Shown: in pieces, positions 1 through 64,000 of the stretch
How positions within the stretch are numbered: position 1 is the stretch's first letter
Layout: each line of letters begins with the position of its first letter
From: Candidatus Levybacteria bacterium RIFCSPHIGHO2_02_FULL_40_18
GTDB taxonomy: Bacteria > Patescibacteriota > Microgenomatia > Levybacterales > GWA1-39-11
Direction: 5' to 3'
Length of the DNA: 64,000 nt
NCBI GenBank assembly: GCA_001782235.1
Contig: MFOC01000007.1
Location: 156,040 to 220,039 of the forward strand
Notes under the pieces: generated by a model
What the model saw: only the letters and a program-made list of their open reading frames with translations
The model's database searches: none
What the model was told of the DNA's origin: nothing
Made by a program: the position numbers and the translations under genes

Positions 1-573
1 AGCGTAAAATCCTTGGCGGGAGGTTGTTTCCATCATAAGTTTAAGGTAATGTTCGAAAGATTCTTTTGAATTGTCTTCGCGAATGCGAACTTTGTGCTTT
101 TGCGCAACGTGAATATTGTAGCGAGTCTTTGAGTGCATGGCCGCGAGCAATTCTTGTTCGGTCTTTGTTAAATCGAGAACAAAGGTGTATTTGGTGAACA
201 AGGGATGTGCCGCAGGTTTTAGGTTAGATTTTAGATCATAGATCTTAGATCTTAGATCTGATTTGACGTTGGGTTCGAGTTGGATAAATATACAATTCTC
301 TTGGCGGCCAATTCGAGTTAGTTCTTCGACAATTTCTTCTGTTGGCAAATTACCTTTCGGGAGATAGCCGATGTAGAGTTTTGTTCGAGGAATTTTGTGA
401 AGAGTAAGAGTGAACCCTTCGGCAAGCTTTTTATTTCGAACAAGTCCGCGGCGAATAACTTTGACTCCGGTTTTTTTGCGGAATTCACCCCACTCACAAG
501 CCTGTAACGGATGGCTTACTACCTTATTGTAATCATCTTTCTTATCAGCGTCTATGTCTATAAAGTCTGTCAT
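1..573 (-). CDS. FemAB-family peptidoglycan aminoacyltransferase (FemX/MurM-like); N-terminal part, runs off window start
   Basis: Reverse-strand ORF from ATG at 573..571 reads MTDFIDIDADKKDDYNKVVSHPLQACEWGEFRKKTGVKVIRRG...HSKTRYNIHVAQKHKVRIRED. The HPLQxxEWGEF-type block and overall pattern are typical of the FemAB family. Missing from the ORF track because it runs off the window edge. Confidence 0.5.
   Translation of the reverse strand, partial: MTDFIDIDADKKDDYNKVVSHPLQACEWGEFRKKTGVKVIRRGLVRNKKLAEGFTLTLHKIPRTKLYIGYLPKGNLPTEEIVEELTRIGRQENCIFIQLEPNVKSDLRSKIYDLKSNLKPAAHPLFTKYTFVLDLTKTEQELLAAMHSKTRYNIHVAQKHKVRIREDNSKESFEHYLKLMMETTSRQGFYA
233..261. repeat. AGATCTT-type heptanucleotide tandem repeat (4 units) inside the FemAB-like CDS
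   Basis: agatcat agatctt agatctt agatctg; encodes DLRSKIYDLK in frame. The same AGATCTT x3 core is found again at 1464..1491. Confidence 0.8.
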
Positions 574-636
574 GGTTAGAATGGTTAAAATGGCTGCATG
601 GTTTTTGACCATGTGACCATTCAACTATGTAACTAT

Positions 637-2571
637 TCATAAATATGTTGGTTCGTCCGTATATCGTTCGATATAATTCTTTTTCAAAACGTCCTCCGGG
701 AGCTCGTAAATAAAGCGGGAAATTTGGTTTGAAACAATTTGTCCAAAATATAATCTTCTTTTTGCAAAAACCAGATACAGTTTTTCTTTTGCGCGCGTAA
801 TCCCTACATAACAAAGTCTTCTTTCCTCCTCAAGTTCATGTGCATCCATCAATGATTGACTGTGAGGAAAAAGCCCCTCCTCCATCCCCACAATAAAGAC
901 AATTTTAAATTCAAGTCCTTTTGCTGCATGCACAGTCATAAGTGTTATTGCATCCTTTTCATCCTTAATAATTTTATCTGGCATGCTTGCCCGAAGCGTT
1001 GAAGAGGAGTATTCTTGCTCAACCAATGCAACATTCTCAAGAAACTGCGTAAGACTAGGAAATTCAATGGCAACAGATCTAAGTTCCTTAATGTTTTCTA
1101 TACGCGACTTATCTTCGGAATCTTTTTCGTCATAGAGTGATGGATAGTCCGTTTTTTTCAAAACTTCATCGAGAATTTCGATTGTAGGGTTTTTATCTAA
1201 ATATCCTCCTGCTTTTGCTTCTTCGAAATAATTCATAAAATTCGAAAGTCTCTTTTTGCCAATTTTTGTTATTCTTTTTAGAGCTACTTTATTCTTGGGA
1301 TTCGCAAGATACGAAAGATATGCCAGAACGTCTTTTATTTCCTTTCGCTCGTAGAATCTTGTTCCGCCAATTAAGATGTATGGGATTGAATTATGTAAAA
1401 AAGTTTCTTCAAGCGCGCGTGATTGAGCATTAGTTCTATACAGGATCGCAATATCGGAAAATTGGATCTTAGATCTTAGATCTTGGATCTTTGTGATTTC
1501 TTGAATTATAAATTCTGCTTCGTTGTGCTCGCTTTCTGCCGGAAAAATTATTATATCTTCACCGCTCTGGTTTTGCGTCCATAGAGAAAGTACAGGGTGC
1601 AATGTGTTGTTCGAAATAACGCTTGTAGCGGCATCCAAAATCTTTTGGGTTGAGCGATAGTTTTGAGAAAGAGGAAAAGTTTTTGCTTCCGGGAAATCTC
1701 GTTTGAATTTCTCAAGATTACGAAAATCCGCGCCTCTGAAGGAATATATGCTCTGCGAAAAATCGCCGACAATGCAAATATTTTTAAATTTTCCACCCAA
1801 GAGTTTTGTCAATTGATATTGAGCTTCATTCGTATCTTGATATTCGTCAACCATAACGTATTGAAATTTGTTTTGGTAGGAAGCCAAGAGTTCAGGAACT
1901 TTTTTGAAAAGTTCGATAGTTTTTAAAAGTAGGTCATCGAAGTCAAGAGCATCTTGATCGCGGAGCAAGCCTTGATAGACGGGATAGACTTTTGCAACTA
2001 TTTCCTGAAAATATCCTCGCGCAATAGATTGATACGTTTCTTCATCAATCATCTGGTTTTTGGCTTGCGAAATCATGGAGAGAACTGCCTGGGGTCTTAC
2101 TTCCTTTGGATTTAAATCAAGAAACGAGAATGTTTCTTTCATCGCCTCAAGCTGATCTTGATCATCAAATATTTGAAAACCAATGGGAATTCCAATAGCT
2201 CTTCCGTCTCGTCGCAGAATCTTGGCGCAAAGGGAGTGGAAGGTTCCAACAATTGGCTGCTCGTGAATTTTATTTTGGGCAAATACTTTTGTAATCCGTT
2301 CAAGCATTTCTCCGGCGGCTTTATTCGTGAAAGTGGTCAATAGGATATTTGATGGTCTGACCTTCTTTTCGAGAACTAAATAAAGTACGCGATGCACAAG
2401 GACTCGGGTTTTTCCAGACCCTGCTCCGGCCAAAACGATCATCGGGCCATCTGTATGGACCACTGCCGCTATTTGTTGATCATTTAATTTATCATGCGGG
2501 TCCTGCCACTTCACAAGGCCGCTCGTGTACGTTTTTCTCAGACCCGCTTGGGTGGTTCGGTTGAGTATCAC
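637..2571 (-). CDS. UvrD/PcrA/Rep-type superfamily-1 ATP-dependent DNA helicase
   Basis: Walker A VLAGAGSGKTRVL and SF1 helicase motifs (TFHSLC, VDEYQDTN, LYRTNAQSRALEE, VHAAKGLEF). The track GTG start at 2571 lies inside a repeat element; an alternative GTG at 2514 would start the gene just outside it. Confidence 0.85.
   Translation of the reverse strand: MILNRTTQAGLRKTYTSGLVKWQDPHDKLNDQQIAAVVHTDGPMIVLAGAGSGKTRVLVHRVLYLVLEKKVRPSNILLTTFTNKAAGEMLERITKVFAQNKIHEQPIVGTFHSLCAKILRRDGRAIGIPIGFQIFDDQDQLEAMKETFSFLDLNPKEVRPQAVLSMISQAKNQMIDEETYQSIARGYFQEIVAKVYPVYQGLLRDQDALDFDDLLLKTIELFKKVPELLASYQNKFQYVMVDEYQDTNEAQYQLTKLLGGKFKNICIVGDFSQSIYSFRGADFRNLEKFKRDFPEAKTFPLSQNYRSTQKILDAATSVISNNTLHPVLSLWTQNQSGEDIIIFPAESEHNEAEFIIQEITKIQDLRSKIQFSDIAILYRTNAQSRALEETFLHNSIPYILIGGTRFYERKEIKDVLAYLSYLANPKNKVALKRITKIGKKRLSNFMNYFEEAKAGGYLDKNPTIEILDEVLKKTDYPSLYDEKDSEDKSRIENIKELRSVAIEFPSLTQFLENVALVEQEYSSSTLRASMPDKIIKDEKDAITLMTVHAAKGLEFKIVFIVGMEEGLFPHSQSLMDAHELEEERRLCYVGITRAKEKLYLVFAKRRLYFGQIVSNQISRFIYELPEDVLKKNYIERYTDEPTYL
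1464..1491. repeat. AGATCTT-type heptanucleotide tandem repeat (4 units) inside the helicase CDS
   Basis: ggatctt agatctt agatctt ggatctt; encodes KIQDLRSKIQ in frame. Shares the 21-nt core with the repeat at 233..261. Confidence 0.8.
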
Positions 2572-2676
2572 ACCTTTATTCCCCCTTCGCTAAATGAAAA
2601 TCGCATATTCACATTTATCTATAAAATAATATTTTTCTTGGGCGATTTTCAGTTGTCTTCGAAAAAGCACACTTCC
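2520..2676 (+). repeat. ~155-bp MITE-like / structured element with terminal inverted repeats, copy 1 (copy 2 at 23954..24106)
   Basis: Shared blocks cgctcgtgtacNtttttctcagacccgct and ccttcgctaaatgaaaatcgcatattcac...tttttcttgNgcgattttcagttgtcttcgaaaaa are about 85-90% identical between copies. The ends are inverted (gtgtacNtttttc / gaaaaaNNNacac). An inner stem gaaaatcgc / gcgattttc is also present. Confidence 0.8.
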
Positions 2677-2719
2677 CGGCCTGGAGTCACTTTCAATATG
2701 CAAATTCGCCTTTAATTTA

Positions 2720-2749
2720 TTGAGAATATCATTCATGTGTTGCTATAAT
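2720..2749 (+). promoter_or_regulatory. Candidate sigma70 promoter for tpiA (TTGAGA-18-TGcTATAAT, extended -10)
   Basis: ttgaga at 2720-2725 and tgcTATAAT at 2741-2749, 21 nt upstream of the tpiA ATG. Confidence 0.4.
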
Positions 2750-2770
2750 TGGAATAACTTATATTTTACC

Positions 2771-3430
2771 ATGAAAGATTTACTCATTGTTGCAAACTGG
2801 AAAGAAAACAAAACTTGGGAAGAAGCGCTTGATTTTCTTTCGGAGTTCTCGAAAATTTACGAGCCCAAACCCAATGTAAAAGTAGCGATTTGTCCTCCCT
2901 ATCTCTTGGTGCCGGAAGTTTCAAATTATGTTCGAACGAATAATCTTTCGATTGATGTTGGAGTTCAAAATTTATCAAAATTTGACGAGGGCGCGCACAC
3001 CGGTGAGGTTTCGGCACGCGAGGCGGCGGAATTCGCTCGGTTTGCAATAATTGGGCATTCCGAGAGAAGGGCGCTTGGAGAAACAGATAGTGATGTTAAG
3101 ATGAAAGTCGAAATGGCAATCAAATATAACATTGAACCTATCGTTTGTGTTGTGAACGAAAATGTCCCTATCCCTTCTGGCACAAAAATAGTAGCGTACG
3201 AACCAATCGAGGCAATTGGGACGGGAAATCCCGATACGCCGGAAAACGCCGATAGAGTAGCATCGGCTATAAAATCAAAATACCAAGGAATAATGCATGT
3301 TCTATATGGAGGAAGCGTTACATCTGAAAACGTTCGAAGATTCACACAAATGCAAAACATTGACGGAGTTTTAGTTGGAGGAGCAAGTCTTGATCCAAAA
3401 GAATTTTCCGCAATTGTAAAACAATGCTAA
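2771..3430 (+). CDS. tpiA: Triosephosphate isomerase
   Basis: IANWKEN, AICPP, IIGHSERR and AYEPIEAIGTGNPDTPE (the AYEPxWAIGTG signature). The internal Met MKDLLIV is preferred over the track start at 2720. Confidence 0.85.
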   Translation: MKDLLIVANWKENKTWEEALDFLSEFSKIYEPKPNVKVAICPPYLLVPEVSNYVRTNNLSIDVGVQNLSKFDEGAHTGEVSAREAAEFARFAIIGHSERRALGETDSDVKMKVEMAIKYNIEPIVCVVNENVPIPSGTKIVAYEPIEAIGTGNPDTPENADRVASAIKSKYQGIMHVLYGGSVTSENVRRFTQMQNIDGVLVGGASLDPKEFSAIVKQC

Positions 3431-4575
3431 ATAATTTTTCAAATAAGAAGAAACTCTTTTTGGTCCTACTTGTTCTGTTTATTTTTTCTCTCGGAGTATT
3501 TATTTTATATAAATTCTATTTCAAGCCCGATATTCAACTTAAAACCGAGAAAAAAACAGGCAATATTAATGTTTTGCTTCTTGGCAAAGCGGGCGGTCAG
3601 CATGAAGGCCCGGATTTAACAGACACCATAATTTTAGCAACTATAAATCCTCAAAAAAACGTAGTTAATCTTATCTCAATCCCAAGAGATCTCTGGATAC
3701 CGGACCTTCAAGCGAAAATCAATACAGCATATGCATATGGGCAAGAGAAAGATCGCCAGGGAAAGCTTTTAGCAAAAACGGCCGTAAGTCAGGTTACGGA
3801 AAAACAAATAGACTATGTTTTAGTTGTTGATTTCCAGGCATTCGTAGATTTGATTGATCATATCGGAGGAATTGACGTAGGTGTTAAAACAATTCTTGAT
3901 GATTATAAATACCCAATTGAAGGCCGCGAGGATGATCCTTGTGATCATACGGATGAAGAGATTATAGACCTTTCAGCCCAGATCGCCACCGGGAGCGCCT
4001 TACCAGAAGATGTATTCCCATGTAGATATAAACACATACATTTTGATGCCGGATTAGTTCATATGGACGGAGAACGAGCCCTAGAGTTTGTCCGGTCGCG
4101 CCACGGCACGAATGGTCAAGGGTCGGATTTTGCAAGAAGCATGCGACAGCAAGATGTTATTAATGCGGTAAGGGATAAGACTTTATCTTTGGGAACACTC
4201 CTTAATCCCATTAAGGTTTTAGGTGCTTTCAATATCATTCAAAACAATATTGATACGAATGCAGAGATCCGTGAGTTAGATGATTTCATAAATTTGGCAA
4301 GAAAAATTCAGGGCGCAAAAATAATAAGTACCGTAATAGACATTGGATCCGGGGAAGGACAAAGGCCAGGATTACTTATACATCCTCCCGTGTCAGAAGC
4401 GCAAAAACTTCAGTGGGTATTAATACCAAGAGTAGGAGACGGAAATTTTTCAGAAATTCATGAGTTTATAAAATGCATCGAAGAAGGATTCGAATGTAAA
4501 ATTGAAGAAGACGGCATTAGTAAGAATACCACGAGTATCAAGAGTACCAAAAGTACCAGAAATATAAAAGACTAA
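3424..4575 (+). CDS. LytR-CpsA-Psr (LCP) family cell-envelope phosphotransferase
   Basis: N-terminal TM, then NVLLLGKAGGQHEGPDLTDTIILATINP...ISIPRDLWIP...INTAYAYG...VVDFQAFVDLIDHIGGIDV, which matches LCP domain hallmarks. The last 15 codons lie in a GTATCA-type repeat. Confidence 0.8.
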   Translation: MLNNFSNKKKLFLVLLVLFIFSLGVFILYKFYFKPDIQLKTEKKTGNINVLLLGKAGGQHEGPDLTDTIILATINPQKNVVNLISIPRDLWIPDLQAKINTAYAYGQEKDRQGKLLAKTAVSQVTEKQIDYVLVVDFQAFVDLIDHIGGIDVGVKTILDDYKYPIEGREDDPCDHTDEEIIDLSAQIATGSALPEDVFPCRYKHIHFDAGLVHMDGERALEFVRSRHGTNGQGSDFARSMRQQDVINAVRDKTLSLGTLLNPIKVLGAFNIIQNNIDTNAEIRELDDFINLARKIQGAKIISTVIDIGSGEGQRPGLLIHPPVSEAQKLQWVLIPRVGDGNFSEIHEFIKCIEEGFECKIEEDGISKNTTSIKSTKSTRNIKD

Positions 4576-4587
4576 AGAAAATGGTTG

Positions 4588-4703
4588 TTGGAAATTAGAA
4601 AATAGTAATGGAGATAGGAAAATAGAAAATAGTTTAAAAACCAATTTCTAACATCTAATTTCCATTACCAATTTCTATTTTCTAATAACTAATTTCTAAC
4701 TCC
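4588..4703. repeat. Palindromic GAAATTAG/GAAAATAG/TAATGGA element, copy 1 (family also at 5866..6025 and 63908..64000)
   Basis: Left arm ggaaattagaaaatagtaatggagataggaaaatagaaaatag; right arm is its approximate reverse complement ...ctaatttccattaccaatttctattttctaat. It fills the convergent gap between the LCP gene and the 4713..6980 gene. Confidence 0.75.
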
Positions 4704-4712
4704 TGATACCTT

Positions 4713-6980
4713 TTAGTTGAGTTTATATATCTTTGTCTGCCCGACTTCAAAAACTACATCTCCGAGCTTTTCAAACTTTGCCTCGTTGATATTATTGTAT
4801 TTTTCGCGTTCAAGATTCCCGAGATAAACATATTTGATATTATGTTTTTTTAGAATCTTTTTCGTTTCGTCTAGATCGTTTGATTCGTAAATTAGTCTCA
4901 CTTCCTCAATTCGAGGTGCCGGAATATCATACGTTCCGCGCCAGAGCCATTCGTGAACTGTCCAACCAAGGACCGTCGGGAGTCCTGTGTTTGCCGATAT
5001 TCGGGCGTAATCCGTATAGGAGTCTCCCTGTGCCTCAACAATAACCGGCCTTCCCTCTATATTTTGGTTTAACCACATGATGGCTTTATAATCATCCGGG
5101 AGTCTGTCTTTCATGTAAGCGATTCCGTCAAGTCCGATAAATTTTCTTAAGTCTCCATAATAAGATTTGATTGCAAAGTAAGGATAGACGAAGACCAATA
5201 TTAAAAATAAAATAGCAAGTAGCAAATATACGTAGTAAACCCCGTTAGACCAATACCGTCTAACGGGGTAAATATTAAAAACTTTAAAACCTTTCGGTTT
5301 GAAACTTACGGCCAATCTCACAATAATATAGCCTGATGAGATTGAAAGCATGATGAAGCTTTGATAGACAAGTTTAAACATAGTGTTCGCGCGATAGTGG
5401 GCAGGATAAATGTCTTTCAAATAGATAAGTTCCGGAGTTATAATTAGTATCGAAGAAAGAAGGATCAAAAGAAAGATAAAAACATCCGAAACTTCAACTT
5501 TGAATTTCTTTTTTTGCCTCCTGATAAAAATGATAAAAGATAAAACGAAAAAGTAAAAAAATCCATAGAGCGTTAATAGTTGCCACCAGGTGCTTCTTTG
5601 GCAGTGGTCTTTTTCAAAAAGAAGTGGTCCAATTTGCCCTATATTTTCTAAAAATTTTGGGGGGCAAACCATGCCGATTCCCTGAGCAAACGGCTTAAAA
5701 TTTAAACTAAAAGGGAGCGTGAATAATACAAATAAAAAGAAGAGCGGTATTATTAACTTTGGTTTGCGAATATAAACAAAGACAAAACCGGCAAGAGCCA
5801 TATAAATTAGTCCGTCCCACGCATTAGTCATATACATAATTGCTAGCAAGAGTGCTAGCAATAAAATTCGAAATTCGAAATTCGAAGTTCTATTAAAAAG
5901 AAATTGGTTTATAGAAATTAGAAAATGGTAATAGAAATTAGATATTAGAAATTGGTATTTTTTGCTATTTTCTATTTTCCAGCTTCCATTACTAATTTCA
6001 ATTTTCTTAGAACTATTTTCCCTTCGTGGGGTTCCATGCCTTTGTATTAATAAGGCATAGAGTAGGGCGATTGTTAAGAGTACGAAAGGAATGTCGATTA
6101 CATGGCCGTGTAAATCCGATACGACAAAAGAATAAATGGGGAATTCGTGGATTGTGAAAGGTATAAATCTTGTCGCATTTGGGTACCAGTAACTATTGGG
6201 AAAAGTAGAAAATAAAAATTGTAAATTCCAAAATGGAACCGGCGCGTCAGTATTATATGAGGCAAAAAACGCATATATTGTATGAAGATTTCCAGCTAAA
6301 GCCACAATAAGGCCTGTTAGAAGTCCTCCTATAAAAGCTTTTCTCAGAGATACGACTTTAGACAAGATATTCGTCCCCAAAGAAAATGATAAGGTCAATG
6401 TAAAAGAAAATAAGGTTGCGATCATTAAGTTATATGAAACAGAGGAAGGCACAAAAGAGATTTCTGTCATAACCGCGGTCACAAGGTGTCCAAAGTAATA
6501 ATAATTTATCGGTAACGGCGGGAACCACATATCAACCGCTGGTTGCCACGTTGTTCGAAGAATCGAGTTCACAAATCCAAAATCCATGAACTTCTCAAGA
6601 CCATTAATACTTGGTTCATGCGCACGAATATAGCTCCAGAAGACAATTCCGGCAAAGAAAAGAAATTCTTCGAATAGAAAAATTTTTGCGAAGGGCTTGA
6701 GTTTATCAATCCTATGCTTTTTAAGAATAAAAATATTTCCGATAAGACAAATCCATAAAATTATTGCAAGAGAGAAAACGCCAAAAGGCAAAAGATGTAG
6801 ACTGTTGACCACAAGAATTATGTAGGAAATAATTCCAATTCCAAGAACCTTTGAGAAAAGAAATCCTCGATCCCAAAAATTCTTGAATATTAAAAAAGTT
6901 AATGGCGCAAATACTATTCCCACCAAAAAGAATGAGCCCCACCACTCTAGAATCCAAACAACTTCTTGAAAGCTAAACAT
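4713..6980 (-). CDS. Polytopic membrane protein with Chlor_Arch_YYY / DUF2298-like region (putative GT-C-like glycosyltransferase)
   Basis: Many TM helices; PINYYYFGHL motif; conserved C-terminal soluble domain (GRPVIVEAQGDSYTDYARISANTGLPTVLGWTVHEW). Contains an in-frame repeat-element-derived segment (see 5866..6025). Confidence 0.5.
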   Translation of the reverse strand: MFSFQEVVWILEWWGSFFLVGIVFAPLTFLIFKNFWDRGFLFSKVLGIGIISYIILVVNSLHLLPFGVFSLAIILWICLIGNIFILKKHRIDKLKPFAKIFLFEEFLFFAGIVFWSYIRAHEPSINGLEKFMDFGFVNSILRTTWQPAVDMWFPPLPINYYYFGHLVTAVMTEISFVPSSVSYNLMIATLFSFTLTLSFSLGTNILSKVVSLRKAFIGGLLTGLIVALAGNLHTIYAFFASYNTDAPVPFWNLQFLFSTFPNSYWYPNATRFIPFTIHEFPIYSFVVSDLHGHVIDIPFVLLTIALLYALLIQRHGTPRRENSSKKIEISNGSWKIENSKKYQFLISNFYYHFLISINQFLFNRTSNFEFRILLLALLLAIMYMTNAWDGLIYMALAGFVFVYIRKPKLIIPLFFLFVLFTLPFSLNFKPFAQGIGMVCPPKFLENIGQIGPLLFEKDHCQRSTWWQLLTLYGFFYFFVLSFIIFIRRQKKKFKVEVSDVFIFLLILLSSILIITPELIYLKDIYPAHYRANTMFKLVYQSFIMLSISSGYIIVRLAVSFKPKGFKVFNIYPVRRYWSNGVYYVYLLLAILFLILVFVYPYFAIKSYYGDLRKFIGLDGIAYMKDRLPDDYKAIMWLNQNIEGRPVIVEAQGDSYTDYARISANTGLPTVLGWTVHEWLWRGTYDIPAPRIEEVRLIYESNDLDETKKILKKHNIKYVYLGNLEREKYNNINEAKFEKLGDVVFEVGQTKIYKLN
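5866..6025. repeat. Palindromic GAAATTAG/GAAAATAG element copy embedded in-frame inside CDS 4713..6980
   Basis: aaattcgaaattcgaaattcgaag...gaaattagaaaatggtaatagaaattag...tttttgctattttctattttccag...ccattactaatttc. It shares a 22-nt exact block (ctggaaaatagaaaatagcaaaaa, reverse complement) with the 63908 copy. It is translated as ENSSKKIEISNGSWKIENSKKYQFLISNFYYHFLISINQFLFNRTSNFEFRI. Confidence 0.7.
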
Positions 6981-7566
6981 ATTTTGTAAAGAACTCGGCT
7001 AAATCCTTTATTTGCTTTATATTATTAGGTAAATTTCTTGTCCACCGCTGTCTCGTTCCACTCGCAGCCGGTTTCCCTCGCACTTCGCCGGAGCCGGTGC
7101 TCGGTCCAACCCAGTAAAATTCAATATTCGGATTTTCCTTTGAGAGAAAGAGGAGAAGATCTAAATCGTCATCTATATATTTTTTAATCTTTTCTTTTTT
7201 GATGATGCTATCCTTAAATTTATGAGGCTGTTCGTCCTTCTCATTAAAATAGCATTTTTTAAAATATCCAAAAAGATTATTCTTTTTATCCCAATCGGCT
7301 GTTCGTTGTTTTAAAAATGAAAATCTACTCGAGATTAGATACATATTAGAGAGGCGAGTCTTTTTAAAAAATAGCAGATTGTTTTTTATTGCCGGACGAA
7401 AAATAGGAATATGGGACAAAACTCTTATTTTCTGCTCTAATTTACCGGGGAATCTGTACAAAAGGCTGTTTCTTCTTTGTTTATAGAGCCACTCAATTAA
7501 AAATTTTGGTATGAAAGGAGGACCACTAATAAAGACGCCATCAAGATCAAAGCCTATTTTTGTCAT
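6973..7566 (-). CDS. Hypothetical protein, possibly HAD-superfamily-like (FDLDGV motif)
   Basis: The N-terminal IGFDLDGVF resembles HAD motif I; the rest is unassigned. Contains a GC-rich patch at 7040-7110 encoding WVGPSTGSGEVRGKPAASGTRQRW. Confidence 0.3.
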   Translation of the reverse strand: MTKIGFDLDGVFISGPPFIPKFLIEWLYKQRRNSLLYRFPGKLEQKIRVLSHIPIFRPAIKNNLLFFKKTRLSNMYLISSRFSFLKQRTADWDKKNNLFGYFKKCYFNEKDEQPHKFKDSIIKKEKIKKYIDDDLDLLLFLSKENPNIEFYWVGPSTGSGEVRGKPAASGTRQRWTRNLPNNIKQIKDLAEFFTKYV

Positions 7567-8723
7567 TTTTTCATTCTACCTATTTTCGTATAATACATCA
7601 AATGAGACAAAAAAGATTATTAATTTTTACGGATTTTTTTACTCCTCATTGGACAGGAGTGTCAAAATCTATTGACTATTTAACCAAAGGAATAGGTAAT
7701 CATTACAAAATTACTGTCCTGACAGTAAGATTTGATAAGTCTTTAAAAAAGAAAGAGAATCTTGGGAGAGTCCGAGTGTTGAGAGAGGATTTTGCCTTTG
7801 CACTAAGCAGAAGCAAATATTCTGTTAGGATCATATTTAGGTTTCTTGGGATTGTAAAAAATTTTGATGTCGTTGTTATCAATTCTCCTTCATCCAATAT
7901 ACTCCCAATAGCAATAATAACTAAGATTTTTGGCAAGAAATTAATTATTTTTCATCAAGGGGACTTGATATTGCCGAAAGGATTTATAAATAGAATAATA
8001 GAGAAGATTTTTGACATATCTTGCTATTTTTCTTTTTTAATCTCTGACAAAGTTTCAACATATACCGCAGACTACGGGAAGAACTCAAGGGTTATTAGGA
8101 ATTTTTTATCAAAATTTGAACCGATGCTTGTACCGATTTATTTAACTAAAACAACAGATAAAATCAGATTAATTCAGGATCTTAAAAAAGAAAAGTTATA
8201 TATATTTGGGTTTGCCGGAAGATTTGTTGAAGAGAAAGGGTTTGATATCTTACTTGATGCAATTCCGGCCGTTATAAAAGAAAGAAAAGATGTTAAATTT
8301 GTATTTGCTGGGGAGGCTAATATAACCTATGAAAATTTTTACCAAAAAAATCAAGATAAACTTTCAAGGATCAACGAGCACGTGATAATTTTGGGACTTT
8401 TAGGCGAATACGATATTGTGAAATTTTATAATTCGCTAGATTTTCTTATTGTGCCTTCTCGCTCGGATTGTTTTAATTTAGTTCAAGCAGAGGCAATGGT
8501 AAGAGGCATTCCATCAATAGTTTCTAATATACCCGGAGCGAGATTTTTAGTTGATGAAACTTCCTTTGGATTAAAATTTAAGCTAGAAGACTCAAGCGAT
8601 CTTGGGAAAGCGATATTAAGTGCGATAAAAAATAAAGATATGTTTAAAAAGAAGTGGATTAAAGTTAAGGAGATATTAAATAATAATCAAAATGTTAAAA
8701 AAATTGAAGATATTATTGGATAA
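7560..8723 (+). CDS. Glycosyltransferase family 4 (GT-B, Glycos_transf_1)
   Basis: FGFAGRFVEEKGFDILLDA...FVFAGE...LIVPSRSDCFNLVQAEAMVRGIPSIVSNIPG, i.e. the GT4 E-x7-E region. Confidence 0.8.
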   Translation: MSFFHSTYFRIIHQMRQKRLLIFTDFFTPHWTGVSKSIDYLTKGIGNHYKITVLTVRFDKSLKKKENLGRVRVLREDFAFALSRSKYSVRIIFRFLGIVKNFDVVVINSPSSNILPIAIITKIFGKKLIIFHQGDLILPKGFINRIIEKIFDISCYFSFLISDKVSTYTADYGKNSRVIRNFLSKFEPMLVPIYLTKTTDKIRLIQDLKKEKLYIFGFAGRFVEEKGFDILLDAIPAVIKERKDVKFVFAGEANITYENFYQKNQDKLSRINEHVIILGLLGEYDIVKFYNSLDFLIVPSRSDCFNLVQAEAMVRGIPSIVSNIPGARFLVDETSFGLKFKLEDSSDLGKAILSAIKNKDMFKKKWIKVKEILNNNQNVKKIEDIIG

Positions 8724-9492
8724 CGAGATAGATCCGGCATACGCAAAAAGAGCAGAGTTTATTTTTCAAACCGTCGAGCGCGAAAAACCAAAAAGGATTC
8801 TTGATGTTGGATGCGGAAGAGGATTTTACGTAAACGCACTATCGCTTTACGATTTTCCCAAAGAAATCATAGGACTAGATATAAATAAAGAGTACCTTGA
8901 GGAAGCAAGAAGATATGCGAGTGATATGCGAGCAAAATTTATTAGGAAATCTGTTTATTCCATTAATTACACCAATAACTATTTTGATTTAGTGATTTGC
9001 TCAGAGCTTCTTGAACATCTCTCGTATGATAAGAAAGCCCTATCAGAGATTTTTCGGGTTTTAAAAAAAGGAGGAACACTTATTGTAACGGTGCCAAGCG
9101 AGGACTTTCCACTGTTTTGGGATCCGGTGAACTGGGTTTTGATGCGTTTTTTTAACACCCATATAAACAAAGATGTATGGTTTTTGGCAGGAATATGGGC
9201 AGGACATGAAAGGCTTTATAACATGAAGAATCTTTCAAGAATTATTGAAGAAGCAGGATTTTCAATTCTTGAGATGAGCGGGGTAATTTCTTTCTCTTGG
9301 CCTTTCTCCCATTTTCTTTTATACGGTTTAGGTAAAAATATTGTAGAGAGATTAAATGTGAAAAGCCTAAACAGGTTTGAACTTAAAAAAAATAATATTA
9401 AGATTTTTTTGGCAAAATTATTTTCTTATCCAACCAAACTTAGCATAGGCGATTCTTCTGTGGACATTATTGTTCTTGCAAAAAAGAATTAA
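8692..9492 (+). CDS. Class I SAM-dependent methyltransferase
   Basis: ILDVGCGRGFY (motif I), LVICSELLEHL, VLKKGGTLIVTVP. Overlaps the GT4 gene by 32 nt. Confidence 0.8.
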   Translation: MLKKLKILLDNEIDPAYAKRAEFIFQTVEREKPKRILDVGCGRGFYVNALSLYDFPKEIIGLDINKEYLEEARRYASDMRAKFIRKSVYSINYTNNYFDLVICSELLEHLSYDKKALSEIFRVLKKGGTLIVTVPSEDFPLFWDPVNWVLMRFFNTHINKDVWFLAGIWAGHERLYNMKNLSRIIEEAGFSILEMSGVISFSWPFSHFLLYGLGKNIVERLNVKSLNRFELKKNNIKIFLAKLFSYPTKLSIGDSSVDIIVLAKKN

Positions 9493-11134
9493 TTATCGTT
9501 TTTTTAAAAATCATGACTTTTGGATGGTCAAAGACTGTGAAATTTTCTTCTGCAAAATCATCGGGGAAAGTGATTGGAATTCCAAGATATGATAATGACG
9601 GATAAGAAGTAAATTCTTTTATTTTTTTGTATTCAAGCTTCCCATAGAATAAGTCTTTATAAAATTTTGCTATCCTTGGGTATTTTTCCGGAGCACGAGA
9701 TATACTGCCCCAGGCGCGATTTGAGGAAAGTATATAATAATCTCCTTGCGAAAGCGAGTCCGTCATTTTCTTCCATTTTCCATCTGTATCTTGGTCAAAA
9801 ACAGGCAGTTGAATAACCTTATAATTCTGGTATCCCGTCAAAGGAAGAGAATCATCCCAATGTTCGGTGAGTAGAGTTGCCCCATATGGGATATTCTCAA
9901 GAATCCAATTTGTTGCGGAGGTTCTCGTGTGGGGTTTGGTATAAATCGATAAAAACATAAGCGGTGAGATAAACATAGCGATTAAAAGCAAGTAGAATGC
10001 TATCTTGTTGATTTTTCTTGTGAGTTGGTCAAGACCGATCCCAACGAAAATAGCGATGAACGGATAAATGATTAAGAAATATCTTAGTGTCATCACTGTT
10101 TGAGTACCTTGATAAATAAAAAAGATGACGATCCAAAAAGCAAATAGTGAGAAGATAATTCCTGCTCTTATTTTTGCCGTATTAACAAGGCCCGCAACAA
10201 ACAATATAAATGCGGGGATGCCTATACCAAATAAGATTAGATTTTTTAAAGGGAAAATTATCGGGATTTTATTTATCCATTGAATGTTCGGAGGGTAAAT
10301 GGAGGTTTTTTGAGAGAGTATTTTTAACGTGTTGATGTTTTTCAAAAAGTCGGGATTTAGTCTGGGGTCAAAAATATTTGAGGAATAATACATATAAGGG
10401 TAGGCAAGCTTTGAGATAAAAAATGAAATAATCCCGAACAAAAAAACATTTCCCACGAACCTTAATAGAGACTTTTTAAGCGATCCGGCCGGCGTTATAA
10501 GAAGAGAAAGTATTAAAGGTAAAAGATAGATGGCCGATATTTTTGTGGATATGGAAAGACCAAAAAAAATAGCGCTAATAATTAAATTCGCGGAGGATCG
10601 TTTTATAAAATAAGATAATGCAAAAAAGAAAGATGAGAATAAGAATAAATTAAGAAAAGTATCAGTTATAAAGAAATGAGAAAGCTGGATTGGCAATACA
10701 AAAGTTGCATAAGAAAAAGAAGCCAAATACTTGACATTAGAGTTCAATTTATATTTATCCTCAAGCAACTTTACGGATTTATAAATTAAAAGAATAACAA
10801 TTGTATCAGCTAAAGCAGAAAAAAATCTCCCCTGTAGTGTAAATGCATTATAATTATCATTATTTAACATTAAAGCTAATATTTTATTTAGAATGATTGG
10901 AAAAAGGCCATATACAAAAAATTCGAAGCCAATATTTGCCGGATTAAAAGTTGAATTCTTGGAGTCAAGGTATTGCATAAAATTATCTGGTAGAGTCATT
11001 GCATTGCCTACCATTGTTAGAAATCTTTCATCTGGATGAAGGTGAAAGTTTGCATCCCAATTGAGATTGTAGGTTCGAAAGAAAAATCCAATTACAACAA
11101 TCAATACCAATAATAATTTTTCTCTAATTTTCAT
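9467..11134 (-). CDS. GT-C fold membrane glycosyltransferase (ArnT/PMT_2, GT39/83-like)
   Basis: N-terminal TM followed by FRTYNLNWDANFHLHPDERF (conserved DE loop of PMT/ArnT-type transferases); about 11 TMs; C-terminal soluble domain. Confidence 0.55.
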   Translation of the reverse strand: MKIREKLLLVLIVVIGFFFRTYNLNWDANFHLHPDERFLTMVGNAMTLPDNFMQYLDSKNSTFNPANIGFEFFVYGLFPIILNKILALMLNNDNYNAFTLQGRFFSALADTIVILLIYKSVKLLEDKYKLNSNVKYLASFSYATFVLPIQLSHFFITDTFLNLFLFSSFFFALSYFIKRSSANLIISAIFFGLSISTKISAIYLLPLILSLLITPAGSLKKSLLRFVGNVFLFGIISFFISKLAYPYMYYSSNIFDPRLNPDFLKNINTLKILSQKTSIYPPNIQWINKIPIIFPLKNLILFGIGIPAFILFVAGLVNTAKIRAGIIFSLFAFWIVIFFIYQGTQTVMTLRYFLIIYPFIAIFVGIGLDQLTRKINKIAFYLLLIAMFISPLMFLSIYTKPHTRTSATNWILENIPYGATLLTEHWDDSLPLTGYQNYKVIQLPVFDQDTDGKWKKMTDSLSQGDYYILSSNRAWGSISRAPEKYPRIAKFYKDLFYGKLEYKKIKEFTSYPSLSYLGIPITFPDDFAEENFTVFDHPKVMIFKKTIINSFLQEQ

Positions 11135-12786
11135 AATTTATGGTCGGGGTCCTGCCGCTCCGCGTCACCCCTTACTCGTTTAAAAATATAGACTGTTGGT
11201 CTGTCGAATACGCTTGTAGTTTCTTCGAAATTGAATACAGGGTTTCCTAAATAAGTAATTTTGCAAAATATGTCGCATGGCGTTTCATAAATTTTTTTAA
11301 ATCCTAATTTTTCAGAAAGTAGATTTGAATAGAAATTAAAACCATTAGGAAATTTTTCTTTATTAGCGATTCGAGATTTTAATACCCTTTGGCTAGGAGT
11401 AATAAGATAGTCTGCATTTTTTAATTGTTTTTCAAGCTCGATTTTTTTACGGGCACTGCCGTCTAGGTCATAAAAATTAAAAAGAGTGATATTTGGGAGA
11501 TAAGGGTTGAATGGCGTAATTCCAAGGTCATAAACTTCACTTAAAATTTTGGTATCTTTTGGAATATTCCAAGATGCCCATTTGCTTGCGGCAATTCTTG
11601 TGTCCTCTTTTATAAAGACTTCCGATAAATAGGAAAATGCAGAGACCGCATTTGTTAGTACTAAAGCCGCTACAATAACTGTCGCTTGCGTCCTAAAGTT
11701 TCGCAAGATCGTATCCAAAAAATCAACAACACCTATTGAGATAATTAAATATATGAAGGGGAGTGTGGGCACAAGATATCTAGTCCACTTTGCAAATAAA
11801 AGAGCATTTGGAAGAAATAAAATAACAAAAAAGATGCAAGGCATAAGATAGGCAACATTCCTCTTTTTTATTCCGCGATACATTACATAAGGTAGTGCGA
11901 TAATAAACAACAGCGTGAGGATAGGGTTAATAAGAAAAGGCAAAATATCGGTAAATTGGTAAATTACCGGAATAGTTCCAAAGAATTCGCCAGTATAAAA
12001 AACCGGCAAAGAGCCTGTCAAAAGAGAAGCCTCATATGCGAACATATCCCTGAAGTTTCTCGTTAAATAATAAGGAGATGCAAAAAAGGTAAGAAGCAAA
12101 GGGGAGCTTATTAAAAGAAAAAGATATATTGATCCTTGGATTTTATTTATTTTTTTCTCGCGGAGATGCATTACGAATAGCAACACCGGAATTATTAGAA
12201 ATATAAAAGAGTTAATTTTTATCGCCGTTGCTAAACTTACGATTAATATCGACATAAATATGTAAATTAATTTTTTAGTTTTCAGATACATGATCCCTGA
12301 TAAGAGAAGCAGAGAATACATTAAAGTAAGAATGCTCTCATAGACTCCAAAATGTGCCGCTTGAATAAGTCCGACAGAAAACGTTGTAAAAAGAGTTGCG
12401 GCAAGCGTTTGTTGCCATTTCAATGTTTTGTGACCAATAAGAAAGACTATTAAAATCGTAAATATTGACGAAACGCTAGATACAATTCTCAATAATATAA
12501 TGCTTTGGCCAAATGGGTCATTAAGTCCCAAAATACGAAGTATTGGGTCTGTTAAATTTTTGATCACGAATACAATATTTGAGACAAGGGTACCATAGGC
12601 AAAAGTCCCTTTTAAAAGGAAACCTAAGTTACTCCCGTCAAGTGAAGTGATTAAGGAGGCAATATTTCTTTCATCCGGGTGAAAATAAAATGGAGCCCCC
12701 CAATTTAGGTTATAAAAACGAAGGAACCCTCCAACTATCAAGAGAACTATTAGAATTTTTAATTTTAAATTTTTAATTTTAAACAT
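11131..12786 (-). CDS. GT-C fold membrane glycosyltransferase (ArnT/PMT_2-like), paralog of 9467..11134
   Basis: FLRFYNLNWGAPFYFHPDERNIASL after the first TM; polytopic. Start placed at ATG 12786 (MFKIKNLKLKI), which overlaps the upstream gene by 8 nt; the track start at 12948 would overlap it by 170 nt. Confidence 0.5.
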   Translation of the reverse strand: MFKIKNLKLKILIVLLIVGGFLRFYNLNWGAPFYFHPDERNIASLITSLDGSNLGFLLKGTFAYGTLVSNIVFVIKNLTDPILRILGLNDPFGQSIILLRIVSSVSSIFTILIVFLIGHKTLKWQQTLAATLFTTFSVGLIQAAHFGVYESILTLMYSLLLLSGIMYLKTKKLIYIFMSILIVSLATAIKINSFIFLIIPVLLFVMHLREKKINKIQGSIYLFLLISSPLLLTFFASPYYLTRNFRDMFAYEASLLTGSLPVFYTGEFFGTIPVIYQFTDILPFLINPILTLLFIIALPYVMYRGIKKRNVAYLMPCIFFVILFLPNALLFAKWTRYLVPTLPFIYLIISIGVVDFLDTILRNFRTQATVIVAALVLTNAVSAFSYLSEVFIKEDTRIAASKWASWNIPKDTKILSEVYDLGITPFNPYLPNITLFNFYDLDGSARKKIELEKQLKNADYLITPSQRVLKSRIANKEKFPNGFNFYSNLLSEKLGFKKIYETPCDIFCKITYLGNPVFNFEETTSVFDRPTVYIFKRVRGDAERQDPDHKL

Positions 12787-14059
12787 TAAAAATGAACTCG
12801 GATATTTTTTGTCCAAGTTCGACCGCATAATTCGTACCCCTATCCCAGGGGTAGACCTGTTGAATGTTGGCAAGATAAACATTTGGGAGCGGAGTTTCAG
12901 GCGGCGGAATAATTTTTGAATAATTCGTGGGAATGATTGGTTGAGCAAAGGGGGCCTTAAACAATTTATAATTTATAATTGATAATTTATAATTTGGGTT
13001 AATCTTTCGGAGCCAGGGATCGTAGAGCTTGAGAAGTTCGTCTTCAGTCATTTTGAAGCGAGGATCATCTTGTTCGACATAATTCCCTAAATATATAATG
13101 TGTTCATTATTGTAATGTTCATTGTCAATAAAATTTGTGTGTTCAACAATTGCAAGAATTGGAGATTTAGCATCACAAACGCTCAGCCAATAAGTGCCGT
13201 CTGTTAAAAACTGTTTTTTTAAGCGAAGCATTAGATTTAAAGCGCCCAAAGATTTAAGCTTCAAAAGATTTTTTTTATAATCAGCAGGAAGTTGCGGGGC
13301 AATTTTTATAAAGAAAAAAGACGGTAAAGTTACAGTTACCGAATCGAACTCATGATCTTTAACTTTTGACTTTTGACTTATAATTTTGACTTTTGACTTT
13401 TGACTTTTGAGTTCTGTGACTTCGGTATTGTAGTAAAATTTTCCGCCCTTTTTTTCGACCTCTTTTTGTAAATGTTCGGCAAAGCTCAAGAATCCACCTT
13501 CAGGGTAGGCAAGACTTTCGGTTCGTTTATAAACTCGGGCCCAGAACCAAGCAAGCGAAACATCGCCAGCATATTTTCCTAACTTATTCTGCATCAAAGG
13601 TTTCCAGATTTTTAGGTATGCATCTTTCCCCATTGATAGTTCAAGATAGCTTTGCGCGCGAAATCGCTCAAGAGGGCGCCATACGGGATTGTAACGAAGA
13701 GCGGCAAGGGACGCCCCCATTCGAACTCTATCTAAAAAGCCAATTTTTGGGAATTTTAAAAGAGACGTAGGAGAGTCGAGTTGAAAAATTCCGCCATCAA
13801 CAAAGGAGGACGTTTTGGGACGTCGGATTATGACTTTATGGTTAATATCATTTGCCAGTTTTAAAACGCTTTTGTCATTTGTGAACCAATGATGATAATG
13901 TTTTTCCAAAGACCAGTCCCATTCCTTCTCGCGATATCCGACTGCCAAACCCCCTGGTTTTTCATCCTTCTCGAAAACTGTAACATCGTACCCTTTTTGT
14001 GCCAAATAATATGCCGCTGAAAGTCCCGTAAACCCCGCTCCAATAATTCCAATTTTCAT
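12779..14059 (-). CDS. FAD/NAD(P)-binding oxidoreductase (amine oxidase / protoporphyrinogen-oxidase-like fold)
   Basis: MKIGIIGAGFTGLSAAYYLAQKGYDVTVFEKDEKPGG, a Rossmann GxGxxG-x17-E dinucleotide motif. ATG 14059 is preferred over the track TTG at 14092. Contains two in-frame heptamer-repeat segments. Confidence 0.7.
   Translation of the reverse strand: MKIGIIGAGFTGLSAAYYLAQKGYDVTVFEKDEKPGGLAVGYREKEWDWSLEKHYHHWFTNDKSVLKLANDINHKVIIRRPKTSSFVDGGIFQLDSPTSLLKFPKIGFLDRVRMGASLAALRYNPVWRPLERFRAQSYLELSMGKDAYLKIWKPLMQNKLGKYAGDVSLAWFWARVYKRTESLAYPEGGFLSFAEHLQKEVEKKGGKFYYNTEVTELKSQKSKVKIISQKSKVKDHEFDSVTVTLPSFFFIKIAPQLPADYKKNLLKLKSLGALNLMLRLKKQFLTDGTYWLSVCDAKSPILAIVEHTNFIDNEHYNNEHIIYLGNYVEQDDPRFKMTEDELLKLYDPWLRKINPNYKLSIINYKLFKAPFAQPIIPTNYSKIIPPPETPLPNVYLANIQQVYPWDRGTNYAVELGQKISEFIFNV
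12963..12996. repeat. ATAATTT heptanucleotide tandem repeat inside the oxidoreductase CDS
   Basis: ataattt ataattg ataattt ataattt; encodes KLSIINYKL. Confidence 0.7.
13362..13417. repeat. TTTTGAC heptanucleotide tandem repeat (about 8 units) inside the oxidoreductase CDS
   Basis: acttttgacttttgacttataattttgacttttgacttttgacttttgag; encodes SQKSKVKIISQKSKVK. The same TTTTGAC unit recurs intergenically at 53417..53470. Confidence 0.8.
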
Positions 14060-14128
14060 ATAAAGGTATTTTAGATGTTCTCTAGAGGACAAACAAGCCC
14101 TTCGGCTGTGCTCAAGGTTATAGTCCTT

Positions 14129-15481
14129 CTAAAGTACAAAAAGGAGGGCGGAGCCGGCAAAAATTAAAAGGACCGATATCACTGTTAAGATTAGCGATGA
14201 TGTATTTCCTGGTGGGGCAGGAGTGATGACGGGTATCTTCGTCGGGGAGACTGTAATAGAGGGAAGACTTGTTAGTGTAGGCGTTGCGATGGGCGACAGA
14301 ACAGGAGCAACTGTCGGCGTCGCCGTTGGTTTAGGCGTTGTGGGAGTGGGTGTTTTAGTAGGAGTAGCAGATGGGGTTGCAGACTCTGCAACCTGAGACC
14401 CTTGGGCAAATACGGCAAAGTTTTGGGTCAGAATTTTTGAAACACCAAAGGAATCAATTGTTTCGATAGTTATTTTATGTTGGCCCGGGGGGATAGACAA
14501 TGGAGGCCTATAAGTCCAAACGCCATTACTGTCTGACGTTACCTCGTCAATTATTATCTCTGATTCAATTTTTATCCTCACTTTCTGATTTGGCAATGCA
14601 GTGCCGCGGAAAAGAGGTTTGGAATCTACAAAAGATTCATTTTCTCTTGGAGTTGAAATTCTGATTGTCCCGGGAATAATTTTAGGGGTTGGTGCACGAA
14701 GAATCGATGACTCTGTGGAAATTTCAACTTCGGTTACATCCGTAAAATCATAATCTTGAGATAGACTTGCAACTGCAAGAGTTTCTATATTCTTTAAAAG
14801 AGTCTGAATAGTAGAGGAGAGATCTTGTCTTCTGAGTGTTAAAGTTATAAGGGTCTCAGGTTCTAACTTGCTGTATCCACTTAAGTCCGCTTTTCTAATA
14901 GAATTGGTTTGGATGGTAAATTTCCCATCGTCAGATGTTAAGGCGACAATCTTTTGAGCCCCTTGAATTTGAAGTTCAACAATTGTATCAAGAGCCGCTT
15001 GTCCATCAGGGAGTAGTCCTCTGCCCACTATCGGTTTTTGGGAAGACGGGGCTTCATTTAACTTTGGTCCTGTCCTAACAAAATACTTTTGGTCACCGTT
15101 TTGATATGTTTCCCCATCGGCAATTATAGTGAAGTTATAGGAAGTTTGAGGAGAAAGATCTGAGACAGTAATATAGTGAGAATAAAATTCAGTTTGCCCT
15201 CCGGTTTCTTTGTCTCTATCATCGAGGACCAGATATGGATTTTTCCCTACCTCCTCAACAGATAATCCGCTTGATGCTTTTCCATTTGTAGTAAAAGCTA
15301 CAGTAAAAGAAGAGCCTGTTATATTCGCTATTCTAACATTCTGGGGGGTTTTATCGGGTGTGGCTTGTCCGGTAAATATCACCCCTGTTTGAATCAAATA
15401 AGACGTTACCCAAATGCTTATAAAAAGTAGAAGAAAAGCAAGTAAGGTGGGCATCCTCTTATTCCATAAGCCTCTTTTCAT
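14129..15481 (-). CDS. Membrane-anchored surface protein with Ig/FN3-like beta domains and a Thr/Pro-rich C-terminal stalk
   Basis: N-terminal TM/signal (LLAFLLLFISIWVTSYLI), an FN3-like segment (PQNVRIANITGSSFTVAFTTNGKAS), a TPTKTPTPTTPKPTATPT stalk, and a C-terminal TM. Confidence 0.45.
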   Translation of the reverse strand: MKRGLWNKRMPTLLAFLLLFISIWVTSYLIQTGVIFTGQATPDKTPQNVRIANITGSSFTVAFTTNGKASSGLSVEEVGKNPYLVLDDRDKETGGQTEFYSHYITVSDLSPQTSYNFTIIADGETYQNGDQKYFVRTGPKLNEAPSSQKPIVGRGLLPDGQAALDTIVELQIQGAQKIVALTSDDGKFTIQTNSIRKADLSGYSKLEPETLITLTLRRQDLSSTIQTLLKNIETLAVASLSQDYDFTDVTEVEISTESSILRAPTPKIIPGTIRISTPRENESFVDSKPLFRGTALPNQKVRIKIESEIIIDEVTSDSNGVWTYRPPLSIPPGQHKITIETIDSFGVSKILTQNFAVFAQGSQVAESATPSATPTKTPTPTTPKPTATPTVAPVLSPIATPTLTSLPSITVSPTKIPVITPAPPGNTSSLILTVISVLLIFAGSALLFVL

Positions 15482-15483
15482 AT

Positions 15484-15792
15484 TTAAAGTTGCTGTTGTG
15501 CAGAGCCCGTTCCCGGTTGTTGTTCTGCGCCTGTTGCTTCTTGTGCGGCTTCTGTTGCCTCATTTATTTCACTTATTTCCACAAGATTTTCGGTTAGGTC
15601 TGCCCTAATTACTTTTTTTGCCTTTATTTTTTCTATCGTTTCTCGATCAAAGCCCGACGGTATCGGAGTTATAATTATTCCCGTGTCAGACGAAATTGTC
15701 GACGTACTATAATTATGAAAGACGGAAAAACCAATCCATGATGCAGCTACCGCCGCTGTTAATAGTGCAAGATATAAAAGACCTTTAAACAT
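15484..15792 (-). CDS. Small membrane protein, hypothetical
   Basis: Single N-terminal TM; sits in the same operon as the PilN/PilO-like genes. Confidence 0.3.
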   Translation of the reverse strand: MFKGLLYLALLTAAVAASWIGFSVFHNYSTSTISSDTGIIITPIPSGFDRETIEKIKAKKVIRADLTENLVEISEINEATEAAQEATGAEQQPGTGSAQQQL

Positions 15793-15799
15793 AAAAATA

Positions 15800-16411
15800 T
15801 TACTTGTCTGAAAAATAGACTCTTCCTATTATTGATGCCTCATAGTTATTTTCTGCATTTTTACCCGTCGAGATTTTATCTATCCCAACAATTCTGTCAA
15901 AGCCAATAATATTTGAGATAAAAGCATTAACGCTTCGTTGATCTCCAATAATATCAACAGTAAAATTAAAAGAGTATATTGGTTCATTTTTAATATTAGG
16001 ATACAATTCAACAGTCCCAAAATTTAATTTTTTAATAGTAACACCCGAGTCTTTTGCAATATTCTCAAGCTGACGAGTTAAAAAGGGAATACGAGGAGTT
16101 TGCGGAATTGCCGAATAAATATTTTCCAAATCCTGCTGTATTTCTTTGTACTGAAAATCCAAAAGCGTTAGGCTCGAGAGTTTTTTATTCAAAGAATCAA
16201 GTATAAGCTTGTTGTCTTCATATTGTTTGTTGAGATTTGCGACTGTCGAAAGTGTAGGAGCAATAGCAAAAAATCCAAAAAATGAAAAGGCAAAGAGTGT
16301 CAAGATTATATAAAGATATGCCACAATCTTTTTCATTTGGTCCAGAGACAAAGCTTCAATATATCTTGAGTATATTTTCAGAAGATCTTGTATTATAGAT
16401 ATTCTTCTCAT
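15800..16411 (-). CDS. PilO-like pilus assembly protein (single TM + coiled coil + C-terminal domain)
   Basis: The topology and size match PilO. Directly downstream of the PilN-like gene. Confidence 0.35.
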   Translation of the reverse strand: MRRISIIQDLLKIYSRYIEALSLDQMKKIVAYLYIILTLFAFSFFGFFAIAPTLSTVANLNKQYEDNKLILDSLNKKLSSLTLLDFQYKEIQQDLENIYSAIPQTPRIPFLTRQLENIAKDSGVTIKKLNFGTVELYPNIKNEPIYSFNFTVDIIGDQRSVNAFISNIIGFDRIVGIDKISTGKNAENNYEASIIGRVYFSDK

Positions 16412-16412
16412 A

Positions 16413-16964
16413 TTAAATTTCTTTTAACCGCTGTTTTAATTCTATGGTTAGTTTAAATGAGACTCCGGAAGTTGCAGAAGATACATCGTCTAAAGCCAAT
16501 GAGACAACATTTGGATTTTCTTTAAGCGCTTCTAATAAGTTATTTATCGGGAATATTGAAAAAGCAACCCCATTAATACTAATTGAGCGTTGGCTTACGG
16601 TAAGGTTAGTTGATGAGAAATTACCTTTTGCTACAGAATCAAGAATTTGATTCATAATCTCAATTTTTGCTTGGGTGTCCTCTTCGGTATCTTTTATATT
16701 CAAAAGTCTCTCCTGAATGCTTCTGAAGTCTTTTTCTTTTGCGCTTTGCGCTTTTACAAACAATTCAGACTTTTTTATCTGATCATGCAGGTCTATAATT
16801 TTCCTGTCAATGGTAAATCTGTATATAAGAGCGGTAAGAGCTACTAATTCCGTTACGACAATTACGATTCTTCCAATATTTACAGTCCACTTTAAAAAAT
16901 TATCGGCCACTGAAATGCGAGCTTTACCAATAAGATTAATCTTCACATGAGGTGAATTCGCCAT
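16413..16964 (-). CDS. PilN-like fimbrial assembly protein
   Basis: N-terminal VKINLIG (compare the PilN INLLP motif), one TM, and a coiled-coil periplasmic part. In the printed sequence the ATG is at 16963-16965, and there is a 1-nt discrepancy with the track near 16920. Confidence 0.4.
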   Translation of the reverse strand: MANSPHVKINLIGKARISVADNFLKWTVNIGRIVIVVTELVALTALIYRFTIDRKIIDLHDQIKKSELFVKAQSAKEKDFRSIQERLLNIKDTEEDTQAKIEIMNQILDSVAKGNFSSTNLTVSQRSISINGVAFSIFPINNLLEALKENPNVVSLALDDVSSATSGVSFKLTIELKQRLKEI

Positions 16965-17021
16965 AATTTCCCTTTCTGTATGTTATCCTGAACCCCGCTT
17001 TATCGGGGTGAAGGATCTTTT

Positions 17022-17327
17022 CTAAAGCGTACCGGAATAAAACTCCAGCTTCTTTGAGAGATCCTCCCAATTAGGATTTTTAGATTCGATTAGTTTTATT
17101 TTCTTTGCCCTAGTCCAGCCTTTTATTTTCTTTTCTGCTTCGATAGCGTCTCTTACATATGAGAACTCTTCGAAAAAGACTAGTTTATTTACATTATATT
17201 TAGCTGTAAATCCTTTCATAAGTTTAACTTTATGCTGTCCTGTCCGAATTAATATATTATTTGTAACACCCGCGTAAAGAACTTTATCATTCCAATTAGT
17301 CATTATATAAACAAAATAGTGTTTCAT
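17022..17327 (-). CDS. Standalone GIY-YIG nuclease family protein (COG2827-like, ~100 aa)
   Basis: YFVYIMTNWNDKVLYAGVTNNILIRTGQHK matches the GIY-x10-YxG ... R ... H motif. Flanked by a 16-nt direct repeat (16950..16965 and 17376..17391). Confidence 0.8.
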   Translation of the reverse strand: MKHYFVYIMTNWNDKVLYAGVTNNILIRTGQHKVKLMKGFTAKYNVNKLVFFEEFSYVRDAIEAEKKIKGWTRAKKIKLIESKNPNWEDLSKKLEFYSGTL

Positions 17328-17428
17328 ATAAGGCTAAGATTCTTCGCCTATGGCTCAGAATGACAATACCACTTTGAGGTGAATTCGCCATGAATCCAGT
17401 TTAGGGAATTTCGGCTAGTTTGTAAAGC

Positions 17429-17761
17429 CTATTTTTTGGATGAGCTAACTTTTCTTTTAGGACTTTTTGCGGCTCTAAGTTTCGCGGTGGGCTTTCGAAT
17501 AGTCTTTGCTGGTTTAGCCCCTCGACTACGCTCGGGATGAACAAGTTTTGAGAGGGAAGATTTAAGCCGCGCAGCCTTATTTTGGTGGATTATGTGTCTC
17601 TTTACGGCACGATCAATAACAGAATATGCCTCGTTGGTCTTTGCGGGGGATTTTCTTGCCGTGCGAATCGCTCTTTCAAGCTTTGCACGAAGAGTATCAT
17701 TCTCTTTTTCTCTCTTTCTATCCTTTCTTAATTTTTTAATTGCTGATTTTATTACTGGCAT
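17429..17761 (-). CDS. rpsT: 30S ribosomal protein S20 with Lys-rich C-terminal extension
   Basis: MPVIKSAIKKLRKDRKREKENDTLRAKLERAIRTARK...IDRAVKRHIIHQNKAARLKSSLSKLV is a typical bS20. Confidence 0.8.
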   Translation of the reverse strand: MPVIKSAIKKLRKDRKREKENDTLRAKLERAIRTARKSPAKTNEAYSVIDRAVKRHIIHQNKAARLKSSLSKLVHPERSRGAKPAKTIRKPTAKLRAAKSPKRKVSSSKK

Positions 17762-17856
17762 TTTTCAAGTCTAGCGCATGGCCCGCCTAGACAGATATTA
17801 TCATCTATTTTTCTATCTGGGCAGGGCAATTTTAGCATGATATACTTGTAAATACA

Positions 17857-19509
17857 ATGGTAGCAAGTCTTGTAAAAAAAGGATTAACCGCTTTCGTATC
17901 AAAACAAACAAATATTTTTACTGCGGCATCGTTTATAATTTTAACAACAATTTTTTCTCAAATACTGGGAATCTTAAAATACAGATTGCTAGTGTCTCTT
18001 TTTGGAGCTTCACAAGAGCTCGGAGTCTTTTTTGCCGCGTTCAGAATTCCCGATTTTGTTTTCCAGGTAGTGATAGCAGGCGCTCTTTCCTCATCTTTTA
18101 TACCAATTTTTGCCGATTTTATTTCCCGCGATAAAAAGCAAGAAGGTTTTGAATTCTCTTCAACATTAATAACAATGGGATTGGTATTTTACATCTTTGT
18201 TTCGGCAGTAATTATTGTTTTTTCTTATCAACTGGCAAGTATTGTTGCGCCTGGGTTCTCTCAAAGTGAATTGCGGCTTATGGCAAATCTAATGATAATT
18301 ATTCAGCTCGCGCAAGTTTTTTTTATTTTAGGAACCATATTTACTGCCATGTTGCAATCTTTTCAGCATTTTGTCATCCCGGGTCTTGCCAGCGCATTCT
18401 ATAATTTTGGGATAATTTTGGGCTTAATAATTTTCTCCCATTTCTTAGGGGTTGGAATATACGGAGCTACTATAGGAGTTTTAATTGGAGCTATATTTTT
18501 TTCTCTTATTCAACTTCCACTACTTGCTGTTACCGGTTTTAGGTTTTCACCTTCTTTCGCTCTTACTCCGGGAATCGACAAGTTATTTCGACTTATGGTG
18601 CCCCGTTCTCTAACTGTTATCATTTCTCAAATCGCAGCAACAGCCAATGTTTTTTTTGCTTCATTTTTATCAGCAAGGTCGCTTGTAATCTTTGACCTGG
18701 CACATACACTTGCTATGGCCCCAGTTTTGCTACTAGGTCAATCAATTGCCCAAGCCTCTTTCCCGGCGCTCTCTTTAAAGTCGGGAGACAGACGTGAATT
18801 TCTTTCCATTTTAACATCTTCTTTTAATCAAATTCTATATTTAACTTTACCCATCAGCGCACTTTTAATAGTCTTGAGGATTCCATTAGTAAGGCTTTTT
18901 TATGGCGCGTCAAGATTTGACTGGGAGGCAACGGTAGAAACAGGATTAACACTTGCTTATTTTGCAATCGCAATTACTGCAAATGCATTAATTGCTCTTC
19001 TTTCGCGAGCTTTTTATGCTTTCAAAGATTCAAAAACACCGTTCATAATTACAAGTATTACTGTTGCCATTAATATTTTCTTGTCTTACCTCTTTATACT
19101 TACCTATCAATTGCCGATTTATTTCTTGGCATTTTCTTTTTCAACATCATCTATTGTTGGAGTGGTTCTAATGGCCTTTTTGTTAAATAAAAGAATTGAA
19201 CTGCCAAAAATAGAAATTATGGTTTCCTCTGCCAAAATTATTATTTCAACTATTGTTATGGGCGCCGCACTTTATATTCCTATCAAGCTCCTCGATCAAT
19301 TGGTATTTGATACCACAAGAACAGTCGGCTTATTGGCTTTGACAGGAATTGCCTCGGCGGCAGGATTTGCTTCCTATATTTTCTTCACGTGGCTTTTGGA
19401 TATAAAAGAAGCATATTACGTTATTCGCGTTCTTAAGAAATTCGGACAGAAGGATAAGATATTAAAGGGCCTAAACGAAATCATCGGCGGTCCCAAATTC
19501 AACGGCTGA
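17857..19509 (+). CDS. murJ: Lipid II flippase MurJ (MviN)
   Basis: About 14 TMs. The N-terminal FGASQELGVFFAAFRIPDFVFQVVIAGALSSSFIPIF matches the MurJ signature. Confidence 0.85.
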   Translation: MVASLVKKGLTAFVSKQTNIFTAASFIILTTIFSQILGILKYRLLVSLFGASQELGVFFAAFRIPDFVFQVVIAGALSSSFIPIFADFISRDKKQEGFEFSSTLITMGLVFYIFVSAVIIVFSYQLASIVAPGFSQSELRLMANLMIIIQLAQVFFILGTIFTAMLQSFQHFVIPGLASAFYNFGIILGLIIFSHFLGVGIYGATIGVLIGAIFFSLIQLPLLAVTGFRFSPSFALTPGIDKLFRLMVPRSLTVIISQIAATANVFFASFLSARSLVIFDLAHTLAMAPVLLLGQSIAQASFPALSLKSGDRREFLSILTSSFNQILYLTLPISALLIVLRIPLVRLFYGASRFDWEATVETGLTLAYFAIAITANALIALLSRAFYAFKDSKTPFIITSITVAINIFLSYLFILTYQLPIYFLAFSFSTSSIVGVVLMAFLLNKRIELPKIEIMVSSAKIIISTIVMGAALYIPIKLLDQLVFDTTRTVGLLALTGIASAAGFASYIFFTWLLDIKEAYYVIRVLKKFGQKDKILKGLNEIIGGPKFNG

Positions 19510-19557
19510 AGGAGATACTAGAAACTAGATAATAGTGACTAGGGAATAGTAATTAGG

Positions 19558-20664
19558 ATGGCAGACAGAAAAATAACATATTCCAAAGTTGGAGATAATT
19601 ACGATACAAAAGATCCAATAAAAAAACTCGCTCAGAATGCTGCTCGCTTAACCGCAAACAATCTTCGCAAGCATAATTTTGAAGAAATGCCGGATTCAAG
19701 AGGAGAGTCAGCTTACGTTTGGAAGCAAGGGGATGTCTATATGGCATCTGTTATTGAAGGTTTAGGCACTAAAAATTTAGTTGCTGACGGAACGCGAAAA
19801 ATAACAGGAAAAACCTACTACGACATTATTGCATACGATACCGTTGCCACAATTATCAATGATTTAGTAACAGTTGGAGCCACACCGCTTGTGCTCCACG
19901 CATATTGGGCGATTGAGAATAATGAGTGGCTCTACGATGAAGAACTAATGAAAAACTTAATTTCTGGATGGAAGAAAGCTTGTGACATTGCAGGTGTTTC
20001 GTGGGGAGGAGGAGAAACCGCAACTCTTAAACAAGTTGTGATTAAAGGTGCTTCTGAATTTGGTGGATCGGCTGTCGGAATAATTCGTTCAAAGAAACAC
20101 TTAATAACTGATAATAAATTAAGACCTGGAGATCGTATAGTTCTCATACAAAGTAACGGAATTAATGCGAATGGTATTTCGCTTGCACGAGCAGTTGCAA
20201 AAAAAATAAACGGCGGATACGGAACAAAACTTTCAAATGGGAAGATTTATGGCGAGGCGCTACTTACAAAATCTAATATTTACTCGAAATTAGTTCAAGA
20301 TTTGCAAGATACAAACGTAGATATCCACTATATTTCAAATATTACCGGTCACGGAGTTCGTAAAATAATGCGAGCAAGACCTGCATTTACCTATACTATT
20401 GAGAAAATATTTAAGCCTCAGGAAGTATTTGTTTTTATACAAAAACATGCGGGACTTTCAGATTATGAAATGTATGAAACATATAATATGGGACAGGACT
20501 ACGCAATTTTTGTCTCAAAAAAAGACGTCGAAAAAACCTTAAGACTTGTTCAAAAAAATAAATTCAAAGCAATCGATGCAGGTTACGTTGAACAAGGCAA
20601 GAGACAAGTTATCGTAAAACCCAAAAATATTGTTTATAGTTCTAAGACTCTAAACTTAAGATGA
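19558..20664 (+). CDS. purM: Phosphoribosylformylglycinamidine cyclo-ligase (AIR synthetase)
   Basis: IEGLGTKNLVA, IAYDTVATIINDLVTVGATPL, GGGETA, PGDRIVLIQSNGINANGISL, EMYETYNMG; all align with PurM blocks. Confidence 0.8.
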   Translation: MADRKITYSKVGDNYDTKDPIKKLAQNAARLTANNLRKHNFEEMPDSRGESAYVWKQGDVYMASVIEGLGTKNLVADGTRKITGKTYYDIIAYDTVATIINDLVTVGATPLVLHAYWAIENNEWLYDEELMKNLISGWKKACDIAGVSWGGGETATLKQVVIKGASEFGGSAVGIIRSKKHLITDNKLRPGDRIVLIQSNGINANGISLARAVAKKINGGYGTKLSNGKIYGEALLTKSNIYSKLVQDLQDTNVDIHYISNITGHGVRKIMRARPAFTYTIEKIFKPQEVFVFIQKHAGLSDYEMYETYNMGQDYAIFVSKKDVEKTLRLVQKNKFKAIDAGYVEQGKRQVIVKPKNIVYSSKTLNLR

Positions 20665-21368
20665 GAGAAAGAATGGCGAGTATGGTCGGCGAGAGCGGGA
20701 CGACAATGGAATTCCTGGGGCGAGAGATAATGGATGGTAAGCTTGAAGGTATCGGTCTCGAATTGGTTATTGCCGATCATTCAAACACCCCATCTACTTC
20801 TCGAGCAGAAATTCTAAGAATTCCTGTCGAAGTAATTGAAAAAGCCAAATTTAAAAATCGAAATTCATATGGTGAAGCACTTTTACGACTATTTGAAAGA
20901 TATCGAATCTCAGTAATTTCACTTAACGGAACTCTTAATATAATTCCTGAGAATGTTTTAAATGAGTTTGAGGATAGAATTTTCAATCAACATCCGGGTC
21001 CAAAAAAAGAAACTGAGAAAACCTGAGGAATAGGCCCGTATGCGATAATGCTTGAGTTTACAAAATTGACTGGGAGAAACGAAGGGACAAATGTAATTAT
21101 TCATCGCGTAACTAATCAAATCGATGAGGGGCCAACAGTTGCTATTTCTCATGTTCCAATTTTTGAAGAAGATACGGCCGAAACTTTACAGGAAAGAGGT
21201 AAAGAGAGAGAAAGGCAACTTCAACTTGAGTTTTGGAAAGGGTTTGTAAAAGGTGAGGTTCAAGAAATTCAAGACACAGTCTATATGAGACCTGGTGAAG
21301 AAGAAATTTTGGAATCCGCCCGCCAAAAAGCAAGAAAAGACTACCCCAACGGCTGGAGACGTACTTGA
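20661..21368 (+). pseudogene. purN: Phosphoribosylglycinamide formyltransferase (purN) interrupted by one in-frame TGA at 21024..21026
   Basis: ORFs 20661..21026 and 21048..21368 are in the same frame. Reading through the TGA restores a colinear PurN (…NQHPGP-KKETEKT-*-GIGPYAIMLEFTKLTG…VIIHRVTNQIDEGPTV; compare PurN NIHPSLLP…VHFVTEELDAGPII). An A7 run at 21002-21008 lies just upstream of the TGA. Confidence 0.6.
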
Positions 21369-21419
21369 TTTTGGTTTTTTATATAACAAAACGGAATTTT
21401 TGGGGTGATATAATAATCG

Positions 21420-21770
21420 TTGGTGATTATTACAAAAGGTGAGCCCTATACAAAAGAAGAAATAAAAAAGCTAAGTGAACAATTTGATGTTTATATAAAA
21501 ACAGTTATTGATGTAAGCAAAAAGATTTGTTCGGCAGGATGTGATCGTCATTTTGAGTCGGAGAGAGTTCTTTTAAATGAAGGATCAAGAGAGTCAGATT
21601 TGTGGGGAGGAGGAGTTGATCTTGAAACAGGTGAAGTTGATTGTAATTCGTTTATTAACATAAGGCCGGGAGATAATAATACTAGCAATGAAATTCAAAA
21701 TCCTGAAACAAGAAAGGTATTTGAGGATCTGACAAAATACTTTTTTAAAGAAATTTATGGACAAAAATAA
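21420..21770 (+). CDS. Hypothetical protein (116 aa, CSAGCDRH motif)
   Basis: No family recognised. A TGaTATAAT extended -10 lies at 21398-21406. Confidence 0.3.
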   Translation: MVIITKGEPYTKEEIKKLSEQFDVYIKTVIDVSKKICSAGCDRHFESERVLLNEGSRESDLWGGGVDLETGEVDCNSFINIRPGDNNTSNEIQNPETRKVFEDLTKYFFKEIYGQK

Positions 21771-22032
21771 AATTGCCCTTTCATCACTGGCACTTGATTT
21801 AAAGCGAGTAGCGCTTGGATACTTCCGTGGATCAAATAGCATGGCTGAGCGTTTTTTTGAAGAAGCTTTGAGGAGAAAGAAAGAAATTGACAGCAGGAAA
21901 GTTAAGCCCTATATTAGGAATCTTCTCTCAAATTTTGAGAAGATAATGTTTGATCACGATCAAAAGAAACAGGCAGAAGACGCATTGATGTATAGTACCC
22001 TATTCCAGAACGCCTCCCTCGCGAAGAAATAA
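21757..22032 (+). CDS. Hypothetical small helical protein (91 aa)
   Basis: Overlaps the previous ORF by 14 nt, so possibly a two-gene module; no family recognised. Confidence 0.3.
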   Translation: MDKNKIALSSLALDLKRVALGYFRGSNSMAERFFEEALRRKKEIDSRKVKPYIRNLLSNFEKIMFDHDQKKQAEDALMYSTLFQNASLAKK

Positions 22033-22052
22033 GTTTCTGATATAATTTCCAC

Positions 22053-23951
22053 ATGGTTCGACAAGACTCACCACAAGTGAATCAATCTAACATTCGGAAT
22101 TTTTGTATTATTGCGCATGTGGATCATGGGAAGTCTACGTTGGCGGATAGGCTGCTTGAGATAACGGGGACTGTTCGAAAAGAAGAACTAAAAGAACAGT
22201 TTCTCGATTCAAGTGAAATTTCAAGGGAACACGGAATAACAATTAAATTAGCACCAGTCAGGATGGAATACAAGGTTGGGGGAGAGGTTAAAAGTTTGGG
22301 CAGCCAGTATAGTGAGGGGGTTGGGTCATTGGGTAAAAAAAGCCCTACAACCACACCCATAAACCATACTAGTAGCCACAACCAAACCCAAAACCAAACC
22401 TTCGTTTTGAACCTGATTGACACTCCGGGGCATGTGGATTTTTCCTATGAAGTTGTTCGAACACTTTATGCGTGTGAAGGGGCGATACTTTTGGTCGATG
22501 CTACAAAAGGAGTACAGGCCCAAACAGTTGCAAATTATAATTTTGCAAAAAAACTTGGACTTACAATTATTCCTGTAATAAATAAAATCGATTTACCTAC
22601 TGCGAATATAGAAAAGGTCGAGAACGAAATTGTTTCGAGTTTTGGATTTGATAAAGATTCGATATTAAAAATTTCGGCCAAGACCGGTGAAGGGGTCCAA
22701 GAATTAATTCGAACAGTTGTCGAAAGAGTTCCTGCCCCAGGTGGTAGTTCGGATTCTCCAACGCAAGCACTTATTTTCGACTCAATCTACGATGAGCATC
22801 GAGGGATTGTTATTTATGTTCGTTTAAAAAATGGAAGAATCAAAAAAGGCGACAAAATTGCTTTTGCATCGGACGGTTCGAAAACTCTCGTAAACGAGGT
22901 TGGATACATGAGGCCATTATTTTCTTATTCGGTCGAACTTGTAAACGGTGAGGTTGGTTTTATTATTACAAATATTAAAGACATAACTCAAGCAAAAGTT
23001 GGGGACACGATTCTAAATGAAAAGGGCGAAGGGACTTCTCTTGGTAAATATATTGAGCAGAAACCTTTCGTTTATTTATCGATTTATCCTACATCGATCT
23101 CCGATTTCCAAAATTTGAGAAAAGCTTTGTATAGGCTAAAACTCAATGATGCGGCACTTTCGATTGCTCCCGAACAATCAAATATTTTTGGTCCCGGTTT
23201 TCGCTGCGGATTTTTAGGGCTTTTACATGCACAAATTTTAATTGAGCGGATTGAGCGCGAGGAGGGGGTTGAAGTGTTTGCTGCGCCGCCATCAATCGAA
23301 TATATTGTTGATGGCAAAAGCATTACAAATCCAAAAGATTTTGATCTCGCAAATCACGAAGTAAAAGAGCCATATGTTTTGGGTGAGATTTATACCCCGC
23401 AGGAATATCTTGGTTCGATTCTTGAGTTAATACATAAGAGGCGGGGAGAAAGTTCGAACGTAACATATTTTGGCACACAGACTAAAATAGAATTTACAAT
23501 GCCTTTGGCTAATGTTATTTATGATTTTTATGACAAATTAAAAACCTTATCATCAGGTTTTGCTTCTTTTGATTATGATGTAGCAGACTTTCGGGAATCG
23601 AATTTATCCCGAATCGATATTTCCGTAAACAATAAGACAATTCCAGAGTTGTCATTCGTAGTTCATAAAAACGAGACAGAAAGTTTCTCGCGAAGAATGG
23701 TTAAAGCTTTATCCTTGGAAATTCCAAGACACCAGTTTGAAGTTTTTGTCAGAGCCCAAATTGGTTCACGTGTTGTTGCGTCAGAAAGGATAATGCCATT
23801 TAAAAAAGATGTAACTGCTAAATTATACGGCGGAGATAGAACCCGCAAAGACAAGCTTTTAGAGGCACAAAAGAAGGGCAAGAAAAAAATGAAAAAAATA
23901 GGACAAGTCAATGTCCCCAAAGAAGCCTTTCTAGCAGTATTAAAAGCTTAG
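22053..23951 (+). CDS. lepA: Elongation factor 4 (LepA) with a ~40-aa low-complexity insertion in the G domain
   Basis: AHVDHGKSTLADRLL, DTPGHVDF, NKID and a LepA C-terminal domain. Insertion VGGEVKSLGSQYSEGVGSLGKKSPTTTPINHTSSHNQTQNQT lies between switch I and G3 and is encoded by 7-nt-periodic DNA at 22270-22400. Confidence 0.9.
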   Translation: MVRQDSPQVNQSNIRNFCIIAHVDHGKSTLADRLLEITGTVRKEELKEQFLDSSEISREHGITIKLAPVRMEYKVGGEVKSLGSQYSEGVGSLGKKSPTTTPINHTSSHNQTQNQTFVLNLIDTPGHVDFSYEVVRTLYACEGAILLVDATKGVQAQTVANYNFAKKLGLTIIPVINKIDLPTANIEKVENEIVSSFGFDKDSILKISAKTGEGVQELIRTVVERVPAPGGSSDSPTQALIFDSIYDEHRGIVIYVRLKNGRIKKGDKIAFASDGSKTLVNEVGYMRPLFSYSVELVNGEVGFIITNIKDITQAKVGDTILNEKGEGTSLGKYIEQKPFVYLSIYPTSISDFQNLRKALYRLKLNDAALSIAPEQSNIFGPGFRCGFLGLLHAQILIERIEREEGVEVFAAPPSIEYIVDGKSITNPKDFDLANHEVKEPYVLGEIYTPQEYLGSILELIHKRRGESSNVTYFGTQTKIEFTMPLANVIYDFYDKLKTLSSGFASFDYDVADFRESNLSRIDISVNNKTIPELSFVVHKNETESFSRRMVKALSLEIPRHQFEVFVRAQIGSRVVASERIMPFKKDVTAKLYGGDRTRKDKLLEAQKKGKKKMKKIGQVNVPKEAFLAVLKA

Positions 23952-23953
23952 AC

Positions 23954-24106
23954 GCTCGTGTACATTTTTCTCAGACCCGCTCGGTAAGTTATTAGTTTAT
24001 TAATGTTATCCTCCCTTCGCTAAATGAAAATCGCATATTCACTTTAGTCTATATGTAATATTTTTCTTGAGCGATTTTCAGTTGTCTTCGAAAAATGTAC
24101 ACTTTG
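23954..24106 (+). repeat. ~155-bp MITE-like / structured element, copy 2
   Basis: Terminal inverted repeats cgtgtacatttttc / gaaaaatgtacac (13 bp perfect), with inner stem gaaaatcgc / gcgattttc. Exactly fills the convergent gap between the lepA stop (23951) and the stop of gene 24110..25309. Confidence 0.8.
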
Positions 24107-24109
24107 CGC

Positions 24110-25309
24110 CTAAAGGGCTAGGAGGGCGAGTCCGGCGACTATTGTCAGGATTATTGCCCCGATTATGCCAATAGTTTTTGCTACCTCCCCGGGCGGCGGA
24201 ACAGTTGGAGCAGTTGTTGGAACAGCTGTAGGGGAGGATGTTAGCGTACTTGTTGGGGTGAGCTGGCCGGATGATGTGCCTGTTGGCGTTGGCGCCGCCC
24301 CGGTGGGGCTCTGCCCCGGAGGGGGCGCGGTCGTAGCAGATCCTGCCGCTGTTGCCGTTATTGTTTGAGTACATGCAGTTGAAATCTTACCTCCATTATC
24401 CGTAAATACCGCTGTTGCGCCAAATGTTCCCGCAGACTGATATGTATGATTAGTTTGAATAGTAGCGGATTTTTGTCCAAGACCCTCCGTTATATCCTGA
24501 ATACTTCCATCGCCAAAGTTAAAAGATGCTTTTGTTAAGGTTCCGGCTGCGTCTGGATCATTGCCTTTGGCGGTTAGGGAAACTGAGAAAGGGGCGCTGC
24601 CTGTGACAGAAGGACTTACAGATAATTCTGTACAGAGAGGTGCTTGATTTGCAGTGCCTGTTGGAACAGTAGTGGGTGCGCTTGTTGGTGAGATTGTGCC
24701 AGTTGGCTGGGTTCCTGTAGGTGTCACAGTAGGTGTGACGGTTCCGCCAGTTGTACAGGCGTCAGACCCTATAGTTACATTTGCCGTAGAGACTTGAAAC
24801 AATACATTTTCGGTTGGTTCATCAGCCGGCGCCAGAGAGAAAACACGAGATTTCTCCGAGTCAAATGATATCTGTGCGCTTCCTGCTGCTTTTGGACGGA
24901 AGGTAACCGTGGCAACCTTTGAGACTACTTGTACGGCCCGTGTGACATCTGCTCCAACAGAGACGGACATATTTGCTTCTCCGCTTGAGACGCTGACCGG
25001 TCTCACTACTGTTGAAAAACTATCACTTTCTTTAATTTGTAGGACATCAAGTTTGGTAGGATCATATTTAAGGTAAAAATCAACTATAGAAACAATATTA
25101 GAGCTGGGATCGAGCATGATATCAACATTGAAATTTTGACATTGAGTTGAAGTATTTACATTTTCAGGACTAAAGGTGAGTTTTGAAGAAGGAGCGGCAC
25201 GACTTCGCAGTTCTTGTTGTCTTTTAATAAAAAAGAGAGTGAGGGGAATGCTTATCAAAAGCAACAATAAATTCCCAAGTATAAAATACCTGTTGGTTAA
25301 AATTTTCAT
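24110..25309 (-). CDS. Membrane-anchored surface protein with PKD-like domain and Thr/Pro/Gly-rich linkers
   Basis: N-terminal TM; NFGDGSIQDITE...HTYQSAGTFGATAVFTDNGG (PKD-like); C-terminal TM anchor. Contains GC-rich 35-nt motif copy A at 24291..24325. Confidence 0.5.
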   Translation of the reverse strand: MKILTNRYFILGNLLLLLISIPLTLFFIKRQQELRSRAAPSSKLTFSPENVNTSTQCQNFNVDIMLDPSSNIVSIVDFYLKYDPTKLDVLQIKESDSFSTVVRPVSVSSGEANMSVSVGADVTRAVQVVSKVATVTFRPKAAGSAQISFDSEKSRVFSLAPADEPTENVLFQVSTANVTIGSDACTTGGTVTPTVTPTGTQPTGTISPTSAPTTVPTGTANQAPLCTELSVSPSVTGSAPFSVSLTAKGNDPDAAGTLTKASFNFGDGSIQDITEGLGQKSATIQTNHTYQSAGTFGATAVFTDNGGKISTACTQTITATAAGSATTAPPPGQSPTGAAPTPTGTSSGQLTPTSTLTSSPTAVPTTAPTVPPPGEVAKTIGIIGAIILTIVAGLALLAL

Positions 25310-25377
25310 TCAATGATGCCATTATAGCGTAGAAGATTTCATAGGATAAGTCAATAATTAGCAGTCAACAACGCCAC

Positions 25378-25406
25378 TTGACAAAATTAGGAGTTTTTTT
25401 TAAAAT
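25378..25406 (+). promoter_or_regulatory. Candidate groES promoter (TTGACA-17-TAAAAT) with overlapping GTCAA-N9-TTGAC inverted repeat
   Basis: ttgaca at 25378-25383 and taaaat at 25401-25406. Inverted repeat gtcaa caacgccac ttgac at 25364-25382. No canonical CIRCE is present. Confidence 0.4.
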
Positions 25407-25424
25407 ACTTAATTGATTTCTATT

Positions 25425-25730
25425 ATGGCAAAGACCTCTACAGTTAATATAAAGCCTTTATTTAATAATGTTTTGATAAGGCCGCTTGAGGCAGAAGAAA
25501 AAACTTCTGGCGGTATTTATTTGCCTGAAACCGCAAAAGAAAAACCCCAAATGGGACTCGTCATGGCAGTTGGTGAGGGCGAAGTTACTCCCAAAGGGGA
25601 AGTTCGTAAGATGACTGTCAAGGTTGGACAAAAAGTAATGTACAAAAAATGGGGCGGAAATGAAATCAAAGTAGGCAATGAAGAATGGACGATTGTTGAA
25701 GAGAAAGATATTCTTGCAATAGTTAGCTAA
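25425..25730 (+). CDS. groES: Co-chaperonin GroES
   Basis: NIKPLFNNVLIRPLEAEEKTSGGIYLPETAKEKPQMGLVMAVGEG is a typical Cpn10. Confidence 0.9.
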   Translation: MAKTSTVNIKPLFNNVLIRPLEAEEKTSGGIYLPETAKEKPQMGLVMAVGEGEVTPKGEVRKMTVKVGQKVMYKKWGGNEIKVGNEEWTIVEEKDILAIVS

Positions 25731-26015
25731 CAATTGCAATATAAAAAATAAAATATAAAATAGCAAAAATACATATCAAATATAAAAAATGAAAGGCAAA
25801 GAATCAGCTTCGAGAGCACCAAGGGTTAAACTGCAGACAGTTGGTAGTTTTTCGGAAGCAGCAGACATGCAGACAAAGAGAACAAGACCTACAGTAATTA
25901 CAGGTTTATCTATTGAAGGAAGTTGGGCAAAAGAAGCAAGAGAGGCAAAACAAAGAAGAGAATCGAAGCAAAATAGCTAAATATTTGATATTTGATTTGT
26001 ATATTTAATTTTTAA

Positions 26016-27677
<1,662 letters not shown>

Positions 27678-27714
27678 TCTTGCTCTTAGCTCTTGGCTGT
27701 TAGCTTTTGGCTTG
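27678..27714. repeat. 7-nt-periodic tandem repeat immediately downstream of the groEL stop
   Basis: tcttgct cttagct cttggct gttagct tttggct tg. Confidence 0.65.
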
Positions 27715-27737
27715 AATTCAAACTTTCCAATCTCCAA

Positions 27738-28043
27738 TTATTTTAGCGATTCTTCGAGCCATCTAAGATAAGACTTATTGACATTCCCGGCTTTTACCTC
27801 AATTATTTGGGGGATTTCGTAGGGAAAAATTTTTTCGAGAGCCGTTCGGACCTTATTAAAATATCCATCATCTGTTTTTATAATGCCCGAAAACTCCTGT
27901 GTGTTTATTTTTTCACCTTTCCAATAATAATGTGATTGAACCGGAAAGGTTTCAATGCACGCCGCGAGTTTGTTTTTGATCAAATAATCAGAAACCTTCT
28001 CTGCATCTTCACGGTTTTCAAAAGTCACAAATATCAAAATCAT
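27738..28043 (-). CDS. cutA: Divalent-cation tolerance protein CutA
   Basis: LAACIETFPVQSHYYWKGEKINTQEFSGIIKT...FPYEIPQII matches CutA1 family blocks. Confidence 0.7.
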   Translation of the reverse strand: MILIFVTFENREDAEKVSDYLIKNKLAACIETFPVQSHYYWKGEKINTQEFSGIIKTDDGYFNKVRTALEKIFPYEIPQIIEVKAGNVNKSYLRWLEESLK

Positions 28044-28077
28044 AGCCTTATTATACTACTTGAGATATAATTCTTTT

Positions 28078-28111
28078 AACTAGTTTCTAGTATCTAGTTA
28101 CTAGTTCCTAG
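28078..28111. repeat. CTAGTTN heptanucleotide tandem repeat in the cutA / tatD divergent region
   Basis: ctagttt ctagtat ctagtta ctagttc ctag. Confidence 0.7.
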
Positions 28112-28114
28112 ATT

Positions 28115-28954
28115 ATGGTAGATACCCATTGTCATTTGAATTTTCATGTGTTTGATAAGGATGTCGATGAGGTGGCCAAAAGGGCGTTTGATGCCGGGGT
28201 TCGAATAGTTGTTAATACCGGGACTAGTATCCCATCAAGCAGAAAAGCTGTTGAGCTTGCGCACAAGTTTGATTCGCCAGCTGGCGAAATGTATGCGATT
28301 GTAGGAGTGCACCCCCATAATGCTGACAAAGCGGATCGCGAATTTGAGGGTGAGATTCAGTCGAATTGGTTCGAGGAGATTACCAAACTTGCCCATGATG
28401 AAAAAGTGATTGGAATCGGCGAGACAGGGCTTGATTACCATTATTATGAATCTAATGGAATCGTTGACAAAAAACTTCAGAAAGATGCGTTTCGGAAGCA
28501 GATTGAGCTCTCGATCGAATTAAAACTTCCCCTCCAGATTCATAACAGGCAAGCAGGTGAAGATGTTGTTTCGATACTTTCCGAATATCGAACAAAATTT
28601 CAGGATCCGCCGGGGATGTTTCATTGTTTTGCGGGCACGTTTGACGTGCTGCAGGATGCTTTGGAAATGGGATTTTACATTGGGTTCGATGGGAATATAA
28701 CCTATAAAGGAATTGCAAAAGGTGAGACCGTAGAACTTTCCGAACTTGCAAAATCAACACCTCTCGATCGTCTTTTGGTTGAGACAGACGCGCCGTTCTT
28801 AACGCCAATGCCTTTTCGCGGCCGGCGAAATGAGCCTAAAAATGTTATAATCGTAGGGCAGTATTTAGCCAATTTAAAAAGCGTGAGTTTTTCTGAGTTT
28901 GCGACTATAGTCGATAATAATGTCAGGAGAGTCTTCAAAAAGATAAATGCATAG
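28115..28954 (+). CDS. tatD: TatD family metal-dependent hydrolase/DNase
   Basis: VDTHCHLNF, GVHPHNA, IGETGLDYHY, QIHNRQA, FHCFAGT, GFDGNITYK, LVETDAPFL. Confidence 0.85.
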   Translation: MVDTHCHLNFHVFDKDVDEVAKRAFDAGVRIVVNTGTSIPSSRKAVELAHKFDSPAGEMYAIVGVHPHNADKADREFEGEIQSNWFEEITKLAHDEKVIGIGETGLDYHYYESNGIVDKKLQKDAFRKQIELSIELKLPLQIHNRQAGEDVVSILSEYRTKFQDPPGMFHCFAGTFDVLQDALEMGFYIGFDGNITYKGIAKGETVELSELAKSTPLDRLLVETDAPFLTPMPFRGRRNEPKNVIIVGQYLANLKSVSFSEFATIVDNNVRRVFKKINA

Positions 28955-30440
28955 ACTAGCCACAAAATTTTTTGCAAGATATCCCAGAAAGTCTATAAGA
29001 CTTCTTGAGGTTATTCCGCCTTTGGCAGCAGTCTTTATGATAAGTATGCCTTTTTGGGGCGCAGTATTTTTCCCATTGTATCTTGCTTATTTCATTATCT
29101 TCTTCAATATGTACTGGCTTTATAAATCAGCCAATCTTGCAATCTGCGCATTAGTTTCCTCAAGAAAAATAAAAGAGGCAGAAAAAGTAGATTGGCTTGC
29201 GCGAGCAAAAGCTCTCCCAAATTTTAAAAAAATGGCACATGCTGTGATAATCCCTACATATCAGGAATCGCATCCCAAAATAAAAGAAACCATAGAAAGC
29301 ATAGGGGACCAGACTTTTCCAGTTAAAAATATTTTTGTTTTTGTTGCATTTGAAGAGAGAGAAAAAGAATCAGCTGAAAAAGCAAGTGCTCTGCTTTCAG
29401 AATATAAAAATAAATTTGGGGGAGTTTATTGTACCTTCCACCCGGATAACCCGGAAGAAGTAAAAGGAAAATCTTCGAACCAAGCATATGCTGCGCGATT
29501 TGCAAATGAGATTCTTGAAAAGAAAAATATCAGCATGAATTTCTTAACGGTTTCATCGGTTGATGCAGATTCTATATTCGACAAGCAATTTTTCTCCTAT
29601 TTATCCTATCAATTTTTAACATCCGCTGATCCTCATTATTCGTTCTGGCAATCGGCAAACGTTTATTACAATAATTTTTGGCAAATTCCTTCATTTATAA
29701 GGATCCTTTCTTTTTTTGGGAGTTTATGGAGAATCTCGCTTCTCGTACAGGGGATGCGGCTTATTCCGAATTCTGTTTATTCACTCTCATTTAAGTTACT
29801 CAAACAAATTGACTATTGGGATACAGATGTGATTCCTGAAGATTATAGAATCTTTTTCAAAGCATTCTTTGAGACAGGTGGAAAAGTTAATGTTGAGCCA
29901 ATATTTTTAAAAACTTCTATGGACTCTCCCAAAGCCGGGACATACATAAAATCGCTACTTAATAAATATCATCAAGAAAGACGGTGGTCATGGGGAATCT
30001 CAGACGATGCCATGTATTTAAAGTGGTGGCTCTTGGTTCATGAAGCGCCATTCCTTAAAAAAACATATTTAGTTTGGAATGTTTTACTTGATCATATCTT
30101 ATGGCCTGTCAACTGGTATATCATCACAATCTCAGCCAACTTAATAGTTTTCTTAAATCCTGTATTCACAAGAACAAGTCTTGGTTATAGTTTGCCAAGA
30201 ATGTCGGGATTTATCCTGACTTTATGTCTATTCGCTTTGTTTGTTTTAATCTATGTTGATTTTGATATGAGATCAAAGAAATATGCCAGTGCATCACGAT
30301 TTAGACAATTCCTGTTCCCTTTGGAATTTGTTCTCATGCCAATCTCAGGATTTTTTCTTTCCTCTTTACCTGCGCTAATTTCACATATACAATTAATAAT
30401 AGGCAAGCGACTTGAATATCGCGTGACTGAGAAGTCATGA
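28947..30440 (+). CDS. Membrane-embedded family 2 glycosyltransferase (GT-A, VDAD motif) with C-terminal TM bundle
   Basis: AVIIPTYQE...DQTFPVKNIFVFVAFEEREKESAEKASALL...SSVDADSIF; N- and C-terminal TMs. Confidence 0.5.
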   Translation: MHRLATKFFARYPRKSIRLLEVIPPLAAVFMISMPFWGAVFFPLYLAYFIIFFNMYWLYKSANLAICALVSSRKIKEAEKVDWLARAKALPNFKKMAHAVIIPTYQESHPKIKETIESIGDQTFPVKNIFVFVAFEEREKESAEKASALLSEYKNKFGGVYCTFHPDNPEEVKGKSSNQAYAARFANEILEKKNISMNFLTVSSVDADSIFDKQFFSYLSYQFLTSADPHYSFWQSANVYYNNFWQIPSFIRILSFFGSLWRISLLVQGMRLIPNSVYSLSFKLLKQIDYWDTDVIPEDYRIFFKAFFETGGKVNVEPIFLKTSMDSPKAGTYIKSLLNKYHQERRWSWGISDDAMYLKWWLLVHEAPFLKKTYLVWNVLLDHILWPVNWYIITISANLIVFLNPVFTRTSLGYSLPRMSGFILTLCLFALFVLIYVDFDMRSKKYASASRFRQFLFPLEFVLMPISGFFLSSLPALISHIQLIIGKRLEYRVTEKS

Positions 30441-31927
30441 AGAAACAGGCGGAGTTATTTTTAGGGGGGATAGTTACTTTTTTTGCTGCACTTCGCTTTC
30501 CCTCTCTCTTTGAACCTTATTGGTATGGAGATGAGGGGGTATATCAAGTGGTTGGTACTGCTATTCGCCAAGGAAGAATTCTATACAGTGAGATTTGGGA
30601 CAATAAACCTCCGATTCTTTATTTAATCTACGCCCTTTTTAATGGCGAACAATTTTATGTTAGGCTCGCGTCTCTAATAGTTGGAATCGGCACTATTGTC
30701 GTCTTCTATTATTTAGCAATAAAAATTTTTAAGAATCTGTACTCGATTTACTTTTCAACCGCTTTTTTTGCCTTGATGTTCTCTTTACCGGTTCTTGAAG
30801 GAAATATTGCCAATGCTGAGAATTTTATGCTGCTTCCGGTAATTGGAGCATTTTATTATGTAGTAGCATCTTCATCAACCCCGATTAAATCGGGGTCAAA
30901 AAATAGGTTCCTTTTTACGTTCATGGCGGGAGTTCTTATGTCTTTTGCATTCCTAACAAAAACAGTTGCGATTTTTGATATGGCAGCGCTTTTTATAGCC
31001 CTTTTTGTCCTAAGATTCTTTGAGGAGATGCATTTAACAGCAAAAAATATTCATCGCCACATAAGAGCTATTATTAACGGTTTAGAACAAGAAACGGTTT
31101 TAGTTATAGGATTTATAGCTCCCATAATTGTAACTATTTTATATTTTTTATTCGTTGAGGTATTAGTCGATTTTCTTCGCGCTACATTTTCTCAAAATGT
31201 GGGCTATGTTGGGTATGGAAACTTTTTCCTATTCCCCATGGGATTTTTATACCTTAAGCTTTTTCTACTACTTTTCTTGCTTCTTCTTGTCGTAAGATAC
31301 AGAGAACATCTTGGGAAGAATGGAATATTAATTTTTATTTGGCTTGCATTTTCAATCTTTAACGCATTTTTCTCTCAACGGCCTTACACGCACTATCTTC
31401 TTGTCGCGATCGCGCCCTTCTCGCTATTTATTGGCTATATGATAGAGAATAAAAAACTTTCAATGGTAACACTGCCGCTTTTAATCGTCATGCTATTATT
31501 AATATTAAGCGTTTTTAGGTTAAATTTTAGGAAGGCAATTCCTTACTATGAAAATTTTCTATCATTTATTTTTAATAATAAATCAGTTGAAGACTATCAA
31601 GCTTTTTTTGATAAAAAAACGCCGCGCGATTATGAAATTTCAAATTTTGTAAAGACAAAAACAAATACTTCCGAAGGAATATTTATATGGGGTGATAACC
31701 CTCAAGTTTATAAACTGTCAGAAAAACTTCCACCGGGAAGATATACCGTTTCTTATCATATTACATTCTACCCCGATGCAATAGATGAAACAAAAAGGGC
31801 GATTGAAAAACAAAAAGTAAAGTATATAATTCAAACAAAAGAAAGTCCCGAGATTTTTCAATTCCTTGATAATTATGAATTGAAATATAGAATTGCGGGA
31901 ACAAACATCTATGAGAGGAAATTTTAG
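30437..31927 (+). CDS. GT-C fold membrane glycosyltransferase (ArnT/PMT-like), third paralog
   Basis: FEPYWYGDEGVYQVVGTAI loop after TM1; about 11 TMs; C-terminal soluble domain. Confidence 0.5.
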   Translation: MKKQAELFLGGIVTFFAALRFPSLFEPYWYGDEGVYQVVGTAIRQGRILYSEIWDNKPPILYLIYALFNGEQFYVRLASLIVGIGTIVVFYYLAIKIFKNLYSIYFSTAFFALMFSLPVLEGNIANAENFMLLPVIGAFYYVVASSSTPIKSGSKNRFLFTFMAGVLMSFAFLTKTVAIFDMAALFIALFVLRFFEEMHLTAKNIHRHIRAIINGLEQETVLVIGFIAPIIVTILYFLFVEVLVDFLRATFSQNVGYVGYGNFFLFPMGFLYLKLFLLLFLLLLVVRYREHLGKNGILIFIWLAFSIFNAFFSQRPYTHYLLVAIAPFSLFIGYMIENKKLSMVTLPLLIVMLLLILSVFRLNFRKAIPYYENFLSFIFNNKSVEDYQAFFDKKTPRDYEISNFVKTKTNTSEGIFIWGDNPQVYKLSEKLPPGRYTVSYHITFYPDAIDETKRAIEKQKVKYIIQTKESPEIFQFLDNYELKYRIAGTNIYERKF

Positions 31928-32264
31928 CCTCATTCTTTCAGACAATATAATAAGAATTTCATTTTATTCCTCTCTTGCCATAATAATTCTTCAATGTATT
32001 TTACTTTCAGTAACTTTTAATAGACTTCCTCCTTTAATACCGTTTCTTAATAGTCAGCCCTGGGGGGTCGGGCGTCTTTACGAATCTTGGGTAGTTTTTA
32101 TTATCCCGCTGGTTCTTGCGATAGTTTTTGTTATTAATAATTTTCTTAGCTTAGTTTACTATAGAGCAAATACTCTGGCCTCAAGAATTCTTTCTTTCAA
32201 TGCATTTCTATTTATCCTTTTAGGATTTTTAGCGTATATCCAAATAGTGCTTTTAGTTTTTTAA
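31893..32264 (+). CDS. Small polytopic membrane protein, hypothetical
   Basis: Three to four TMs; sits between the GT-C and MraY/WecA-type genes. Confidence 0.3.
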   Translation: MREQTSMRGNFSLILSDNIIRISFYSSLAIIILQCILLSVTFNRLPPLIPFLNSQPWGVGRLYESWVVFIIPLVLAIVFVINNFLSLVYYRANTLASRILSFNAFLFILLGFLAYIQIVLLVF

Positions 32265-32265
32265 T

Positions 32266-33321
32266 ATGCTTGAGTTACTTCTTTTCCCATTTTCGATAGC
32301 CTTTGCCTTTTCAATGATCTTAACTCCCATAACAATTAGTTTCGCGAGAAAATTTAAATTAATAGATGATCCAAAAACTCACCAGCACCCGGCAATTATT
32401 CATAAAAAGCCTCTTCCTCGCGCAGGTGGAATCCCCATTTTCCTCTCAATAATCGCTGCCATGATCTTGTTTTTACCCGACGATAGAATCTTTTTATCAA
32501 TAATTGCGGCGGGAGCGCTTGTTGTTGCGATCGGAATTCTCGACGATAAATTTGATCTTTCGCCATATATCCGCTTTGCAGGAAACATATTTTGCGCAAG
32601 CATTATCGTTTTGGCAGGCGTTGAGGTTCCTTTTATAACAAACCCTTTGGGAGGAATTTTAGATTTTACAAATTTCTCTTATCAGTTCCTAGGTATTACT
32701 ATTACCGCCGGAAGTCTTCTTGCAATAATCTGGATTGTTTGGGTTATGAATATGCTTAACTGGAGTAAAGGAGTAGATGGACAGATGCCCGGAATCGCCG
32801 TAATCTCGGCAATTATTATAGGCATAGCATCCTTGAGGTTTCCAATAATCACCCAAAATAATATTTATACATCGCAATTGTCTTTTATTATAGGAGGAGC
32901 GGCCCTAGGTTTTCTTTTTTACAATTTCTACCCTGCAAAAATTTTTCCGGGATACAGCGCAACGATTCTTGGTTTTATGCTGGGCGTAGTTTCTATTATG
33001 TCAAGCGTAAAACTTGCCACTGCGATTCTTGTCATGGGGGTTCCTACTGCCGACGCGCTTTTTACGATAACAAGAAGAATCTTATCCCGCAAATCTCCGT
33101 TCTGGCATGACAAAGGACATCTTCATCATTTGCTTCTTGCACAAGGCGCGAGTCAACAGCTAATTGCGTTATTTTATTGGCTGATGTCGCTTCTCTTAGG
33201 ACTTTTTGCATTAACTCTCTCAAGCCGCGGAAAGCTTTTTGCTATAATTCTGGTAGTTGTTTTTGTTGGTGCTTTTATTTCATCTCTTAAACTTTTTGGA
33301 AAGATGAAAGAAGAACAATGA
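32266..33321 (+). CDS. Polyprenyl-phosphate sugar-1-phosphate transferase (GT4, MraY/WecA family)
   Basis: GILDDKFDLSPYIRF (DDxxD), VMNMLNWSKGVDGQMPGIAV (NxxNxxDGxDG), about 10 TMs. Confidence 0.8.
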   Translation: MLELLLFPFSIAFAFSMILTPITISFARKFKLIDDPKTHQHPAIIHKKPLPRAGGIPIFLSIIAAMILFLPDDRIFLSIIAAGALVVAIGILDDKFDLSPYIRFAGNIFCASIIVLAGVEVPFITNPLGGILDFTNFSYQFLGITITAGSLLAIIWIVWVMNMLNWSKGVDGQMPGIAVISAIIIGIASLRFPIITQNNIYTSQLSFIIGGAALGFLFYNFYPAKIFPGYSATILGFMLGVVSIMSSVKLATAILVMGVPTADALFTITRRILSRKSPFWHDKGHLHHLLLAQGASQQLIALFYWLMSLLLGLFALTLSSRGKLFAIILVVVFVGAFISSLKLFGKMKEEQ

Positions 33322-34256
33322 TCAAACATTACTATTATATCTTAAAATTGCTTAGGCCTAGGCAGTGGATCAAAAATTTCGCCCTTTTCACAGCGCTTGT
33401 TTTTGGAGGTCAACTGTTTGAAATAGGCCCATTGATACAAGTTTTTTTAGGGTTTATCTCCTTTTGTTTACTTGTATCATCAACGTACATTATAAACGAT
33501 ATCTTGGATTTAAAAAAAGACAGGCTTCATCCTTTTAAAAAAGCAAGACCTATTGCAAGCGATAAAGTAAGCGTTCGCGAGGCAACGATAATATTTATAG
33601 CAATACTTGCTTTAGCTCTTTTTATTGCAAGAGGGGTGGGCGATGGGTTTTTCTTAATTTCGCTTCTTTATCTTGCTCTTCAAATGTTATATTCTTTTGT
33701 CTTTAAGTCAATTGAGATATTTGACATTTTTTTCATTGCGGCTGGTTACATTTTGCGAGTTTATGCCGGGGAGATGATAACCGGATATCATCTTTCGGTT
33801 TGGCTACTCTTGACCACAATTTCGCTTTCCATGTTTTTGGCAATTGGAAAACGACGGTCTGAACTTACGCTTCTGGCAAACTATGCAGGCGTACGGGCAG
33901 CAGAAATTAGGCAAAGCCTTTCTCATTACTCTGAGCCTTTGCTCGCTGCCTTTATTATCATATTTGCTACATCAACTTTTATTTTCTATTCGTTCTTTAC
34001 GTTCCTTGAAAATCCTCAAGGTCCAAGATTAAGTATTGATTTTTTCCCAGATGTTCTACCATATTATCTTCAAAGAAAATGGCTAATGGTGACTATTATT
34101 CCCGTAGTTTATGGTCTGATGCGATATCTTCAGGATATTTATGAAAAACAGGAAGGGGAAAGCCCTGATCGCGTCCTTTTGTCGGATAGGTCTTTACTTG
34201 CCTCAGTTATAATTTGGGGACTTCTCGTAATAGTCATTATTTATTTTATTCCGTAG
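33318..34256 (+). CDS. UbiA-family prenyltransferase (decaprenyl-phosphate phosphoribosyltransferase-like)
   Basis: RPRQWIKNFALF...YIINDILDLKKDRLHPFKKARPIASDKVS carries the NDxxDxxxD motif; about 8 TMs. Confidence 0.75.
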   Translation: MIKHYYYILKLLRPRQWIKNFALFTALVFGGQLFEIGPLIQVFLGFISFCLLVSSTYIINDILDLKKDRLHPFKKARPIASDKVSVREATIIFIAILALALFIARGVGDGFFLISLLYLALQMLYSFVFKSIEIFDIFFIAAGYILRVYAGEMITGYHLSVWLLLTTISLSMFLAIGKRRSELTLLANYAGVRAAEIRQSLSHYSEPLLAAFIIIFATSTFIFYSFFTFLENPQGPRLSIDFFPDVLPYYLQRKWLMVTIIPVVYGLMRYLQDIYEKQEGESPDRVLLSDRSLLASVIIWGLLVIVIIYFIP

Positions 34257-35136
34257 CCTGTTCGAGGCTCGCATATTGTTTGCTCACCCAGCCGAGCGTT
34301 CCGTCCTCAAGTTCTATTTGAAACCAGCTTGCATTTTCATCAACAAAAAGATAAGATTCTCCGGGATTTACGCGACTAATCTCCTGTGATGCAGTTGAAG
34401 GGTTTTCTCTCACTCTTAAAAATCCTACGGGCGTATTTTTGATTGTTACTTGCGGTTGATTTGCTTCTGTTGGGGAGGGTATCGGGGCGCCGCCCCGGAG
34501 GGACTCTGCCCCGGAGGGTGTGGACGTAGGTTCTAAGGTTTCATCGGCTGTACCTTGCGTTCCCAATATCACATTAAGAACCAGCTTATAAGAGGGAACC
34601 GCTCTTACTCTTACTGTCTTTTTTGAAAAGCCCTGCTTTTGAATTTCTATTTCGTGTTCTGAAGGAGAAATAGAGTTTTGCGAAAGAGGCGTAATTCCTT
34701 CTTCCCTTCCATCAATTGAAACAAGCGCGCCATCAGGGATAGACGCAACAAAAAGTTGCGGGTCGCTCGAATTGGTTTTTTCAAGCGCCAAAATATATGA
34801 GGAGGCATATGCCCCTGGCAAAAAAGTTCGCTCAACTGCCGTTAATACTCCGGAATTTATTCTAACGCGCGACATAAACGGTTCAACATTTTTATCATCT
34901 GGCACTATTTTTAATTCGTATACTCCTGCATTTAGCGTATCGTGTTGCTCACAACGACATAAAGGAGTTTGTCCTAATGGTTTATTATCAAGAAAAACCT
35001 GCGCCTTTATATTCGATGTGACTTGAAGGGCTCCTTTTCCGGCAGGCACAAGCGTATTTGCCGCAATCCTAACCAAAAGAAACATTCCGGCAAGAATTAA
35101 AATAATCGCAACAACAAGAAGAATTCTTCTTTTCAT
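34246..35136 (-). CDS. PEGA-domain protein with C-terminal SH3b-like domain
   Basis: N-terminal TM; ALQVTSNIKAQVFLDNKPLGQTPL and SIPDGALVSIDGREEGITPL (PEGA-like); C-terminal WFQIELEDGTLGWVSKQYA (SH3b-like). Contains GC-rich motif copy B at 34486..34518. Confidence 0.5.
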   Translation of the reverse strand: MKRRILLVVAIILILAGMFLLVRIAANTLVPAGKGALQVTSNIKAQVFLDNKPLGQTPLCRCEQHDTLNAGVYELKIVPDDKNVEPFMSRVRINSGVLTAVERTFLPGAYASSYILALEKTNSSDPQLFVASIPDGALVSIDGREEGITPLSQNSISPSEHEIEIQKQGFSKKTVRVRAVPSYKLVLNVILGTQGTADETLEPTSTPSGAESLRGGAPIPSPTEANQPQVTIKNTPVGFLRVRENPSTASQEISRVNPGESYLFVDENASWFQIELEDGTLGWVSKQYASLEQATE

Positions 35137-35327
35137 TAACGTTAATAATAACAGAATATAATCAGTCTTTCAAAAAAATTTTGATCATGTCTTGCTCCGA
35201 GCTTTCGCAATATCGCTCGCTTATCGGGGGAAAACCTCCCCCTCCGCCAGTTCGGCGGGTCTCCCCCTGATGCGTTCGCTCATTGCTCATGCACTTCGCT
35301 TCGAAATGACAAATTTTTTGAAAGACT

Positions 35328-36749
35328 TTATTGGAGGCGGGGGAAGAGAGGGGGGGCGGACTTAATTTTTCCCGAGAATTGCGGAAGAATCTTTTCGGCG
35401 GTTTCGGGAAGAAACGGCCTAAGGTTGTATCCAATCTCTTGGACTCTTTTGACTAGATCTTTTAATACCTTCGAAAGTTCTTCGCCCGCCAGCTTCCAAG
35501 GTTCGCGAGCGTTTATTAATTGATCTGCCTCAGCAATTAATTGCCAAATTCCCCGTAAACCTTCATTGAATTTGAATTCTTCAAAAGATTTATCGACATC
35601 CGCGCACCAAACTTTATAAGTATCAGGCGCTTCAAAATTTTCCTTCTCGCAAAGCTTTGCAACTCTTGCCACCAAATTCCCTAACCCATTGGCAAGATCT
35701 GCGTTATAAACTTCGCGGAATTTATCTTCCGAAAAATCACCATCTTGGAAAGGCGAAAATTTGGCAAGAAAATAGTAGCGAAGCGGATCAGCCCCATATT
35801 TCTCAACAAGCGGCGTTGGATCAATAATATTCCCGAGCGTTTTTGACATCTTTTGTCCGTTGACAGTAAAGTACTCATGAACAAAAAGAGTTTTAGGCAA
35901 AGGGAGCCCAGCGGAAAGTAAGATTGCCGGCCAGTAAATAGCGTGAAATCGGATAATGCCCTTACCGATTACGTGAACATCCGCCGGCCACCACTTTTTG
36001 TATTTTTCATCGTCCCGGCCGAATCCTATACCGCTTTGATAAATGTTTAAAGCATCAAACCAAACATATATACGCTGTGAATCATCGCCCGGAACGGGTA
36101 CTCCCCAATTTTTGGCCCTCTCATTTGTTCGAGAAATGCTAAAGTCCGAAAGACCGGATTTTATTAAAGAGAGCATTTCGTTCTTTCTAAATTCAGGAAT
36201 TATTTTATATTCGTCCGACTCGATTAGTTTTAATAACTTATCCTGATAGGAAGAGAGTTTAAAAAAATAATTCTCCTCAGAAACCTCCTCAAGCTTTTTG
36301 CCAGGATGCTCGTAGCATTCGCCTTTTTTGTTTAATTCGTCTTTTGTATAAAATACCTCACATCCTACACAATAGAGACCTTTATATGGTTTTTTATAGA
36401 TATCGCCGGCCTTATCGCACAATTCCCAGAGTTTTTGGCTTGAGGGGTAGTGGGTTTTCTTATCACTTCCCTTTTGCCAGACATCAAATTGAACATTTAG
36501 CTTCTTTGAGAGATCATAAAAGGCTTGAGTATTACGATCGACAAATTCCTGAATAGGGACTCCGGCTTCCTCTGCGGCTTGTACATTTTTTAAGGCATTC
36601 TCGTCCCCGCCGCACAAAAGTAAAACATCCTCACCTTTTAATCTATGGTAGCGCGCGATAGCATCAGATTGGACAAATTCCAAAGCATGGCCCACGTGAG
36701 CGGCAGCATTCACGTAAGGGATCGCATTTGTGATATAGAACTTGTTCAT
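35328..36749 (-). CDS. metG: Methionyl-tRNA synthetase (short form lacking C-terminal tRNA-binding extension)
   Basis: AIPYVNAAAHVGHALEF (HIGH-type), Zn knuckle CVGCEVFY, KMSKTLGNIIDP (KMSKS). The last 10 codons are GC-rich. Confidence 0.9.
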   Translation of the reverse strand: MNKFYITNAIPYVNAAAHVGHALEFVQSDAIARYHRLKGEDVLLLCGGDENALKNVQAAEEAGVPIQEFVDRNTQAFYDLSKKLNVQFDVWQKGSDKKTHYPSSQKLWELCDKAGDIYKKPYKGLYCVGCEVFYTKDELNKKGECYEHPGKKLEEVSEENYFFKLSSYQDKLLKLIESDEYKIIPEFRKNEMLSLIKSGLSDFSISRTNERAKNWGVPVPGDDSQRIYVWFDALNIYQSGIGFGRDDEKYKKWWPADVHVIGKGIIRFHAIYWPAILLSAGLPLPKTLFVHEYFTVNGQKMSKTLGNIIDPTPLVEKYGADPLRYYFLAKFSPFQDGDFSEDKFREVYNADLANGLGNLVARVAKLCEKENFEAPDTYKVWCADVDKSFEEFKFNEGLRGIWQLIAEADQLINAREPWKLAGEELSKVLKDLVKRVQEIGYNLRPFLPETAEKILPQFSGKIKSAPPLFPRLQ

Positions 36750-36799
36750 ATATGAATTATACCCGAGCCTATGAGGCTAAACAAGCCTCATGGGAAGAG

Positions 36800-36880
36800 T
36801 ACCACGGGTATCAAGAGTACCAAAAGTATCAAGGGCTCTTACTTTTCGAATGTAGTCTAATGATCTAGATAATTAGATTA
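36800..36880. repeat. GTATCA-heptamer + TAGTCTAAT-palindrome intergenic element (family also at 4525..4570 and 58232..58296)
   Basis: agagtaccacgggtatcaagagtaccaaaagtatcaag ... gtagtctaatgatctagataattagattagaca. It is near-identical to accacgagtatcaagagtaccaaaagtacc at 4531-4562 and is related to gggtatcacgagtatcacgg...tagtctaataattcagatcattagact at 58232-58296. Confidence 0.6.
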
Positions 36881-36894
36881 GACATAATTCGTTT

Positions 36895-37230
36895 TTATTT
36901 GCGTTTGGAGTAGAGGAATTCTATTAGTAAAATTATGGTGAGAAGAACAAGCATGTGGAAGGCGCCTCGAATTTCAAAAAACCTCAAGATCAAAAGCCCT
37001 ATTATAAATATTGAGGCAAGAATTCCACGCCTTGTGTTTACAAACAGAAATGAAAAGAGAAAAAAAGAAGAGATAAATACTAAAGCCAATAAAAATATTA
37101 CTGGGTGAATGACAGAATTGAAAACTTCGAATTCTTGTTTGGGAGATACTAAAAGGATAAAGAAGCCAAGCGGCAAAAGCGACACTAAAAAAAGATACAA
37201 AAACGGCAAAAACTTCCTTTGCGACCGCAT
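36895..37230 (-). CDS. Small membrane protein (3 TMs), hypothetical
   Basis: Hydrophobic 111-aa ORF. Confidence 0.3.
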   Translation of the reverse strand: MRSQRKFLPFLYLFLVSLLPLGFFILLVSPKQEFEVFNSVIHPVIFLLALVFISSFFLFSFLFVNTRRGILASIFIIGLLILRFFEIRGAFHMLVLLTIILLIEFLYSKRK

Positions 37231-37386
37231 ACATTAAGAGTATCAGATTAAAAGGGTATGGTTAAAGGGTTAAGTTTGTGCTGCCAGTATGGTAATAGGG
37301 TGTGGTTTTTAGTAAATTTAAGCCTAAGACCCAAACCATAACCATACGAGCTGCCCCAACCCCAACGAAACCCTAAGCCCCATCTC

Positions 37387-37422
37387 TTGACATCCGTTAG
37401 CACTCGTGGTATCATCTTGCTA
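37387..37422 (+). promoter_or_regulatory. hrcA promoter (TTGACA-17-TATCAT) overlapping a CIRCE-like operator (TTAGCACTC-N9-TCTTGCTAA)
   Basis: ttgaca at 37387-37392 and tatcat at 37410-37415. The CIRCE left half ttagcactc is perfect; the right half matches 6 of 9 positions. Lies upstream of hrcA-grpE-dnaK. Confidence 0.5.
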
Positions 37423-37466
37423 ATTGCGAATCCTACGAATAATTGTTTGCATAATATTAGCATAAT

Positions 37467-38189
37467 ATGTACGATTTGACGCCAAGACAAATAGACATTC
37501 TTAAGAATATAATTCGAGAATATATTGATTCTGCAGAACCTGTGGGTTCTGAGACCCTTGAGAAAAAATATGATCTTGGGGTATCTCCTGCCACAATCCG
37601 TAATGAAATGGCCGAGATGACAAAAATTGGCTATCTTTCAAAACCGCATTCTTCTGCGGGCCGAATCCCCACAAGCAAGGCAATTAAATTCTACATCAAT
37701 GAATTAATGAAAGAAAAGGAGATGTCTGTGGCTGAAGAGGTCGAAGCAAAGGAAAAGATTTGGGACCTGCGGGAAGGAAGAGAAAGATTTTTGCGCGAGG
37801 CTACACATGAGCTTGCTCAAAAGACCCATTCCTTAGCAGTTGCAGCAACTGATGAGGGAGATATTTATTATTCCGGCTATTCGAATATTTTAGAAATGCC
37901 TGAATTTTATGACATTGATATAACTAAAAATCTCTTAAGTATTCTTGATAATGCCTCATACTTTGAAAGAATTCTTCAAAGACTAGAAGATGAATGTTCA
38001 GTTTTTCTTGAGGATGATTTTGAAGAGGCTCTTCTTAAGCCCTATGGTTTTGTTTTTACAAGATTTGAAACAAAAGGACATCACATAGGAACGATAGGCG
38101 TAGTTGGTCCTACAAGAATGCAATATGAATTGGTAATTCCGGTTGTCAGATATTTTGGTAATTTGGTCCGCGAAGTTGCCACATGGTAA
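37467..38189 (+). CDS. hrcA: Heat-inducible transcription repressor HrcA (short form)
   Basis: LTPRQIDILKNIIREYIDSAEPVGSETLEKKYDLGVSPATIRNEMAEMTKIGYLSKPHSSAGRIPT. Confidence 0.8.
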   Translation: MYDLTPRQIDILKNIIREYIDSAEPVGSETLEKKYDLGVSPATIRNEMAEMTKIGYLSKPHSSAGRIPTSKAIKFYINELMKEKEMSVAEEVEAKEKIWDLREGRERFLREATHELAQKTHSLAVAATDEGDIYYSGYSNILEMPEFYDIDITKNLLSILDNASYFERILQRLEDECSVFLEDDFEEALLKPYGFVFTRFETKGHHIGTIGVVGPTRMQYELVIPVVRYFGNLVREVATW

Positions 38190-38190
38190 G

Positions 38191-38658
38191 ATGGATGAGA
38201 CAAAAAAGGTAAAAAAAACAAAGAATAAAGAGGTTGAGCAACTTTTGCAGCGGATAGCAGATTTAGAAGAACAGTTGAAAAGGACGGTCGCAGATTACAG
38301 GAACCAAGAAAAGAGATTTGAAGACGAGAAACACGAGTTTGTCAAGTTTGCTAATCGGGAATTATTGATAAAACTTATCCCTTCTTTTGATACGCTATTT
38401 TTGGCAGAAAAACATGTAGCAGACGAAGGAATAAGGATTACCATTAAACATCTTCAGGACGCTTTCAAGGATGTGGGAGTAGAGAGAATTAATGCAGAAG
38501 GAGAAATGTTTAATCCGGAAAAAATGGAAGTAGTTACGACAATACATGGAGAAGAGAACAAAGTTTTGGAAGAATTAAGACCTGGGTACATGCTAAATGG
38601 TAAACTTTTAAGACCGGCCCAAGTGACAGTAGGCAAAAAAACGATTGTCACGGATTAA
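38191..38658 (+). CDS. grpE: Nucleotide exchange factor GrpE
   Basis: ADYRNQEKRFEDEKHEFVKFANRELLIKLIPSFDTL...GEMFNPEKMEVV. Internal Met preferred over the track start at 38143. Confidence 0.8.
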   Translation: MDETKKVKKTKNKEVEQLLQRIADLEEQLKRTVADYRNQEKRFEDEKHEFVKFANRELLIKLIPSFDTLFLAEKHVADEGIRITIKHLQDAFKDVGVERINAEGEMFNPEKMEVVTTIHGEENKVLEELRPGYMLNGKLLRPAQVTVGKKTIVTD

Positions 38659-38764
38659 TAGCGAGATTTCCGCGGATATAATAATCAGCGGAAATCAGTT
38701 ATAAATCAGCGAGAATCTTGGTGATAAACAAGAAAAAACATTAATATAATAAAAAGGAGATAAA

Positions 38765-40696
38765 ATGTCGAAGATAATAGGCATAGACCTGGGGACAACC
38801 AATTCATGTGTTGCGGTTATGGAGGGAGGATCGCCCAAAGTAATCTTTTCAGCTGAAGGTCGCAACGTTACCCCTTCGGTGGTAGATCCTGTGGACAGAG
38901 TGGTTGGGGATGTGGCAAAGCGTCAGATGGTTTTGAAGCCCAAAAAGATAATTTACTCGATTAAAAGGCTTATGGGGCGTCGCTTTAAAGATAAGTCCGT
39001 TGACGAAGATAAGAAATTCCTGCCTTACGAGATAAAGTCTGGCCGCGATGGAATGGCGGTTGTAGAGGTTGACGGAAAGACTTACACACCTCAGGAGATT
39101 TCATCAATGATACTTCAGAAAATGAAGAAAGACGCAGAAAATTATTTGGGAGATAAAGTAACTCAAGCAGTAATTACAGTTCCTGCTTATTTTGATGATG
39201 CGCAGCGTCAAGCAACAAAGCAAGCAGGGGAAATTGCCGGACTTGAGGTTTTACGAATCATTAACGAACCAACAGCAGCAGCCCTGGCCTACGGCTTAGA
39301 TAAAAAACACGCCCATACTATTGCAGTTTATGATCTTGGGGGAGGAACATTTGACATTTCGATTTTAGAGCTAGGAGAAGGCGTGTATGAAGTAAAAGCC
39401 ACTAATGGAGATACTCATCTTGGGGGAGACAATTTTGATCAGGTGGTAATCAATTATATTGCGGATGAATTCAAAAAAGAAAATAATATAGACCTGCGGT
39501 CCGATCCTCAGGCTCTTCAGCGACTTAAAGAAGCGGCAGAAAAGGCAAAAATCGAGCTTTCAACATCGAGCGAGGCTGAGATCAATCAACCGTTTATTAC
39601 ACAGGGCCCAGCAGGACCATTGCATTTAACCATGAAATTAACTCGCGCAAAACTTGAGAGCTTGGTAGATCCTCTTATTCAAAAGACGCTTAAACCCGTT
39701 GAAGCCGCATTAAAAGATGCGGGAATAGATAAGAATAAGATAGATGAAGTCATTCTGGTTGGCGGTATGACCAGAGTGCCAAAGATTGTTGATGAAGTAA
39801 CGAAGTTTTTTGGAAAAGAACCTAACAAAAGCGTTAATCCTGATGAAGTTGTTGCAGTTGGCGCAGCGGTACAGGCAGGAGTTTTAGGCGGAGAGGTAAA
39901 GGATGTATTACTTCTTGATGTTACTCCGCTAACTTTGGGTATAGAGACTCTTGGAGGAGTGGCGACGCCCTTAATTGAGCGAAACACAACAATTCCATCC
40001 AAGAAATCTCAGATTTTCTCAACTGCAGCCGGTAATCAAACACAGGTTGAAATCCATGTTGTTCAGGGAGAGCGACCAATGGCTGCCGACAATAAGTCTC
40101 TTGGTCGTTTTATTCTTGACGGAATTCCGCCTGCTCCTCGCGGTGTCCCTCAAATTGAGGTAACCTTTGATATCGACGCCTCCGGAATTCTTTCGGTCAC
40201 AGCACAAGACAAAGCAACAGGAAAGGAGCAAAGTATTAAGATTACAGGTTCGACAGGTTTATCAAAAGACGAGGTTGAGGAAATGACAAAACAGGCAGAA
40301 GCGCATAGTGAGGAGGATACTAAAAAGAAGGAGCTTGTGGATGCCAAAAATTCGGCCGATGCTCTTATATTTACTGCAGAAAAATCATTAAAAGACGCAG
40401 GCGACAAAGTTTCGGAAGATGCTAAAAAGGATATCGAAGAAAAGATAAAAGTTCTTCGAGAGGCAACATCAAAAGACGACAAAGAAGATATTGAATCAAA
40501 GACCCGCGAGCTTTCAGATGCGTTATCAAAGATAGGAGAAGCAATGTACAAAGGTTCGGAAACTGGCGAAAACTCAGCTAAGTCGGAAGGTTCGGATAAT
40601 TCAGAAGATCAGAAGGAAGAGGGTTCGGCAGAAGAAAAAAAGGAAGATTCGAAAGCTAAAAAAGGCGAGGCAGAAGAAGGCGAAGTCGTCAACTAG
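38765..40696 (+). CDS. dnaK: Molecular chaperone DnaK (Hsp70)
   Basis: [35 protein letters not shown]; SD aaaaggag located 8 nt upstream. Confidence 0.95.
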
Positions 40697-40740
40697 ATCC
40701 TCTTGTGTGATTCCACCTGATTTGCTAGGATAAAAAGTAG

Positions 40741-40763
40741 CCTGTTTTTTAACAGGAGATTTT
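40741..40763 (+). terminator. Hairpin + T-run after dnaK (cctgtt-tttt-aacagg agatttt), overlapping the SD of the next gene
   Basis: 6-bp stem plus U-tract. The aggag SD for the ORF at 40767 sits in the 3' arm, so the structure is either a terminator or an attenuator. Confidence 0.35.
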
Positions 40764-40766
40764 ACT

Positions 40767-41066
40767 ATGCCGACAGACTGTCCTACCGGTGAAATCCCGA
40801 CAGATTTAGGTTGTATTCCTACTGACCCAATCGGATTTGTAGAAAGATTCTATGGAATAGGACTCGGATTTATAGGGATGGTAGCACTGCTTTTTATGAT
40901 AATAGGGGGATATCACATAATGACATCAGCGGGTAATCCCGAGCGTCTCGCAACAGGCAAGTCTTTTATTTTCTATTCGCTTGCAGGGTTACTACTTGCC
41001 GTGCTTGGATTTGTATTTATTCAAATAGTAACAGGCGAAATATTAAGAATTCCGGGCTTTAGATAA
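40767..41066 (+). CDS. Small two-TM membrane protein, possibly TrbC/VirB2-like pilin of a Gram-positive/CPR-type T4SS
   Basis: 99 aa: a Cys-containing polar N-terminus followed by two hydrophobic helices separated by TSAGNPERLATGKS. The size and topology fit VirB2-like pilins, but homology cannot be verified here. Confidence 0.3.
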   Translation: MPTDCPTGEIPTDLGCIPTDPIGFVERFYGIGLGFIGMVALLFMIIGGYHIMTSAGNPERLATGKSFIFYSLAGLLLAVLGFVFIQIVTGEILRIPGFR

Positions 41067-41068
41067 AT

Positions 41069-43501
41069 ATGAAGTTATTCCTGCCCAAACTATTTGCCCC
41101 TATACTTTTCGGAATTGCACTTTTGTTCTTAAGTTTGTTTTATGCCCCTTTCGCATCTGCTCAAACCCCAACCCCTTCATCGATTGAAGGGAGATGGGTA
41201 AGTGACCAGGAAGTAACTTTTGTAGGTAAAACCGGTGCGCGTTCAGGACAATTTCTCGACTGGGCACTACAAAACTATCAATGGCTGACTTTGGTGAATG
41301 GCCAAAATCCCCTGATTCCGTTTTGGATAACGATTAGAAACATAGTATATGCCGTGCTCGCCTTATTTATTCTTGCAACCGCTTTTATTTTAATCATAAC
41401 TCGCGGGCAAAGTATTACTGTTATGCGCTTCATCCCAAGATTTGTTTTTATAGTGATTCTTATAACTCTCTCCTTTTCAATTGTCCAATTTATCTATCAA
41501 ATTAATGATATTATTCAGAACTTTTTCCTAAGAGTAGAAGATAGATTTATTTCCACCCAAGACCTTTTGTATATTGGATTTGATTATGAAACATTCACTG
41601 GATTCAGACGCGTAGGTCTTCAATTTGAAGAATCGGCGTTTATTTCTTTGCTGCTTGTTCGACTAACGGCAATTACTTATTATGTCATGACAGGTCTTCT
41701 TTTGGTAAGAAAAATAATTTTGTGGTTTTTTATTATACTTTCTCCTGTCTTTCCCCTTCTTATCTTCTACAGACCTATTCGCAACACGGCCAAAATTTGG
41801 GTTGGAGAATTTTTCAGATGGCTTTTTTATGCTCCGCTTTTCGCAGTCTTTTTAAAAGGTTTGGTTGTGATGTGGAGAACAGGAATTCCCCTGCCATTTG
41901 ATTTTTCACAAGTAGGCACAATTGTTTATCCAACGGCAATTAATATTCTCTTGGGAGGGCCGGGGCAAACAATAGGTATTAACAATTCCGTAAATCTTCG
42001 TGACACTTTTGCTTTATATGTTGTTGCGCTTCTTATGCTTTGGGTAGCAATATTACTTCCATTTTTGTTGCTTAAGATATTCCTTGATTATCTTGCGTCG
42101 CTCTCTTTTGATAACAGCATTTTTGTAAAACAGTTTATGAATAGAAACCTTAATTTCTTATCGCCATCAAAAGGAGGTCCTTCCGCTCCACCTCCGGCAC
42201 CTCCCGGATCGCTCGCGCCAACCGGAGTAGCAAGAGCTCTTCCTTTCCTCCGAAAAGGCGCTGGCGTGGCAGTTGAACCGGTAAAGTTTCATGCAACAAT
42301 TCAAGCCAGCGTCCAAGAAAGTGCTGACATTTTAAGACTTACAGATCTTTCGATACCCAGGATGCGCGATATTGCAAGATATGAGGTTTCAAGTATTTCA
42401 AGTGACATCTCAAAGAGAAGTGAGGTTTCAACCTTCCATACTACGCTTCAAAAAATTGCCAATCCGGCGAGCGTTTCAACAGTAACTGAACGCGAGAAAT
42501 TTACAACTGTCAGACAGAAACTTCTTGAGCAAAAACAGAAAGGAAATCCAATTGCAACATCTATTATTAATGCAACACAGGTAACAAGTTCAAGTGTTCA
42601 GAATCTTGCAACGAATATCCTTAACACTTCACAGATTTCAACGACAGGTATTCAATCAAGGCAAGAACAAATTAATAATATGAGTCACGCTCTTTCGATG
42701 GTTGCAAATCCTGAAAAAGCTACTTTACCCGCCGAGAAAGAGAAGTTCGTTAGCCTAAGAGAGCAACTAATACATGAAAAAGAAAAAGGAAATACTCTTG
42801 CCTCATCTATACTTGAAACAAGCGAGAAAATCAGTAAAGCAGAGATTGTAGGAGATCAGAGAGCAACTCGAGAGGCGGCACTTATTGAAGAGCTATTAAC
42901 CCGGGAAAAGAGAGAGAAAGCAGCAGGAGCGGGCACGCCTTTAGCTGGCCCGCATGGTGTCGTGAGACCTCATGAAGTTCTGCCTATTGTTAACAAAGTT
43001 CAGCAAGTAAGCGTTGAGGATTACGAAGAGGTAAGAAAGCTTTGGACAGAAAATTACCATCAACTTTCGCCGCCAAAAGATCTTTCAGGACAAGAAGCAG
43101 ACAGGGAAACCTGGATAAAAAACGATATAGATCGCGTAAATCAGGCAATAGTACTTCTTACATCCTCCGATCAAGCTAAAGTTAATGAGGGAATGGAAAT
43201 GGTCGCAAATATTTTGCCATTCCTTTTAATAGGAGGATTCTCAAAATCAGAAGTGACTGCATACCTTAAGGCAAAGATGCAAGCAGGTAAATCAGTACTT
43301 GAAGAGTTGTTGCGCAAACGCGAGGAGGAGGAGACAAAAATCAGTGCTGTTGCAAGGAAAAAAGAAGAAAAAAAAGAAATGGCAGAAGAAGCAAATGTTG
43401 AAGAACCAAAAGAAAATCCTGATAACACAAAAGAAGCAGGTGAAGCGTTTGATAAGGGAGAGGCAGACAAAGGCGCTGTTGATAAGAAAGGACAGATATG
43501 A
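41069..43501 (+). CDS. Large polytopic membrane protein, VirB6/TrbL-like candidate, with a long charged C-terminal domain containing internal ~40-aa repeats
   Basis: Signal peptide, about 6-7 TMs, then a hydrophilic tail with repeated ANP(A/E)..(E/T)(R/K)EKF..(R/L)..L..(Q/E)K.KGN... segments. Its pairing with the small 2-TM protein resembles VirB2 + VirB6 of CPR/Gram-positive T4SS-like loci. Confidence 0.3.
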   Translation: MKLFLPKLFAPILFGIALLFLSLFYAPFASAQTPTPSSIEGRWVSDQEVTFVGKTGARSGQFLDWALQNYQWLTLVNGQNPLIPFWITIRNIVYAVLALFILATAFILIITRGQSITVMRFIPRFVFIVILITLSFSIVQFIYQINDIIQNFFLRVEDRFISTQDLLYIGFDYETFTGFRRVGLQFEESAFISLLLVRLTAITYYVMTGLLLVRKIILWFFIILSPVFPLLIFYRPIRNTAKIWVGEFFRWLFYAPLFAVFLKGLVVMWRTGIPLPFDFSQVGTIVYPTAINILLGGPGQTIGINNSVNLRDTFALYVVALLMLWVAILLPFLLLKIFLDYLASLSFDNSIFVKQFMNRNLNFLSPSKGGPSAPPPAPPGSLAPTGVARALPFLRKGAGVAVEPVKFHATIQASVQESADILRLTDLSIPRMRDIARYEVSSISSDISKRSEVSTFHTTLQKIANPASVSTVTEREKFTTVRQKLLEQKQKGNPIATSIINATQVTSSSVQNLATNILNTSQISTTGIQSRQEQINNMSHALSMVANPEKATLPAEKEKFVSLREQLIHEKEKGNTLASSILETSEKISKAEIVGDQRATREAALIEELLTREKREKAAGAGTPLAGPHGVVRPHEVLPIVNKVQQVSVEDYEEVRKLWTENYHQLSPPKDLSGQEADRETWIKNDIDRVNQAIVLLTSSDQAKVNEGMEMVANILPFLLIGGFSKSEVTAYLKAKMQAGKSVLEELLRKREEEETKISAVARKKEEKKEMAEEANVEEPKENPDNTKEAGEAFDKGEADKGAVDKKGQI

Positions 43502-43515
43502 ATATAATTAAATAG

Positions 43516-43560
43516 TTTGTAAGGTTCGTAAAGTTTGTAAAGTTCTTAAAGTTGAACTTT
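43516..43560 (+). promoter_or_regulatory. 9-nt-periodic direct repeats (TTYGTAAAG x4) upstream of clpC; operator-like
   Basis: tttgtaaggttcgtaaagtttgtaaagttcttaaagttgaacttt, 14 nt upstream of the clpC ATG. Reminiscent of, but distinct from, CtsR heptad operators. Confidence 0.3.
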
Positions 43561-43573
43561 ATAAACTAAAATT

Positions 43574-46297
43574 ATGTTTGGAAATTTATTTAATTCAAGA
43601 AAAACAGTAAGATCAGAGGATGAGGCAACTGGCGAGACTCAAGTTACGGGCGCCGAGGTTAAAATAGAGCAAAACAGTGGCGGAGATTTGTTCGGTGATG
43701 CTACAAAAGTTTCAGAATCTATAAAAGTCGCGGCTCCAAATGTGCCTTCAGAACCTTCGGAACAAAGCAATAAAAGCATCGTAGCAAATCCCCAAAGTAG
43801 GGAAAATATTACAGCCTTATCGCGTCTTGATCCCCGCGCCACCCAAGTTTTAAATCAAGCACAGCAATTAGCCAAGAAAAACGGACAACAGCTTATCGAA
43901 CCCATGCATCTTCTTTATGGCCTCATTTATGATGGAGAAATATTTAAGGTTCTTGAGCAATTCGGAGTTGATGGGGCCAAAGTTTCGCAAGAAATTGAAG
44001 GTAGACAAGAAAAAGGAAATTTTTTCGGCCAGCCGACATTAAGTGACGGTTCAAAAGAAATTCTTGAAGAAGCATATGGGACAGCAAAACAGAGAGGCGC
44101 AAGCTTTATTAGCCCTGAGGATATATTACTTGCTGTCTTTCAAGCCACACAAACAGCGGACCTTCTGAAATCAAAAGGGATAGATAAAGCAGGCGTTGAA
44201 GAGAAATTATCAAAGAGTACAGGCTATGTACTCGCCCACAAATCAATGATTGAAAAATACAGCATTGATTTGACCGTCGAGGCGCACGAAGGAAGACTTG
44301 ATCCCGTGGCCGGCCGGGATCGCGAGATTGAAAGACTTATACATATACTTTTGAGAAGAACAAAGAACAACCCCATCATCATTGGAGAGGCGGGAGTTGG
44401 GAAGACGGCGATTGTTGAAGGACTTGCTCAAAAGATAGTTGATGAGAAGGTTCCCAAAGACCTTTCAGGACGCAAGATTATGCAGCTTGATATGGCCTCT
44501 TTAATCGCCGGTGCGGCTCATCGCGGTGAATTTGAAGAAAGATTCCGAGCGGTAATTAAAGAAGCGCAAGCGTCAAGCGGACAACTGATACTTTTTATTG
44601 ACGAAATTCATTCTTTAATTGGAGCAGGCGACACAGAGGGCTCAATGGACGCTTCGAATATAATAAAGCCATATCTTGCTCGCGGCCAGATTCAATTAAT
44701 CGGAACCACTACAACGGCAGAATACAGAAAGTATTTTGAAAAAGATAAAGCATTTGAAAGAAGATTTCAACCAATTCTGGCAGAGGAACCGTCTGAGGAA
44801 GCGGCAATCGAGATGCTCAAAGTACTTCAACCAAAATATGAAAAATTCCACAATGTCACTTTCTCAAAAGAAGCTCTTGAGTCGGCAGTTCACCTCTCAA
44901 AAAAATACGTTGGAGAAAGATTTCTTCCTGACAAGGCAGTAGATCTATTGGATGAGGCGGGAGCTGAAGTGAAGCTTACGCGCTCCGAGGGCAAAAGAGC
45001 GGATAATGAAGTTAAAAAAGAGGATATAGAAAAAGTAGTTTCCGCATGGACAGGCATACCCATAACAAAACTAACAGAAGATGAAAGTCAGAAGTTGATT
45101 CACCTTGAAGAGTTGATTCACAAAAGATTTATTAATCAAGAAGAAGCAGTGGTGGCAATTGCCGAGGCAATAAGGAGAGGGAGAATAGGGCTGTCTGCCG
45201 CCGGAAGGCCGATAGCCTCATTCATCTTTCTTGGGCCAACGGGAGTCGGAAAAACCGAACTTGCAAAAGCCATGGCAGAGATTTTGTTTGGTAAAGAAGA
45301 GGCAATGATCAGGCTTGATATGAGTGAATATATGGAAAAACATGAAGTGGCAAAATTAATAGGCGCGCCACCTGGATATGTTGGATATGAAGAAGGAGGG
45401 CAGCTCACGGAAGCTGTCCGGACAAAACCTTATTCTATAGTTTTGCTTGATGAGGTTGAGAAGGCGCATCCTGACGTTTTCAATATTCTTCTTCAGCTTC
45501 TTGAGGACGGAAGGCTGACAGATAACAAGGGGAACACTATATCGTTTAAAAACACAGTTATTATTGCAACATCAAATATAGGAAGCAAGATCATTCAGGA
45601 ACAATTAAGTCAAACTAGAGACGCCTCTCTACCGAATGGAGACTCGACAAATGCCAAAAATCCAAGCGGAGAGGATAAGTCCTTCGACGATGCTCAGGGT
45701 AAACAAGCTCAAGAATTTGAGAAAAAATTTGCGGAAGTAACCAAAATTCTCCTCGACGAACTGCATAAATTCTTCAGACCCGAACTTCTTAATCGATTTG
45801 ATGAATTGGTAGTATTTAAACCTTTGAACCCACGCGATATGATCTTGATCGCAAAACTTGGGATTGAGAAAACAAGAAAGCTCCTTCGAGATCAAAAATT
45901 TGATCTTGAAATTACTGAGAAGGCGTTGAATCAACTTGCTAAGGAAGGGTATGACCCAATTTATGGAGCAAGACCTTTGAGGCGCTTGATTCAAACCGTA
46001 ATTGAAAACCCAATCTCTCTTGAGATCATTGGGAAGAATTATGTTGCCGGAGACACAATCCTCATAGACTTTGATGAACAAAAAAACGAATTTATCTTCT
46101 CAAAAACTCAGGTTCAAAAAGTTACTAGCGAATCAAAAACTGAACAAGAAAGTCAAACCAATGGGAAAGAGCCTGTTTATGGCTTTGACAATGACGGCAT
46201 GATGCCGCCTGTTAAACCGCAAGAACCGCCTTCTTCTTCCCCGCCAGTCCCGCATGAACCTCCCGCAGACGGCACGCAGATGCAGAAGAACGTGTAA
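43574..46297 (+). CDS. clpC: ClpC/ClpA-type AAA+ chaperone ATPase (two NBDs, short middle domain) with N- and C-terminal low-complexity extensions
   Basis: Clp_N repeats; NBD1 GEAGVGKTAIVEGLA...LFIDEIHSLIGAG; NBD2 FLGPTGVGKTELAKA...LLDEVEKAHPDVFNILLQLLEDGRLTD. The short linker between the NBDs fits ClpC rather than ClpB. Pro-rich C-terminal tail. Confidence 0.85.
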   Translation: MFGNLFNSRKTVRSEDEATGETQVTGAEVKIEQNSGGDLFGDATKVSESIKVAAPNVPSEPSEQSNKSIVANPQSRENITALSRLDPRATQVLNQAQQLAKKNGQQLIEPMHLLYGLIYDGEIFKVLEQFGVDGAKVSQEIEGRQEKGNFFGQPTLSDGSKEILEEAYGTAKQRGASFISPEDILLAVFQATQTADLLKSKGIDKAGVEEKLSKSTGYVLAHKSMIEKYSIDLTVEAHEGRLDPVAGRDREIERLIHILLRRTKNNPIIIGEAGVGKTAIVEGLAQKIVDEKVPKDLSGRKIMQLDMASLIAGAAHRGEFEERFRAVIKEAQASSGQLILFIDEIHSLIGAGDTEGSMDASNIIKPYLARGQIQLIGTTTTAEYRKYFEKDKAFERRFQPILAEEPSEEAAIEMLKVLQPKYEKFHNVTFSKEALESAVHLSKKYVGERFLPDKAVDLLDEAGAEVKLTRSEGKRADNEVKKEDIEKVVSAWTGIPITKLTEDESQKLIHLEELIHKRFINQEEAVVAIAEAIRRGRIGLSAAGRPIASFIFLGPTGVGKTELAKAMAEILFGKEEAMIRLDMSEYMEKHEVAKLIGAPPGYVGYEEGGQLTEAVRTKPYSIVLLDEVEKAHPDVFNILLQLLEDGRLTDNKGNTISFKNTVIIATSNIGSKIIQEQLSQTRDASLPNGDSTNAKNPSGEDKSFDDAQGKQAQEFEKKFAEVTKILLDELHKFFRPELLNRFDELVVFKPLNPRDMILIAKLGIEKTRKLLRDQKFDLEITEKALNQLAKEGYDPIYGARPLRRLIQTVIENPISLEIIGKNYVAGDTILIDFDEQKNEFIFSKTQVQKVTSESKTEQESQTNGKEPVYGFDNDGMMPPVKPQEPPSSSPPVPHEPPADGTQMQKNV

Positions 46298-46304
46298 GAT
46301 AATT

Positions 46305-48257
46305 ATGGATTCGGTAAAGAAATATTTCGAGAATCTGTTTGGCAAAGTTATCTCGACAGATGACCCCGATTTTAAAAGGAAGAGACTACTTGTAATCACA
46401 GTAACGATTATTATCGTAATTATCCTTTTTATCCCCTTGGTTTTTTTTGCTATTTCCGCTCTGGGACTTAAGGAATCAATCAAAGATCTTGAGAAAACAA
46501 AGGGTCAAAAAACTTTTTCCCTCACGGCACCCTATGTTCCAGACGAATTGATTGTAAAGCTTAAAGCATCTTACACAGAGGAAGAGCTTGCGAGAATCGA
46601 AAAAAAGTTCAAAGAACTTGGAGTTGTCTCTCAGAAGAAAGCCTTTGAAAGTGAGGACCCCTTGCTTAGAAACTATTATTTACTTACGTTTAAAAAGGGG
46701 ACAGACATTAAAAAAGCAGGACAAGAGCTTACGGACTTGAGAGAGCTAGTAGGGGTTGAACCGAATTATCTTGTGGAAGTCCAAGCTAGTCCGAATGATC
46801 CCTTTCTCGGGCAGCTTTGGGGTCTTGAAAAAATTCAAATGCAGAAGGCTTGGGATATTTCTCAGGGGTCAAATTCAGTAATTGTTGCAGTTGTTGATAC
46901 GGGAATTGATTATAACCATCAAGATTTTGTTGGGAGAAACATCATAAAAGGAAAAGATTTTTCAACATGTGATCTTTATTCATCAAACGACAGCTGTTCA
47001 AGCCCAAAAGAAAGGGATTCGGATCCTATGGATGATCACGGGCATGGTACGCATGTTGCAGGGACAATAGGAGCTGCTACCGATAATAATATTGGAATTG
47101 CGGGAGTAAATTGGAACATAACTCTAATGGCCGTAAAGACAATAGGAAAAGATGGTAGAGGAACGACTCAGGATATAGTTGATGGAGTGGTTTACGCTTC
47201 GGACAATCGTGCAAATATAATAAATTTAAGTTTTGGCCAAAGCAGCTCTTGTTCTGGAAGTTATCAAAATGTTATCAACTATGCCATGTCACGGGGCTCT
47301 ATAATTGTTGTGGCTGCAGGAAACAATAATGTTAATGCCCAAAATTATAGCCCCGCATCTTGTAGCGGCGTTATAGCCGTTGGAGCTACGACCTCATCGG
47401 ATGGCAGAGCAAGTTTTTCTAATTGGGGAAGCGTTGTAGATATAGCAGCACCGGGGGTAGGAATCTACTCGCTCTCACCCGGTAACTCTTACAAATCAAG
47501 AAACGGAACATCAATGGCAGCGCCTCATGTCGCGGGAGTAGCGGCGCTGCTTCTTGCTGCCAACTCTTCGCTATCTAGCGCCCAGGTTGAGAGTTGTCTT
47601 GTGAGGGGAGCAGATCCCATTAATACGGATAAACCTATCGGGCCAAGGCTTAATGCTTACAAAGCATTGACAACGTGCCTAAATATCAGTCCAGTGCCTA
47701 CGGGCGCTTCTCCTACTGGAATGCCTACCATTACGCTTTCTCCCACCCCTTCCCAAGTTGTGCATGAAATATATGGGGGAGTGTTTATTGATGCAAACGG
47801 AAATAAGGCATGGGACGCGGGAGAAAGCGGGTATTCAGGCGCCCAAATCACAACTTCGGGCATGCAAGCACTTTCTACGTTAACAGATACATCCGGAATA
47901 TTTAGTTTTCCCAATGTTGCGGTGGGTAGTTATTCAGTGAATCTGATAATCGGCGGACAAATTCGTGCTACAGCCGGGGCTTTCACAATCACTAATAACA
48001 CGCGACAAATTCGGGTGTTTTTCTTTCTACCTCCATCCATACTCACTCCAACAACAATAGGAGAACAAGCTCCATCCCCAACTCCTATTCAAATAACACC
48101 GACCGTAATCCAGACAACCCCAACGCTATCTATCACACGGCAAACTAGTCCCTCACCGACACCTATTCAAACCTACACCTGCCGCGAATCAACACCTGCC
48201 AAAAAACCTCTCCCGGGAAGTATCAAAATAGGGAGTTTAGTATGCGAGCCAAACTAA
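46305..48257 (+). CDS. Subtilisin-like S8 serine peptidase, membrane-anchored, with Thr/Pro-rich C-terminal region
   Basis: VAVVDTGIDYNHQDF (Asp), HGHGTHVAGTIGA (His), GTSMAAPHVAGVAALL (Ser); N-terminal TM. Internal Met preferred over the track start at 46254. Confidence 0.85.
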   Translation: MDSVKKYFENLFGKVISTDDPDFKRKRLLVITVTIIIVIILFIPLVFFAISALGLKESIKDLEKTKGQKTFSLTAPYVPDELIVKLKASYTEEELARIEKKFKELGVVSQKKAFESEDPLLRNYYLLTFKKGTDIKKAGQELTDLRELVGVEPNYLVEVQASPNDPFLGQLWGLEKIQMQKAWDISQGSNSVIVAVVDTGIDYNHQDFVGRNIIKGKDFSTCDLYSSNDSCSSPKERDSDPMDDHGHGTHVAGTIGAATDNNIGIAGVNWNITLMAVKTIGKDGRGTTQDIVDGVVYASDNRANIINLSFGQSSSCSGSYQNVINYAMSRGSIIVVAAGNNNVNAQNYSPASCSGVIAVGATTSSDGRASFSNWGSVVDIAAPGVGIYSLSPGNSYKSRNGTSMAAPHVAGVAALLLAANSSLSSAQVESCLVRGADPINTDKPIGPRLNAYKALTTCLNISPVPTGASPTGMPTITLSPTPSQVVHEIYGGVFIDANGNKAWDAGESGYSGAQITTSGMQALSTLTDTSGIFSFPNVAVGSYSVNLIIGGQIRATAGAFTITNNTRQIRVFFFLPPSILTPTTIGEQAPSPTPIQITPTVIQTTPTLSITRQTSPSPTPIQTYTCRESTPAKKPLPGSIKIGSLVCEPN

Positions 48258-48258
48258 T

Positions 48259-48275
48259 CCGCCAGTGGCGGATTA
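48259..48275 (+). terminator. GC hairpin (ccgcc-agt-ggcgg) 2 nt after the S8 peptidase stop
   Basis: 5-bp GC stem followed by attat; opens a 120-nt GC-rich intergenic block at 48258-48380. Confidence 0.3.
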
Positions 48276-48383
48276 TCCCGAGTCTCGGTCTAAGAGGCGA
48301 GGGATCTCTGAACCCGCGTGTTGCGACCGAAGGATCCATTGCGTTCCACTAGCAAACGGCCTCAACTTTTGCTAAAATACCCT

Positions 48384-49274
48384 ATGACAGAAAAGGATTA
48401 TTACCAGATTTTGGGCGTTTCAAAATCGGCTAAACCCGATGAAATTAAGAAGGCATATCGAAAACTGGCTCTTCAATATCATCCGGATCGTAATAAAACA
48501 AAGGAAGCTGAAGAGAAATTCAAAGAAATAAATCACGCCTATGAAATTCTTTCGGACCTTTCGAAAAGGCAGCAGTATGATCAATTTGGACCGTCTGCTT
48601 TTGCGGGTGGCCCCTTCGGCTCCGCGAAGGCGCGGCAGGGACCGTTTGGCGGCGGATTCGGTGGATTTCGTCAACAGGGTCCATTCACATACACTTATTC
48701 AACCGGAGGTGGAGCTCAGGGTTTCGATTTCGGCGGGTTTACTGATCCTTTTGAGATATTCGAGCAGTTTTTTGGAGGGGCCTCGCCTTTTGGTCGGCGT
48801 AAACCCACTTATTCAATTTCAATTGATTTTATGGAGGGAATAAAAGGCATTCAAAAAGAAGTAAACATAAACGGTGCGGTAAAAAAGATTAAAATACCGG
48901 GAGGAATTGGTGATGGATCAAGGATTAGATTTGATGACTTTGATTTAATTGTTGATATAAGACCCCACGCAAAATTTGTGAGAGAGGGGCAAGATATAAT
49001 AACAGAAAAAGGAATCCCTATGGCTCAAGCAGCGCTTGGTGGCGTAGTCAATATTGAAACTATCGATGGGCAAATTAAGCTTAAAATCCCGGAAGGTACC
49101 CAGCCGGGAGCGCTTATTCGTTTGAGAGAACATGGAGTCCCAAATCTTGTCGGCAAAGGCCGCGGAGATCATTATGTGCGGGTAAAGGTTAATATTCCTA
49201 CTAAGCTTCGAGGAAAACAAAAACAGCTTTTAGAAGAGTTTGAAAAAGAAGAGAAAAAAAGTGGTTGGTTCTAA
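48384..49274 (+). CDS. DnaJ-family co-chaperone lacking the Cys-rich zinc-finger domain (CbpA/type II-like)
   Basis: J domain [34 protein letters not shown], a G/F-rich region, and a DnaJ C-terminal beta domain. Internal Met preferred over the track start at 48318. Confidence 0.75.
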
Positions 49275-49277
49275 AGT

Positions 49278-49793
49278 TTAGCGAGTCACTGAGATTGTAG
49301 CTCCAAGTTCTGCATCCGGGGCATTAACTGTAATTCTATTGTCGGTTGCGCTCTGAGAAATTGTATATCCTGTGTCATAAGCTGCCGCACATTCGCTCTG
49401 ATCAATAGGGTCACCGTTATTGGTCAGTGGATCAACAGGAAGCGCTGCGATATATTGGGGAACCAAATCATCACAAATGTTCACTCCGGTATCTGCAATT
49501 GCCGATGCTGTTGCCGTTATTCCCAGAGCAGTGAGATTCCCCTGGTTGTCTGCCGCATATTGGCCGACAGCGTTAAGAACTGCGTTAACATCGCTACTTC
49601 TTTTTGTGTTATTTGCTTGAGAGAATTGCCGTGCAGGGTTAATTGCTATAAGCGTGATTGCTAGAAGCACAGCAAGAATACCTATGACGACTAAGAGTTC
49701 GATTAGGGTGAACCCAGCACTATTTTTACAATATTCCACCCAACGACGAAAATGGTGCTGGGTGAATCCTTGAATGCGGCGGGCAGATTTCAT
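49278..49793 (-). CDS. Type IV pilin (prepilin N-terminal cleavage/methylation domain)
   Basis: NSAG|FTLIELLVVIGILAVLLAI. With the ATG start the leader is unusually long (26 aa); an in-frame GTG would give MEYCKNSAG. A 14-bp inverted repeat spans the leader coding region. Confidence 0.75.
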   Translation of the reverse strand: MKSARRIQGFTQHHFRRWVEYCKNSAGFTLIELLVVIGILAVLLAITLIAINPARQFSQANNTKRSSDVNAVLNAVGQYAADNQGNLTALGITATASAIADTGVNICDDLVPQYIAALPVDPLTNNGDPIDQSECAAAYDTGYTISQSATDNRITVNAPDAELGATISVTR

Positions 49794-49841
49794 TACATAC
49801 TAATCATAAGCATATTCCCAAGTACTTGTCAAGAGCCTATA

Positions 49842-50516
49842 CTATCTCCCGGTGAATATAAGGAAAATTAATATTAATAAAAGCAGGCCAAAAATACCCA
49901 ATATGATATAGAGCCTTAAGCTTTTGGGTTTATTTTTGCCTACTTGTGATTCAACTTGAGAGGCTGTTTTCTTTTCATTTCTCTCAAACTCAAAACTTGC
50001 CTCCTTTAAAGAATCAAATTGCTTGATAATGGTCTTTGAAGTCTCTGTAGTTACGGAATTTATTCCCGAAGAAAGTTCGCCAAGAAACTCATACGGCACC
50101 ATTCCCTCAATTGAAAAGCCAAACTCTTCAAAAGAGATCTTAAGCGCATCCAAAAGATTTTTATTTACAGCTATAGCTCTTACTCCTTGTTGGATTGGGA
50201 GAATCTTAGTGCTTATGGACTCAAAGGGAATTATATCCAGAAACTTCTGGACCTCCTGGGCTTGAGTATTTGGATCCTGAACTTGAATATCTTTTTCGAA
50301 TAAGACGTCTGCCAATAGAATAATCATTAAATCTGCCCGAGAAAGTTTGTTTGTTTCAACAAAAGTCTTAATTTGATTCTTTAGCTCTTTGAGGTTGATA
50401 ATCTCTAAAGAAAATACTACGCCTTGCGAAAAGGGGAAATTTAAAATTCGGCCATCGCGATCTTCATAAAAATCAAAGCCGTCTCTTCTAAGAAATATTA
50501 CTCCTTGCGATCTCAT
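49842..50516 (-). CDS. Hypothetical protein with C-terminal TM, embedded in the pilin cluster (pilus assembly accessory?)
   Basis: 224 aa with a single C-terminal TM (LYIILGIFGLLLLILIFLIF). The context between pilin genes suggests a pilus-biogenesis role; no motif confirms it. Confidence 0.3.
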   Translation of the reverse strand: MRSQGVIFLRRDGFDFYEDRDGRILNFPFSQGVVFSLEIINLKELKNQIKTFVETNKLSRADLMIILLADVLFEKDIQVQDPNTQAQEVQKFLDIIPFESISTKILPIQQGVRAIAVNKNLLDALKISFEEFGFSIEGMVPYEFLGELSSGINSVTTETSKTIIKQFDSLKEASFEFERNEKKTASQVESQVGKNKPKSLRLYIILGIFGLLLLILIFLIFTGR

Positions 50517-50529
50517 GTTGTTTTACTCG

Positions 50530-50907
50530 TTACTGTTCCTTCCAAGAGGAAATGGTTAATATATTATCATTATATGATGCTTGCGCTTGAATTGTTCTTT
50601 TAAAATTTCCATTCGTGGCTTGTGATGTAATAATATATGGAGCCCCACCCCCTCCCGATACCTGAATTTCCAAAGTGTAATCTTCCAAACTCAATGTTTC
50701 CCCCGTATAATTCGGGTCTCTTAAGAGTCTTATGATTGCATTTTCAATACCTATTTCTGCGGCATCATAAGAAACCATGCCCTGATATAGCTTACTCGTG
50801 GTCTTGCTGTTTATTATAATTACGGCTACAGCGGCTGTTATAATTATTATGGCTGTTACCATAAAAATCATAAGAGACACAAGAGTTTGCCCACTATTTT
50901 TTTTCAT
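50530..50907 (-). CDS. Pilin-like / pseudopilin (MKKNSG|QTLVSLMIF N-terminus)
   Basis: Short basic leader ending in G followed by a hydrophobic helix; 125 aa. Confidence 0.4.
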   Translation of the reverse strand: MKKNSGQTLVSLMIFMVTAIIIITAAVAVIIINSKTTSKLYQGMVSYDAAEIGIENAIIRLLRDPNYTGETLSLEDYTLEIQVSGGGGAPYIITSQATNGNFKRTIQAQASYNDNILTISSWKEQ

Positions 50908-51440
50908 CTTAATCCTGAAGTTGTTTGAACTGTTCTTGTTTCAGGCCCCGCTTCTCTTTGGGTAACGCTTGTTAGCGTTAAAGAGATAGTTACAGTATTT
51001 TTCCCGCCGACATTCCCAAGTTTCTTAAAGGAAAGGTTTGAGATCCTTGTCCCGAAACTGTTTAAGTTATCGGACCCTTGGCTATTCGTGATTAAAAGAT
51101 TTCCGGCAGAAAGAGAGTATATGTTTGATGTTCCATCAATGATGAGCTCAAGGGAATCGGTAACAGCCGAGGGAGTTGCGGGCACTGCGATATTTTCCGC
51201 ACGATTTATATCATAGATAAGCCGGGCCATAATAAATCGGGAATCTTGCGAAACTTGAGAGTTTGCTTCCGATTCAAGCCGTACCCCGAGAACTGATGTA
51301 AAAATTTGAGTTTGGACCAGGAGAAAAAGCGAGAGAATACCCATATATAGGAGGAGTTCGACAAGTGTAAATCCAGCACCATTTTTTGGTTTTGGAGAAC
51401 ATAGTTCAAGCTTAGATAAAAATGGTGCTGGATAAATCAT
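50904..51440 (-). CDS. Prepilin-type N-terminal domain protein (minor pilin / pseudopilin)
   Basis: KNGAG|FTLVELLLYMGILSLFLLV. 23-aa leader; a perfect 16-bp inverted repeat lies in codons 3-24. Confidence 0.7.
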   Translation of the reverse strand: MIYPAPFLSKLELCSPKPKNGAGFTLVELLLYMGILSLFLLVQTQIFTSVLGVRLESEANSQVSQDSRFIMARLIYDINRAENIAVPATPSAVTDSLELIIDGTSNIYSLSAGNLLITNSQGSDNLNSFGTRISNLSFKKLGNVGGKNTVTISLTLTSVTQREAGPETRTVQTTSGLR

Positions 51441-53452
51441 GGTGAATAGTTGACAGTAACGTCATTTAATACTGGTGCCGCATATACATCGGTGGTAGAA
51501 AAATATGCTTTATACTTAAAGCAGCGTCCTGGATTAACATACCCTTGCGCGTTTGTAAGAAGAGGAATAGCAGACGAGGTTGCAAAGAACGTGTTTGAAG
51601 TTCCGTCCGGCCCCACAAAATAATAAGAGGAATTAGTGCAGCTTCCACCAACATCGGAAGCCACAGCTACTTGAAGCTCCAAATTTGTTCCCAAAGGCTC
51701 AATGAAATTAGGAATAATTCTGTTGTAGGCAACACTTGATCCTGCGTCAAAAGGGCCTGAGACAAAAGTGCCTGAAGTTGTATATTCTCCTCCGGGTCCG
51801 CCTTCAATAACCTTGAGCTCCAAAGGAGCATCCCCGGTGACAATATATGAATAGGCGTCTCCATCTGCTTCAAGAACTGATGCGCTGTCATTAATGCCAA
51901 AGTTCATCTGCATTCCTCCGCATCTGACAGGACTTGCTTCTGTTGAGATATCAATAACCTGATATTCTTCGCCTCCCTGTCCAATAACAACTGCCCGATT
52001 CCCGGGTACAATTTCAACGGCTTTAAGATTAACAGAAGTCCCGGCATTATAAGTGCCTAAATCCGGACAATCACTGCAATTTTTGTTTGTAGTGTTAATT
52101 ATGAAAAATTCGGGCAGTGTGGATGAAGCATCTGTAACAAGATAGGCTCTTGTCGCATCGGAGTTCATGTAAACATCTCTTGCTGCCTCTCCATTTACAT
52201 CTGCCCATCCAACTCGAGTTATGCTGGCCGGGTTTGAGATATTGAAAATCTCAAGTTCTCTTACGTGTCCCGCAATCGAGACAAATGCATAATTTCCCGA
52301 AACCACAACAGACGTTCCGGTCGCAGAGATTGCCGCGCCATCCGGGTCAATTGCGGGACAAGAGCCAGTTCGATTTCCTCCGCTACAGGTGGCAAGATTG
52401 AAATTTCTAAGTCTATTCCCTTGTGTCATATAGCCGGTGTTGCCCACTATAAAAACACTATTTGTGTCGGTATTTCCGAACGCATCAAAGTATCCCGATT
52501 CGGAATATGGAAGGGTAGCCATGTTAATAATAACTATCTCCTTAGAATTCGTGTCTGTTCCTATATATCCATAATTACCTTCTATATAAACATCATTTGT
52601 TTTATAACCGTTAAATGTTCCCGAAATTGTAGCGACAGGTGGATCGGTATTTGTGACGGCAATATCGGCAAGGGATACTCCGGAAGAGTTTTCTCCTGTT
52701 CCTGCCAAGATGCGGCCTTCATATGCCGAGACGGCATTTGCTACTCCACTTTTGGGAAGATCAAGATCTTCGACAATGTACTGATTAGGATTACACCAGT
52801 CACCGCCTCCTCCCGCGCCTAGAGTGACCTCGCCTCCATTGGTGTTTGTAACTATGGTACCCGATAGAGTTCCCGAATTAAAATCGGACTCTGAAGTTTG
52901 CGTAAAAATAGTGTTGTTAAGATAACGAGTTAAATACATGGTCGAGGTGACCCCTGATGGGTATGGAGTATTCCAGGAAACAGTGATAACGCTCTTTTTA
53001 GTTGATGGATCAAGCGTTCCGCTTTCGACAAGATATCCATTAGAATCTCGGTAAGCATCACTTATCGTGATTTGACGCGCGTAGCCGTTAATTGTTTCGC
53101 TTCCTGAGATAAGCTGCCATGAAGGCCCGGATCCTTGAGGATGATAAGTTCCATTTGTTTCAACTTGCGACCAGCTTGTTTCGCGGATTACACGTAAAGC
53201 TTCCTGACCCTCACGCAAAAGCCCCGTTGCCTCAAGTCTCTGCGCATTTTGCGCTTTTCCCTCTCGTGATGCCACAAGCCCTGTTATGAGTCCTGGCAAA
53301 ACAAGCGAGGCAAAGGCCAGAGCCACCAGAAGTTCCACCAATGCCTGTCCATTGTGGCTTCGCCACAATTTTAAAGTTAAAAGTTTAAAGTTAAAAGTTT
53401 TTAAAGAGAAGCTATAATTTTGACTTTTGAATTGTAATTTTGAATTTTGCAT
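51437..53452 (-). CDS. Large (about 640-670 aa) pilin-like protein, candidate minor pilin / tip adhesin
   Basis: HNG|QALVELLVALAFASLVLPGL prepilin-like N-terminus followed by a large beta-rich domain. The true start is probably the in-frame TTG at 53369..53367 (leader MWRSHNG) rather than the track ATG at 53452, which would translate the upstream tandem repeats. Confidence 0.55.
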   Translation of the reverse strand: MQNSKLQFKSQNYSFSLKTFNFKLLTLKLWRSHNGQALVELLVALAFASLVLPGLITGLVASREGKAQNAQRLEATGLLREGQEALRVIRETSWSQVETNGTYHPQGSGPSWQLISGSETINGYARQITISDAYRDSNGYLVESGTLDPSTKKSVITVSWNTPYPSGVTSTMYLTRYLNNTIFTQTSESDFNSGTLSGTIVTNTNGGEVTLGAGGGGDWCNPNQYIVEDLDLPKSGVANAVSAYEGRILAGTGENSSGVSLADIAVTNTDPPVATISGTFNGYKTNDVYIEGNYGYIGTDTNSKEIVIINMATLPYSESGYFDAFGNTDTNSVFIVGNTGYMTQGNRLRNFNLATCSGGNRTGSCPAIDPDGAAISATGTSVVVSGNYAFVSIAGHVRELEIFNISNPASITRVGWADVNGEAARDVYMNSDATRAYLVTDASSTLPEFFIINTTNKNCSDCPDLGTYNAGTSVNLKAVEIVPGNRAVVIGQGGEEYQVIDISTEASPVRCGGMQMNFGINDSASVLEADGDAYSYIVTGDAPLELKVIEGGPGGEYTTSGTFVSGPFDAGSSVAYNRIIPNFIEPLGTNLELQVAVASDVGGSCTNSSYYFVGPDGTSNTFFATSSAIPLLTNAQGYVNPGRCFKYKAYFSTTDVYAAPVLNDVTVNYSP

Positions 53453-53470
53453 TATGAATTTTTAATTTAA
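53370..53470. repeat. Two adjacent 7-nt-periodic tandem repeat arrays (AAAGTTA/AAAGTTT and TTTTGAC/TTTTGAA) between pilin genes
   Basis: ttaaagttaaaagtttaaagttaaaagttttt ... aattttgacttttgaattgtaattttgaattttgcattatgaatttttaattt. Confidence 0.75.
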
Positions 53471-53935
53471 AGAGGTGACTACGCCATATCTATTTATATT
53501 TATGGTTTTTGAGTCCTGAGCAACAGTATCTTCTAAAGTTATAGAATTTTGTGTTTCCGAAAATGAGGTTACTTCCCCACTTTTAATTAAAAAAATAATC
53601 TGAGAGGACGGAAAAGTCGATTGGATTTGTAAATCCTCGTTCAAGTTTATAGTAAAGTTTGAAGGATCGTTTGGATCAAAATTGTCACCATGGAAGAGAG
53701 TGTAAGAATTAGTTCCAAAATAGATTCCATAATTATCGTTTGTAGAACGTCCTTCCGTGTCGCCTGCCATAACTTTAATCTGTTGAGAGGAGAGGTCTGA
53801 AATAAGGGTTGTTATAGCTGTACCTAAAATGGACCCACTTCTAAAAGGCACGAAGCTGATGCTTGCCATGCCAGCAAGCGTCATGAGTATTCCGATAACT
53901 ATGATTACTTCAATAAGAGTGATTCCGCGCTTCAT
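53462..53935 (-). CDS. Type IV pilin (MKRG|ITLIEVIIVIGIL)
   Basis: Canonical short leader and prepilin methylation domain; 157 aa. Confidence 0.7.
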   Translation of the reverse strand: MKRGITLIEVIIVIGILMTLAGMASISFVPFRSGSILGTAITTLISDLSSQQIKVMAGDTEGRSTNDNYGIYFGTNSYTLFHGDNFDPNDPSNFTINLNEDLQIQSTFPSSQIIFLIKSGEVTSFSETQNSITLEDTVAQDSKTININRYGVVTSLN

Positions 53936-54984
53936 CGTGGTCCAACCTGACCAATCAGGCCATAAATTGGCGAAATAATTGCCAACATCATTCCTCCTAC
54001 AATTATGCCCACAACAATCAGCATAATTGGTTCAAGAAGAGAGATTAGAGTCCTAAGAGTTGTTGACACCTGATAATCAAGATATTCCGATACATCCTGC
54101 ATGGATTTGTCTAAGGAACCGCTTTTTTCTCCCGCCTCGGTAATTTTTATCATTATACTCGGGAAAATATTTTTTGCTGCCTTAAGTCCTTCAGATAATT
54201 TATTACCTGATAGAACCATATCGCGAGACCTTATAATTGCCTGTGCTACTTCTTTCTTTAAAACAATCTCCTGTGTTAATTCTAGCGCCGTGGTAATAGG
54301 TATCCCGGCATTAAGAAGAATATAAAGATTTCGTGAAAAACGTGTAAGATCTATCTGCCTCGCAAGACTTCCTACAAGTGGAAAGGAAAAAAGAATGTTT
54401 AGGAACACATGTTTTTGATTTATATACATAAAAATAAATACTATAAGTAAAATTATTCCTCCCAAGACAAGAAAAATGGTTTGTTTAAGAATTAGATCGG
54501 ACAATAAAATCAAGATTTGAGTAGGCAAGGGGAGAGGAACGTTTAGACGCAAAAAAACTGTCGAAATTTTAGGGATAACCACGGTTAGGATCATGAGCAA
54601 AACGCCAATAAATACAAGAAGAATAAAGGCAGGGTAAGTTAATGCAGCCCTTATTTTATCCCTAAATTCTGTTTCCATTCTAATATTTTCTTTTAGATCC
54701 AAAAGAGTTACATCCAGAGTTCCTCCCTCCTCGGCCGCTTTTATAAGATTTACAGTGACTTTGTCAAAAATTTTAGGGAATTTTTCAAAAGAGGCCGAAA
54801 TATGGACGCCTTGCATGAGATCTTCCCGCAATACCTCAAGTAGTTTCTTTTGATTTCCTTTTGAGTCCTCAAGAAGGGAGTCTACGATCTCAAGGATTGA
54901 TAGACCTGCCTCAAGCATTGTTGCGAAGTTGCTAATCAAGCCTAATTTTTCAGAATTGGATATTGAAATAGATTTTATGTTCAT
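53932..54984 (-). CDS. pilC: Type IV pilus assembly platform protein PilC (GspF family)
   Basis: Two T2SSF repeats (…LIKAAEEGGTLD…, …ITEAGEKSGSLD…); three TMs per repeat. Confidence 0.85.
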   Translation of the reverse strand: MNIKSISISNSEKLGLISNFATMLEAGLSILEIVDSLLEDSKGNQKKLLEVLREDLMQGVHISASFEKFPKIFDKVTVNLIKAAEEGGTLDVTLLDLKENIRMETEFRDKIRAALTYPAFILLVFIGVLLMILTVVIPKISTVFLRLNVPLPLPTQILILLSDLILKQTIFLVLGGIILLIVFIFMYINQKHVFLNILFSFPLVGSLARQIDLTRFSRNLYILLNAGIPITTALELTQEIVLKKEVAQAIIRSRDMVLSGNKLSEGLKAAKNIFPSIMIKITEAGEKSGSLDKSMQDVSEYLDYQVSTTLRTLISLLEPIMLIVVGIIVGGMMLAIISPIYGLIGQVGPR

Positions 54985-55015
54985 TTTTTCACCCCGCCAC
55001 GGCGGGGAGAGCCCC

Positions 55016-56713
55016 TCATACTAATTCTACTTTGGTAACTCTTAGGACCTCTTCTATAGTTGTAACGCCTCGTGTTGTCTTGTCTAAGCCATCTTCAAGC
55101 ATTGTAACCATCCCCTCGCTGATTGCTTTTTGCTCAATTACATCAGAGTCGCTTTTCTCGGTAATTAATTTCCTTATGTCTTTTGTAACCTCTAATACTT
55201 CAAATATTCCAATTCTTCCGGAATAACCTGTTGAATGACAAATTTTACAGCCTTGTCCCTTAAAAAATTCAACCTCGATTTTTTCTCCAAAATGTTTAGT
55301 TACCATTTCTTTTGGAAGATTCTTGATTAATTCTGAAGTGGAAATTTTATATGGCGCTTTACACATTTCACAAATTTTTCGAACCAACCTTTGGGCAATA
55401 ATTACATTAACAGTTGATGCGACCAGGAACGGTTCAACGCCCATATCAATTAAGCGGGGAAGGGAAGTGGCCGCATCATTTGTGTGTAATGTAGACAAAA
55501 CTAAATGACCGGTTAGAGCAGCATTTACAGCAATTCCTGCAGTTTCATTGTCGCGAATTTCCCCAACAAAAACAACATTTGGGTCTTGTCTTAAAATAGA
55601 GCGCAGACCATTGGCAAAAGTTAGATTGGTTTTAGGGTTTGCCTGTATTTGATTTACTCCCATGATTCTATATTCAATAGGGTCTTCTATAGTGGTGATG
55701 TTTTTTTCCCTAGTATTTAAGATCTTTAAGATAGCGTAAATAGTGGTAGTTTTTCCCGATCCGGTAGGACCGGTTGATAGGACCATTCCGTATGATTTAT
55801 TGTATGCGGATGTTACTTTCTTGAGTTCCTCCTCATTCATTCCTAGATCAATAAGAGAAAATTGTCTGTATCTTGCGGCAAGAAGTCTTAACACAGCCTT
55901 CTCCCCATCCGTAATTGGCAAAATTGATACTCTAATATCTAGATCCTCCTCTTCAAGCTTAACTCTCATTTTTCCATCCTGCGCACTTAAATGCTCATCG
56001 GTTCGTAGCCTTGAAAGAATTTTTATTCTTGAGATTATTCTGTCATGAAAATTTTTTGGCAAGAGAAGCACGTCATGGAGTATTCCGTCAATTCTGAACC
56101 TGATTAAAGATTCTTTTTCCTGCGGCTCTATATGAATATCTGACGCTTTATCCTGATAGGCAAATTCTATAAGAAGCGTTACGATTTTCTCAATTGGGGC
56201 TTCATCTGATAATTTTGAGGGATCTGTCTCTCCCAGTTCTTTGTGCAATAGCTCTTCAAAGGTAACCTGAAGGGCTTTTTTATAAATTTTTAGAACGCTT
56301 TCGATATCTCTTTCCGTAGCAAGATATGGTATAACCCTAAAACCGGCTTTCTTGCCGATTACATTTTGTAACTCAACATTTGTTGGATCAACCATGGCAA
56401 GTCTTAATCCATCTTGGTCCAATGCAAACGGAATGACTTTATTTCTCCTCGCAGTTTTTTCAGGGATTATATGAAAGATGTTCTCAGGGATTGATAATTT
56501 TGATAAGACTATGAAAGGGATATGGAGAAAATTGGCAATAAGAATTCCTAAATTTTCATCAGAAATTATGTCCTTTTCAATTAAAGCATCATTAAGAGTT
56601 ACTTTAGAATTCTTAGCGAATTCATTAAGTTCCTCAAGCTTTTCTTGCGTAATAACTCCTGTTTTTAAAACTAATGCTTTTAACTCTTCCTCAGAAATCA
56701 GCATGGGCAGCAA
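55016..56713 (-). CDS. pilB: Type IV pilus assembly ATPase PilB (GspE family)
   Basis: Walker A LSTGPTGSGKTTT, Asp box, Walker B, His box, and a tetracysteine motif CEMCKAP...CKICHSTGYSGRIGIFE. Confidence 0.9.
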   Translation of the reverse strand: MLPMLISEEELKALVLKTGVITQEKLEELNEFAKNSKVTLNDALIEKDIISDENLGILIANFLHIPFIVLSKLSIPENIFHIIPEKTARRNKVIPFALDQDGLRLAMVDPTNVELQNVIGKKAGFRVIPYLATERDIESVLKIYKKALQVTFEELLHKELGETDPSKLSDEAPIEKIVTLLIEFAYQDKASDIHIEPQEKESLIRFRIDGILHDVLLLPKNFHDRIISRIKILSRLRTDEHLSAQDGKMRVKLEEEDLDIRVSILPITDGEKAVLRLLAARYRQFSLIDLGMNEEELKKVTSAYNKSYGMVLSTGPTGSGKTTTIYAILKILNTREKNITTIEDPIEYRIMGVNQIQANPKTNLTFANGLRSILRQDPNVVFVGEIRDNETAGIAVNAALTGHLVLSTLHTNDAATSLPRLIDMGVEPFLVASTVNVIIAQRLVRKICEMCKAPYKISTSELIKNLPKEMVTKHFGEKIEVEFFKGQGCKICHSTGYSGRIGIFEVLEVTKDIRKLITEKSDSDVIEQKAISEGMVTMLEDGLDKTTRGVTTIEEVLRVTKVELV

Positions 56714-56808
56714 AAGACAGACGCCTAATTAAACGCCTACATTTATCATACAATAGGTCGAATTTAGATGCTAGATCTTGGATGATAGATATTAGATAAT
56801 AATTAAAA

Positions 56809-57207
56809 GTGAAAAGGTTAATAAATAGTTTCGATAAGTTAAAAGCGTGGCAAGAGGCTCATAAATTAGTAGTTATGATCTATAAGGTAACAACTAGTTT
56901 TCCGAAACATGAAATGTATAGATTAACAGATCAGCTATGTCGATCAGCAAGTTCGATCGCGGCAATTTTGGTTGAGGGTAATTCGCGAGGTTCAAGAAAA
57001 GAGTATATTCATTTCGTTTTCCAAGCAAGAGCATCCTTAGAAGAACTTAAGTATCACCTTCTACTGGCAAAAGACCTAGGTTATTTAGATGAAAGCTTAT
57101 ATAATAAGTTAATGGCACAGGTAGATTTGGTTGGGAAACTAATTAATGGCCTACTTCGATACTTAAAATCTAGTAGAAATGTCCAATATCCAAAATCTAA
57201 TATCTAA
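56809..57207 (+). CDS. Four-helix-bundle protein (TIGR02436; 23S rRNA intervening-sequence protein / DGR Avd-like family), standalone
   Basis: FDKLKAWQEAHKLVVMIYKVTTSFPKHEMYRLTDQLCRSASSIAAILVEGNSRGSRKEYIHFVFQARASLEELKYHLLLAKDLGYL matches the family consensus. Confidence 0.8.
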   Translation: MKRLINSFDKLKAWQEAHKLVVMIYKVTTSFPKHEMYRLTDQLCRSASSIAAILVEGNSRGSRKEYIHFVFQARASLEELKYHLLLAKDLGYLDESLYNKLMAQVDLVGKLINGLLRYLKSSRNVQYPKSNI

Positions 57208-57224
57208 TATCTAATATCAAAATT
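57186..57224. repeat. CTAATAT heptanucleotide tandem repeat between the four-helix-bundle gene and the dehydrogenase gene
   Basis: atatccaaaat ctaatat ctaatat ctaatat caaaatt. Confidence 0.7.
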
Positions 57225-58226
57225 ATGAAGTTTGCGTGTTTTGAACTACAAGACTGGGAAGAGGATTATCTTAAAGAAAAATTCGGAAACACCGTTGACA
57301 TCTCGTTCCATTCGGAGGAATTAAATATTGAGAATGTTCCGGCCGTAAAAGATGCGGATGGAATTGTGGTGTTCATCTATTCGACTATCGATAAACAAGT
57401 TCTTGACCTGATGCCTAATCTGAAATTTATCGCAACTATGTCAACGGGATTTGACCATATTGATATTGAGGAGTGTAAAAGACGAAACATTATCGTATCA
57501 ACTGTTCCGACATACGGAGAGAATACCGTCGCAGAACACGCTTTTGCTCTAATTTTTGCCATATCACGAAGATTGATTGAGTCCCATAATAGAGTTTCCG
57601 AAGGAAATTTCTCACCAACAGGGCTTACGGGGTTCGATCTTTTTGGAAAAACTTTAGGGGTGATTGGGGTTGGAAATATTGGCTCGCATGTTATCCGAAT
57701 CGCCAAAGGGATTGGCATGGATGTTTTAGCTTATAAACGAACGCCGGATCCAAAACTTGCAGCTGATCTTGGGTTCCGTTTTGTATCTATGGACGAGTTG
57801 CTTTCTCAATCAGATATAATTTCAGTTCATGTTCCATACAATAAAGAAACACATCACATGCTAAATAGCGATGCATTTTCTAAAATGAAGGATGGCGTTG
57901 TGATTATAAACACTGCACGAGGGGCAATTATTGATACAACGGCATTAGTTTCAGCGCTTCAAAGCGGAAAAGTTGCGGCCGCAGGACTCGATGTTCTTGA
58001 AGAAGAATCAATTATTCGCGAGGAACATGAGCTTTTGCACAAAGAGTTTCCGATTGAAGATTTAAAAACAGTTCTTGAAAACCACATGCTCTTAAATAAT
58101 CCAAAAGTTGTGATTACTCCCCATAATGCCTTCAACAGCCGTGAGGCCCTGATGCGAATATTGCGGATCACCGAGGAGAACATCAACGGCTTCCTCGCGG
58201 GCCAACCTAAGAATTTGGCCTTCTAA
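57225..58226 (+). CDS. D-isomer-specific 2-hydroxyacid dehydrogenase (D-lactate dehydrogenase-like)
   Basis: NAD-binding GVIGVGNIGSHV; catalytic region VHVPYNKETHHML...INTARGAIIDTTALVSAL...GLDVLEEE. Confidence 0.85.
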   Translation: MKFACFELQDWEEDYLKEKFGNTVDISFHSEELNIENVPAVKDADGIVVFIYSTIDKQVLDLMPNLKFIATMSTGFDHIDIEECKRRNIIVSTVPTYGENTVAEHAFALIFAISRRLIESHNRVSEGNFSPTGLTGFDLFGKTLGVIGVGNIGSHVIRIAKGIGMDVLAYKRTPDPKLAADLGFRFVSMDELLSQSDIISVHVPYNKETHHMLNSDAFSKMKDGVVIINTARGAIIDTTALVSALQSGKVAAAGLDVLEEESIIREEHELLHKEFPIEDLKTVLENHMLLNNPKVVITPHNAFNSREALMRILRITEENINGFLAGQPKNLAF

Positions 58227-58231
58227 CAGAA

Positions 58232-58296
58232 GGGTATCACGAGTATCACGGGGAAGTTTTTGTGCCTAGTCTAATAATTCAGATCATTAGACTTGA
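58232..58296. repeat. GTATCA-heptamer + TAGTCTAAT-palindrome element at the left edge of the GC-rich island
   Basis: gggtatcacgagtatcacgg ... tagtctaataattcagatcattagact. Same family as 36800..36880. Confidence 0.55.
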
Positions 58297-58390
58297 GGTG
58301 AAGATGGAAGCGCTCTGTTTGTGAATTTGTTTCCGAATAAAATCGGAATTCGCCAAAAGGCGAAAGAGCGCTTCCGGATCGACACGGATG

Positions 58391-58915
58391 TTACCTTCTG
58401 ATGCCGTTGATGAGCATTTCGGGCGACGGGTCTTGCCAAGGGCTGTTGTCGAACGCGACAGTTGCGACGTATCCTGCGATGCACAGTACGCAGAACGTGA
58501 CTACCCATGGGTCGGAGTGGAACTTGGTGATGATGAGAATCCCGCTCCAGAGCACAAGGTAGAATAGCACGGCAAACATGGCAGTGTGCCAGATTTGGCT
58601 CGGAAGCCAAGAAATTGCCGCTTCGCGTCCAGGCGCCGATCTTGTCTCGATCGCAATCGAGATGACGAGTCCTACTATGAGTAGTGTGACGTGCCAGTAG
58701 AAGTTGCCTTGAAGCCCAGTAACATCTTTGTCCTGGATTAGTATTGCTGCACCCACACCGTAAAGAGCGAGTAGAATGTCGCCTACCTTGAATGACCACC
58801 AGCGTGTCCAGTAGAAATGCCCTTCCCAGATAACCCTGATGTAGAGGATTGCGCCCCATTGGATCGCGAGCATAAAAAGTCCGGCCTCGACAGGGCTGTT
58901 CCAGATTGGGAGCAT
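58391..58915 (-). CDS. Polytopic (about 5 TM) membrane protein of unknown function, encoded in a ~52% GC island
   Basis: A hydrophobic, sensible 174-aa ORF. The overlapping 277-aa Arg/Cys-rich ORF at 58287..59120 is judged a spurious frame of the same GC-rich DNA. Confidence 0.4.
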   Translation of the reverse strand: MLPIWNSPVEAGLFMLAIQWGAILYIRVIWEGHFYWTRWWSFKVGDILLALYGVGAAILIQDKDVTGLQGNFYWHVTLLIVGLVISIAIETRSAPGREAAISWLPSQIWHTAMFAVLFYLVLWSGILIITKFHSDPWVVTFCVLCIAGYVATVAFDNSPWQDPSPEMLINGIRR

Positions 58916-58975
58916 GAGTTCCCTCCTTGCAAGGTGGATTCATGGTTCGATCTTGCCTCACCATGCCTTGTACCG

Positions 58976-59335
58976 CTAGTCTTCGGCCTCCATTCCGGCA
59001 ATACCGAAGAGAACCAAAATTGCCAAGAGGATCAAGCCAAGTAATGCGGCCATCACCACTAGCACAGGCTCTCCTGTCAAGATGAAAGACGGTATTCCGA
59101 TCAGTGCTATAATCACCCATATCACTACAGTCGCTATGGTAAGAAGCGGATAGGACTTCAGCATTTTCTGCAAGCCATCCCTAACGAGATCGGTAACTCC
59201 CCAAACAAAGAAAATCAGGAAGCTGATAGCGTTGATCATGATTCTTCCTTTCTTTTGTCGCGATGCGACTGATACTTTGATCCGTGTCGATGTCAAAGAG
59301 CCAAGAGTCTCGATACCTCGCCATAGGCGGGCCAC
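58976..59335 (-). CDS. Small (3 TM) membrane protein of unknown function in the GC-rich island
   Basis: Likely starts at the internal Met (MINAISFLIFFVW…). A TTGCCC-17-TATAAT promoter candidate sits on the minus strand at 59350-59385. Confidence 0.3.
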   Translation of the reverse strand: MARLWRGIETLGSLTSTRIKVSVASRQKKGRIMINAISFLIFFVWGVTDLVRDGLQKMLKSYPLLTIATVVIWVIIALIGIPSFILTGEPVLVVMAALLGLILLAILVLFGIAGMEAED

Positions 59336-59439
59336 ACAGCTATTGTGTGTTTACGAGAAGCTTTCTCAAGGGCTGTATTATACTCTTCGACTTCGCTCAG
59401 GGCAAACCAAAACTATAAGGTGAGGGAGTTGGGGAAAGA

Positions 59440-59865
59440 CTATAGCTGTTTTACGTCGTCCTCGATGCCTTTAAGATCGGTCTCAGGGCTTCCAAGATCG
59501 ATTGTTTCTATATCTTCTTCAGAAAGCGGCGTGGGCGTTGGTGTTAGCGTGGGCGTTGGAACCTGTGTAGGGGCCGGAGTTACCTGTGCGTTGTTCTGAT
59601 TATTAAGCTGAGTTGCCAAGAAATAAGTTACCCCAAGAACTATAAGCAAAAGAATTCCAACTGCAATAAATAAAACCATTTTACTGTTCGGCGGCATGGC
59701 AGGCCCTCCTTGACTTGCGGGTGGTGTGAGGGGAGCAGTCGGTTGAGGAGGTGTTGGCGCCGCCCCGGAGGGGCTCTGCCCCGGAAGGGGTGGTGCGGGC
59801 GGAACGTTTCCCACAGGCACAGTGGGATTGTCAAGAGTTTGATTTTGTGGTTGATTTGGGTCCAT
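59440..59865 (-). CDS. Pro-rich single-TM protein, hypothetical
   Basis: PPAPPLPGQSPSGAAPTPPQPTAPLTPP ... TM ... TPAPTQVPTPTLTPTPTP. Contains GC-rich motif copy C at 59756..59790. Confidence 0.35.
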   Translation of the reverse strand: MDPNQPQNQTLDNPTVPVGNVPPAPPLPGQSPSGAAPTPPQPTAPLTPPASQGGPAMPPNSKMVLFIAVGILLLIVLGVTYFLATQLNNQNNAQVTPAPTQVPTPTLTPTPTPLSEEDIETIDLGSPETDLKGIEDDVKQL

Positions 59866-59866
59866 A

Positions 59867-60511
59867 TTATATGTTAGCTGAGCCTGTTGCCGTATTATCT
59901 TCGCCGCGAAGCTTTGCCGCTTCCATTATTGCTTTCATAACGGCTTGTTTTGCATCAACAATCAGCTTGTGCACTGCCTGAATGTCCAATCGGAACTGTG
60001 AAACCATTTGACCAATAGTATTTCGCAATGTTGATTCATCCGTAATATTTGCCGTATATTCTTTTGATTTTTGAGCATCAACTGCATTTTTCGCTGTCGT
60101 AATTGCGTTTGCCGCTGTCGTAATTGCCGCGTCGAGCGCCGTTGTGTCTTTCCCTTGTGCTTTGAAAGCTGCCGCCTTTTCCGTTACTCTATTAAGAATA
60201 TCTGTCAAATGATCCAATGCTTTATCCATTTTGTTAGTTAATCTTGCGTTTGCGCTTGCTACTTTATCAGCAATTCTCTCGGTAAGCAGCTGTTTTCTAG
60301 TATCTTTAATAGCTCTGATTTGGGATTTAAAAGCCTCCATTTTTTCTTTCATTTGTTCGCGTGTGTCCTGAACAAACTCTCGGCGATCCTCTTTTAAATT
60401 TATCAATCGATCGCGAGTTGTTTGGGGTGATGAGGTCGCGGTTTGAGCACCTATAGTTTTAGGATTAAATATTACGGCAATAAAGATTATTAGAACCAAG
60501 AATTTTCCCAC
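59867..60511 (-). CDS. Secreted alpha-helical / coiled-coil protein, hypothetical
   Basis: Signal peptide MGKFLVLIIFIAVIFNPKTIGAQT followed by heptad-rich helical sequence. Confidence 0.35.
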   Translation of the reverse strand: MGKFLVLIIFIAVIFNPKTIGAQTATSSPQTTRDRLINLKEDRREFVQDTREQMKEKMEAFKSQIRAIKDTRKQLLTERIADKVASANARLTNKMDKALDHLTDILNRVTEKAAAFKAQGKDTTALDAAITTAANAITTAKNAVDAQKSKEYTANITDESTLRNTIGQMVSQFRLDIQAVHKLIVDAKQAVMKAIMEAAKLRGEDNTATGSANI

Positions 60512-60551
60512 GTAAAATTATATTAGGGTATTTTTAAAATAATTTCAAGTT

Positions 60552-61202
60552 TTACTCCTCAATTCTTATGTTCCTATAATTACAGAAGGGGCAGGAAGGT
60601 GCGGGAGCAGGCATTTTTCCTTCAAGAATTCTTATTGCAGAGGCTATTTTTTTTGCAGTATTGGCAGGATTTCCGCGAAGCTTCTTAATATGAATGACCA
60701 TTGGAAATTTATCATGAAGCTCGGTTCCTTGATCTGGATAAACATACATAAGATATCCAAAATCTCCAACTTTTTTATTGTTTTGCGCGAGTAAGAAAAG
60801 GTAGGCGTCTATTTGGGATTGATAAGCAGCTAGCGTTTCTCGATCTCGAGGATCAGTGCTTGCAGTTTTAAAATCCAGAGGAATATGCTCCCCATTTTTC
60901 TCAACAATGCACTCATCAAGCTTCCCCTTGAATCCGTATCTATTATCAATTCGAATCCAATAAGTCTCCTGATATGGATTTTGAAGTTTTCCTTCAATTT
61001 TGCCTTGAATCATTGGGGGCAACTCACCGGTATTTCTATAGATGTTGAAGTAATTTTTGAGTACTTTATCAAACCTATTCGCAAGACGCGAAACTATTCC
61101 TTCAGGTTGATAAATGCCTTTAACATATTGAAGCCAAAAACATCTCGGGCAGCGCTCAAGTGCTTCAATTCCGGTATGCGACAGCCAAATAGTATTTGCC
61201 AT
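60552..61202 (-). CDS. Cas4/RecB-like PD-(D/E)XK nuclease family protein (DUF83-like) with paired CxxC motifs
   Basis: N-terminal ALERCPRCFWLQY (CPR-aromatic motif typical of Cas4/AddB-type nucleases), a central IPLDFKTAS block, and C-terminal CPFCNY. No cas neighbours. Confidence 0.4.
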   Translation of the reverse strand: MANTIWLSHTGIEALERCPRCFWLQYVKGIYQPEGIVSRLANRFDKVLKNYFNIYRNTGELPPMIQGKIEGKLQNPYQETYWIRIDNRYGFKGKLDECIVEKNGEHIPLDFKTASTDPRDRETLAAYQSQIDAYLFLLAQNNKKVGDFGYLMYVYPDQGTELHDKFPMVIHIKKLRGNPANTAKKIASAIRILEGKMPAPAPSCPFCNYRNIRIEE

Positions 61203-61258
61203 GTGACAAAATATTATAGAGATAAATCATATTAAAGTCGAGGGGCGTATTTTAGATA

Positions 61259-61879
61259 TTAAAATCCGAGGAAGTATTCGATTTTGGCCTTTTTACGAAG
61301 ATTTTCAACAAGAGATTGAATTTTTTGATTAATTTTATCCTGCTCAAGCTGTGCTTTTGCTTGCGATCTTAAATCTTCCGGTTTTGCATCTTGTGGCAGA
61401 GAAGCCTTATTTTGTTCAATAAAATCATCAATTTCTTTGTCTGAGACTTCGACTTTTCCCACAAGCTTTCTTAACAGAAGCTGGGTTTTTACCTCTTCTT
61501 TTAATTGTTGTTTTGTTAATCCTTGAAGAGCCAGTAGATCATCTAAATTTTGCCCCTGATCTTTTATGCTTTTTTCAATCTTTGAAATTTCATCATTAAT
61601 TTCATTATCAGAAACAATAATCTTCTTTTTCTTCGCTTCCTGAATTATTAATCTTTCATTTATAATTCCCTCAAGAGCATTTTTGCCTTCTTTTTTCTCA
61701 AGTGCCCGGATGAGCTCTATGCGGTTAATCTGTTCGCGATTTACACTTGCAACAACAAACTGATCCTTCAATAAACCGAGAGCTAATACAACGATTACAA
61801 TTGCAATCGGCAAAAGAAGACTTTTTATCTTGATACCAGTGAACCTATTGGATTTTTTAGCTTGAGAGCTTTTTGCCAT
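61259..61879 (-). CDS. SurA/PrsA N-terminal-domain-like chaperone protein, membrane anchored
   Basis: N-terminal TM then a helical domain (INERLIIQEAKKKKIIVSDNEINDEISKIE...) resembling the SurA_N fold. Confidence 0.35.
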   Translation of the reverse strand: MAKSSQAKKSNRFTGIKIKSLLLPIAIVIVVLALGLLKDQFVVASVNREQINRIELIRALEKKEGKNALEGIINERLIIQEAKKKKIIVSDNEINDEISKIEKSIKDQGQNLDDLLALQGLTKQQLKEEVKTQLLLRKLVGKVEVSDKEIDDFIEQNKASLPQDAKPEDLRSQAKAQLEQDKINQKIQSLVENLRKKAKIEYFLGF

Positions 61880-61891
61880 TCCGTGATTATA

Positions 61892-62638
61892 TCAGATATC
61901 TTCAATTTTTGTATCACTGACTTTTCCAAAACCACACCCGCCCGGATCAACCACTTCTGAACCACCTATTGCTTTTGCACTTTGGTGATTAAGGGCATGA
62001 TAATGCTCCACGGGTTTCTGATTTGTTTGGCATTCGGGACCAATTCCTGTTGTGAGCGCACTTATTGGAATCTTTTTTCCGTTAAAATCTATAACTTTTA
62101 CCCCGTTAGATAATTTTGATCTAACGGGGTTTATCTTTTGCGCAGGAGATGTGGGAAATGGGGCTGAAGCTTTTTCCGTTTGCGGACTCCGGAAATTTAT
62201 GACAATTCCGACAGCAACTATTATTGCTGCCGCAATTGTTATAATTCCCAAAGGGCCTTTGAATCCTGCAAGAATATTTTTTGTGCTGGTAAAAGCTTCT
62301 TGCGAATCGCCCTGCGTTTTCTCAAATTCACTTTTTACTCGTTTAACTTCTGATTTAAGCTGATTCCAGTTTCTTATGAAAAGCAAAAGCGCCTTTTTCC
62401 TATTTTTGTCCTCGCGGGTTTCCTCTGGCAAGTGCTCAACGCTTAGCCCAACAACATCACCCTCCTTAAATCGTAAAATTTGCGAATGCAGTTTAAATAA
62501 TCGGTTTAAGATTTCGTCTGCCTTTGGATTTATGCCGCGAAGTAAGGTTCGAATCGATTCTAATTTTTGAATTGTTGTTGAATCCTCTTGAAGTAAATCA
62601 TATGCGGCAAGAATTTTCTTTCTCGTCTCCTGATTCAT
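61892..62638 (-). CDS. Hypothetical protein with central TM
   Basis: 248 aa: N-terminal helical region, a TM (GIITIAAAIIVAVGIVI), and a C-terminal Cys/Gly-containing domain. Confidence 0.3.
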   Translation of the reverse strand: MNQETRKKILAAYDLLQEDSTTIQKLESIRTLLRGINPKADEILNRLFKLHSQILRFKEGDVVGLSVEHLPEETREDKNRKKALLLFIRNWNQLKSEVKRVKSEFEKTQGDSQEAFTSTKNILAGFKGPLGIITIAAAIIVAVGIVINFRSPQTEKASAPFPTSPAQKINPVRSKLSNGVKVIDFNGKKIPISALTTGIGPECQTNQKPVEHYHALNHQSAKAIGGSEVVDPGGCGFGKVSDTKIEDI

Positions 62639-62646
62639 AAATTTTC

Positions 62647-63315
62647 CTATATAAAATCAGATTCTCCCTCTTTTTTAGAACCATTTTTTGGTTCCTTTGT
62701 GGACTTAGAGTTATTTAAATCTTGGCCATTACCAGGTGTGCTTGTGATGATTGTTTTTGGGTGGGCAATTGGCTCAGGTAATTCTCCCAACATTTTCTTA
62801 ACTAAGGATTTATTTGCCCTTTCCATTTGTCCTAAGATAGCGCGCTCTATGTAGGCTGCGTCAATTCTCTCAAGCATTTTTTCAAGCTGAGGATCGGGTT
62901 TTTTAATTCCAAGCTCGCGCCTTATTTCTGCCAAAACCTCGAGAATTTTTGTTATCTCTTCTTCGGCTATCAAATTTATTCCCATGTGGACTTCATCGCG
63001 AATAGTTGAAATATATGCGCTTCTGTTTTGAGACACAAGTACAAATATTGCAAGGAATATTGCCTCAAGAGATACGACCATTGTAAGAAGACCAAAAGGG
63101 AAAGGGTCAAAAGGAACAATCCACGGAACATAATCAAGGTTTATAGTAACCCACCCAGTAAAAAATAGAACGTGAAATAATAAAAATGGGGTGGAGCCGC
63201 AAATTGCGGTTAGATCATCCGCAATTTGGGTAAGAAAGGAACGTCCGCGCAGGGATTTAGCCTCAAAAGATTTAAAGAATTGCCGCCGTGTTTCTGATCT
63301 CTTAAGAGATGCCAT
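62647..63315 (-). CDS. DUF1003-family membrane protein
   Basis: IADDLTAICGSTPFLLFHVLFFTGWVTINL...DPFPFGLLTMVVSLEAIFLAIFVLVSQNR matches the DUF1003 consensus. Confidence 0.6.
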   Translation of the reverse strand: MASLKRSETRRQFFKSFEAKSLRGRSFLTQIADDLTAICGSTPFLLFHVLFFTGWVTINLDYVPWIVPFDPFPFGLLTMVVSLEAIFLAIFVLVSQNRSAYISTIRDEVHMGINLIAEEEITKILEVLAEIRRELGIKKPDPQLEKMLERIDAAYIERAILGQMERANKSLVKKMLGELPEPIAHPKTIITSTPGNGQDLNNSKSTKEPKNGSKKEGESDFI

Positions 63316-63316
63316 A

Positions 63317-63412
63317 CTTAAAAAGTATCATACTTTTTAAGAAATTTCCAATTACCAATTGCCAGTTTCCAATGATTAACTGGCAAATGGAAACTGGAAA
63401 CTGGAGATTTCT
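63317..63412. repeat. Two consecutive palindromes: a perfect 12-bp hairpin abutting the DUF1003 start codon, and a 7-nt-periodic palindromic array (CCAATT / GGAAACT units)
   Basis: cttaaaaagtat-c-atactttttaag (63317-63342); ttccaattaccaattgccagtttccaatgattaactggcaaatggaaactggaaactgg (63345-63412). Confidence 0.6.
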
Positions 63413-63906
63413 CGGTAGTTTGCTCCGAGCGGAGAGAGTTTTGATTCGAATAAAGTTATTTTGCCAACAGTCATTTCCCAACTGATGTTCCGTTCGATTT
63501 GTTCATCCTTTAATTTCTCGAAATTTAGATGTTTGAACCGCGCTAAGGTTATATGGGTTTTGAATGGTCTTTTTTCAGGTTTTTTTTTAAGATGAACATT
63601 GATATTTTTCCTGAGTTCTAAAAGATCTCTTGGTGTTTGTGCTTCTGCCCAAAAAAGTCTTGGAGCAATGCTTGGACCCAAAGAGATACTATCGAATCTT
63701 ATCTCGAAATTCCGAATGAGAGATTTAAAAGAGGATAAATATTTAACCAAATCGTTAATTTTTGTTTCATACCATGGAGGGACTAAAGTGATATGGAGAT
63801 TTTCAGGCTTTATGAATCTAACAGGCAGATTTTTATGTTTTTCCTGCCACGCAAGAATTCGTTTTTGAATTTCTTCCGATGTTTTAATGCCGATAAAAAC
63901 CCTCAT
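63376..63906 (-). CDS. thpR: RNA 2',3'-cyclic phosphodiesterase / 2'-5' RNA ligase (LigT/ThpR, 2H family)
   Basis: Two H-x-T-x motifs (HITLV and HITLA) at the expected spacing. Confidence 0.7.
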   Translation of the reverse strand: MRVFIGIKTSEEIQKRILAWQEKHKNLPVRFIKPENLHITLVPPWYETKINDLVKYLSSFKSLIRNFEIRFDSISLGPSIAPRLFWAEAQTPRDLLELRKNINVHLKKKPEKRPFKTHITLARFKHLNFEKLKDEQIERNISWEMTVGKITLFESKLSPLGANYREISSFQFPFAS

Positions 63907-63907
63907 A

Positions 63908-64000
63908 ATTAGAAATTAGTTTTTGGAAAATAGAAATTAGTAATGGAAAGTGGAAAATAGAAAATAGCAAAAACAAAAACCAATTTCCAATTTCAAGTTT
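63908..64000. repeat. Palindromic GAAATTAG/GAAAATAG/TAATGGA element, copy 3 (truncated by window end)
   Basis: ttagaaattagtttttggaaaatagaaattagtaatggaaagtggaaaatagaaaatagcaaaaacaaaaaccaatttccaatttc. Shares extended identity with the copies at 4588 and 5866. Confidence 0.7.

Follow-up and report, generated by a model that had tools for sequence, protein, structure and literature searches.

How does a palindromic repeat come to lie, in frame, within a conserved membrane-protein gene, and did it arrive there in the manner of the palindromic elements of Rickettsia? The question is raised by the window analysed here (the whole stretch of DNA, 64,000 nt, of a Levybacteria-like genome), in which the original prediction had placed three copies of such a repeat, one of them genic. 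An nhmmer profile derived from 35 arm-anchored segments, all but four of them (31) taken from other genomes, covers all three copies close to the predicted coordinates and gives no match beyond them in the window at E<0.1. The copies and the host gene are as follows.

c1, 4574..4702, unstranded: intergenic copy (nhmmer 4574-4698/4702, E 4e-27, HMM positions 6-131)
c2, 5863..6024, minus strand: copy inside the DUF2298 gene (nhmmer 5896-6022/6024, E 7e-27)
c3, 63908..64000, unstranded: partial copy, cut by the window end (nhmmer E 5e-17)
Host gene, 4713..6980, minus strand: an intact gene for a 755-aa polytopic membrane protein (DUF2298 / YYY family), with conservation flanking the insert on both sides

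The copies in the window

The arm motif GTAATRGANNNNRGAWRWTAGAAAWTRG matches the window five times, namely in both arms of c1, both arms of c2 and one arm of c3, and is matched in none of 100 dinucleotide-preserving shuffles of the window. Arm identities between copies are 78-89% over 55-63 nt; the mutual identity of c1, c2 and c3 is only 76-80%, so that nothing points to recent activity in this genome. Copy c1 fills the spacer between the convergent LytR_cpsA_psr (3424-4575, plus strand) and DUF2298 genes, with the LytR_cpsA_psr stop codon TAA (4573-4575) abutting its first word; it contains stops in all six frames and folds at -43.5 kcal/mol (z -7.3). The hairpins of c2 are poorer (-34.3 and -28.1 kcal/mol, z -4.0 and -3.1). 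The complete form of c3 (132 nt) is found on a contig of the same species (L183, 3868-3999), where it occupies the entire spacer between msrB (SelR) and ligT, such that the TAG stop of msrB lies within the first heptamer and the start codon of ligT is 2 nt beyond the element. A strict ungapped palindrome scan of the window detected c1 only, and sliding-window MFE favoured GC-rich coding regions over the AT-rich elements; the informative scan was lag-7 autocorrelation, lag 7 being the sole period from 4 to 12 that gave 35-nt windows of at least 80% self-identity in the window. Further heptamer tracts occur in other ORFs and spacers of the window.

A dispersed family of inverted heptamer arrays

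The element is about 127 nt in length and comprises two inverted arms (55-60 nt, 23% GC), in each of which eight 7-nt words follow one another in a fixed order. The words are GAAAWTRG and the landmark words GTTGTTN and GTAATRG, the landmarks occurring in identical order on both arms, and the words vary only at positions 5 (A/T) and 7 (A/G). The family is present in more than 170 public contigs, chiefly metagenome-assembled genomes (MAGs) of the Candidate Phyla Radiation (CPR) from the Microgenomates and Parcubacteria groups; the scans recovered 60 loci in genomes and more than 114 in metagenomes, which establishes the predicted dispersed family as something wider than the window copies. Copies from different MAGs are on average 71% identical (sd 5%), and bursts of near-identical copies are seen in other genomes: those of Curtissbacteria JACPEV01 are mutually 96-99% identical and those of CAYPRN01 87-94%. 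Small repeats nested in one another were observed at two of the loci (L014 and L043). Rfam 15, applied to the whole window, yielded nothing at the gathering threshold and only chance miRNA matches (E about 2), and no match to the element was found in viral contigs. A literature search found no paper on a 127-nt repeat family of this kind, which appears to be undescribed so far.

Most full-length copies sit in short intergenic spacers, and the genic share is about 3% (3 of ~40 in the genome loci; 1 distinct copy, on 2 contigs, among 103 in the metagenome loci). About 90% of some 143 full-length copies carry stops in all six frames, and the few open ones include the genic copies. The expectation that unrelated genes elsewhere would also carry in-frame copies was borne out in another MAG (locus L031), where one copy lies within the IPPT domain stretch of MiaA (104-381) and another between the UPF0004 and Radical_SAM domains of MiaB. 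These two copies and c2 share one element frame (…KIEISN..K.KIENSK..QF…). In protein space, a phmmer search of 1.84 billion representatives, with the 55-aa insert as query, returned four matches, none of them another host protein with the insert, namely three unrelated repeat proteins and one 82-aa ORF overlying an element copy; a profile of five element peptides, searched against a 5.8-billion protein set, gave four weak matches, all to ORFs of 27-71 aa.

The copy within the DUF2298 gene

Copy c2 consists of a core (5896-6024) and an outer flank of CGAAAT heptamers (5863-5895) that is homologous to the flank of the Curtissbacteria subfamily copies. The outer flank therefore belongs to the element, which brings c2 to about 162 nt, or 54 codons, and the left limit of 5866 originally proposed for the genic copy holds, since 5863-5895 with its (GAAATTC)3 is this flank. 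The copy encodes residues ~319-372 of the DUF2298 protein (PRRENSSKKIEISNGSWKIENSKKYQFLISNFYYHFLISINQFLFNRTSNFEFRI) and is stop-free solely in the frame used by the gene, the other five frames holding 2-7 stops each. A length that is a multiple of three together with the stop-free frame (…WKIEISNG.WKIENSK..QF.IS.F…) leaves the gene intact. The encoded segment had been described as a hydrophilic stretch of ~55 aa, which is correct for its first half (RENSSKKIEISNGSWKIENSKKY) but not for its second, which is aromatic and hydrophobic (QFLISNFYYHFLISINQFLF).

The host protein matches Pfam PF10060 at E 5e-93, and its best stretch (residues 50-489) extends over the insert; it has 3194 homologs at E<=1e-10, mostly of 690-740 aa. 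Within this single domain, the c2 peptide is placed in the loop between two conserved helices. In the AlphaFold model, confident helices at 296-316 and 366-385 bracket the segment, which is modelled as low-confidence coil at 318-348 and low-confidence helix at 347-362. The gene (2268 nt) is identical or one substitution off in four other assemblies of the species (ERZ4903125, ERZ27254754, ERZ28563825 and ERZ4903185), which thus offer no useful polymorphism.

The same gene contains a second, unrelated in-frame palindrome, and a sister hairpin lies elsewhere in the window.

33-nt GC hairpin, 5240..5272, minus strand: CCCCGTTAGA-N-TCTAACGGGG, in frame in the DUF2298 gene
Sister 33-nt GC hairpin, 62099..62131, minus strand: in frame in ORF 61892-62638 (minus strand), residues 170-180, NPVRSKLSNGV

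By frame analysis, the former encodes residues 570-581 (IYPVRRYWSNGV), which form a low-pLDDT loop in the model; at this point the alignment shows a gap of 11 residues in every one of the 28 orthologs.

Orthologs and empty sites

In an alignment of 29 sequences (the query and 28 orthologs), the c2 segment falls within a hypervariable loop; the insert is absent from all 28 orthologs, several of which have a loop of seven residues there. A signature search over the 120 best matches (the query and 119 orthologs) found the full element in the query alone. The segment is thus lineage-specific, as had been proposed. In a syntenic relative (L068), the sites of both c1 and c2 are empty, and at the junction matching the c1 site there is no spacer, the two genes overlapping by 8 nt. 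The site of c2 was not naive, because 13 of the 119 orthologs carry, at the c2 loop, a short run of the element's own 7-nt word (GGAAATT; peptide WKLEI), owing to which local growth or homology-driven copying is not distinguishable from transposition. The variable loops of the orthologs contain differing heptamer-derived peptides. One protein (P0005) matches the query identically over ~310 residues and then diverges precisely at the element.

Origin of the insert and alternative explanations

Taken together, c2 is best explained, at a probability of roughly 0.8, as an in-frame insertion, similar to those of Rickettsia palindromic elements (RPEs), of a dispersed non-coding palindromic repeat that multiplies in CPR genomes. 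A feasible model may be that the element multiplies within these genomes as miniature elements (MITEs), REPINs and RPEs do, and usually comes to rest where genes end, in their short spacers. On the line leading to this species, a ~162-nt copy would have entered a short heptamer tract that was already there, or have been copied onto it by recombination, within the DUF2298 stretch that encodes the loop between two transmembrane helices. The element would then be transcribed and translated within the protein, lengthening the loop by about 50 residues, and the insert may have been tolerated and fixed in the population. That c2 is not ancestral sequence is indicated by the single domain stretch across it, its absence from the orthologs and the empty sites of the syntenic relative; its arrival by insertion rather than by local growth is probable, and the insert is presumably translated and neutral.

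It is conceivable, but improbable, that c2 arose locally, i.e., that a resident 7-nt tract grew by slippage and expansion and was then duplicated in inverted orientation, its likeness to the family reflecting the word bias of the genome. This would be in keeping with period 7 as the sole enriched short periodicity in the window, with its heptamer tracts elsewhere, and with the WKLEI tracts and the differing heptamer-derived peptides of the ortholog loops. However, c2 fits a profile drawn mainly from other genomes, and does so at each of the 127 positions, with the landmark words ordered on both arms; slippage would not recreate this word order. It also shares its outer flank with the Curtissbacteria copies. 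A functional nucleic-acid structure (a hairpin RNA with a role in regulation or processing, a terminator, an RNase III site or a DNA cruciform), the stem of which would be maintained by selection and the genic copy of which would regulate DUF2298 expression, is quite improbable in spite of the predicted hairpin of c1, the conservation of the sequence across CPR groups and the location of copies in operon spacers at gene ends (24 tandem, 2 convergent and 0 divergent), because the arms do not covary. With a hairpin imposed on 32 copies by voting over single-sequence folds, the real arms pair at 82.8% as against 83.9±0.4% with shuffled partners, 499 of 500 partner shuffles pair at least as well, and the covariation score is 0.084 as against 0.097 in shuffles; thus, a structured RNA is unlikely. 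RNAalifold returned no consensus structure for the 32 copies, Rfam no family, and the preference for gene 3′-ends is not significant (0 divergent spacers against about 2.3 expected). No terminator-like site was detected within c1, the stem of which (23% GC) departs from the GC-rich stem plus T run of an intrinsic terminator; the sole such site reported is at 6025-6038, just outside c2.

Since copies elsewhere are characteristically found in intergenic spacers, the 755-aa ORF might not be one gene, in which case c2 would mark a fusion or split point, a chance read-through, or a segment removed like an intron or intein. This is highly improbable: the single DUF2298 stretch crosses the insert, all 28 aligned orthologs are contiguous where the insert lies and have invariant residues to its left and right, no Rfam intron family is matched, and the peptide is without intein-like features. 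The fusion or split point, which the original prediction had offered as its alternative, is contradicted by the same domain stretch and contiguous orthologs. A chimeric join induced by the repeat during assembly would be expected to produce a divergence exactly at the element, such as that of P0005, but can be dismissed almost entirely, because the same gene, with at most one substitution, is found in four assemblies of different samples and both its frame and its downstream conservation are intact.

As to how the proposed insertion took place, neither c2 nor any of five aligned, near-identical Curtissbacteria copies shows a visible target-site duplication or terminal direct repeat, the ends being heptamer repeats themselves, which blurs the boundaries. 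No parent insertion sequence was recognised in the window or in ~1.3 Mb of loci, for which the Y1 transposase was the only systematic query. A link to a RAYT/Y1 transposase is not supported: tblastn with the Y1_Tnp of one locus (L002) matches L002, L016 and L020 only, at none of which does the gene adjoin the element (in L016 it lies 6 kb away), and detects no Y1 transposase gene in the window.

Implications

The in-frame insertion of c2 would extend selfish palindromic DNA of the Rickettsia type, written into proteins, to the CPR, another large group with reduced genomes, by way of a repeat family that is easily recognised and common to distant CPR lineages. The element accounts for part of the length variation of CPR orthologs, and spurious small hypothetical proteins (e.g., P0121 and P0126) arise from it. 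In metagenome assemblies the element is likely to break contigs or give rise to chimeras, and it may serve as a lineage marker. It is also tempting to speculate, although on balance we consider it unlikely, that the element is more than selfish DNA, namely an array of cognate sites for a conserved CPR protein that binds DNA and recognises GAAAWTRG heptamers in the duplex; such a protein might be a domesticated recombinase, a nucleoid protein or a receptor for DNA uptake. Such a role would account for the word order common to Microgenomates and Parcubacteria, the arms without covariation and the variation limited to positions 5 and 7. Genic copies such as c2 would then be collateral and, taken with the other in-frame repeats of the window, would imply that CPR proteins generally draw loop sequence from translated DNA repeats. 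A protein partner that underlies word conservation without stem covariation would imply an unknown DNA-recognition system in the CPR.

Comparison with known systems

Bacterial MITEs with in-frame intragenic copies include ERIC/RU-1 (127 bp), RU-2 and RU-3 (PMC2759123; review PMC3184786). The CPR element resembles them in its size (127-162 nt), its non-coding nature and inverted symmetry, and its mostly intergenic location with occasional intragenic copies that contribute a peptide. By contrast, no parent insertion sequence was recognised for it, no target-site duplication is visible at its blurred ends, and it is wholly one long imperfect palindrome of heptamers, whereas MITEs consist of short terminal inverted repeats and a unique core. 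REP and REPIN elements are mobilised by RAYT transposases (PMC3116915, PMC3337134, PMC3733652). REPINs likewise pair two inverted units in a long hairpin (~100 nt), are located outside genes, at their ends, and fall into genome-specific subfamilies. However, the CPR element has no GTAG or CGTC head, and its AT-rich arms of 55-60 nt differ from the GC-rich REPs of 20-40 nt; it also differs from REPINs in having no element-flanked RAYT gene, arms without covariation and some copies inside genes.

Cyanobacteria are reportedly host to heptanucleotide repeats (STRRs), in which one word is simply repeated in direct orientation, and to small dispersed repeats. Between them, these repeats share with the CPR element the 7-nt tandem periodicity, the nesting of small repeats and the insertion within functional genes, as an analogy rather than a membership, given that the CPR element is an ordered series of eight words with two landmarks, present as an inverted duplicate and conserved across distant genomes, and that neither its words nor its host clade are those of STRRs.

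The closest parallel in behaviour is that with RPEs. The elements of Rickettsia, RPE-1 to RPE-10 (Ogata et al. 2000), are summarised in PMC10969869; in the main RPE families, roughly half of the copies are genic. Both are dispersed palindromes of ~100-150 bp in reduced genomes, with a hairpin-forming inverted symmetry (here 127 nt, 82.8% paired); both occur in frame in unrelated housekeeping genes with a conserved element frame that gives a family-specific peptide (translation being predicted here), in loops compatible with the fold, and neither has a known mobilising enzyme. The analogy originally drawn for c2 is supported in that the copy is in frame and lineage-specific, belongs to a dispersed family and has counterparts in MiaA and MiaB. 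On the other hand, the large ORF share of RPEs is not reproduced by an element that is about 3% genic, and the CPR element is composed of 7-nt words and spans two CPR super-groups, whereas RPEs are found in one genus. The ortholog labels place the host in the CPR/Patescibacteria and not in the Rickettsiales, so that by taxon the element is not an RPE and stands outside the Rickettsia families, its likeness to RPEs being one of behaviour only.

Copies of the element and their anatomy

The palindromic repeat of the original prediction is real: a repeat search, a motif compared with shuffled sequence and a profile HMM, whose source sequences come mostly from other genomes, all recover its copies. 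The repeat search joined 4577-4699, 5899-6020 and 63909-63973, with arms of 55-63 nt at 78-89% identity, and the one-arm motif gave five matches in the window and none in 100 shuffles. The profile HMM identified an intergenic copy (c1), a genic copy (c2) and a copy cut by the window end (c3), and no further copies in the window.

Element copies in the window and the genes around c1 and c2
3424-4575 (+): LytR_cpsA_psr gene, convergent with the DUF2298/YYY gene
4574-4702: c1, profile HMM E 4e-27
4713-6980 (-): DUF2298/YYY membrane-protein gene, 755 aa, host of c2
5896-6024: c2 core, profile HMM E 7e-27
63908-64000: c3, profile HMM E 5e-17

The full c3 is found in a contig of the same species (L183, 3868-3999), where it occupies the entire spacer between msrB and ligT, beginning at the msrB stop codon and ending 2 nt short of the ligT ATG. 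Each arm consists of eight 7-nt words in a fixed order, a repeated GAAAWTR-G broken by two landmark words, GTTGTTN (word two) and GTAATRG (word five); the second arm is an inverted copy of the first, the loop between them is 4-25 nt, and the core is ~127 nt. c2 has an outer flank of CGAAAT heptamers in common with one subfamily, found in a Curtissbacteria MAG; this places the left end of c2 at ~5863 and its length at ~162 nt (54 codons).

No short period other than 7 is enriched in any part of the window. The other 7-nt-periodic tracts (212-267, 1457-1503, 12748-12798, 12953-13002, 13355-13426, 25981-26022, 53418-53460 and 57172-57234) are made of words that differ from those of the element (TTAGATC, TTTTAAT, TTATAAT, TTTTGAC, CTAATAT). 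The tract at 1457-1503 lies within a UvrD-like ORF (QEITKIQDLRSKIQFS), and the ortholog in a relative (L002) has another insert there (DFQFQISLPRRQAGNFKL). Directly before c1, the LytR-family protein has a C-terminal tail (…KNTTSIKSTKSTRNIKD) that is encoded by a 9-nt-periodic repeat (AAGAGTACC…) at 4513-4567; this repeat is found again at 36786-36849, beside another palindrome at 36854-36887.

Insertion of c2 within one DUF2298 gene

Domain structure, orthologs, a syntenic relative, the reading frame and other assemblies together indicate that c2 is an insertion within one gene. Pfam DUF2298 covers one unbroken stretch (residues 50-489) that spans the c2 segment, and alignment with 28 orthologs places the segment between the conserved helices …DIPFVLLTIALL and LLAIMYMTNAWDG…. 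The loop at this site has ~7 residues in several of these orthologs and unrelated low-complexity inserts in others, and the element occurs in 0 of 28, in agreement with a lineage-specific segment. A search of the 120 best hits (the query and 119 orthologs) found the element's peptide signature in the query only; at this loop, 13 of the orthologs searched contain the same word (WKLEI) as a short tract. Both c1 and c2 are absent from the syntenic relative L068, whose DUF2298 gene overlaps the LytR gene by 8 nt and encodes a short loop. As stated in the original prediction, c2 leaves the frame unbroken: of its six frames, only that of the DUF2298 gene is free of stops. Four other assemblies of the species carry the gene with at most a 1-nt difference, which rules out an assembly artefact at c2 and shows that the insert is fixed.

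In the AlphaFold model of the protein (mean pLDDT 72), a low-confidence coil (residues 318-348) and a low-confidence helix (347-362) are flanked by confident helices (296-316 and 366-385). Other loops are also of low confidence, and the model says only that the insert would leave the flanking helices undisplaced. In the ortholog alignment (A2), P0005 equals the window protein except for one residue over ~310 residues, diverges exactly at the element site and continues with a different insert (NSKFKIQNYHRQGGIPTENYQ…) and reduced identity downstream, reflecting either recombination at the repeat or chimeric assembly. Further variable loops of orthologs (e.g. P0022, P0044, P0069, P0079, P0103), at three or four distinct positions, hold peptides resembling translated DNA repeats (MVRQAHHPEQRR, ILRFAQNDK, LPHRQAGN, NFKLKIL, KIKNLKLKIKN).

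The family in other genomes

The closest homologs, from Candidatus Levybacteria and other Patescibacteria, and the G+C content of the window (39% overall, 33-49% across 2-kb windows) identify a genome of the Candidate Phyla Radiation (CPR). A motif scan of species-representative genomes found 60 loci, ~40 of which have full palindromes of the same architecture. Labelled hosts include members of the Microgenomates group (Curtiss-, Levy- and Woesebacteria) and the Parcubacteria group (Moranbacteria, Parcubacteria); several host MAGs bear the label Gammaproteobacteria or Methylomirabilis but, at 34-42% G+C, were probably mislabelled or misbinned. The metagenome scan gave at least 114 loci, with 148 elements (103 full length) among the matches listed. 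Viral contigs gave no motif match, Rfam has no corresponding family, and the literature search found no paper connecting CPR bacteria with MITE, REP or REPIN-type elements. Copies almost fill short spacers, 5-50 nt from the flanking ORFs; of the copies counted, 24 have co-directional neighbours, 2 convergent and 0 divergent, and the lack of divergent ones is not significant. L054, a 60% G+C contig of a MAG labelled Terriglobia, has an incomplete copy of this AT-rich element at 6672-6755 (52 bits); horizontal transfer could account for it, as could a chimeric contig.

Stops interrupt every one of the six frames in about 90% of copies; in-frame insertion is recurrent yet rare (~3%). Three of the ~40 full-length copies in genome loci lie inside long ORFs, namely c2 and two in L031, one within the IPPT domain stretch (104-381) of MiaA and one between UPF0004 and Radical_SAM of MiaB; all three use one common element frame (…WKIEISN.K.KIENSK..QF.IS…). 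Among the metagenome matches listed, 1 of 103 full-length copies, diverged and present on two contigs, lies in a long ORF, judged ComEC-like from its sequence. A second repeated peptide in the two L031 proteins, encoded within 172-2740 (EATKRHNNAAKRQNTTP twice in MiaA, EATRRHNNPTKTLASKP in MiaB), suggests an additional in-frame DNA repeat in that genome.

Proliferation and probable origin

Mean copy identity is 78.5% within a MAG versus 71.2% (sd 5.2%) between MAGs, and near-identical groups occur (Curtissbacteria JACPEV01, 96-99%; CAYPRN01, 87-94%), in which similarity reaches into shared flanks, small nested insertions included. The window's three copies are only 76-80% alike and are therefore old. 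Near-identical Curtissbacteria copies in L043 (~690-710) and L014 (~4610-4640) differ by such nested insertions, a 21-nt GC hairpin (TTTTGCGAAGCAAAACTTCGC) in one case and a 27-nt segment in the other; thus, still smaller repeats enter the element.

We consider it likely (probability about 0.8) that the element multiplies in CPR genomes as a non-autonomous repeat and persists where harmless, and that one copy entered the DUF2298 loop. In the lineage of the window's species, this copy would have entered the loop-coding part of the gene, perhaps by copying via homology to a heptamer tract already resident there. With a length divisible by three and one open frame, the insert left the gene intact and would be translated as ~50 additional loop residues. 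The main rival, in which c2 grew locally out of the resident tract, is improbable, because c2 matches copies in other genomes over its full length, with the landmark words in order.

A structured RNA or selected stem is also argued against, since the two arms show no covariation: in an alignment of 32 copies, 82.8% of cells are paired versus 83.9±0.4% with partners shuffled among copies, and 499 of 500 shuffles pair at least as highly as the real arms. RNAalifold found no consensus structure, and the only word positions that vary are 5 (A/T) and 7 (A/G), each independently between arms. A terminator was rejected on the basis of the 23% GC stem and a scan that placed no terminator-like site within c1. 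That word order is kept across CPR super-groups without stem covariation is the most interesting property of the element. As to mobility, no target-site duplication is visible at c2 or at the Curtissbacteria copies, whose ends are heptamer repeats with blurred boundaries. The element has no linked transposase: a gene resembling the REP/REPIN-linked transposase RAYT (RAYT-like Y1) occurs in three loci, never adjoining an element, and none occurs in the window.

Other repeats in the window and its relatives

Other repeats in the window
2576-2666 and 24006-24095: two 40-48-nt blocks, 90-98% identical, common to the UvrD/TIM divergent spacer and a spacer at 24.0 kb
5240-5272: 33-nt GC hairpin CCCCGTTAGA-N-TCTAACGGGG, unrelated to the element, in-frame in DUF2298 (residues 570-581, IYPVRRYWSNGV), a gap in 28 of 28 aligned orthologs
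62099-62131: second copy of this hairpin, in-frame in ORF 61892-62638 (-), peptide NPVRSKLSNGV
24285-24325, 34480-34520 and 59750-59790: 41-nt GC-rich repeat (GGCGCCGCCCCGGAGGGGCTCTGCCCCGGAGGGG-like), 78-93% identical, in three different minus-strand ORFs
63345-63400: 56-nt palindrome (TTTCCAATTACCAATTGCCAGTTTCC…GGAAACTGGAAA), overlapping the 3' end of a ligT-like gene (63376-63906, -)

The 41-nt repeat is read in two different frames (PPPGQSPTGAAPTP and PLPGQSPSGAAPTP versus TPSGAESLRGGAPI), which points to a DNA-level repeat and not a homologous protein linker. The final residues (…SSFQFPFAS) and stop codon of the ligT-like gene lie inside the 56-nt palindrome, and the two blocks at 2576-2666 and 24006-24095 may be a shared promoter or leader. 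In L002, from a relative with 71% protein identity, the orthologous DUF2298-LytR spacer (12152-12262) holds a different palindrome, with the same words inside-out (CTAATTTC… at the start, …GAAATTAG at the end), which the family profile does not match. With c1 in the window, this inside-out form in L002 and no spacer in L068, palindromes are turning over rapidly at one orthologous junction.

Comparison with known systems

In behaviour, the element is similar to RPE and ERIC (PMC10969869, PMC2759123). The original prediction took the Rickettsia elements (RPEs) as its analog, and the likeness holds for in-frame insertion but not for clade or frequency: approximately half of the copies of the main RPE families of Rickettsia are genic (PMC10969869), as against the ~3% found here. 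In architecture, the element is similar to REPINs, long hairpins formed from two inverted units (PMC3116915), and is reminiscent of cyanobacterial heptamer repeats. Unlike the REPIN/RAYT system, it lacks a RAYT or GTAG head, and unlike ERIC-like MITEs it has neither a visible target-site duplication nor a parent insertion sequence recognised in the window or in about 1.3 Mb of loci. The element fails defining tests of each compared family, and it is rated a new family.

Follow-up and report, generated by a model that had tools for sequence, protein, structure and literature searches.

The interval 16965-17374 of the 64-kb stretch of Levybacteria DNA analysed here (the window) is probably an IS-like mobile cassette, 410 bp long, that belongs to the Ssn/SRM system. 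The cassette inserted 17 bp into a pilN-like gene, duplicating ATGGCGAATTCACCTCA, and it carries a single gene, ssn, between two inverted hairpins of the Ssn-related-motif (SRM) type. On this reading the Ssn family either is a very small mobile element in its own right or travels on one. The features of the locus are as follows.

16413-16964, reverse strand: pilN-like target gene, intact (Pfam PilN, 24 bits; homologues 70-81% identical)
16948-16964, reverse strand: downstream copy of the target-site duplication (TSD), the working pilN start (MANSP...)
16965-17374, reverse strand: inserted element of 410 nt, comprising left spacer, SRM-L, ssn, SRM-R and a right spacer with a Shine-Dalgarno (SD) sequence
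16965-16981, reverse strand: right terminal spacer, ATACAGAAAGGGAAATT
16982-17017, forward strand: SRM-R hairpin, GTTATCCTGAACCCCGCTTTATCGGGGTGAAGGATC, on the opposite strand and hence inverted relative to SRM-L
17022-17327, reverse strand: ssn, encoding an Ssn-family GIY-YIG nuclease of 101 aa with a single domain
17296-17391, reverse strand: 31-aa leader ORF, running from the captured pilN ATG through SRM-L and overlapping the ssn start
17338-17364, reverse strand: SRM-L hairpin, GTCATTCTGAGCCATAGGCGAAGAATC in coding-strand reading
17365-17374, reverse strand: left terminal spacer, AAGTGGTATT, separating the duplication from the GTCAT tag
17375-17391, reverse strand: upstream TSD copy, ATGGCGAATTCACCTCA, where the promoter and start codon of the host pilN are preserved and the leader ORF opens
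17398-17426, reverse strand: promoter-like site of the host pilN gene, TTTACA-17 nt-TAAACT; the ATG follows the -10 box by 7 nt
17429-17761, reverse strand: rpsT (ribosomal protein S20), the upstream neighbour

The direct repeat that brackets the cassette is exact over 17 nt (16948-16964 and 17375-17391), reading TGAGGTGAATTCGCCAT on the forward strand and ATGGCGAATTCACCTCA on the reverse strand. The first-pass annotation had reported a 16-nt repeat; the repeat exists and its second copy lies where it was placed, but it is 17 nt long and the first copy was one base off (the 16-mer occupies 16949-16964, not 16950-16965). It is the sole non-tandem exact repeat of at least 16 nt in the 64-kb window with copies within 1.5 kb, and a search with the 17-mer as a pattern, allowing up to two mismatches, returned three matches against 0.03 in shuffles. 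In control geometries at about 80 loci the longest flanking repeat was 6-12 nt, CRISPR and repeat arrays excepted. A strain-level search through identical S20, PilN and GIY proteins yielded 18 loci in assemblies that are independent of one another (NCBI, JGI, ENA, Logan); in 16 of them a 550-nt region is 100% identical, the other two being contigs that end inside this region. The identity across independent assemblies excludes an assembly artefact. The cassette is present throughout these 18 loci, with no strain-level empty site among them. The repeat was also considered as the att core of a site-specific recombination event, a reading that was rejected as the 17-mer is wholly different between sites and no recombinase is encoded.

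Empty sites, consisting of rpsT followed by pilN without the cassette, were found in three related species (L188, L189 and L190). All three keep the MurJ/S20/PilN/PilO synteny and have a single 17-mer at the rpsT-pilN junction, which in L189 is identical to that of the window. The occupied site is therefore the empty site plus 410 nt plus 17 nt, and the interval 16965-17374 is the exact difference between the two. These data bear out the proposal in the first-pass annotation that insertion of a GIY-YIG cassette generated a target-site duplication. The accompanying suggestion that the cassette, by separating pilN from rpsT, may explain why no pilM precedes pilN does not hold, since pilM is missing from the empty sites as well and a conserved promoter belonging to pilN itself immediately follows rpsT. 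Besides the window, the site is occupied in a second Levybacteria species, L019.

The segment between the repeats contains, as had been noted, a single ORF (17022-17327), which encodes 101 aa on the reverse strand. The GC hairpin previously described at 16993-17008 is also real, and constitutes the inner stem of a longer hairpin at 16982-17017 (SRM-R), while a second hairpin of the same kind (SRM-L, 17338-17364, reverse strand), located upstream of the ORF, had been missed. Both fold as DNA hairpins. In SRM-L a tandem G.A/A.G mismatch separates an outer stem of 5 bp from an inner stem of 3 bp; SRM-R has a DNA folding energy of -9.4 kcal/mol (z = -4.5), and in L019 a canonical GTCAT tag occurs at the SRM-R position. 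As the two SRMs are inverted, with their GTCAT tags facing outward, they serve as terminal inverted repeats. The right spacer contains an outward-facing Shine-Dalgarno-like AAGGG 5 nt before the duplicated pilN ATG. There is one copy of the cassette in the 64-kb window and zero solo SRMs. An Rfam search of the region 16300-18000, at E values up to 10, returned sub-threshold noise alone and no hairpin family. Two further readings of the hairpins were discarded: CUGA...GAA resembles a hammerhead motif in which the core positions G8 and A9 are missing, and GTTATCC, considered as an integron attC element, does not fit GTTRRRY, is replaced by GTCAT in L019 and is accompanied by no integrase.

Ssn nucleases (Chenal et al., Nat Commun 2025, PMC11893778; CDD cd10448) are the first site-specific endonucleases described that act only on single-stranded DNA (ssDNA). 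The Ssn enzymes of Neisseria and Wolbachia bind to an SRM hairpin of defined orientation in ssDNA and cut a few nucleotides 5' of it, at an offset of ~4 nt for Neisseria SsnA, whose host role is to restrict transforming ssDNA (PMC11893778). The first-pass annotation, although correct in reporting a GIY-YIG gene and a hairpin, did not recognise this described system. Judged by its sequence, the window gene belongs to the Ssn family. The product matches Pfam GIY-YIG (PF01541, E = 2e-16) over residues 4-77 and has no further domain, and in blastp it shares 42% identity with gonococcal SsnA in a gapless alignment of 85 aa (E = 2e-24). The gonococcal comparator, a 94-aa ORF found in N. gonorrhoeae by tblastn amid seven NTS copies (CGTCATTCCCGCG..GCGGGAATC), was identified as SsnA by its length, residues and NTS flanks, the characterised protein being the N. 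meningitidis orthologue. Tyr7, Tyr18 and Glu65 align with Tyr6, Tyr17 and Glu64 of SsnA, which mutagenesis has shown to be catalytic (PMC11893778); among 33 homologues Tyr18 and Glu65 are invariant and Tyr7 is conserved in at least 90%. The dN/dS ratio of ssn between window and L019 is 0.19, and the gene is flanked by oriented SRM hairpins, each consisting of a GTCAT tag, a palindrome and ATC. Sequence searches of NCBIfam and the PDB with the ssn protein gave zero matches, as did a scan of viral contigs.

The published degenerate SRM pattern, HGTCWYN(0-2)YYVSBRHN(0-5)WNVSBRGN(0-2)RNCYNB, matches the Neisseria NTS when run as a regular expression. It matches neither window hairpin, nor any of 164 ssn loci, because the conserved G.A/A.G mismatch breaks the pattern. 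The window hairpins are read as an SRM variant that the published pattern misses, rather than as evidence against membership of the family. The outer stem of the SRM covaries across 331 distinct SRMs, and an outward-facing inverted pair is the commonest nearest-SRM arrangement (86 of 162 loci).

Relatives of ssn that are 73-90% identical occur in at least four other gene contexts; the contexts of P0005, P0006 and P0008 were read from gene layouts. At L025/L026 the ssn gene is 77% identical, the cassette ends are organised in the same way, and the neighbours are a 135-aa mreD-like gene and PBP2. This cassette is bracketed by a different exact 17-mer, ATGGTAAAAATTGGTCC, which starts at the downstream ATG and holds both the upstream stop codon and this ATG. 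In an alphaproteobacterium (L089) a 409-nt inverted-SRM cassette lies between repeats of 20 nt when exact, or 24 nt with one mismatch. The four TSD-bounded copies of the element measure 410, 411, 414 and 409 nt. The left spacer, which is 100% conserved in L019, corresponds to ATGTGATT in L025, and the right spacer to AAAAGGGGGAAAGTCT in L025 and AAAGGAGCGGCGT in L089. Distances between the duplication and the GTCAT tags are unequal (10/17 nt in the window, 8/16 in L025 and 27/31 in L089), and as they exceed the ~4 nt cleavage offset reported for Neisseria SsnA it is not evident that Ssn cuts at the ends of the element. Elsewhere, the homology shared by cassettes of different genomes stops 0-2 nt beyond the GTCAT tags.

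The first-pass annotation had asked whether each GIY-YIG paralogue is flanked by duplicated host sequence. This is true of L025 and L089, while most loci have no clean duplication: among ~110 assessable loci clean duplications occur in four lineages. In a search of 160 further ssn loci most flanking repeats were the SRMs themselves and L089 was the sole clean addition, the 12-13-nt repeats at L127 and L131 being rejected as they fall within the control range. In a Bacteroidales MAG two 99%-identical copies (L068 and L085) have no duplication and one SRM only. Among Azospirillum plasmids ssn and its SRMs are gained or lost between sufB and sufC, with flanks that are 96-97% identical, and no clear duplication was seen at this site. 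A target motif or hairpin shared by the three targets was sought and nothing convincing emerged, ATGG...TC with a small loop at the insertion point being too weak; nor does any common motif account for the repeated use of one site. In the window the target GGCGAA resembles the 3' arm of SRM-L, which raised the idea of guidance by a hairpin formed in trans; the resemblance was not reproduced in L025. At 26 of 122 loci a co-oriented gene starts within 25 nt of the 3' SRM, a figure that is suggestive and lacks a proper control.

The position of the cassette has consequences for expression. The motif TTGACA/TTTACA-17-TAAACT-6-ATG is conserved in all five species, whether the site is occupied or empty, and from the distance between the ATG and the -10 box the pilN start is predicted to be of the leaderless type. 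The cassette itself contains no promoter or SD for ssn and provides an SD to the downstream gene. The upstream copy of the duplication, which retains the host promoter and start codon, would direct transcription and translation into this promoter-less and SD-less cassette, and the 31-aa leader ORF that it opens probably delivers ribosomes to ssn. The equivalent leader ORF in L025 ends at a TGA that overlaps the ssn ATG. At its right end the cassette would bring a new SD 5-7 nt before the downstream copy, so that pilN remains expressed. We term this putative arrangement, whose expression logic for cassette and pilN is inferred from the layout, start-codon capture: the element would land exactly at the first base of the ATG of a gene and offer the outward-facing SD as payback. 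Because a leaderless pilN transcript is predicted to begin (+1) at this ATG, the ssDNA of the promoter or initiation bubble may be what is targeted.

Several properties by which insertion sequences are generally recognised are found here: presence and absence at an orthologous site, a target-site duplication, terminal inverted repeats and occurrence in multiple contexts. There is no transposase of a recognised class (DDE, HUH/Y1, serine or tyrosine), and the sole ORF encodes the GIY-YIG nuclease. We infer that Ssn itself may be the transposase; nicking by Ssn at both SRMs would mobilise the element, and staggered nicks 17 bp apart in the target would produce the duplication. More broadly, we tentatively propose that SRM-ssn-SRM units of ~410 bp may be autonomous transposable elements, in which a 100-aa GIY-YIG single-strand nickase acts as the transposase and start-codon capture is the lifestyle, a possibility rather than an expectation. 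No description of a GIY-YIG transposase was found in the literature searched, and we know of no strand-transfer activity in GIY-YIG enzymes of the Ssn family.

A less probable view, although the strongest of the alternatives, is that the ssn-SRM module is passive cargo, a host or domesticated unit inserted by machinery other than Ssn, the enzyme having a host function such as ssDNA restriction. Transforming DNA could then have been integrated at a staggered break, by an illegitimate or microhomology-mediated route, or an unseen transposase could have acted in trans. Consistent with this view, a host role has been demonstrated for Neisseria SsnA and no transposition activity is known, the length of the duplication is variable (17, 17 and 20-24 nt) and it is missing in L068/L085 and Azospirillum, and the element ends at no fixed distance from the SRM tags. 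Passive integration does not, however, readily explain why four independent elements are of near-equal size (409-414 nt) with the same end architecture, or why both CPR events left duplications of exactly 17 nt and two species share an insertion point to the nucleotide. Furthermore, the unit contains no second ORF, and its termini are inverted SRMs, the recognition sites of the very enzyme that it encodes.

The use of the same nucleotide position by L019 bears on the age of the cassette. In L019 both repeat copies carry a version of the 17-mer specific to that species, each differing from its window counterpart at the same two positions. The non-coding ends of the cassette are 100% and 95% identical between the two species, and this high identity stops at the repeats, being confined to 16965-17374. 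The dS between window and L019 is 0.27 for ssn, compared with 0.81 for pilN, 0.90 for pilO and 1.43 for murJ (Fisher p = 6e-8). As synonymous divergence in the cassette (0.27) is so far below that of the flanking genes (0.8-1.4), the cassette arrived after the hosts had split, and the same position was hit independently in L019. It is improbable that the cassette instead entered an ancestor of the window species and L019 once and was inherited vertically, with its loss from L188 through recombination of one 17-nt repeat with the other, gene conversion keeping the two copies identical and the young appearance reflecting strong constraint on the nucleotide sequence. Such a history would account for the shared position, and direct-repeat recombination would restore a perfect empty site; the host tree, moreover, is not clean, with murJ and rpsT grouping L019 with the empty L188, and pilN and pilO giving a near-trichotomy. 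Against it, ssn has a synonymous divergence 3-5 times below that of all three flanking genes, and 47 non-coding nucleotides contain no changes where ~8 are expected (p = 9e-5). The two substitutions are common to both repeat copies within each species, and conversion between tracts of 17 nt is unlikely, while close relatives of ssn are found in other contexts.

Independent insertion of a mobile cassette also accounts for the locus better than the homing-type event that the first-pass annotation had offered as an option. Classical intron-less homing, in which an empty allele is cut and the gene is copied across by double-strand-break repair, as with T4 Seg/Mob-like enzymes, would fit the presence of occupied and empty alleles at a single orthologous position across several species, and GIY-YIG is the classical homing-endonuclease fold. 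It is nevertheless very improbable: target duplication is not a product of homing, the 101-aa protein has one nuclease domain and no DNA-binding domain, members of the family cut only ssDNA beside their own hairpin, and the identity of the flanks displays no co-conversion gradient. In addition, the repeat copies are recipient-specific in both species, which is not expected from break repair, and the same type of element occupies unrelated sites. That there was no insertion, the repeat being a coincidence or an assembly artefact, can be dismissed, for although the window contains other, unrelated exact 17-mers (such as those at 17047 and 36499), this explanation is contradicted by the empty sites, by the 16 identical loci among 18 assembled independently (two contigs ending inside) and by L025, which has the same architecture with a different 17-mer where controls reach at most ~12 nt.

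The authors who described the family remarked on its IS-like layout and advanced mobility, and a mobile origin, as a hypothesis alone; their paper contains no evidence of duplication or insertion (the word 'duplication' is missing from the text) and does not mention CPR (PMC11893778). The locus described here supplies a nucleotide-resolved insertion, empty sites, the length of the duplication, the element ends and recent spread between species. It also opens to direct experiment, through a substrate of 410 bp and a protein of 101 aa, the question of whether Ssn is a transposase. If Ssn does perform this function it would represent a new catalytic class in bacterial transposition and a minimal hairpin-guided DNA-insertion system, and if the element is autonomous it would define a new mechanistic class of IS. 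An autonomous SRM-ssn-SRM unit would, to our knowledge, be smaller than any other autonomous mobile element of cellular genomes. The large class of G.A-mismatch hairpins overlooked by the published SRM pattern is present across many phyla, and the cassette accounts for many 'hypothetical' GIY-YIG genes and odd peptide tails (DPSLRSG) in the annotation of CPR and other MAGs.

Several known systems share features with the window element. The free-standing homing endonucleases of the T4 SegA-G and I-TevI type have the same GIY-YIG fold and are likewise small selfish genes whose sites, flanked by conserved host genes, are occupied in some alleles and empty in others. The window cassette differs in its terminal hairpins and duplication, in lacking a DNA-binding domain and co-conversion of the flanks, and in belonging to an ssDNA-specific family. 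Penelope-like retroelements use a GIY-YIG nickase in target-primed insertion, and their duplications are variable and longer than is usual for DDE transposons. In contrast, the window element is bacterial, lacks a reverse transcriptase and is a 410-bp DNA with hairpin ends. A further parallel is provided by the IS200/IS605 and REP/RAYT (REPIN) systems, which are likewise very small and have imperfect hairpin ends recognised as ssDNA by the encoded nuclease, a likeness that for the window element would hold by analogy. As in REP/RAYT, hairpins can multiply into arrays beside a single-copy gene. The element resembles IS200/IS605 in its hairpin ends and is not a member of that family: its enzyme is a GIY-YIG nuclease rather than an HUH/Y1 transposase (TnpA), its hairpins are inverted and face outward, and it generated a 17-bp duplication, whereas IS200/IS605 elements are not known to duplicate their target on insertion. 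IS200 is, moreover, roughly 700 bp or more in length, compared with ~410 bp for the window element. The greatest similarity is to the Ssn/SRM system itself, represented by Neisseria SsnA/NTS. The two share a single-domain GIY-YIG protein of ~95-100 aa with the same Tyr/Tyr/Glu spacing, and oriented hairpins on both sides of the gene, tagged by GTCAT at the 5' end and by ATC at the 3' end. The window differs in the conserved tandem G.A/A.G mismatch of its hairpins and in having no dispersed SRM copies, the two SRMs being at the gene only; here, in a CPR host, the system takes the form of a discrete insert of 410 bp, accompanied by a duplication of 17 bp and by empty sites.

The 17-mer TGAGGTGAATTCGCCAT occurs exactly twice on the forward strand of the window, at 16948-16964 and 17375-17391. 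Read on the reverse strand, the coding strand for rpsT, the GIY-YIG ORF, the PilN-like gene and PilO, it becomes ATGGCGAATTCACCTCA, which comprises codons 1-5 of the PilN-like gene plus two bases. The repeat reported in the first-pass annotation is thus real, although it is 17 rather than 16 nt long and the position given for its first copy was one base off. The region is organized as follows:

15800-16411, reverse strand, PilO
16413-16964, reverse strand, PilN-like gene
16965-17374, reverse strand, 410-nt cassette between the two repeat copies
17022-17327, reverse strand, GIY-YIG ORF (ssn; Pfam E = 2e-16)
17392-17426, reverse strand, pilN promoter-like site
17429-17761, reverse strand, rpsT
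17857-19509, forward strand, MurJ

A repeat search allowing two mismatches returned three matches, compared with 0.03 in shuffled sequences, and the pair is the sole non-tandem exact repeat of at least 16 nt in the window with copies no more than 1.5 kb apart. In a control applying the same flank geometry elsewhere in ~80 loci the longest repeats were 6-12 nt. Of 18 loci retrieved from NCBI, JGI, ENA and Logan assemblies, 16 match the region at 100% identity across 550 nt, and the remaining two are contigs that stop within it; the protein encoded by this gene, the only GIY-YIG gene in the window, is annotated as 'hypothetical' in these sources. Other repeats occur in the window. The ssn coding region (17047-17063) and an unrelated ORF (36499-36515) have an exact 17-mer, AGCTTCTTTGAGAGATC, in common; this looks like chance, as there is neither extension nor protein similarity and lone 17-mers do arise in 64 kb. 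Two copies of a ~150-nt intergenic repeat (~2518-2670 and 23951-24100; roughly 85-90% identical) lie beside a UvrD-like helicase gene and after lepA, respectively, while a GC-rich motif with short palindromes, GGCGCCGCCCCGGAGGGGCTCTGCCCCGGAGG, is present three times (24288-24320, 34486-34518 and 59753-59785) in a sequence of 39% GC.

PilN homologues 70-81% identical to the window protein led to three related species that keep the MurJ/S20/PilN/PilO order, lack the GIY-YIG gene and contain a single 17-mer. These are L188 (PilN 79% identical; ATGTCGAATTCACCTCA), L189 (75%; TAAACTGGATTC followed by ATGGCGAATTCACCTCA, the same 17-mer as in the window, and then CGTGAAG) and L190 (GCA_040960765.1; 70%; ATGCCGGATTCACCTCA). 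The occupied site therefore differs from an empty one by the 410 nt and an additional 17-mer, which makes this a genuine target-site duplication, and the assignment of the cassette as an insertion is secure. These cassette-free rpsT-pilN junctions, the comparison that had been proposed as a check, bear out the earlier reading of the repeat as a target-site duplication. The label 'homing-type' attached to the same proposal is wrong, as a duplication is present and the flanks display no identity gradient. Nor does the cassette explain the absence of pilM, as had been suggested, since pilN directly follows rpsT, and has the same promoter, at the empty sites too; no PilM domain was found in the neighbouring ORFs scanned.

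In gene orientation the first repeat copy is followed by AAGTGGTATT, the hairpin GTCATTCTGAGCCATAGGCGAAGAATC, 10 nt and the ssn ORF, and then by AAAA, a second hairpin GATCCTTCACCCCGATAAAGCGGGGTTCAGGATAAC, ATACAGAAAGGGAAATT and the second repeat copy. On the opposite strand the second hairpin is of the first type (GTTATCCTGAAC...GTGAAGGATC), with the canonical GTCAT tag present at this position in L019, a second occupied Levybacteria species. Thus ssn is located between inverted hairpins whose GTCAT ends face outward. The DNA folds of the two hairpins are -3.7 kcal/mol (z = -2.1) and -9.4 kcal/mol (z = -4.5); the 64-kb window contains no further copies of the motif, and an Rfam search of the region gave no match. 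The four bounded elements are 410, 411, 414 and 409 nt long. In the Levybacteria-type element the spacers from tag to duplication (8-10 nt left, 16-18 nt right) are conserved among the window, L019 and L025, a locus beside PBP2, and are hence part of the element.

Ssn proteins are single-domain GIY-YIG proteins of ~94 aa (CDD cd10448) that bind an oriented hairpin repeat, termed NTS in Neisseria (CGTCATTCCCGCG..GCGGGAATC) and SRM in general, solely as single-stranded DNA, and cleave a few nucleotides 5' of the SRM; an SRM flanks 71% of ssn homologues, and in 42% both sides carry one (Chenal et al. 2025, PMC11893778). In a gonococcal chromosome that is listed with plasmid records a 94-aa ORF is located amid seven NTS copies, and the window protein displays 42% identity to it over 85 residues with no gaps (E = 2e-24). 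Window residues Y7, Y18 and E65 align with the mutagenized Y6, Y17 and E64 of SsnA; across 33 homologues Y18 and E65 are strictly conserved and Y7 almost so. Assignment to the Ssn family is secure, and the dN/dS of 0.19 indicates purifying selection. The published degenerate SRM pattern, which recognizes NTS, misses both window hairpins and all of 164 ssn loci. This reflects a hairpin variant: in 331 distinct hairpins (loci L027-L199) a 5-bp outer stem covaries (T-A, C-G, G-C, A-T) and encloses a conserved tandem G.A/A.G mismatch (275 and 244 of the 331) followed by a variable inner stem. This layout, GTC-ATNNN-GA...GA-N'N'N'AT-C, is that of most ssn-adjacent hairpins in many phyla, and the G.A/A.G hairpins are treated here as an SRM class that the published pattern misses. 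In the C-terminal columns of an alignment of homologues, many annotated GIY-YIG proteins have tails such as RDSSLRSE or DPSLALRMT; these are the translated 3' SRM hairpin, the stop codon lying beyond it.

In L019 (GCA_001782125.1) the cassette occupies the same nucleotide as in the window, and both repeat copies are ATGGCGGATTCACCCCA, two substitutions from the window version, each present in both copies. Nucleotide identity between the two species is 76% for murJ, 68% for rpsT and 82% for both pilN and pilO, compared with 100% for the 47-nt 5' non-coding part of the cassette, 91.5% for ssn and 95% for the 3' non-coding end. At synonymous sites ssn diverges by 0.27, compared with 0.81, 0.90 and 1.43 for pilN, pilO and murJ (Fisher p = 6e-8 for ssn versus all flanks together), and at the divergence of the flanks 47 unchanged nt would have a probability of 9e-5. 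The high identity ends at the repeats. Judged by murJ and rpsT, L019 has a closer relative in the empty L188 than in the window (MurJ 89.6% versus 82% aa), while pilN and pilO approach a trichotomy. The most economical explanation is that both lineages acquired the cassette after their split, with a new duplication of the host's own sequence in each. A single old insertion would explain the shared site, but requires both gene conversion between 17-nt tracts and an unexplained nucleotide-level constraint on the cassette.

The first-pass annotation also proposed checking whether other GIY-YIG genes are flanked by duplicated host sequence, as is the case in two further contexts. The ssn of L025/L026, 77% identical to that of the window and with matching end sequences, has a 135-aa gene (itself downstream of mreC) on one side and PBP2 on the other, and an exact copy of ATGGTAAAAATTGGTCC stands at either end of the insert. 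The stop codon of the 135-aa gene (TGGTAA) falls in the upstream copy and the downstream copy is the PBP2 start, so neither gene is disrupted, the outcome predicted for a duplication. In the alphaproteobacterial L089 a 409-nt inverted-SRM cassette at a gene 3' end has a repeat of 20 nt (exact) or 24 nt (one mismatch). No further clean case was found among ~110 loci with assessable flanks. Genes 90%, 84%, 74% and 73% identical to the window ssn occupy still other neighbourhoods, three of them known from gene layouts alone. On Azospirillum lipoferum 4B plasmid AZO_p3 (L197, 564-1180) ssn and four SRMs separate sufB from sufC, which are directly adjacent in the plasmid records of three relatives with 96-97% identical flanks; this insertion shows no clear duplication. 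Shinella sp. PSBB067 (L203) likewise carries ssn with SRMs between sufB and sufC. In L197, L203 and L089 the inserted DNA begins with TAG, a stop codon for the upstream gene. Elsewhere, an ssn cassette lies between tRNA-Gly(CCC) and tRNA-Thr(CGT) genes (L146, 1733-2405), and on Planktothrix agardhii plasmid p1 ssn with many SRMs (L193, 1501-1785) is in a defence island, between an MmeI-type restriction-modification gene and DISARM drmA. In an M50 peptidase/ssn/msrB context (L027, 2368-2905) the ATG of msrB is immediately adjacent to the GTCAT tag of the 3' SRM; between the left flank GTGAGATTCGTAAT and the start of msrB ATGAAGAGTAAGGT there is a weak resemblance, which might be a decayed duplication.

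Most loci contain several SRMs, and the arrays are unstable, growing or shrinking even between near-identical genomes: L146 and L149 differ by an ~86-nt indel of whole SRM units upstream of ssn, and L124 and L126 by 24-nt tandem half-SRM units (GTACGTCAGAATGACACAAAGCGG, 8-11 repeats) beside it. Two 474-nt ssn units from one Bacteroidales MAG (L068/L085), 99.2% identical to each other, occupy unrelated contexts with a 3' hairpin only and no target duplication, and may represent a sublineage that behaves differently. In other inter-genome pairs homology stops 0-2 nt outside the GTCAT tags, unlike the Levybacteria-type element. Duplication may thus be a trait of some sublineages, or it may be recognizable only while an insertion is young.

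The cassette has no promoter and its ssn no Shine-Dalgarno sequence (SD), while the upstream repeat copy retains the host signals. In all five species TTGACA/TTTACA-17-TAAACT-6-ATG precedes pilN without an SD (L188 2860-2906, L189 2965-3003, L190 2960-3003). A promoter-like box 6 nt before the ATG and the lack of an SD suggest that pilN is translated from a leaderless mRNA, whose +1 would be the A of the start codon, where the duplication also begins. The upstream copy opens a short ORF running through the left hairpin to the ssn start (31 aa in the window, overlapping that start; in L025 its TGA stop codon shares bases with the ssn ATG). At 5-7 nt upstream of the downstream repeat copy, the element's right end contains AAGGG (window), GGGGG (L025) or AAGGAG (L089), a candidate new SD for the displaced host ATG. 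In both CPR events the duplication begins exactly at the A of the ATG. This position could reflect selection, host genes without their own SD needing the cassette SD at the right spacing, or a mechanism such as ssDNA targeting at the initiation bubble.

The gene/hairpin system has been known since 2025 (PMC11893778), the text of which mentions neither duplication, insertion site nor Patescibacteria. New with respect to that study and the searchable literature are the resolved insertion with empty sites and a 17-bp duplication, the ~410-bp unit with defined ends, its recent between-species spread into one site, the start-codon/SD arrangement, the G.A-type SRM class and CPR bacteria as hosts. 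A discrete 410-bp unit with inverted SRM ends inserts with a 17-bp duplication and encodes one protein, whose relatives need a single-stranded SRM in one orientation and nick 5' of its GTCAT side (PMC11893778). With outward-facing inverted SRMs, two such nicks would lie on opposite strands, one at each outer edge of the element, the geometry expected for terminal cleavage. Nicking by Ssn would mobilize the unit, and target nicks staggered by 17 bp, filled in after joining, would create the duplication. The odds that Ssn is the transposase of the cassette are about even, and the claim is testable at the bench. The variable duplication length seen elsewhere (20-24 bp) is more reminiscent of nick-primed, repair-assisted insertion than of a rigid DDE synaptic complex.

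Follow-up and report, generated by a model that had tools for sequence, protein, structure and literature searches.

The two long inverted repeats at the 5' ends of two pilin genes in the analysed stretch of DNA (64,000 nucleotides, hereafter the window) are most probably copies of a small palindromic mobile element with GIY-YIG nuclease relatives, lodged in pilin leaders, rather than regulators of pilin expression. The cleaved prepilin leader would then be a tolerated insertion site for a hairpin/GIY-YIG element. All three inverted repeats described in an earlier note were confirmed in place: 16 bp with a 31-nt loop in pilin A, 14/15 bp in pilin B, and 8 bp in the big pilin.

Inverted repeats in the window

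Pilin A is encoded on the minus strand at 50904..51440 (178 aa, from the ORF list and homologues) and matches the Pfam N_methyl family with E = 3.2e-5. Its ATG and the stop of the preceding gene, the big pilin, overlap as ATGA. The ORF-less hairpin element, delimited from the 16/16 repeat, the comparison with the sister Levybacteria L160 and L161, and the folds, occupies 51368..51436 on the minus strand, where it reads TTTA / TCCAGCACCATTTTT / 31-nt loop / AAAAATGGTGCTGGA / TTTA. The arms, at 51371-51386 and 51418-51433, are complementary at 16 of 16 positions. On the mRNA, the 5' arm begins 7 nt past the A of the ATG, and the 3' arm encodes K-N-G-A-G-F; the protein starts with the leader MIYPAPFLSKLELCSPKPKNGAG, followed by FTLVELLLYMG. 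This is the only perfect repeat of at least 14 bp with a loop of at most 60 nt in the 64-kb window, and 0-1 perfect repeats of at least 12 bp are expected from block shuffles of the window. Given that the pilin A protein, including its leader, is recorded from 30 contigs of several independent sources, the repeat is no assembly artefact.

Pilin B is encoded at 49278..49793 on the minus strand (171 aa, from the ORF list and alignment), with an N_methyl match of E = 1.4e-8 in Pfam. Its ORF-less hairpin element, delimited from the repeat and the comparison with L160/L161, lies at 49705..49770 on the minus strand. The core arms ACCCAGCACCATTTT and AAAATAGTGCTGGGT are complementary at 14 of 15 positions, the lone mismatch being C.A on the mRNA strand and G.T on the plus strand. 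The extended arms (49705-49726 and 49749-49770, 22 nt each, with 22 nt between them) are complementary at 18 of 22 positions. A promoter-like site for pilin B (TTGACA-18-TATGAT, 11/12 matches) is found at 49803..49832 on the minus strand; it is the best in the region, and its hexamers are kept in L160/L161. Given that 10 nt separate it from the ATG at 49793, a very short 5' UTR is implied.

RNA folding, which the earlier note had suggested as a check, differed between the two. The pilin A hairpin dominates its mRNA fold (-29.4 kcal/mol, z = -4.8), and the RNA and DNA folds of the element give z between -4.8 and -6.5, whereas in the pilin B sense RNA the repeat is not chosen as the minimum-energy fold (z = -0.75). 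The antisense strand and single-stranded DNA of pilin B do fold into the hairpin.

The hairpin ATTGTGGC-GAA-GCCACAAT of the big LVIVD pilin (53351..53369, minus strand, 8 bp, read from the sequence) covers the gene's probable TTG start at 53368-53366. It is unrelated to the element family and is statistically ordinary, within chance: perfect 8-bp repeats with loops of 3-8 nt number 20 in the window, versus 0-13 (mean about 8) in shuffles. The hairpin measures 7 bp in L160/L161 and is absent from more distant big-pilin orthologues, which have other leaders.

Empty and filled sites in relatives

The operon of L160/L161 is syntenic gene for gene, with pilin genes, start codons and ATGA overlap all conserved, and both long repeats are missing from it. 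At the position of the pilin A element, these genomes have an ordinary leader, ATGAAAAAATTTCAAATTGCAAAGTCGAACGGGTTCACT, such that the leader appears to have been replaced in the window. Pilin B of the window has exactly 54 nt extra, in frame (about 49713-49766), at GGA↓TTYAC, the Gly-Phe-Thr cleavage codons, which accounts for 171 aa against 153 aa in L160/L161. Without the insert, their site reads ...AAAGGA↓TTTACATTAATCGAA; in the window, the direct repeat GGATTCACC / GGGTTCACC flanks the insertion. The resulting protein contains the ancestral leader MKSARRIQG↓FT, then the insert-encoded QHHFRRWVEYCKNSAG↓FT, then LIELLVVIG. The same is seen between L024 and L034, where a clean 36-nt in-frame insert is found at GGC TTT A↓CG and the rest is near-identical.

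In 39 species-level genomes, no orthologue of pilin A contains the repeat. Among 97 prepilin sites, a perfect repeat of at least 9 bp that contains G+C and reaches the cleavage site occurs only in the three element-bearing ones; the other repeats of that length are A/T runs or stop short of the cleavage site. These sequence comparisons point to the two long repeats being lineage-specific insertions, and it is solely the phylogenetic distribution that suggests a gain and not the exact loss of an ancestral sequence. The leaders, considered suspect in the earlier note, are indeed abnormal at 23-27 aa, being inflated by the inserts from an ancestral length of about 9-11 aa, but the annotated ATGs are probably the true starts, since they are conserved in L160/L161.

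The element family and its nuclease

The element ends are conserved as (TTTA)YCCAGCACC ... GGTGCTGGR(TTYAC), and the 3' arm itself supplies the cleavage motif K-S/N-G-A-G↓F-T. Besides the two window copies, both in pilin genes of one operon, the element is present in other genomes in pilin genes that are not orthologous, and away from pilin genes in low-GC metagenome contigs. The insert of L034, in a B-type pilin, and that of L185, in an A-type pilin of a different genome, are identical at 34 of 36 positions, with flanks that are dissimilar as judged by eye. L131 contains an exact copy of the window's pilin A arm ATCCAGCACCATTTTT, L184 and L029 have a compensated variant of the arms (ATCCCGCACC / GGTGCGGGAT), and tandem pile-ups of up to four elements are found at one pilin site in L125. 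Across genes the 5' arm is read in three frames (YPAPF, TQHHF/IQHQL, LSSTTF), which suggests it is conserved as DNA and not as peptide. No match for the repeats was found in Rfam.

A metagenome scan for the element gave at least 120 matches, in which the flanks TTT...TT, not forced by the search, occurred in 37 of 81 low-GC matches against 1 of 39 high-GC ones. Given that most members in the scan sit outside pilin genes, some at non-coding-looking sites, pilin specificity may hold for one subfamily only.

Full-length relatives contain a single-domain GIY-YIG nuclease gene of ~81 aa flanked by arms or whole hairpins, with either one arm just upstream of the nuclease ATG or whole hairpins on both sides. 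The GIY-YIG gene lies between arms or adjoins a hairpin in L048, L125, L131 and P0023, and it was located at the 5' end of a pilin gene in 8/8 cases examined, a small sample picked by similarity and by the size of the surrounding contig. These include further homologues, sampled likewise (P0038, P0041, P0065 and P0070), all four of which immediately precede a pilin-type gene within a cluster of pilus genes. The original leader is stranded upstream, or an arm is present there, in three of these four, and a hairpin or 3' arm plus ...SGAG↓FT follows downstream in all of them. Among the first 45 nuclease homologues, arm-encoded peptides are found at the ends of about a dozen ORFs. The nearest solved relatives of the nuclease are UPF0213/SLX1. 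One relative is located within 23S rRNA and another directly adjoins RNase P RNA, locations which suggest these relatives act like homing endonuclease genes.

No member of the pilin-associated GIY-YIG subfamily was found in the 64-kb window, whose sole GIY-YIG gene (17022-17327) is 33% identical to that subfamily and has different hairpins. The loops of the two window copies present no significant similarity to full-length elements, so that internal deletion from such elements is no more than a candidate route for their origin.

Proposed mechanism and alternative explanations

ORF-less copies of the element would have inserted into the codons of the prepilin leader and cleavage site, in frame, lengthening or replacing the leader yet recreating the Gly↓Phe-Thr site. 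Prepilin peptidase should then remove the insert along with the leader, and the insertion would hence be nearly silent, with pilin still made. Full-length elements at pilin 5' ends borrow the promoter and start region of the pilin, whose frame is either fused to the nuclease ORF or restarts through an ATGA overlap. Judging from Ssn/NTS systems and homing endonucleases, the nuclease probably has a role in mobility: it would recognise either the hairpin or GGNTTYAC, the conserved site in pilin genes, and help the element to be copied into the N-terminal regions of other pilins. The window copies may be miniature derivatives, or footprints of elements whose nuclease ORF has been lost.

The earlier note saw in these hairpins a translation gate or thermosensor, i.e., cis-regulatory mRNA structures under selection for the level or stoichiometry of pilin expression. 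In pilin A the hairpin is highly stable and starts in the zone needed by the initiating ribosome, the ATGA overlap could couple pilin A translation strictly, and the probable TTG start lies inside the big-pilin stem. However, the repeats are missing from the syntenic sister operon despite its identical starts and overlap, and from the pilin A orthologues of the 39 genomes, an observation that the earlier note itself had named as speaking against such a gate. Moreover, the pilin B sense RNA does not take the hairpin as its minimum-energy fold, the pilin B and L034 hairpins begin 24-39 nt past the AUG and hide neither the start nor the ribosome-binding site, the same hairpin occurs at non-pilin sites, and Rfam holds no counterpart. 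Regulation is hence a rather improbable explanation, although the pilin A hairpin could have a secondary effect on translation initiation; under the mobile-element reading, any effect on pilin translation would be a by-product. Slightly better placed, yet still unlikely, is that the repeats are domesticated sites, retained by the host for an Ssn-like single-strand nuclease controlling recombination or transformation at pilin genes. Neisserial NTS clusters lie around surface-protein genes, and their hairpin repeats near membrane-protein genes modulate transformation (PMC11893778); Patescibacteria take up DNA via type IV pili and ComEC (PMC12455944). The L125 pile-ups and the presence of both window copies in one operon would also fit. 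Against this, the elements are sporadic among close relatives, unlike a conserved host function, and the cognate nuclease was not seen in the window.

A local template-switch or quasi-palindrome mutation, making an inverted copy of the cleavage-site codons without any mobile element, would fit the short insert, the 3' arm being ordinary pilin coding sequence (G-A-G-F-T), and the partly palindromic nature of GGTTCACC. This is very unlikely, given that the empty sites of L160/L161 (...AAAGGA TTT ACA) and L024 (...AAGGGC TTT ACG) hold neither arm, so both arms are new DNA, and that near-identical arms, and even loops, recur across unrelated genes and genomes and flank nuclease genes. The earlier note's other suggestion, a recombination or inversion substrate, stands as regards a recombination-type feature at the DNA level, but what is indicated is insertion of a mobile palindrome, not a switch by inversion. 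Crossover sites for phase or antigenic variation, as in Moraxella pilin inversion, would explain inverted repeats within the conserved pilin N-terminal coding region; yet the 21-31 nt between arms are too short for invertase synapsis by established systems, only leader residues would change, and the operon presents neither a recombinase gene nor an alternative pilin cassette, which makes this the least credible possibility.

Comparison with known systems

The hairpin/GIY-YIG element resembles Rickettsia palindromic elements, Ssn/NTS systems and free-standing homing endonucleases. Rickettsia palindromic elements are reportedly about 100-150 bp long and found in many gene families, their peptide being kept in the mature protein, whereas the pilin inserts are 30-65 bp, site-specific, and located in a proteolytically removed segment. 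RNA thermometers and start-site hairpins, such as the ROSE and fourU types, share with pilin A and the big pilin a stable stem near the start codon; the pilin stem, however, sequesters no ribosome-binding site, is not kept in orthologues, and is found in non-coding contexts.

Free-standing GIY-YIG homing endonuclease genes are known from the Seg type of phage T4. As with those genes, the nuclease ORF lies in or beside a highly conserved target gene, its presence varies among close relatives, and it has relatives at rRNA and RNase P RNA loci. In contrast, the pilin elements end in inverted arms, leave behind or disseminate hairpins that lack an ORF, and target a multi-copy protein-coding motif (the prepilin Gly-Phe-Thr codons), and their host product would be rescued by the host signal peptidase instead of an intron or intein. 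Homing endonuclease genes are also reported from rRNA insertions of candidate-phyla-radiation bacteria (PMC11270868).

Ssn nucleases (Chenal et al. 2025, Nat Commun, PMC11893778) are small GIY-YIG proteins whose genes lie between cognate hairpin repeats, an arrangement like that of an IS. The element shares with Ssn, NTS and the Ssn-related motif (SRM) a small (~80-100 aa) single-domain GIY-YIG protein (PMC11893778), the IS-like hairpin-gene-hairpin layout between 20-50-nt hairpin-forming repeats, ORF-less hairpin copies elsewhere, and oriented, non-palindromic flanks on the hairpin. Its hairpin sequence is distinct, however, and does not match the published SRM pattern; the window holds 2 copies in 64 kb against dense dispersal in Neisseria, and its nuclease, with UPF0213/SLX1 as nearest solved structures, is at most a candidate member of the Ssn clade (cd10448).

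REP/RAYT and IS200/IS605 elements undergo hairpin-guided single-strand transposition (PMC11893778). They resemble the pilin element in having ends defined by hairpins, insertion beside a short specific sequence (TTTA / TTYAC in the pilin element), and more ORF-less hairpin copies than nuclease-bearing ones. The enzyme is nevertheless a GIY-YIG nuclease and not a Y1 HUH transposase, and we know of no transposition chemistry for the GIY-YIG fold. In fractured genes with split inteins and a homing endonuclease gene (Dassa et al. 2009, PMC2677866), the host gene is likewise interrupted by a nuclease gene and its product restored after translation, although restoration of the pilin would occur via leader-peptide cleavage and translational restart rather than protein trans-splicing.

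Inverted repeats in the type IV pilus operon

The ORF list and the domain search place a type IV pilus operon on the minus strand of the window, comprising PilB (55016-56713), PilC (53932-54984), a 157-aa pilin (53462-53935), a 671-aa pilin with LVIVD repeats (51437-53452, the big pilin), pilin A (50904-51440), pilin B (49278-49793) and two small ORFs. The inverted repeats reported in an earlier note for the 5' ends of three of these pilin genes are all present where described. In pilin A, arms at 51371-51386 and 51418-51433 are complementary at 16/16 positions around a loop of 31 nt. In pilin B, a core with 14/15 complementary positions extends to 18/22 over 49705-49726 and 49749-49770, and the repeat in the big pilin is ATTGTGGC-GAA-GCCACAAT at 53351-53369. 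The repeat of pilin A is the only perfect one of at least 14 bp, with a loop of up to 60 nt, in the window, and block shuffles yield 0-1 repeats of at least 12 bp. Given that the window holds 20 repeats of 8 bp with 3-8-nt loops, versus about 8 in shuffles, the big-pilin hairpin is unremarkable on its own. The whole window yielded no Rfam family match at gathering thresholds.

The repeats in pilins A and B are most likely copies, without an ORF, of a short palindromic element. Its arms, as written, are TTTAYCCAGCACC...GGTGCTGGRTTTAC, and the empty pilin site reads ...AARGGNTTYACNYTNATHGAR. Likenesses of GGTGCTGG to a Chi site, a restriction site or a tRNA end found no support and were dropped.

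The big-pilin hairpin is unrelated in sequence to this element. Its stem has 7 bp in L160 and L161, the syntenic loci of sister Levybacteria, where the surrounding region is nearly identical overall, and it is absent from distant orthologues, which have leaders such as MPKLLRG|QSLIE; conservation of the stem is therefore uninformative, being seen only in near-identical relatives. A/T-rich tandem repeats (periods 7/14 and 7/20) lie between the 157-aa pilin and the big pilin, at 53370-53468; they are conserved in L160 and L161, and the 671-aa ORF that begins at ATG 53452 runs through them. A more likely true start of the big pilin is TTG 53368, which gives the leader MWRSHNG.

Empty and filled insertion sites

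The operons of L160 and L161 match that of the window gene for gene, including the flanking DnaJ and S8 peptidase genes. Their pilin B has 153 aa versus 171 aa in the window, and the alignment places in the window gene a clean 54-nt insertion at ...AAGGA|TTYAC..., bordered by the direct repeat GGATTCACC / GGGTTCACC. The leader thereby grows from 9 to 27 residues, the conserved ATG is kept, and so is a promoter-like site (49832-49803, minus strand, TTGACA-18-TATGAT). The end of its -10 hexamer is 10 nt from the ATG, and inspection by eye shows no Shine-Dalgarno sequence (49793-49832); the pilin B mRNA may be leaderless or nearly so. In pilin A, whose ATGA overlap with the upstream gene is shared by the window, L160 and L161, the ordinary leader AAAAATTTCAAATTGCAAAGTCGAACGG of the two relatives becomes TTTATCCAGCACC...GGTGCTGGA in the window. 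A second, independent pair is formed by L034 and L024, loci with otherwise near-identical DNA, the former being the latter plus exactly 36 nt, A[TCCAGCACCAGCTTCGAAGAAGTGGTGCTGGATTTA]CG.

For the ORF-less form, related genomes thus carry filled and empty alleles, as is expected of homing genes (the window versus L160/L161; L034 versus L024). For the full-length form, the only trace of an empty site is the original leader (MKGFT, MPKKGFT), left stranded 5' of the ORF. We infer the direction of these insertion or deletion events from distribution alone. The leaders of pilin A homologues range from 4 to about 45 residues, the majority being MKxxxKG|FTLVE, and none of the pilin A orthologues from 39 species-level genomes among the matches listed contains the repeat. 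Across 97 prepilin cleavage sites, a perfect repeat of at least 9 bp that contains G+C and reaches the site occurs only in the three element-bearing ones; other repeats of at least 9 bp are A/T runs or end short of the cleavage site.

As with RPE-like elements, the insertions are palindromic and in frame; against the empty sites, the insert measures 54 nt in window pilin B and 36 nt in L034. In-frame read-through is also seen in L042, L114, L127 and L174, and pilin A has an unbroken ORF. Inverted arms are evident, TTTA / TTYAC(C) direct repeats occur at both ends, and no transposase is present; the direct repeats could be a target duplication, or a fixed element end beside a fixed target.

Regulatory and inversion readings

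The earlier note had read the repeats as mRNA hairpins that gate pilin translation, acting as a thermosensor or a control of stoichiometry, or alternatively as a substrate for recombination or inversion. The 5' arm is translated in different frames, as Y-P-A-P-F in pilin A and as T-Q-H-H-F in pilin B, and the loops differ by 10 nt, so that conservation is of nucleotide sequence and not of peptide. The arms of pilin B mismatch once, as C.A on the mRNA strand and as G.T on the opposite one. In RNA folding, the repeat is not the best fold of the pilin B sense RNA (z = -0.75) and the opposite strand does choose it; as single-stranded DNA, both strands form the hairpin, the sense strand being the weakest. 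A conserved regulatory hairpin is contradicted by the distribution, in the way that the earlier note had named as refuting it, and the conservation among orthologues that marks an RNA thermometer is lacking: both long repeats are absent from L160 and L161, and that of pilin A from the species-level orthologues of this gene.

The stem begins at +7 after the AUG in pilin A and at +24 in pilin B, and neither ribosome-binding site nor start is sequestered in either gene; a start, TTG, lies within a stem only in the unrelated 8-bp hairpin of the big pilin. An invertible switch fares no better, since the loops measure only 21-31 nt, too short for inversion by the standard of established systems, and the operon genes include no recombinase. 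What survives of the regulatory reading concerns pilin A alone, which keeps its ATGA overlap, now with a 16-bp stem beginning 7 nt past the AUG. It is plausible that de novo initiation is hindered there and that translation hinges on ribosomes arriving from the upstream ORF, as a side effect of the insertion.

The hairpin family in metagenomes

Scanning metagenome contigs with the pattern ATCCAGCACC-N6-36-GGTGCTGGAT returned at least 120 loci. The pattern left the flanks free; TTT before the element and TT(A) behind it accompany 37 of the 81 low-GC matches listed versus 1 of the 39 high-GC ones, and the high-GC matches look like chance or unrelated coding sequence. The stem is often prolonged inward, frequently by ACTTTT/AAAAGT. 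Among the matches listed, more than one hairpin is found at 17/81 low-GC metagenome loci; the window has two copies in 64 kb, both within pilin genes. The hairpin stands directly at a pilin cleavage site only in L042, L048, L114, L125 and L127 among the matches listed, and in L131 such a site holds a second copy, whose arms are variant. The remaining listed matches have non-coding-looking surroundings, sometimes right behind a stop codon.

The insert in the B-type pilin of L034 and that in an A-type pilin of another genome (L185) are identical at 34/36 positions, with flanks that are dissimilar by eye, and a variant with compensated arms, ATCCCGCACC / GGTGCGGGAT, is present in L184 and L029. 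Such identity in unlike pilins, together with the compensated arms, suggests the element moves among non-orthologous genes and genomes with its pairing maintained.

The proposal that copies outside pilins always adjoin a stop codon was rejected, given it is true of only about 11/84 low-GC matches. In these, the hairpin starts a few nt from the stop, usually TAA, of an ORF of at least 80 aa (L066:5539, L069:12217, L079:2972, L119:9320 and others), and the TTTA flank is the reverse complement of stop plus A. The gene 3' end may be a second tolerated insertion site.

A subgroup (L064, L081, L085, L119, L134, L135 and others) combines the usual outer arms with a nested inner stem, TTCCTGCGGGG...CCCCGCAGGAA, and GGTATT in the loop; no member lies in a pilin gene. 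L133:7394-8971 has four copies of ATCCAGCACCAAAAAGCGGTGCTGGAT at intervals of about 500 bp (480-559 bp), with an identical 12-nt sequence behind each; the TTT/TT flanks of the family are missing from them, and a relationship is improbable. The long leader of P0020, a pilin A homologue, contains LLHCYIV ... NGAMEQWSN, and back-translation by eye suggests it holds a different inverted repeat, so other palindromic inserts may likewise use prepilin leaders.

GIY-YIG nucleases at pilin 5' ends

Full-length relatives of the element carry a gene for a small GIY-YIG nuclease. Protein P0023 is such a domain fused to a pilin, and reads ...DLSSTTF (5' arm), nuclease, ...KSGAG|FTLVE (3' arm). With tblastn, nucleases of the P0023 type were found beside the hairpin in L048, L125 and L131, where one arm or the whole hairpin lies immediately 5' of the nuclease ATG, and a degenerate 3' arm and/or a full hairpin follows the ORF, succeeded by the mature pilin coding sequence. 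Complete hairpins stand on both sides of the nuclease gene in L131 and L125; L048, L162 and L171 have the 5' arm upstream and a degenerate 3' arm plus a full hairpin downstream. A single pilin site in L125 (4980-5420) bears a stack of four elements, namely one hairpin, one full GIY-YIG copy whose arms are degenerate, and a further two hairpins.

The protein search returned 118 nuclease homologues of 71-134 aa, the named ones mostly from Patescibacteria; those of L048, L125, L131, L162, L171 and L174 have 80-97 aa. Pfam PF01541 is the sole precomputed domain in most homologues, some having a weak T5orf172 match. Four near homologues, sampled by similarity and length of surrounding DNA (P0038, P0041, P0065 and P0070), all lie directly 5' of a pilin-type gene within a pilus gene cluster. 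A Pfam N_methyl match is present in 3/4 of the downstream genes, and the fourth, after P0041, reads ...SGAG|FTIIE in the DNA. In each of these four loci the hairpin or its 3' arm encodes ...SGAG|FT ahead of the downstream pilin. Hence the closest nuclease subfamily is found at pilin 5' ends in 8/8 loci examined, a small sample, and the association does not extend to more distant homologues.

Full-length copies come in two gene structures: nuclease and pilin form one fused ORF in L048, L131 and P0023, and in L162, L171 and L125 the pilin frame restarts at an ATGA overlap with the nuclease stop. The nuclease ORF begins within a few nt of where the mini-ORF of the stranded leader ends. L162 keeps the original start ATG AAG GGA TTT AC, followed by CCAGCACCACTTTTAAT and then by the nuclease ATG, and the original start in L171 is MPKKGFT. 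Translation of the 3' arm gives K-S/N-G-A-G, a canonical short leader end, then F-T. Arm-encoded peptides (PSTTF, YPAPL, FTQHHF, NPAPLF) stand at the ends of about 12 of the first 45 homologue ORFs.

More distant homologues occupy other genes. P0142 lies inside a 23S rRNA gene (L180:1501-1779), P0095 overlaps the 5' end of an RNase P RNA (L178:1501-1749), and P0094 is between a sensor kinase gene and a gvpL/gvpF-family gene; homing endonuclease genes typically occupy such places. The ORF in L178 is flanked by an inverted repeat, CCCCGCACCT / AGGTGCGGGG, whose 3' arm falls within the 5' part of the RNA gene.

Comparison with known systems and proposed mechanism

Ssn proteins are single-domain GIY-YIG proteins that cut single-stranded DNA beside a cognate hairpin, copies of which enclose the Ssn gene much as in an IS (PMC11893778). 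The Ssn family is the closest mechanistic precedent: the element's relatives likewise encode a single-domain GIY-YIG protein of about 80-100 aa and have hairpin repeats on both sides of the nuclease gene. However, the nearest solved structures for the element nuclease are 1zg2 (UPF0213, E = 2.5e-5) and SLX1, and it is at most a candidate member of Ssn (cd10448 clade). The published Ssn-related motif, HGTCWYN(0-2)YYVSBRHN(0-5)WNVSBRGN(0-2)RNCYNB (PMC11893778), matched as a regular expression neither strand of the window nor the two pilin hairpins. The likeness to homing endonucleases lies in the nuclease ORF being lodged in or beside a conserved target gene, as in 8/8 loci of the closest subfamily. 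In the full-text literature, with most subscription journals outside coverage, no earlier account of GIY-YIG/hairpin insertions in prepilin leaders was found.

We tentatively propose a GIY-YIG/hairpin mobile lineage in candidate-phyla-radiation bacteria, specialised on the Gly|Phe-Thr codons of type IV pilins, with remains that are removed by prepilin peptidase, a reading for which we consider the balance to be slightly unfavourable. The target would be these cleavage codons, the most conserved stretch of type IV pilin genes, and the element would bring its own copy of the cleavage motif while borrowing the pilin promoter and start region; expression from that promoter is in itself probable. 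It is likewise probable that prepilin peptidase cuts after Gly and discards everything upstream, leaving the pilin functional; on the bolder reading, removal of the translated remains would be a protein-level counterpart of intron or intein splicing, performed by a host enzyme. Spread probably depends on the GIY-YIG nuclease, with either the hairpin or the conserved GGNTTYAC site as its substrate. Given the many pilin paralogues per genome, each pilin gene would be a homing site, and a target recreated at the element's own 3' end would explain tandem pile-ups, as in L125. The hairpins could also turn pilin N-termini into hotspots of recombination or of single-strand cleavage of incoming DNA, which would tie the element to pilus-dependent DNA uptake.

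On this proposal, the lineage would be a mobile element sheltered in a signal peptide that the host removes, and a relative of the recently described Ssn/hairpin systems that resides in coding sequence. Where a prepilin leader in Patescibacteria is long or odd, or an ORF fuses GIY-YIG to a pilin, this can be an artefact of element insertion, and no new pilin class or regulator should be read from it. Since the element targets the attachment and DNA-uptake organelle of episymbionts, it may influence pilin diversification, expression or recombination. Each nuclease-hairpin pair also offers a candidate single-strand DNA nuclease, sequence- or structure-specific, whose cognate site is known.

Element copies and a different GIY-YIG gene in the window

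The window itself has two ORF-less copies, and a tblastn search with one query found no member of the pilin-associated nuclease subfamily within the 64 kb, including the pilin sites. When the loops of both copies were compared with full-length elements and nuclease ORFs, no score exceeded the shuffle maximum; the resemblance seen by eye between the pilin B loop and an ORF ending in ...KRRVGL* is unsupported by this comparison. The window copies may be deletion derivatives, independently mobile miniatures, or copies recombined from another pilin gene.

A profile search revealed a different GIY-YIG gene, of 101 aa, at 17022-17327 on the minus strand. Given its protein is only 33% identical to the pilin-associated subfamily and its hairpins are others, it is not taken as the cognate enzyme. 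The ORF sits between rpsT and a 183-aa PilN-like ORF (region 16965-17400, minus strand), and its cassette has the hairpins GTCATTCTGAGCC-ATA-GGCGAAGAATC and ATCCTTCACCCCG-ATAAA-GCGGGGTTCAGGAT. A 17-bp direct repeat brackets the cassette: the opening codons of the downstream ORF, ATGGCGAATTCACCTCA, recur on its upstream side at 17374-17390. This looks like a second, different GIY-YIG/hairpin insertion at the extreme 5' end of a gene.
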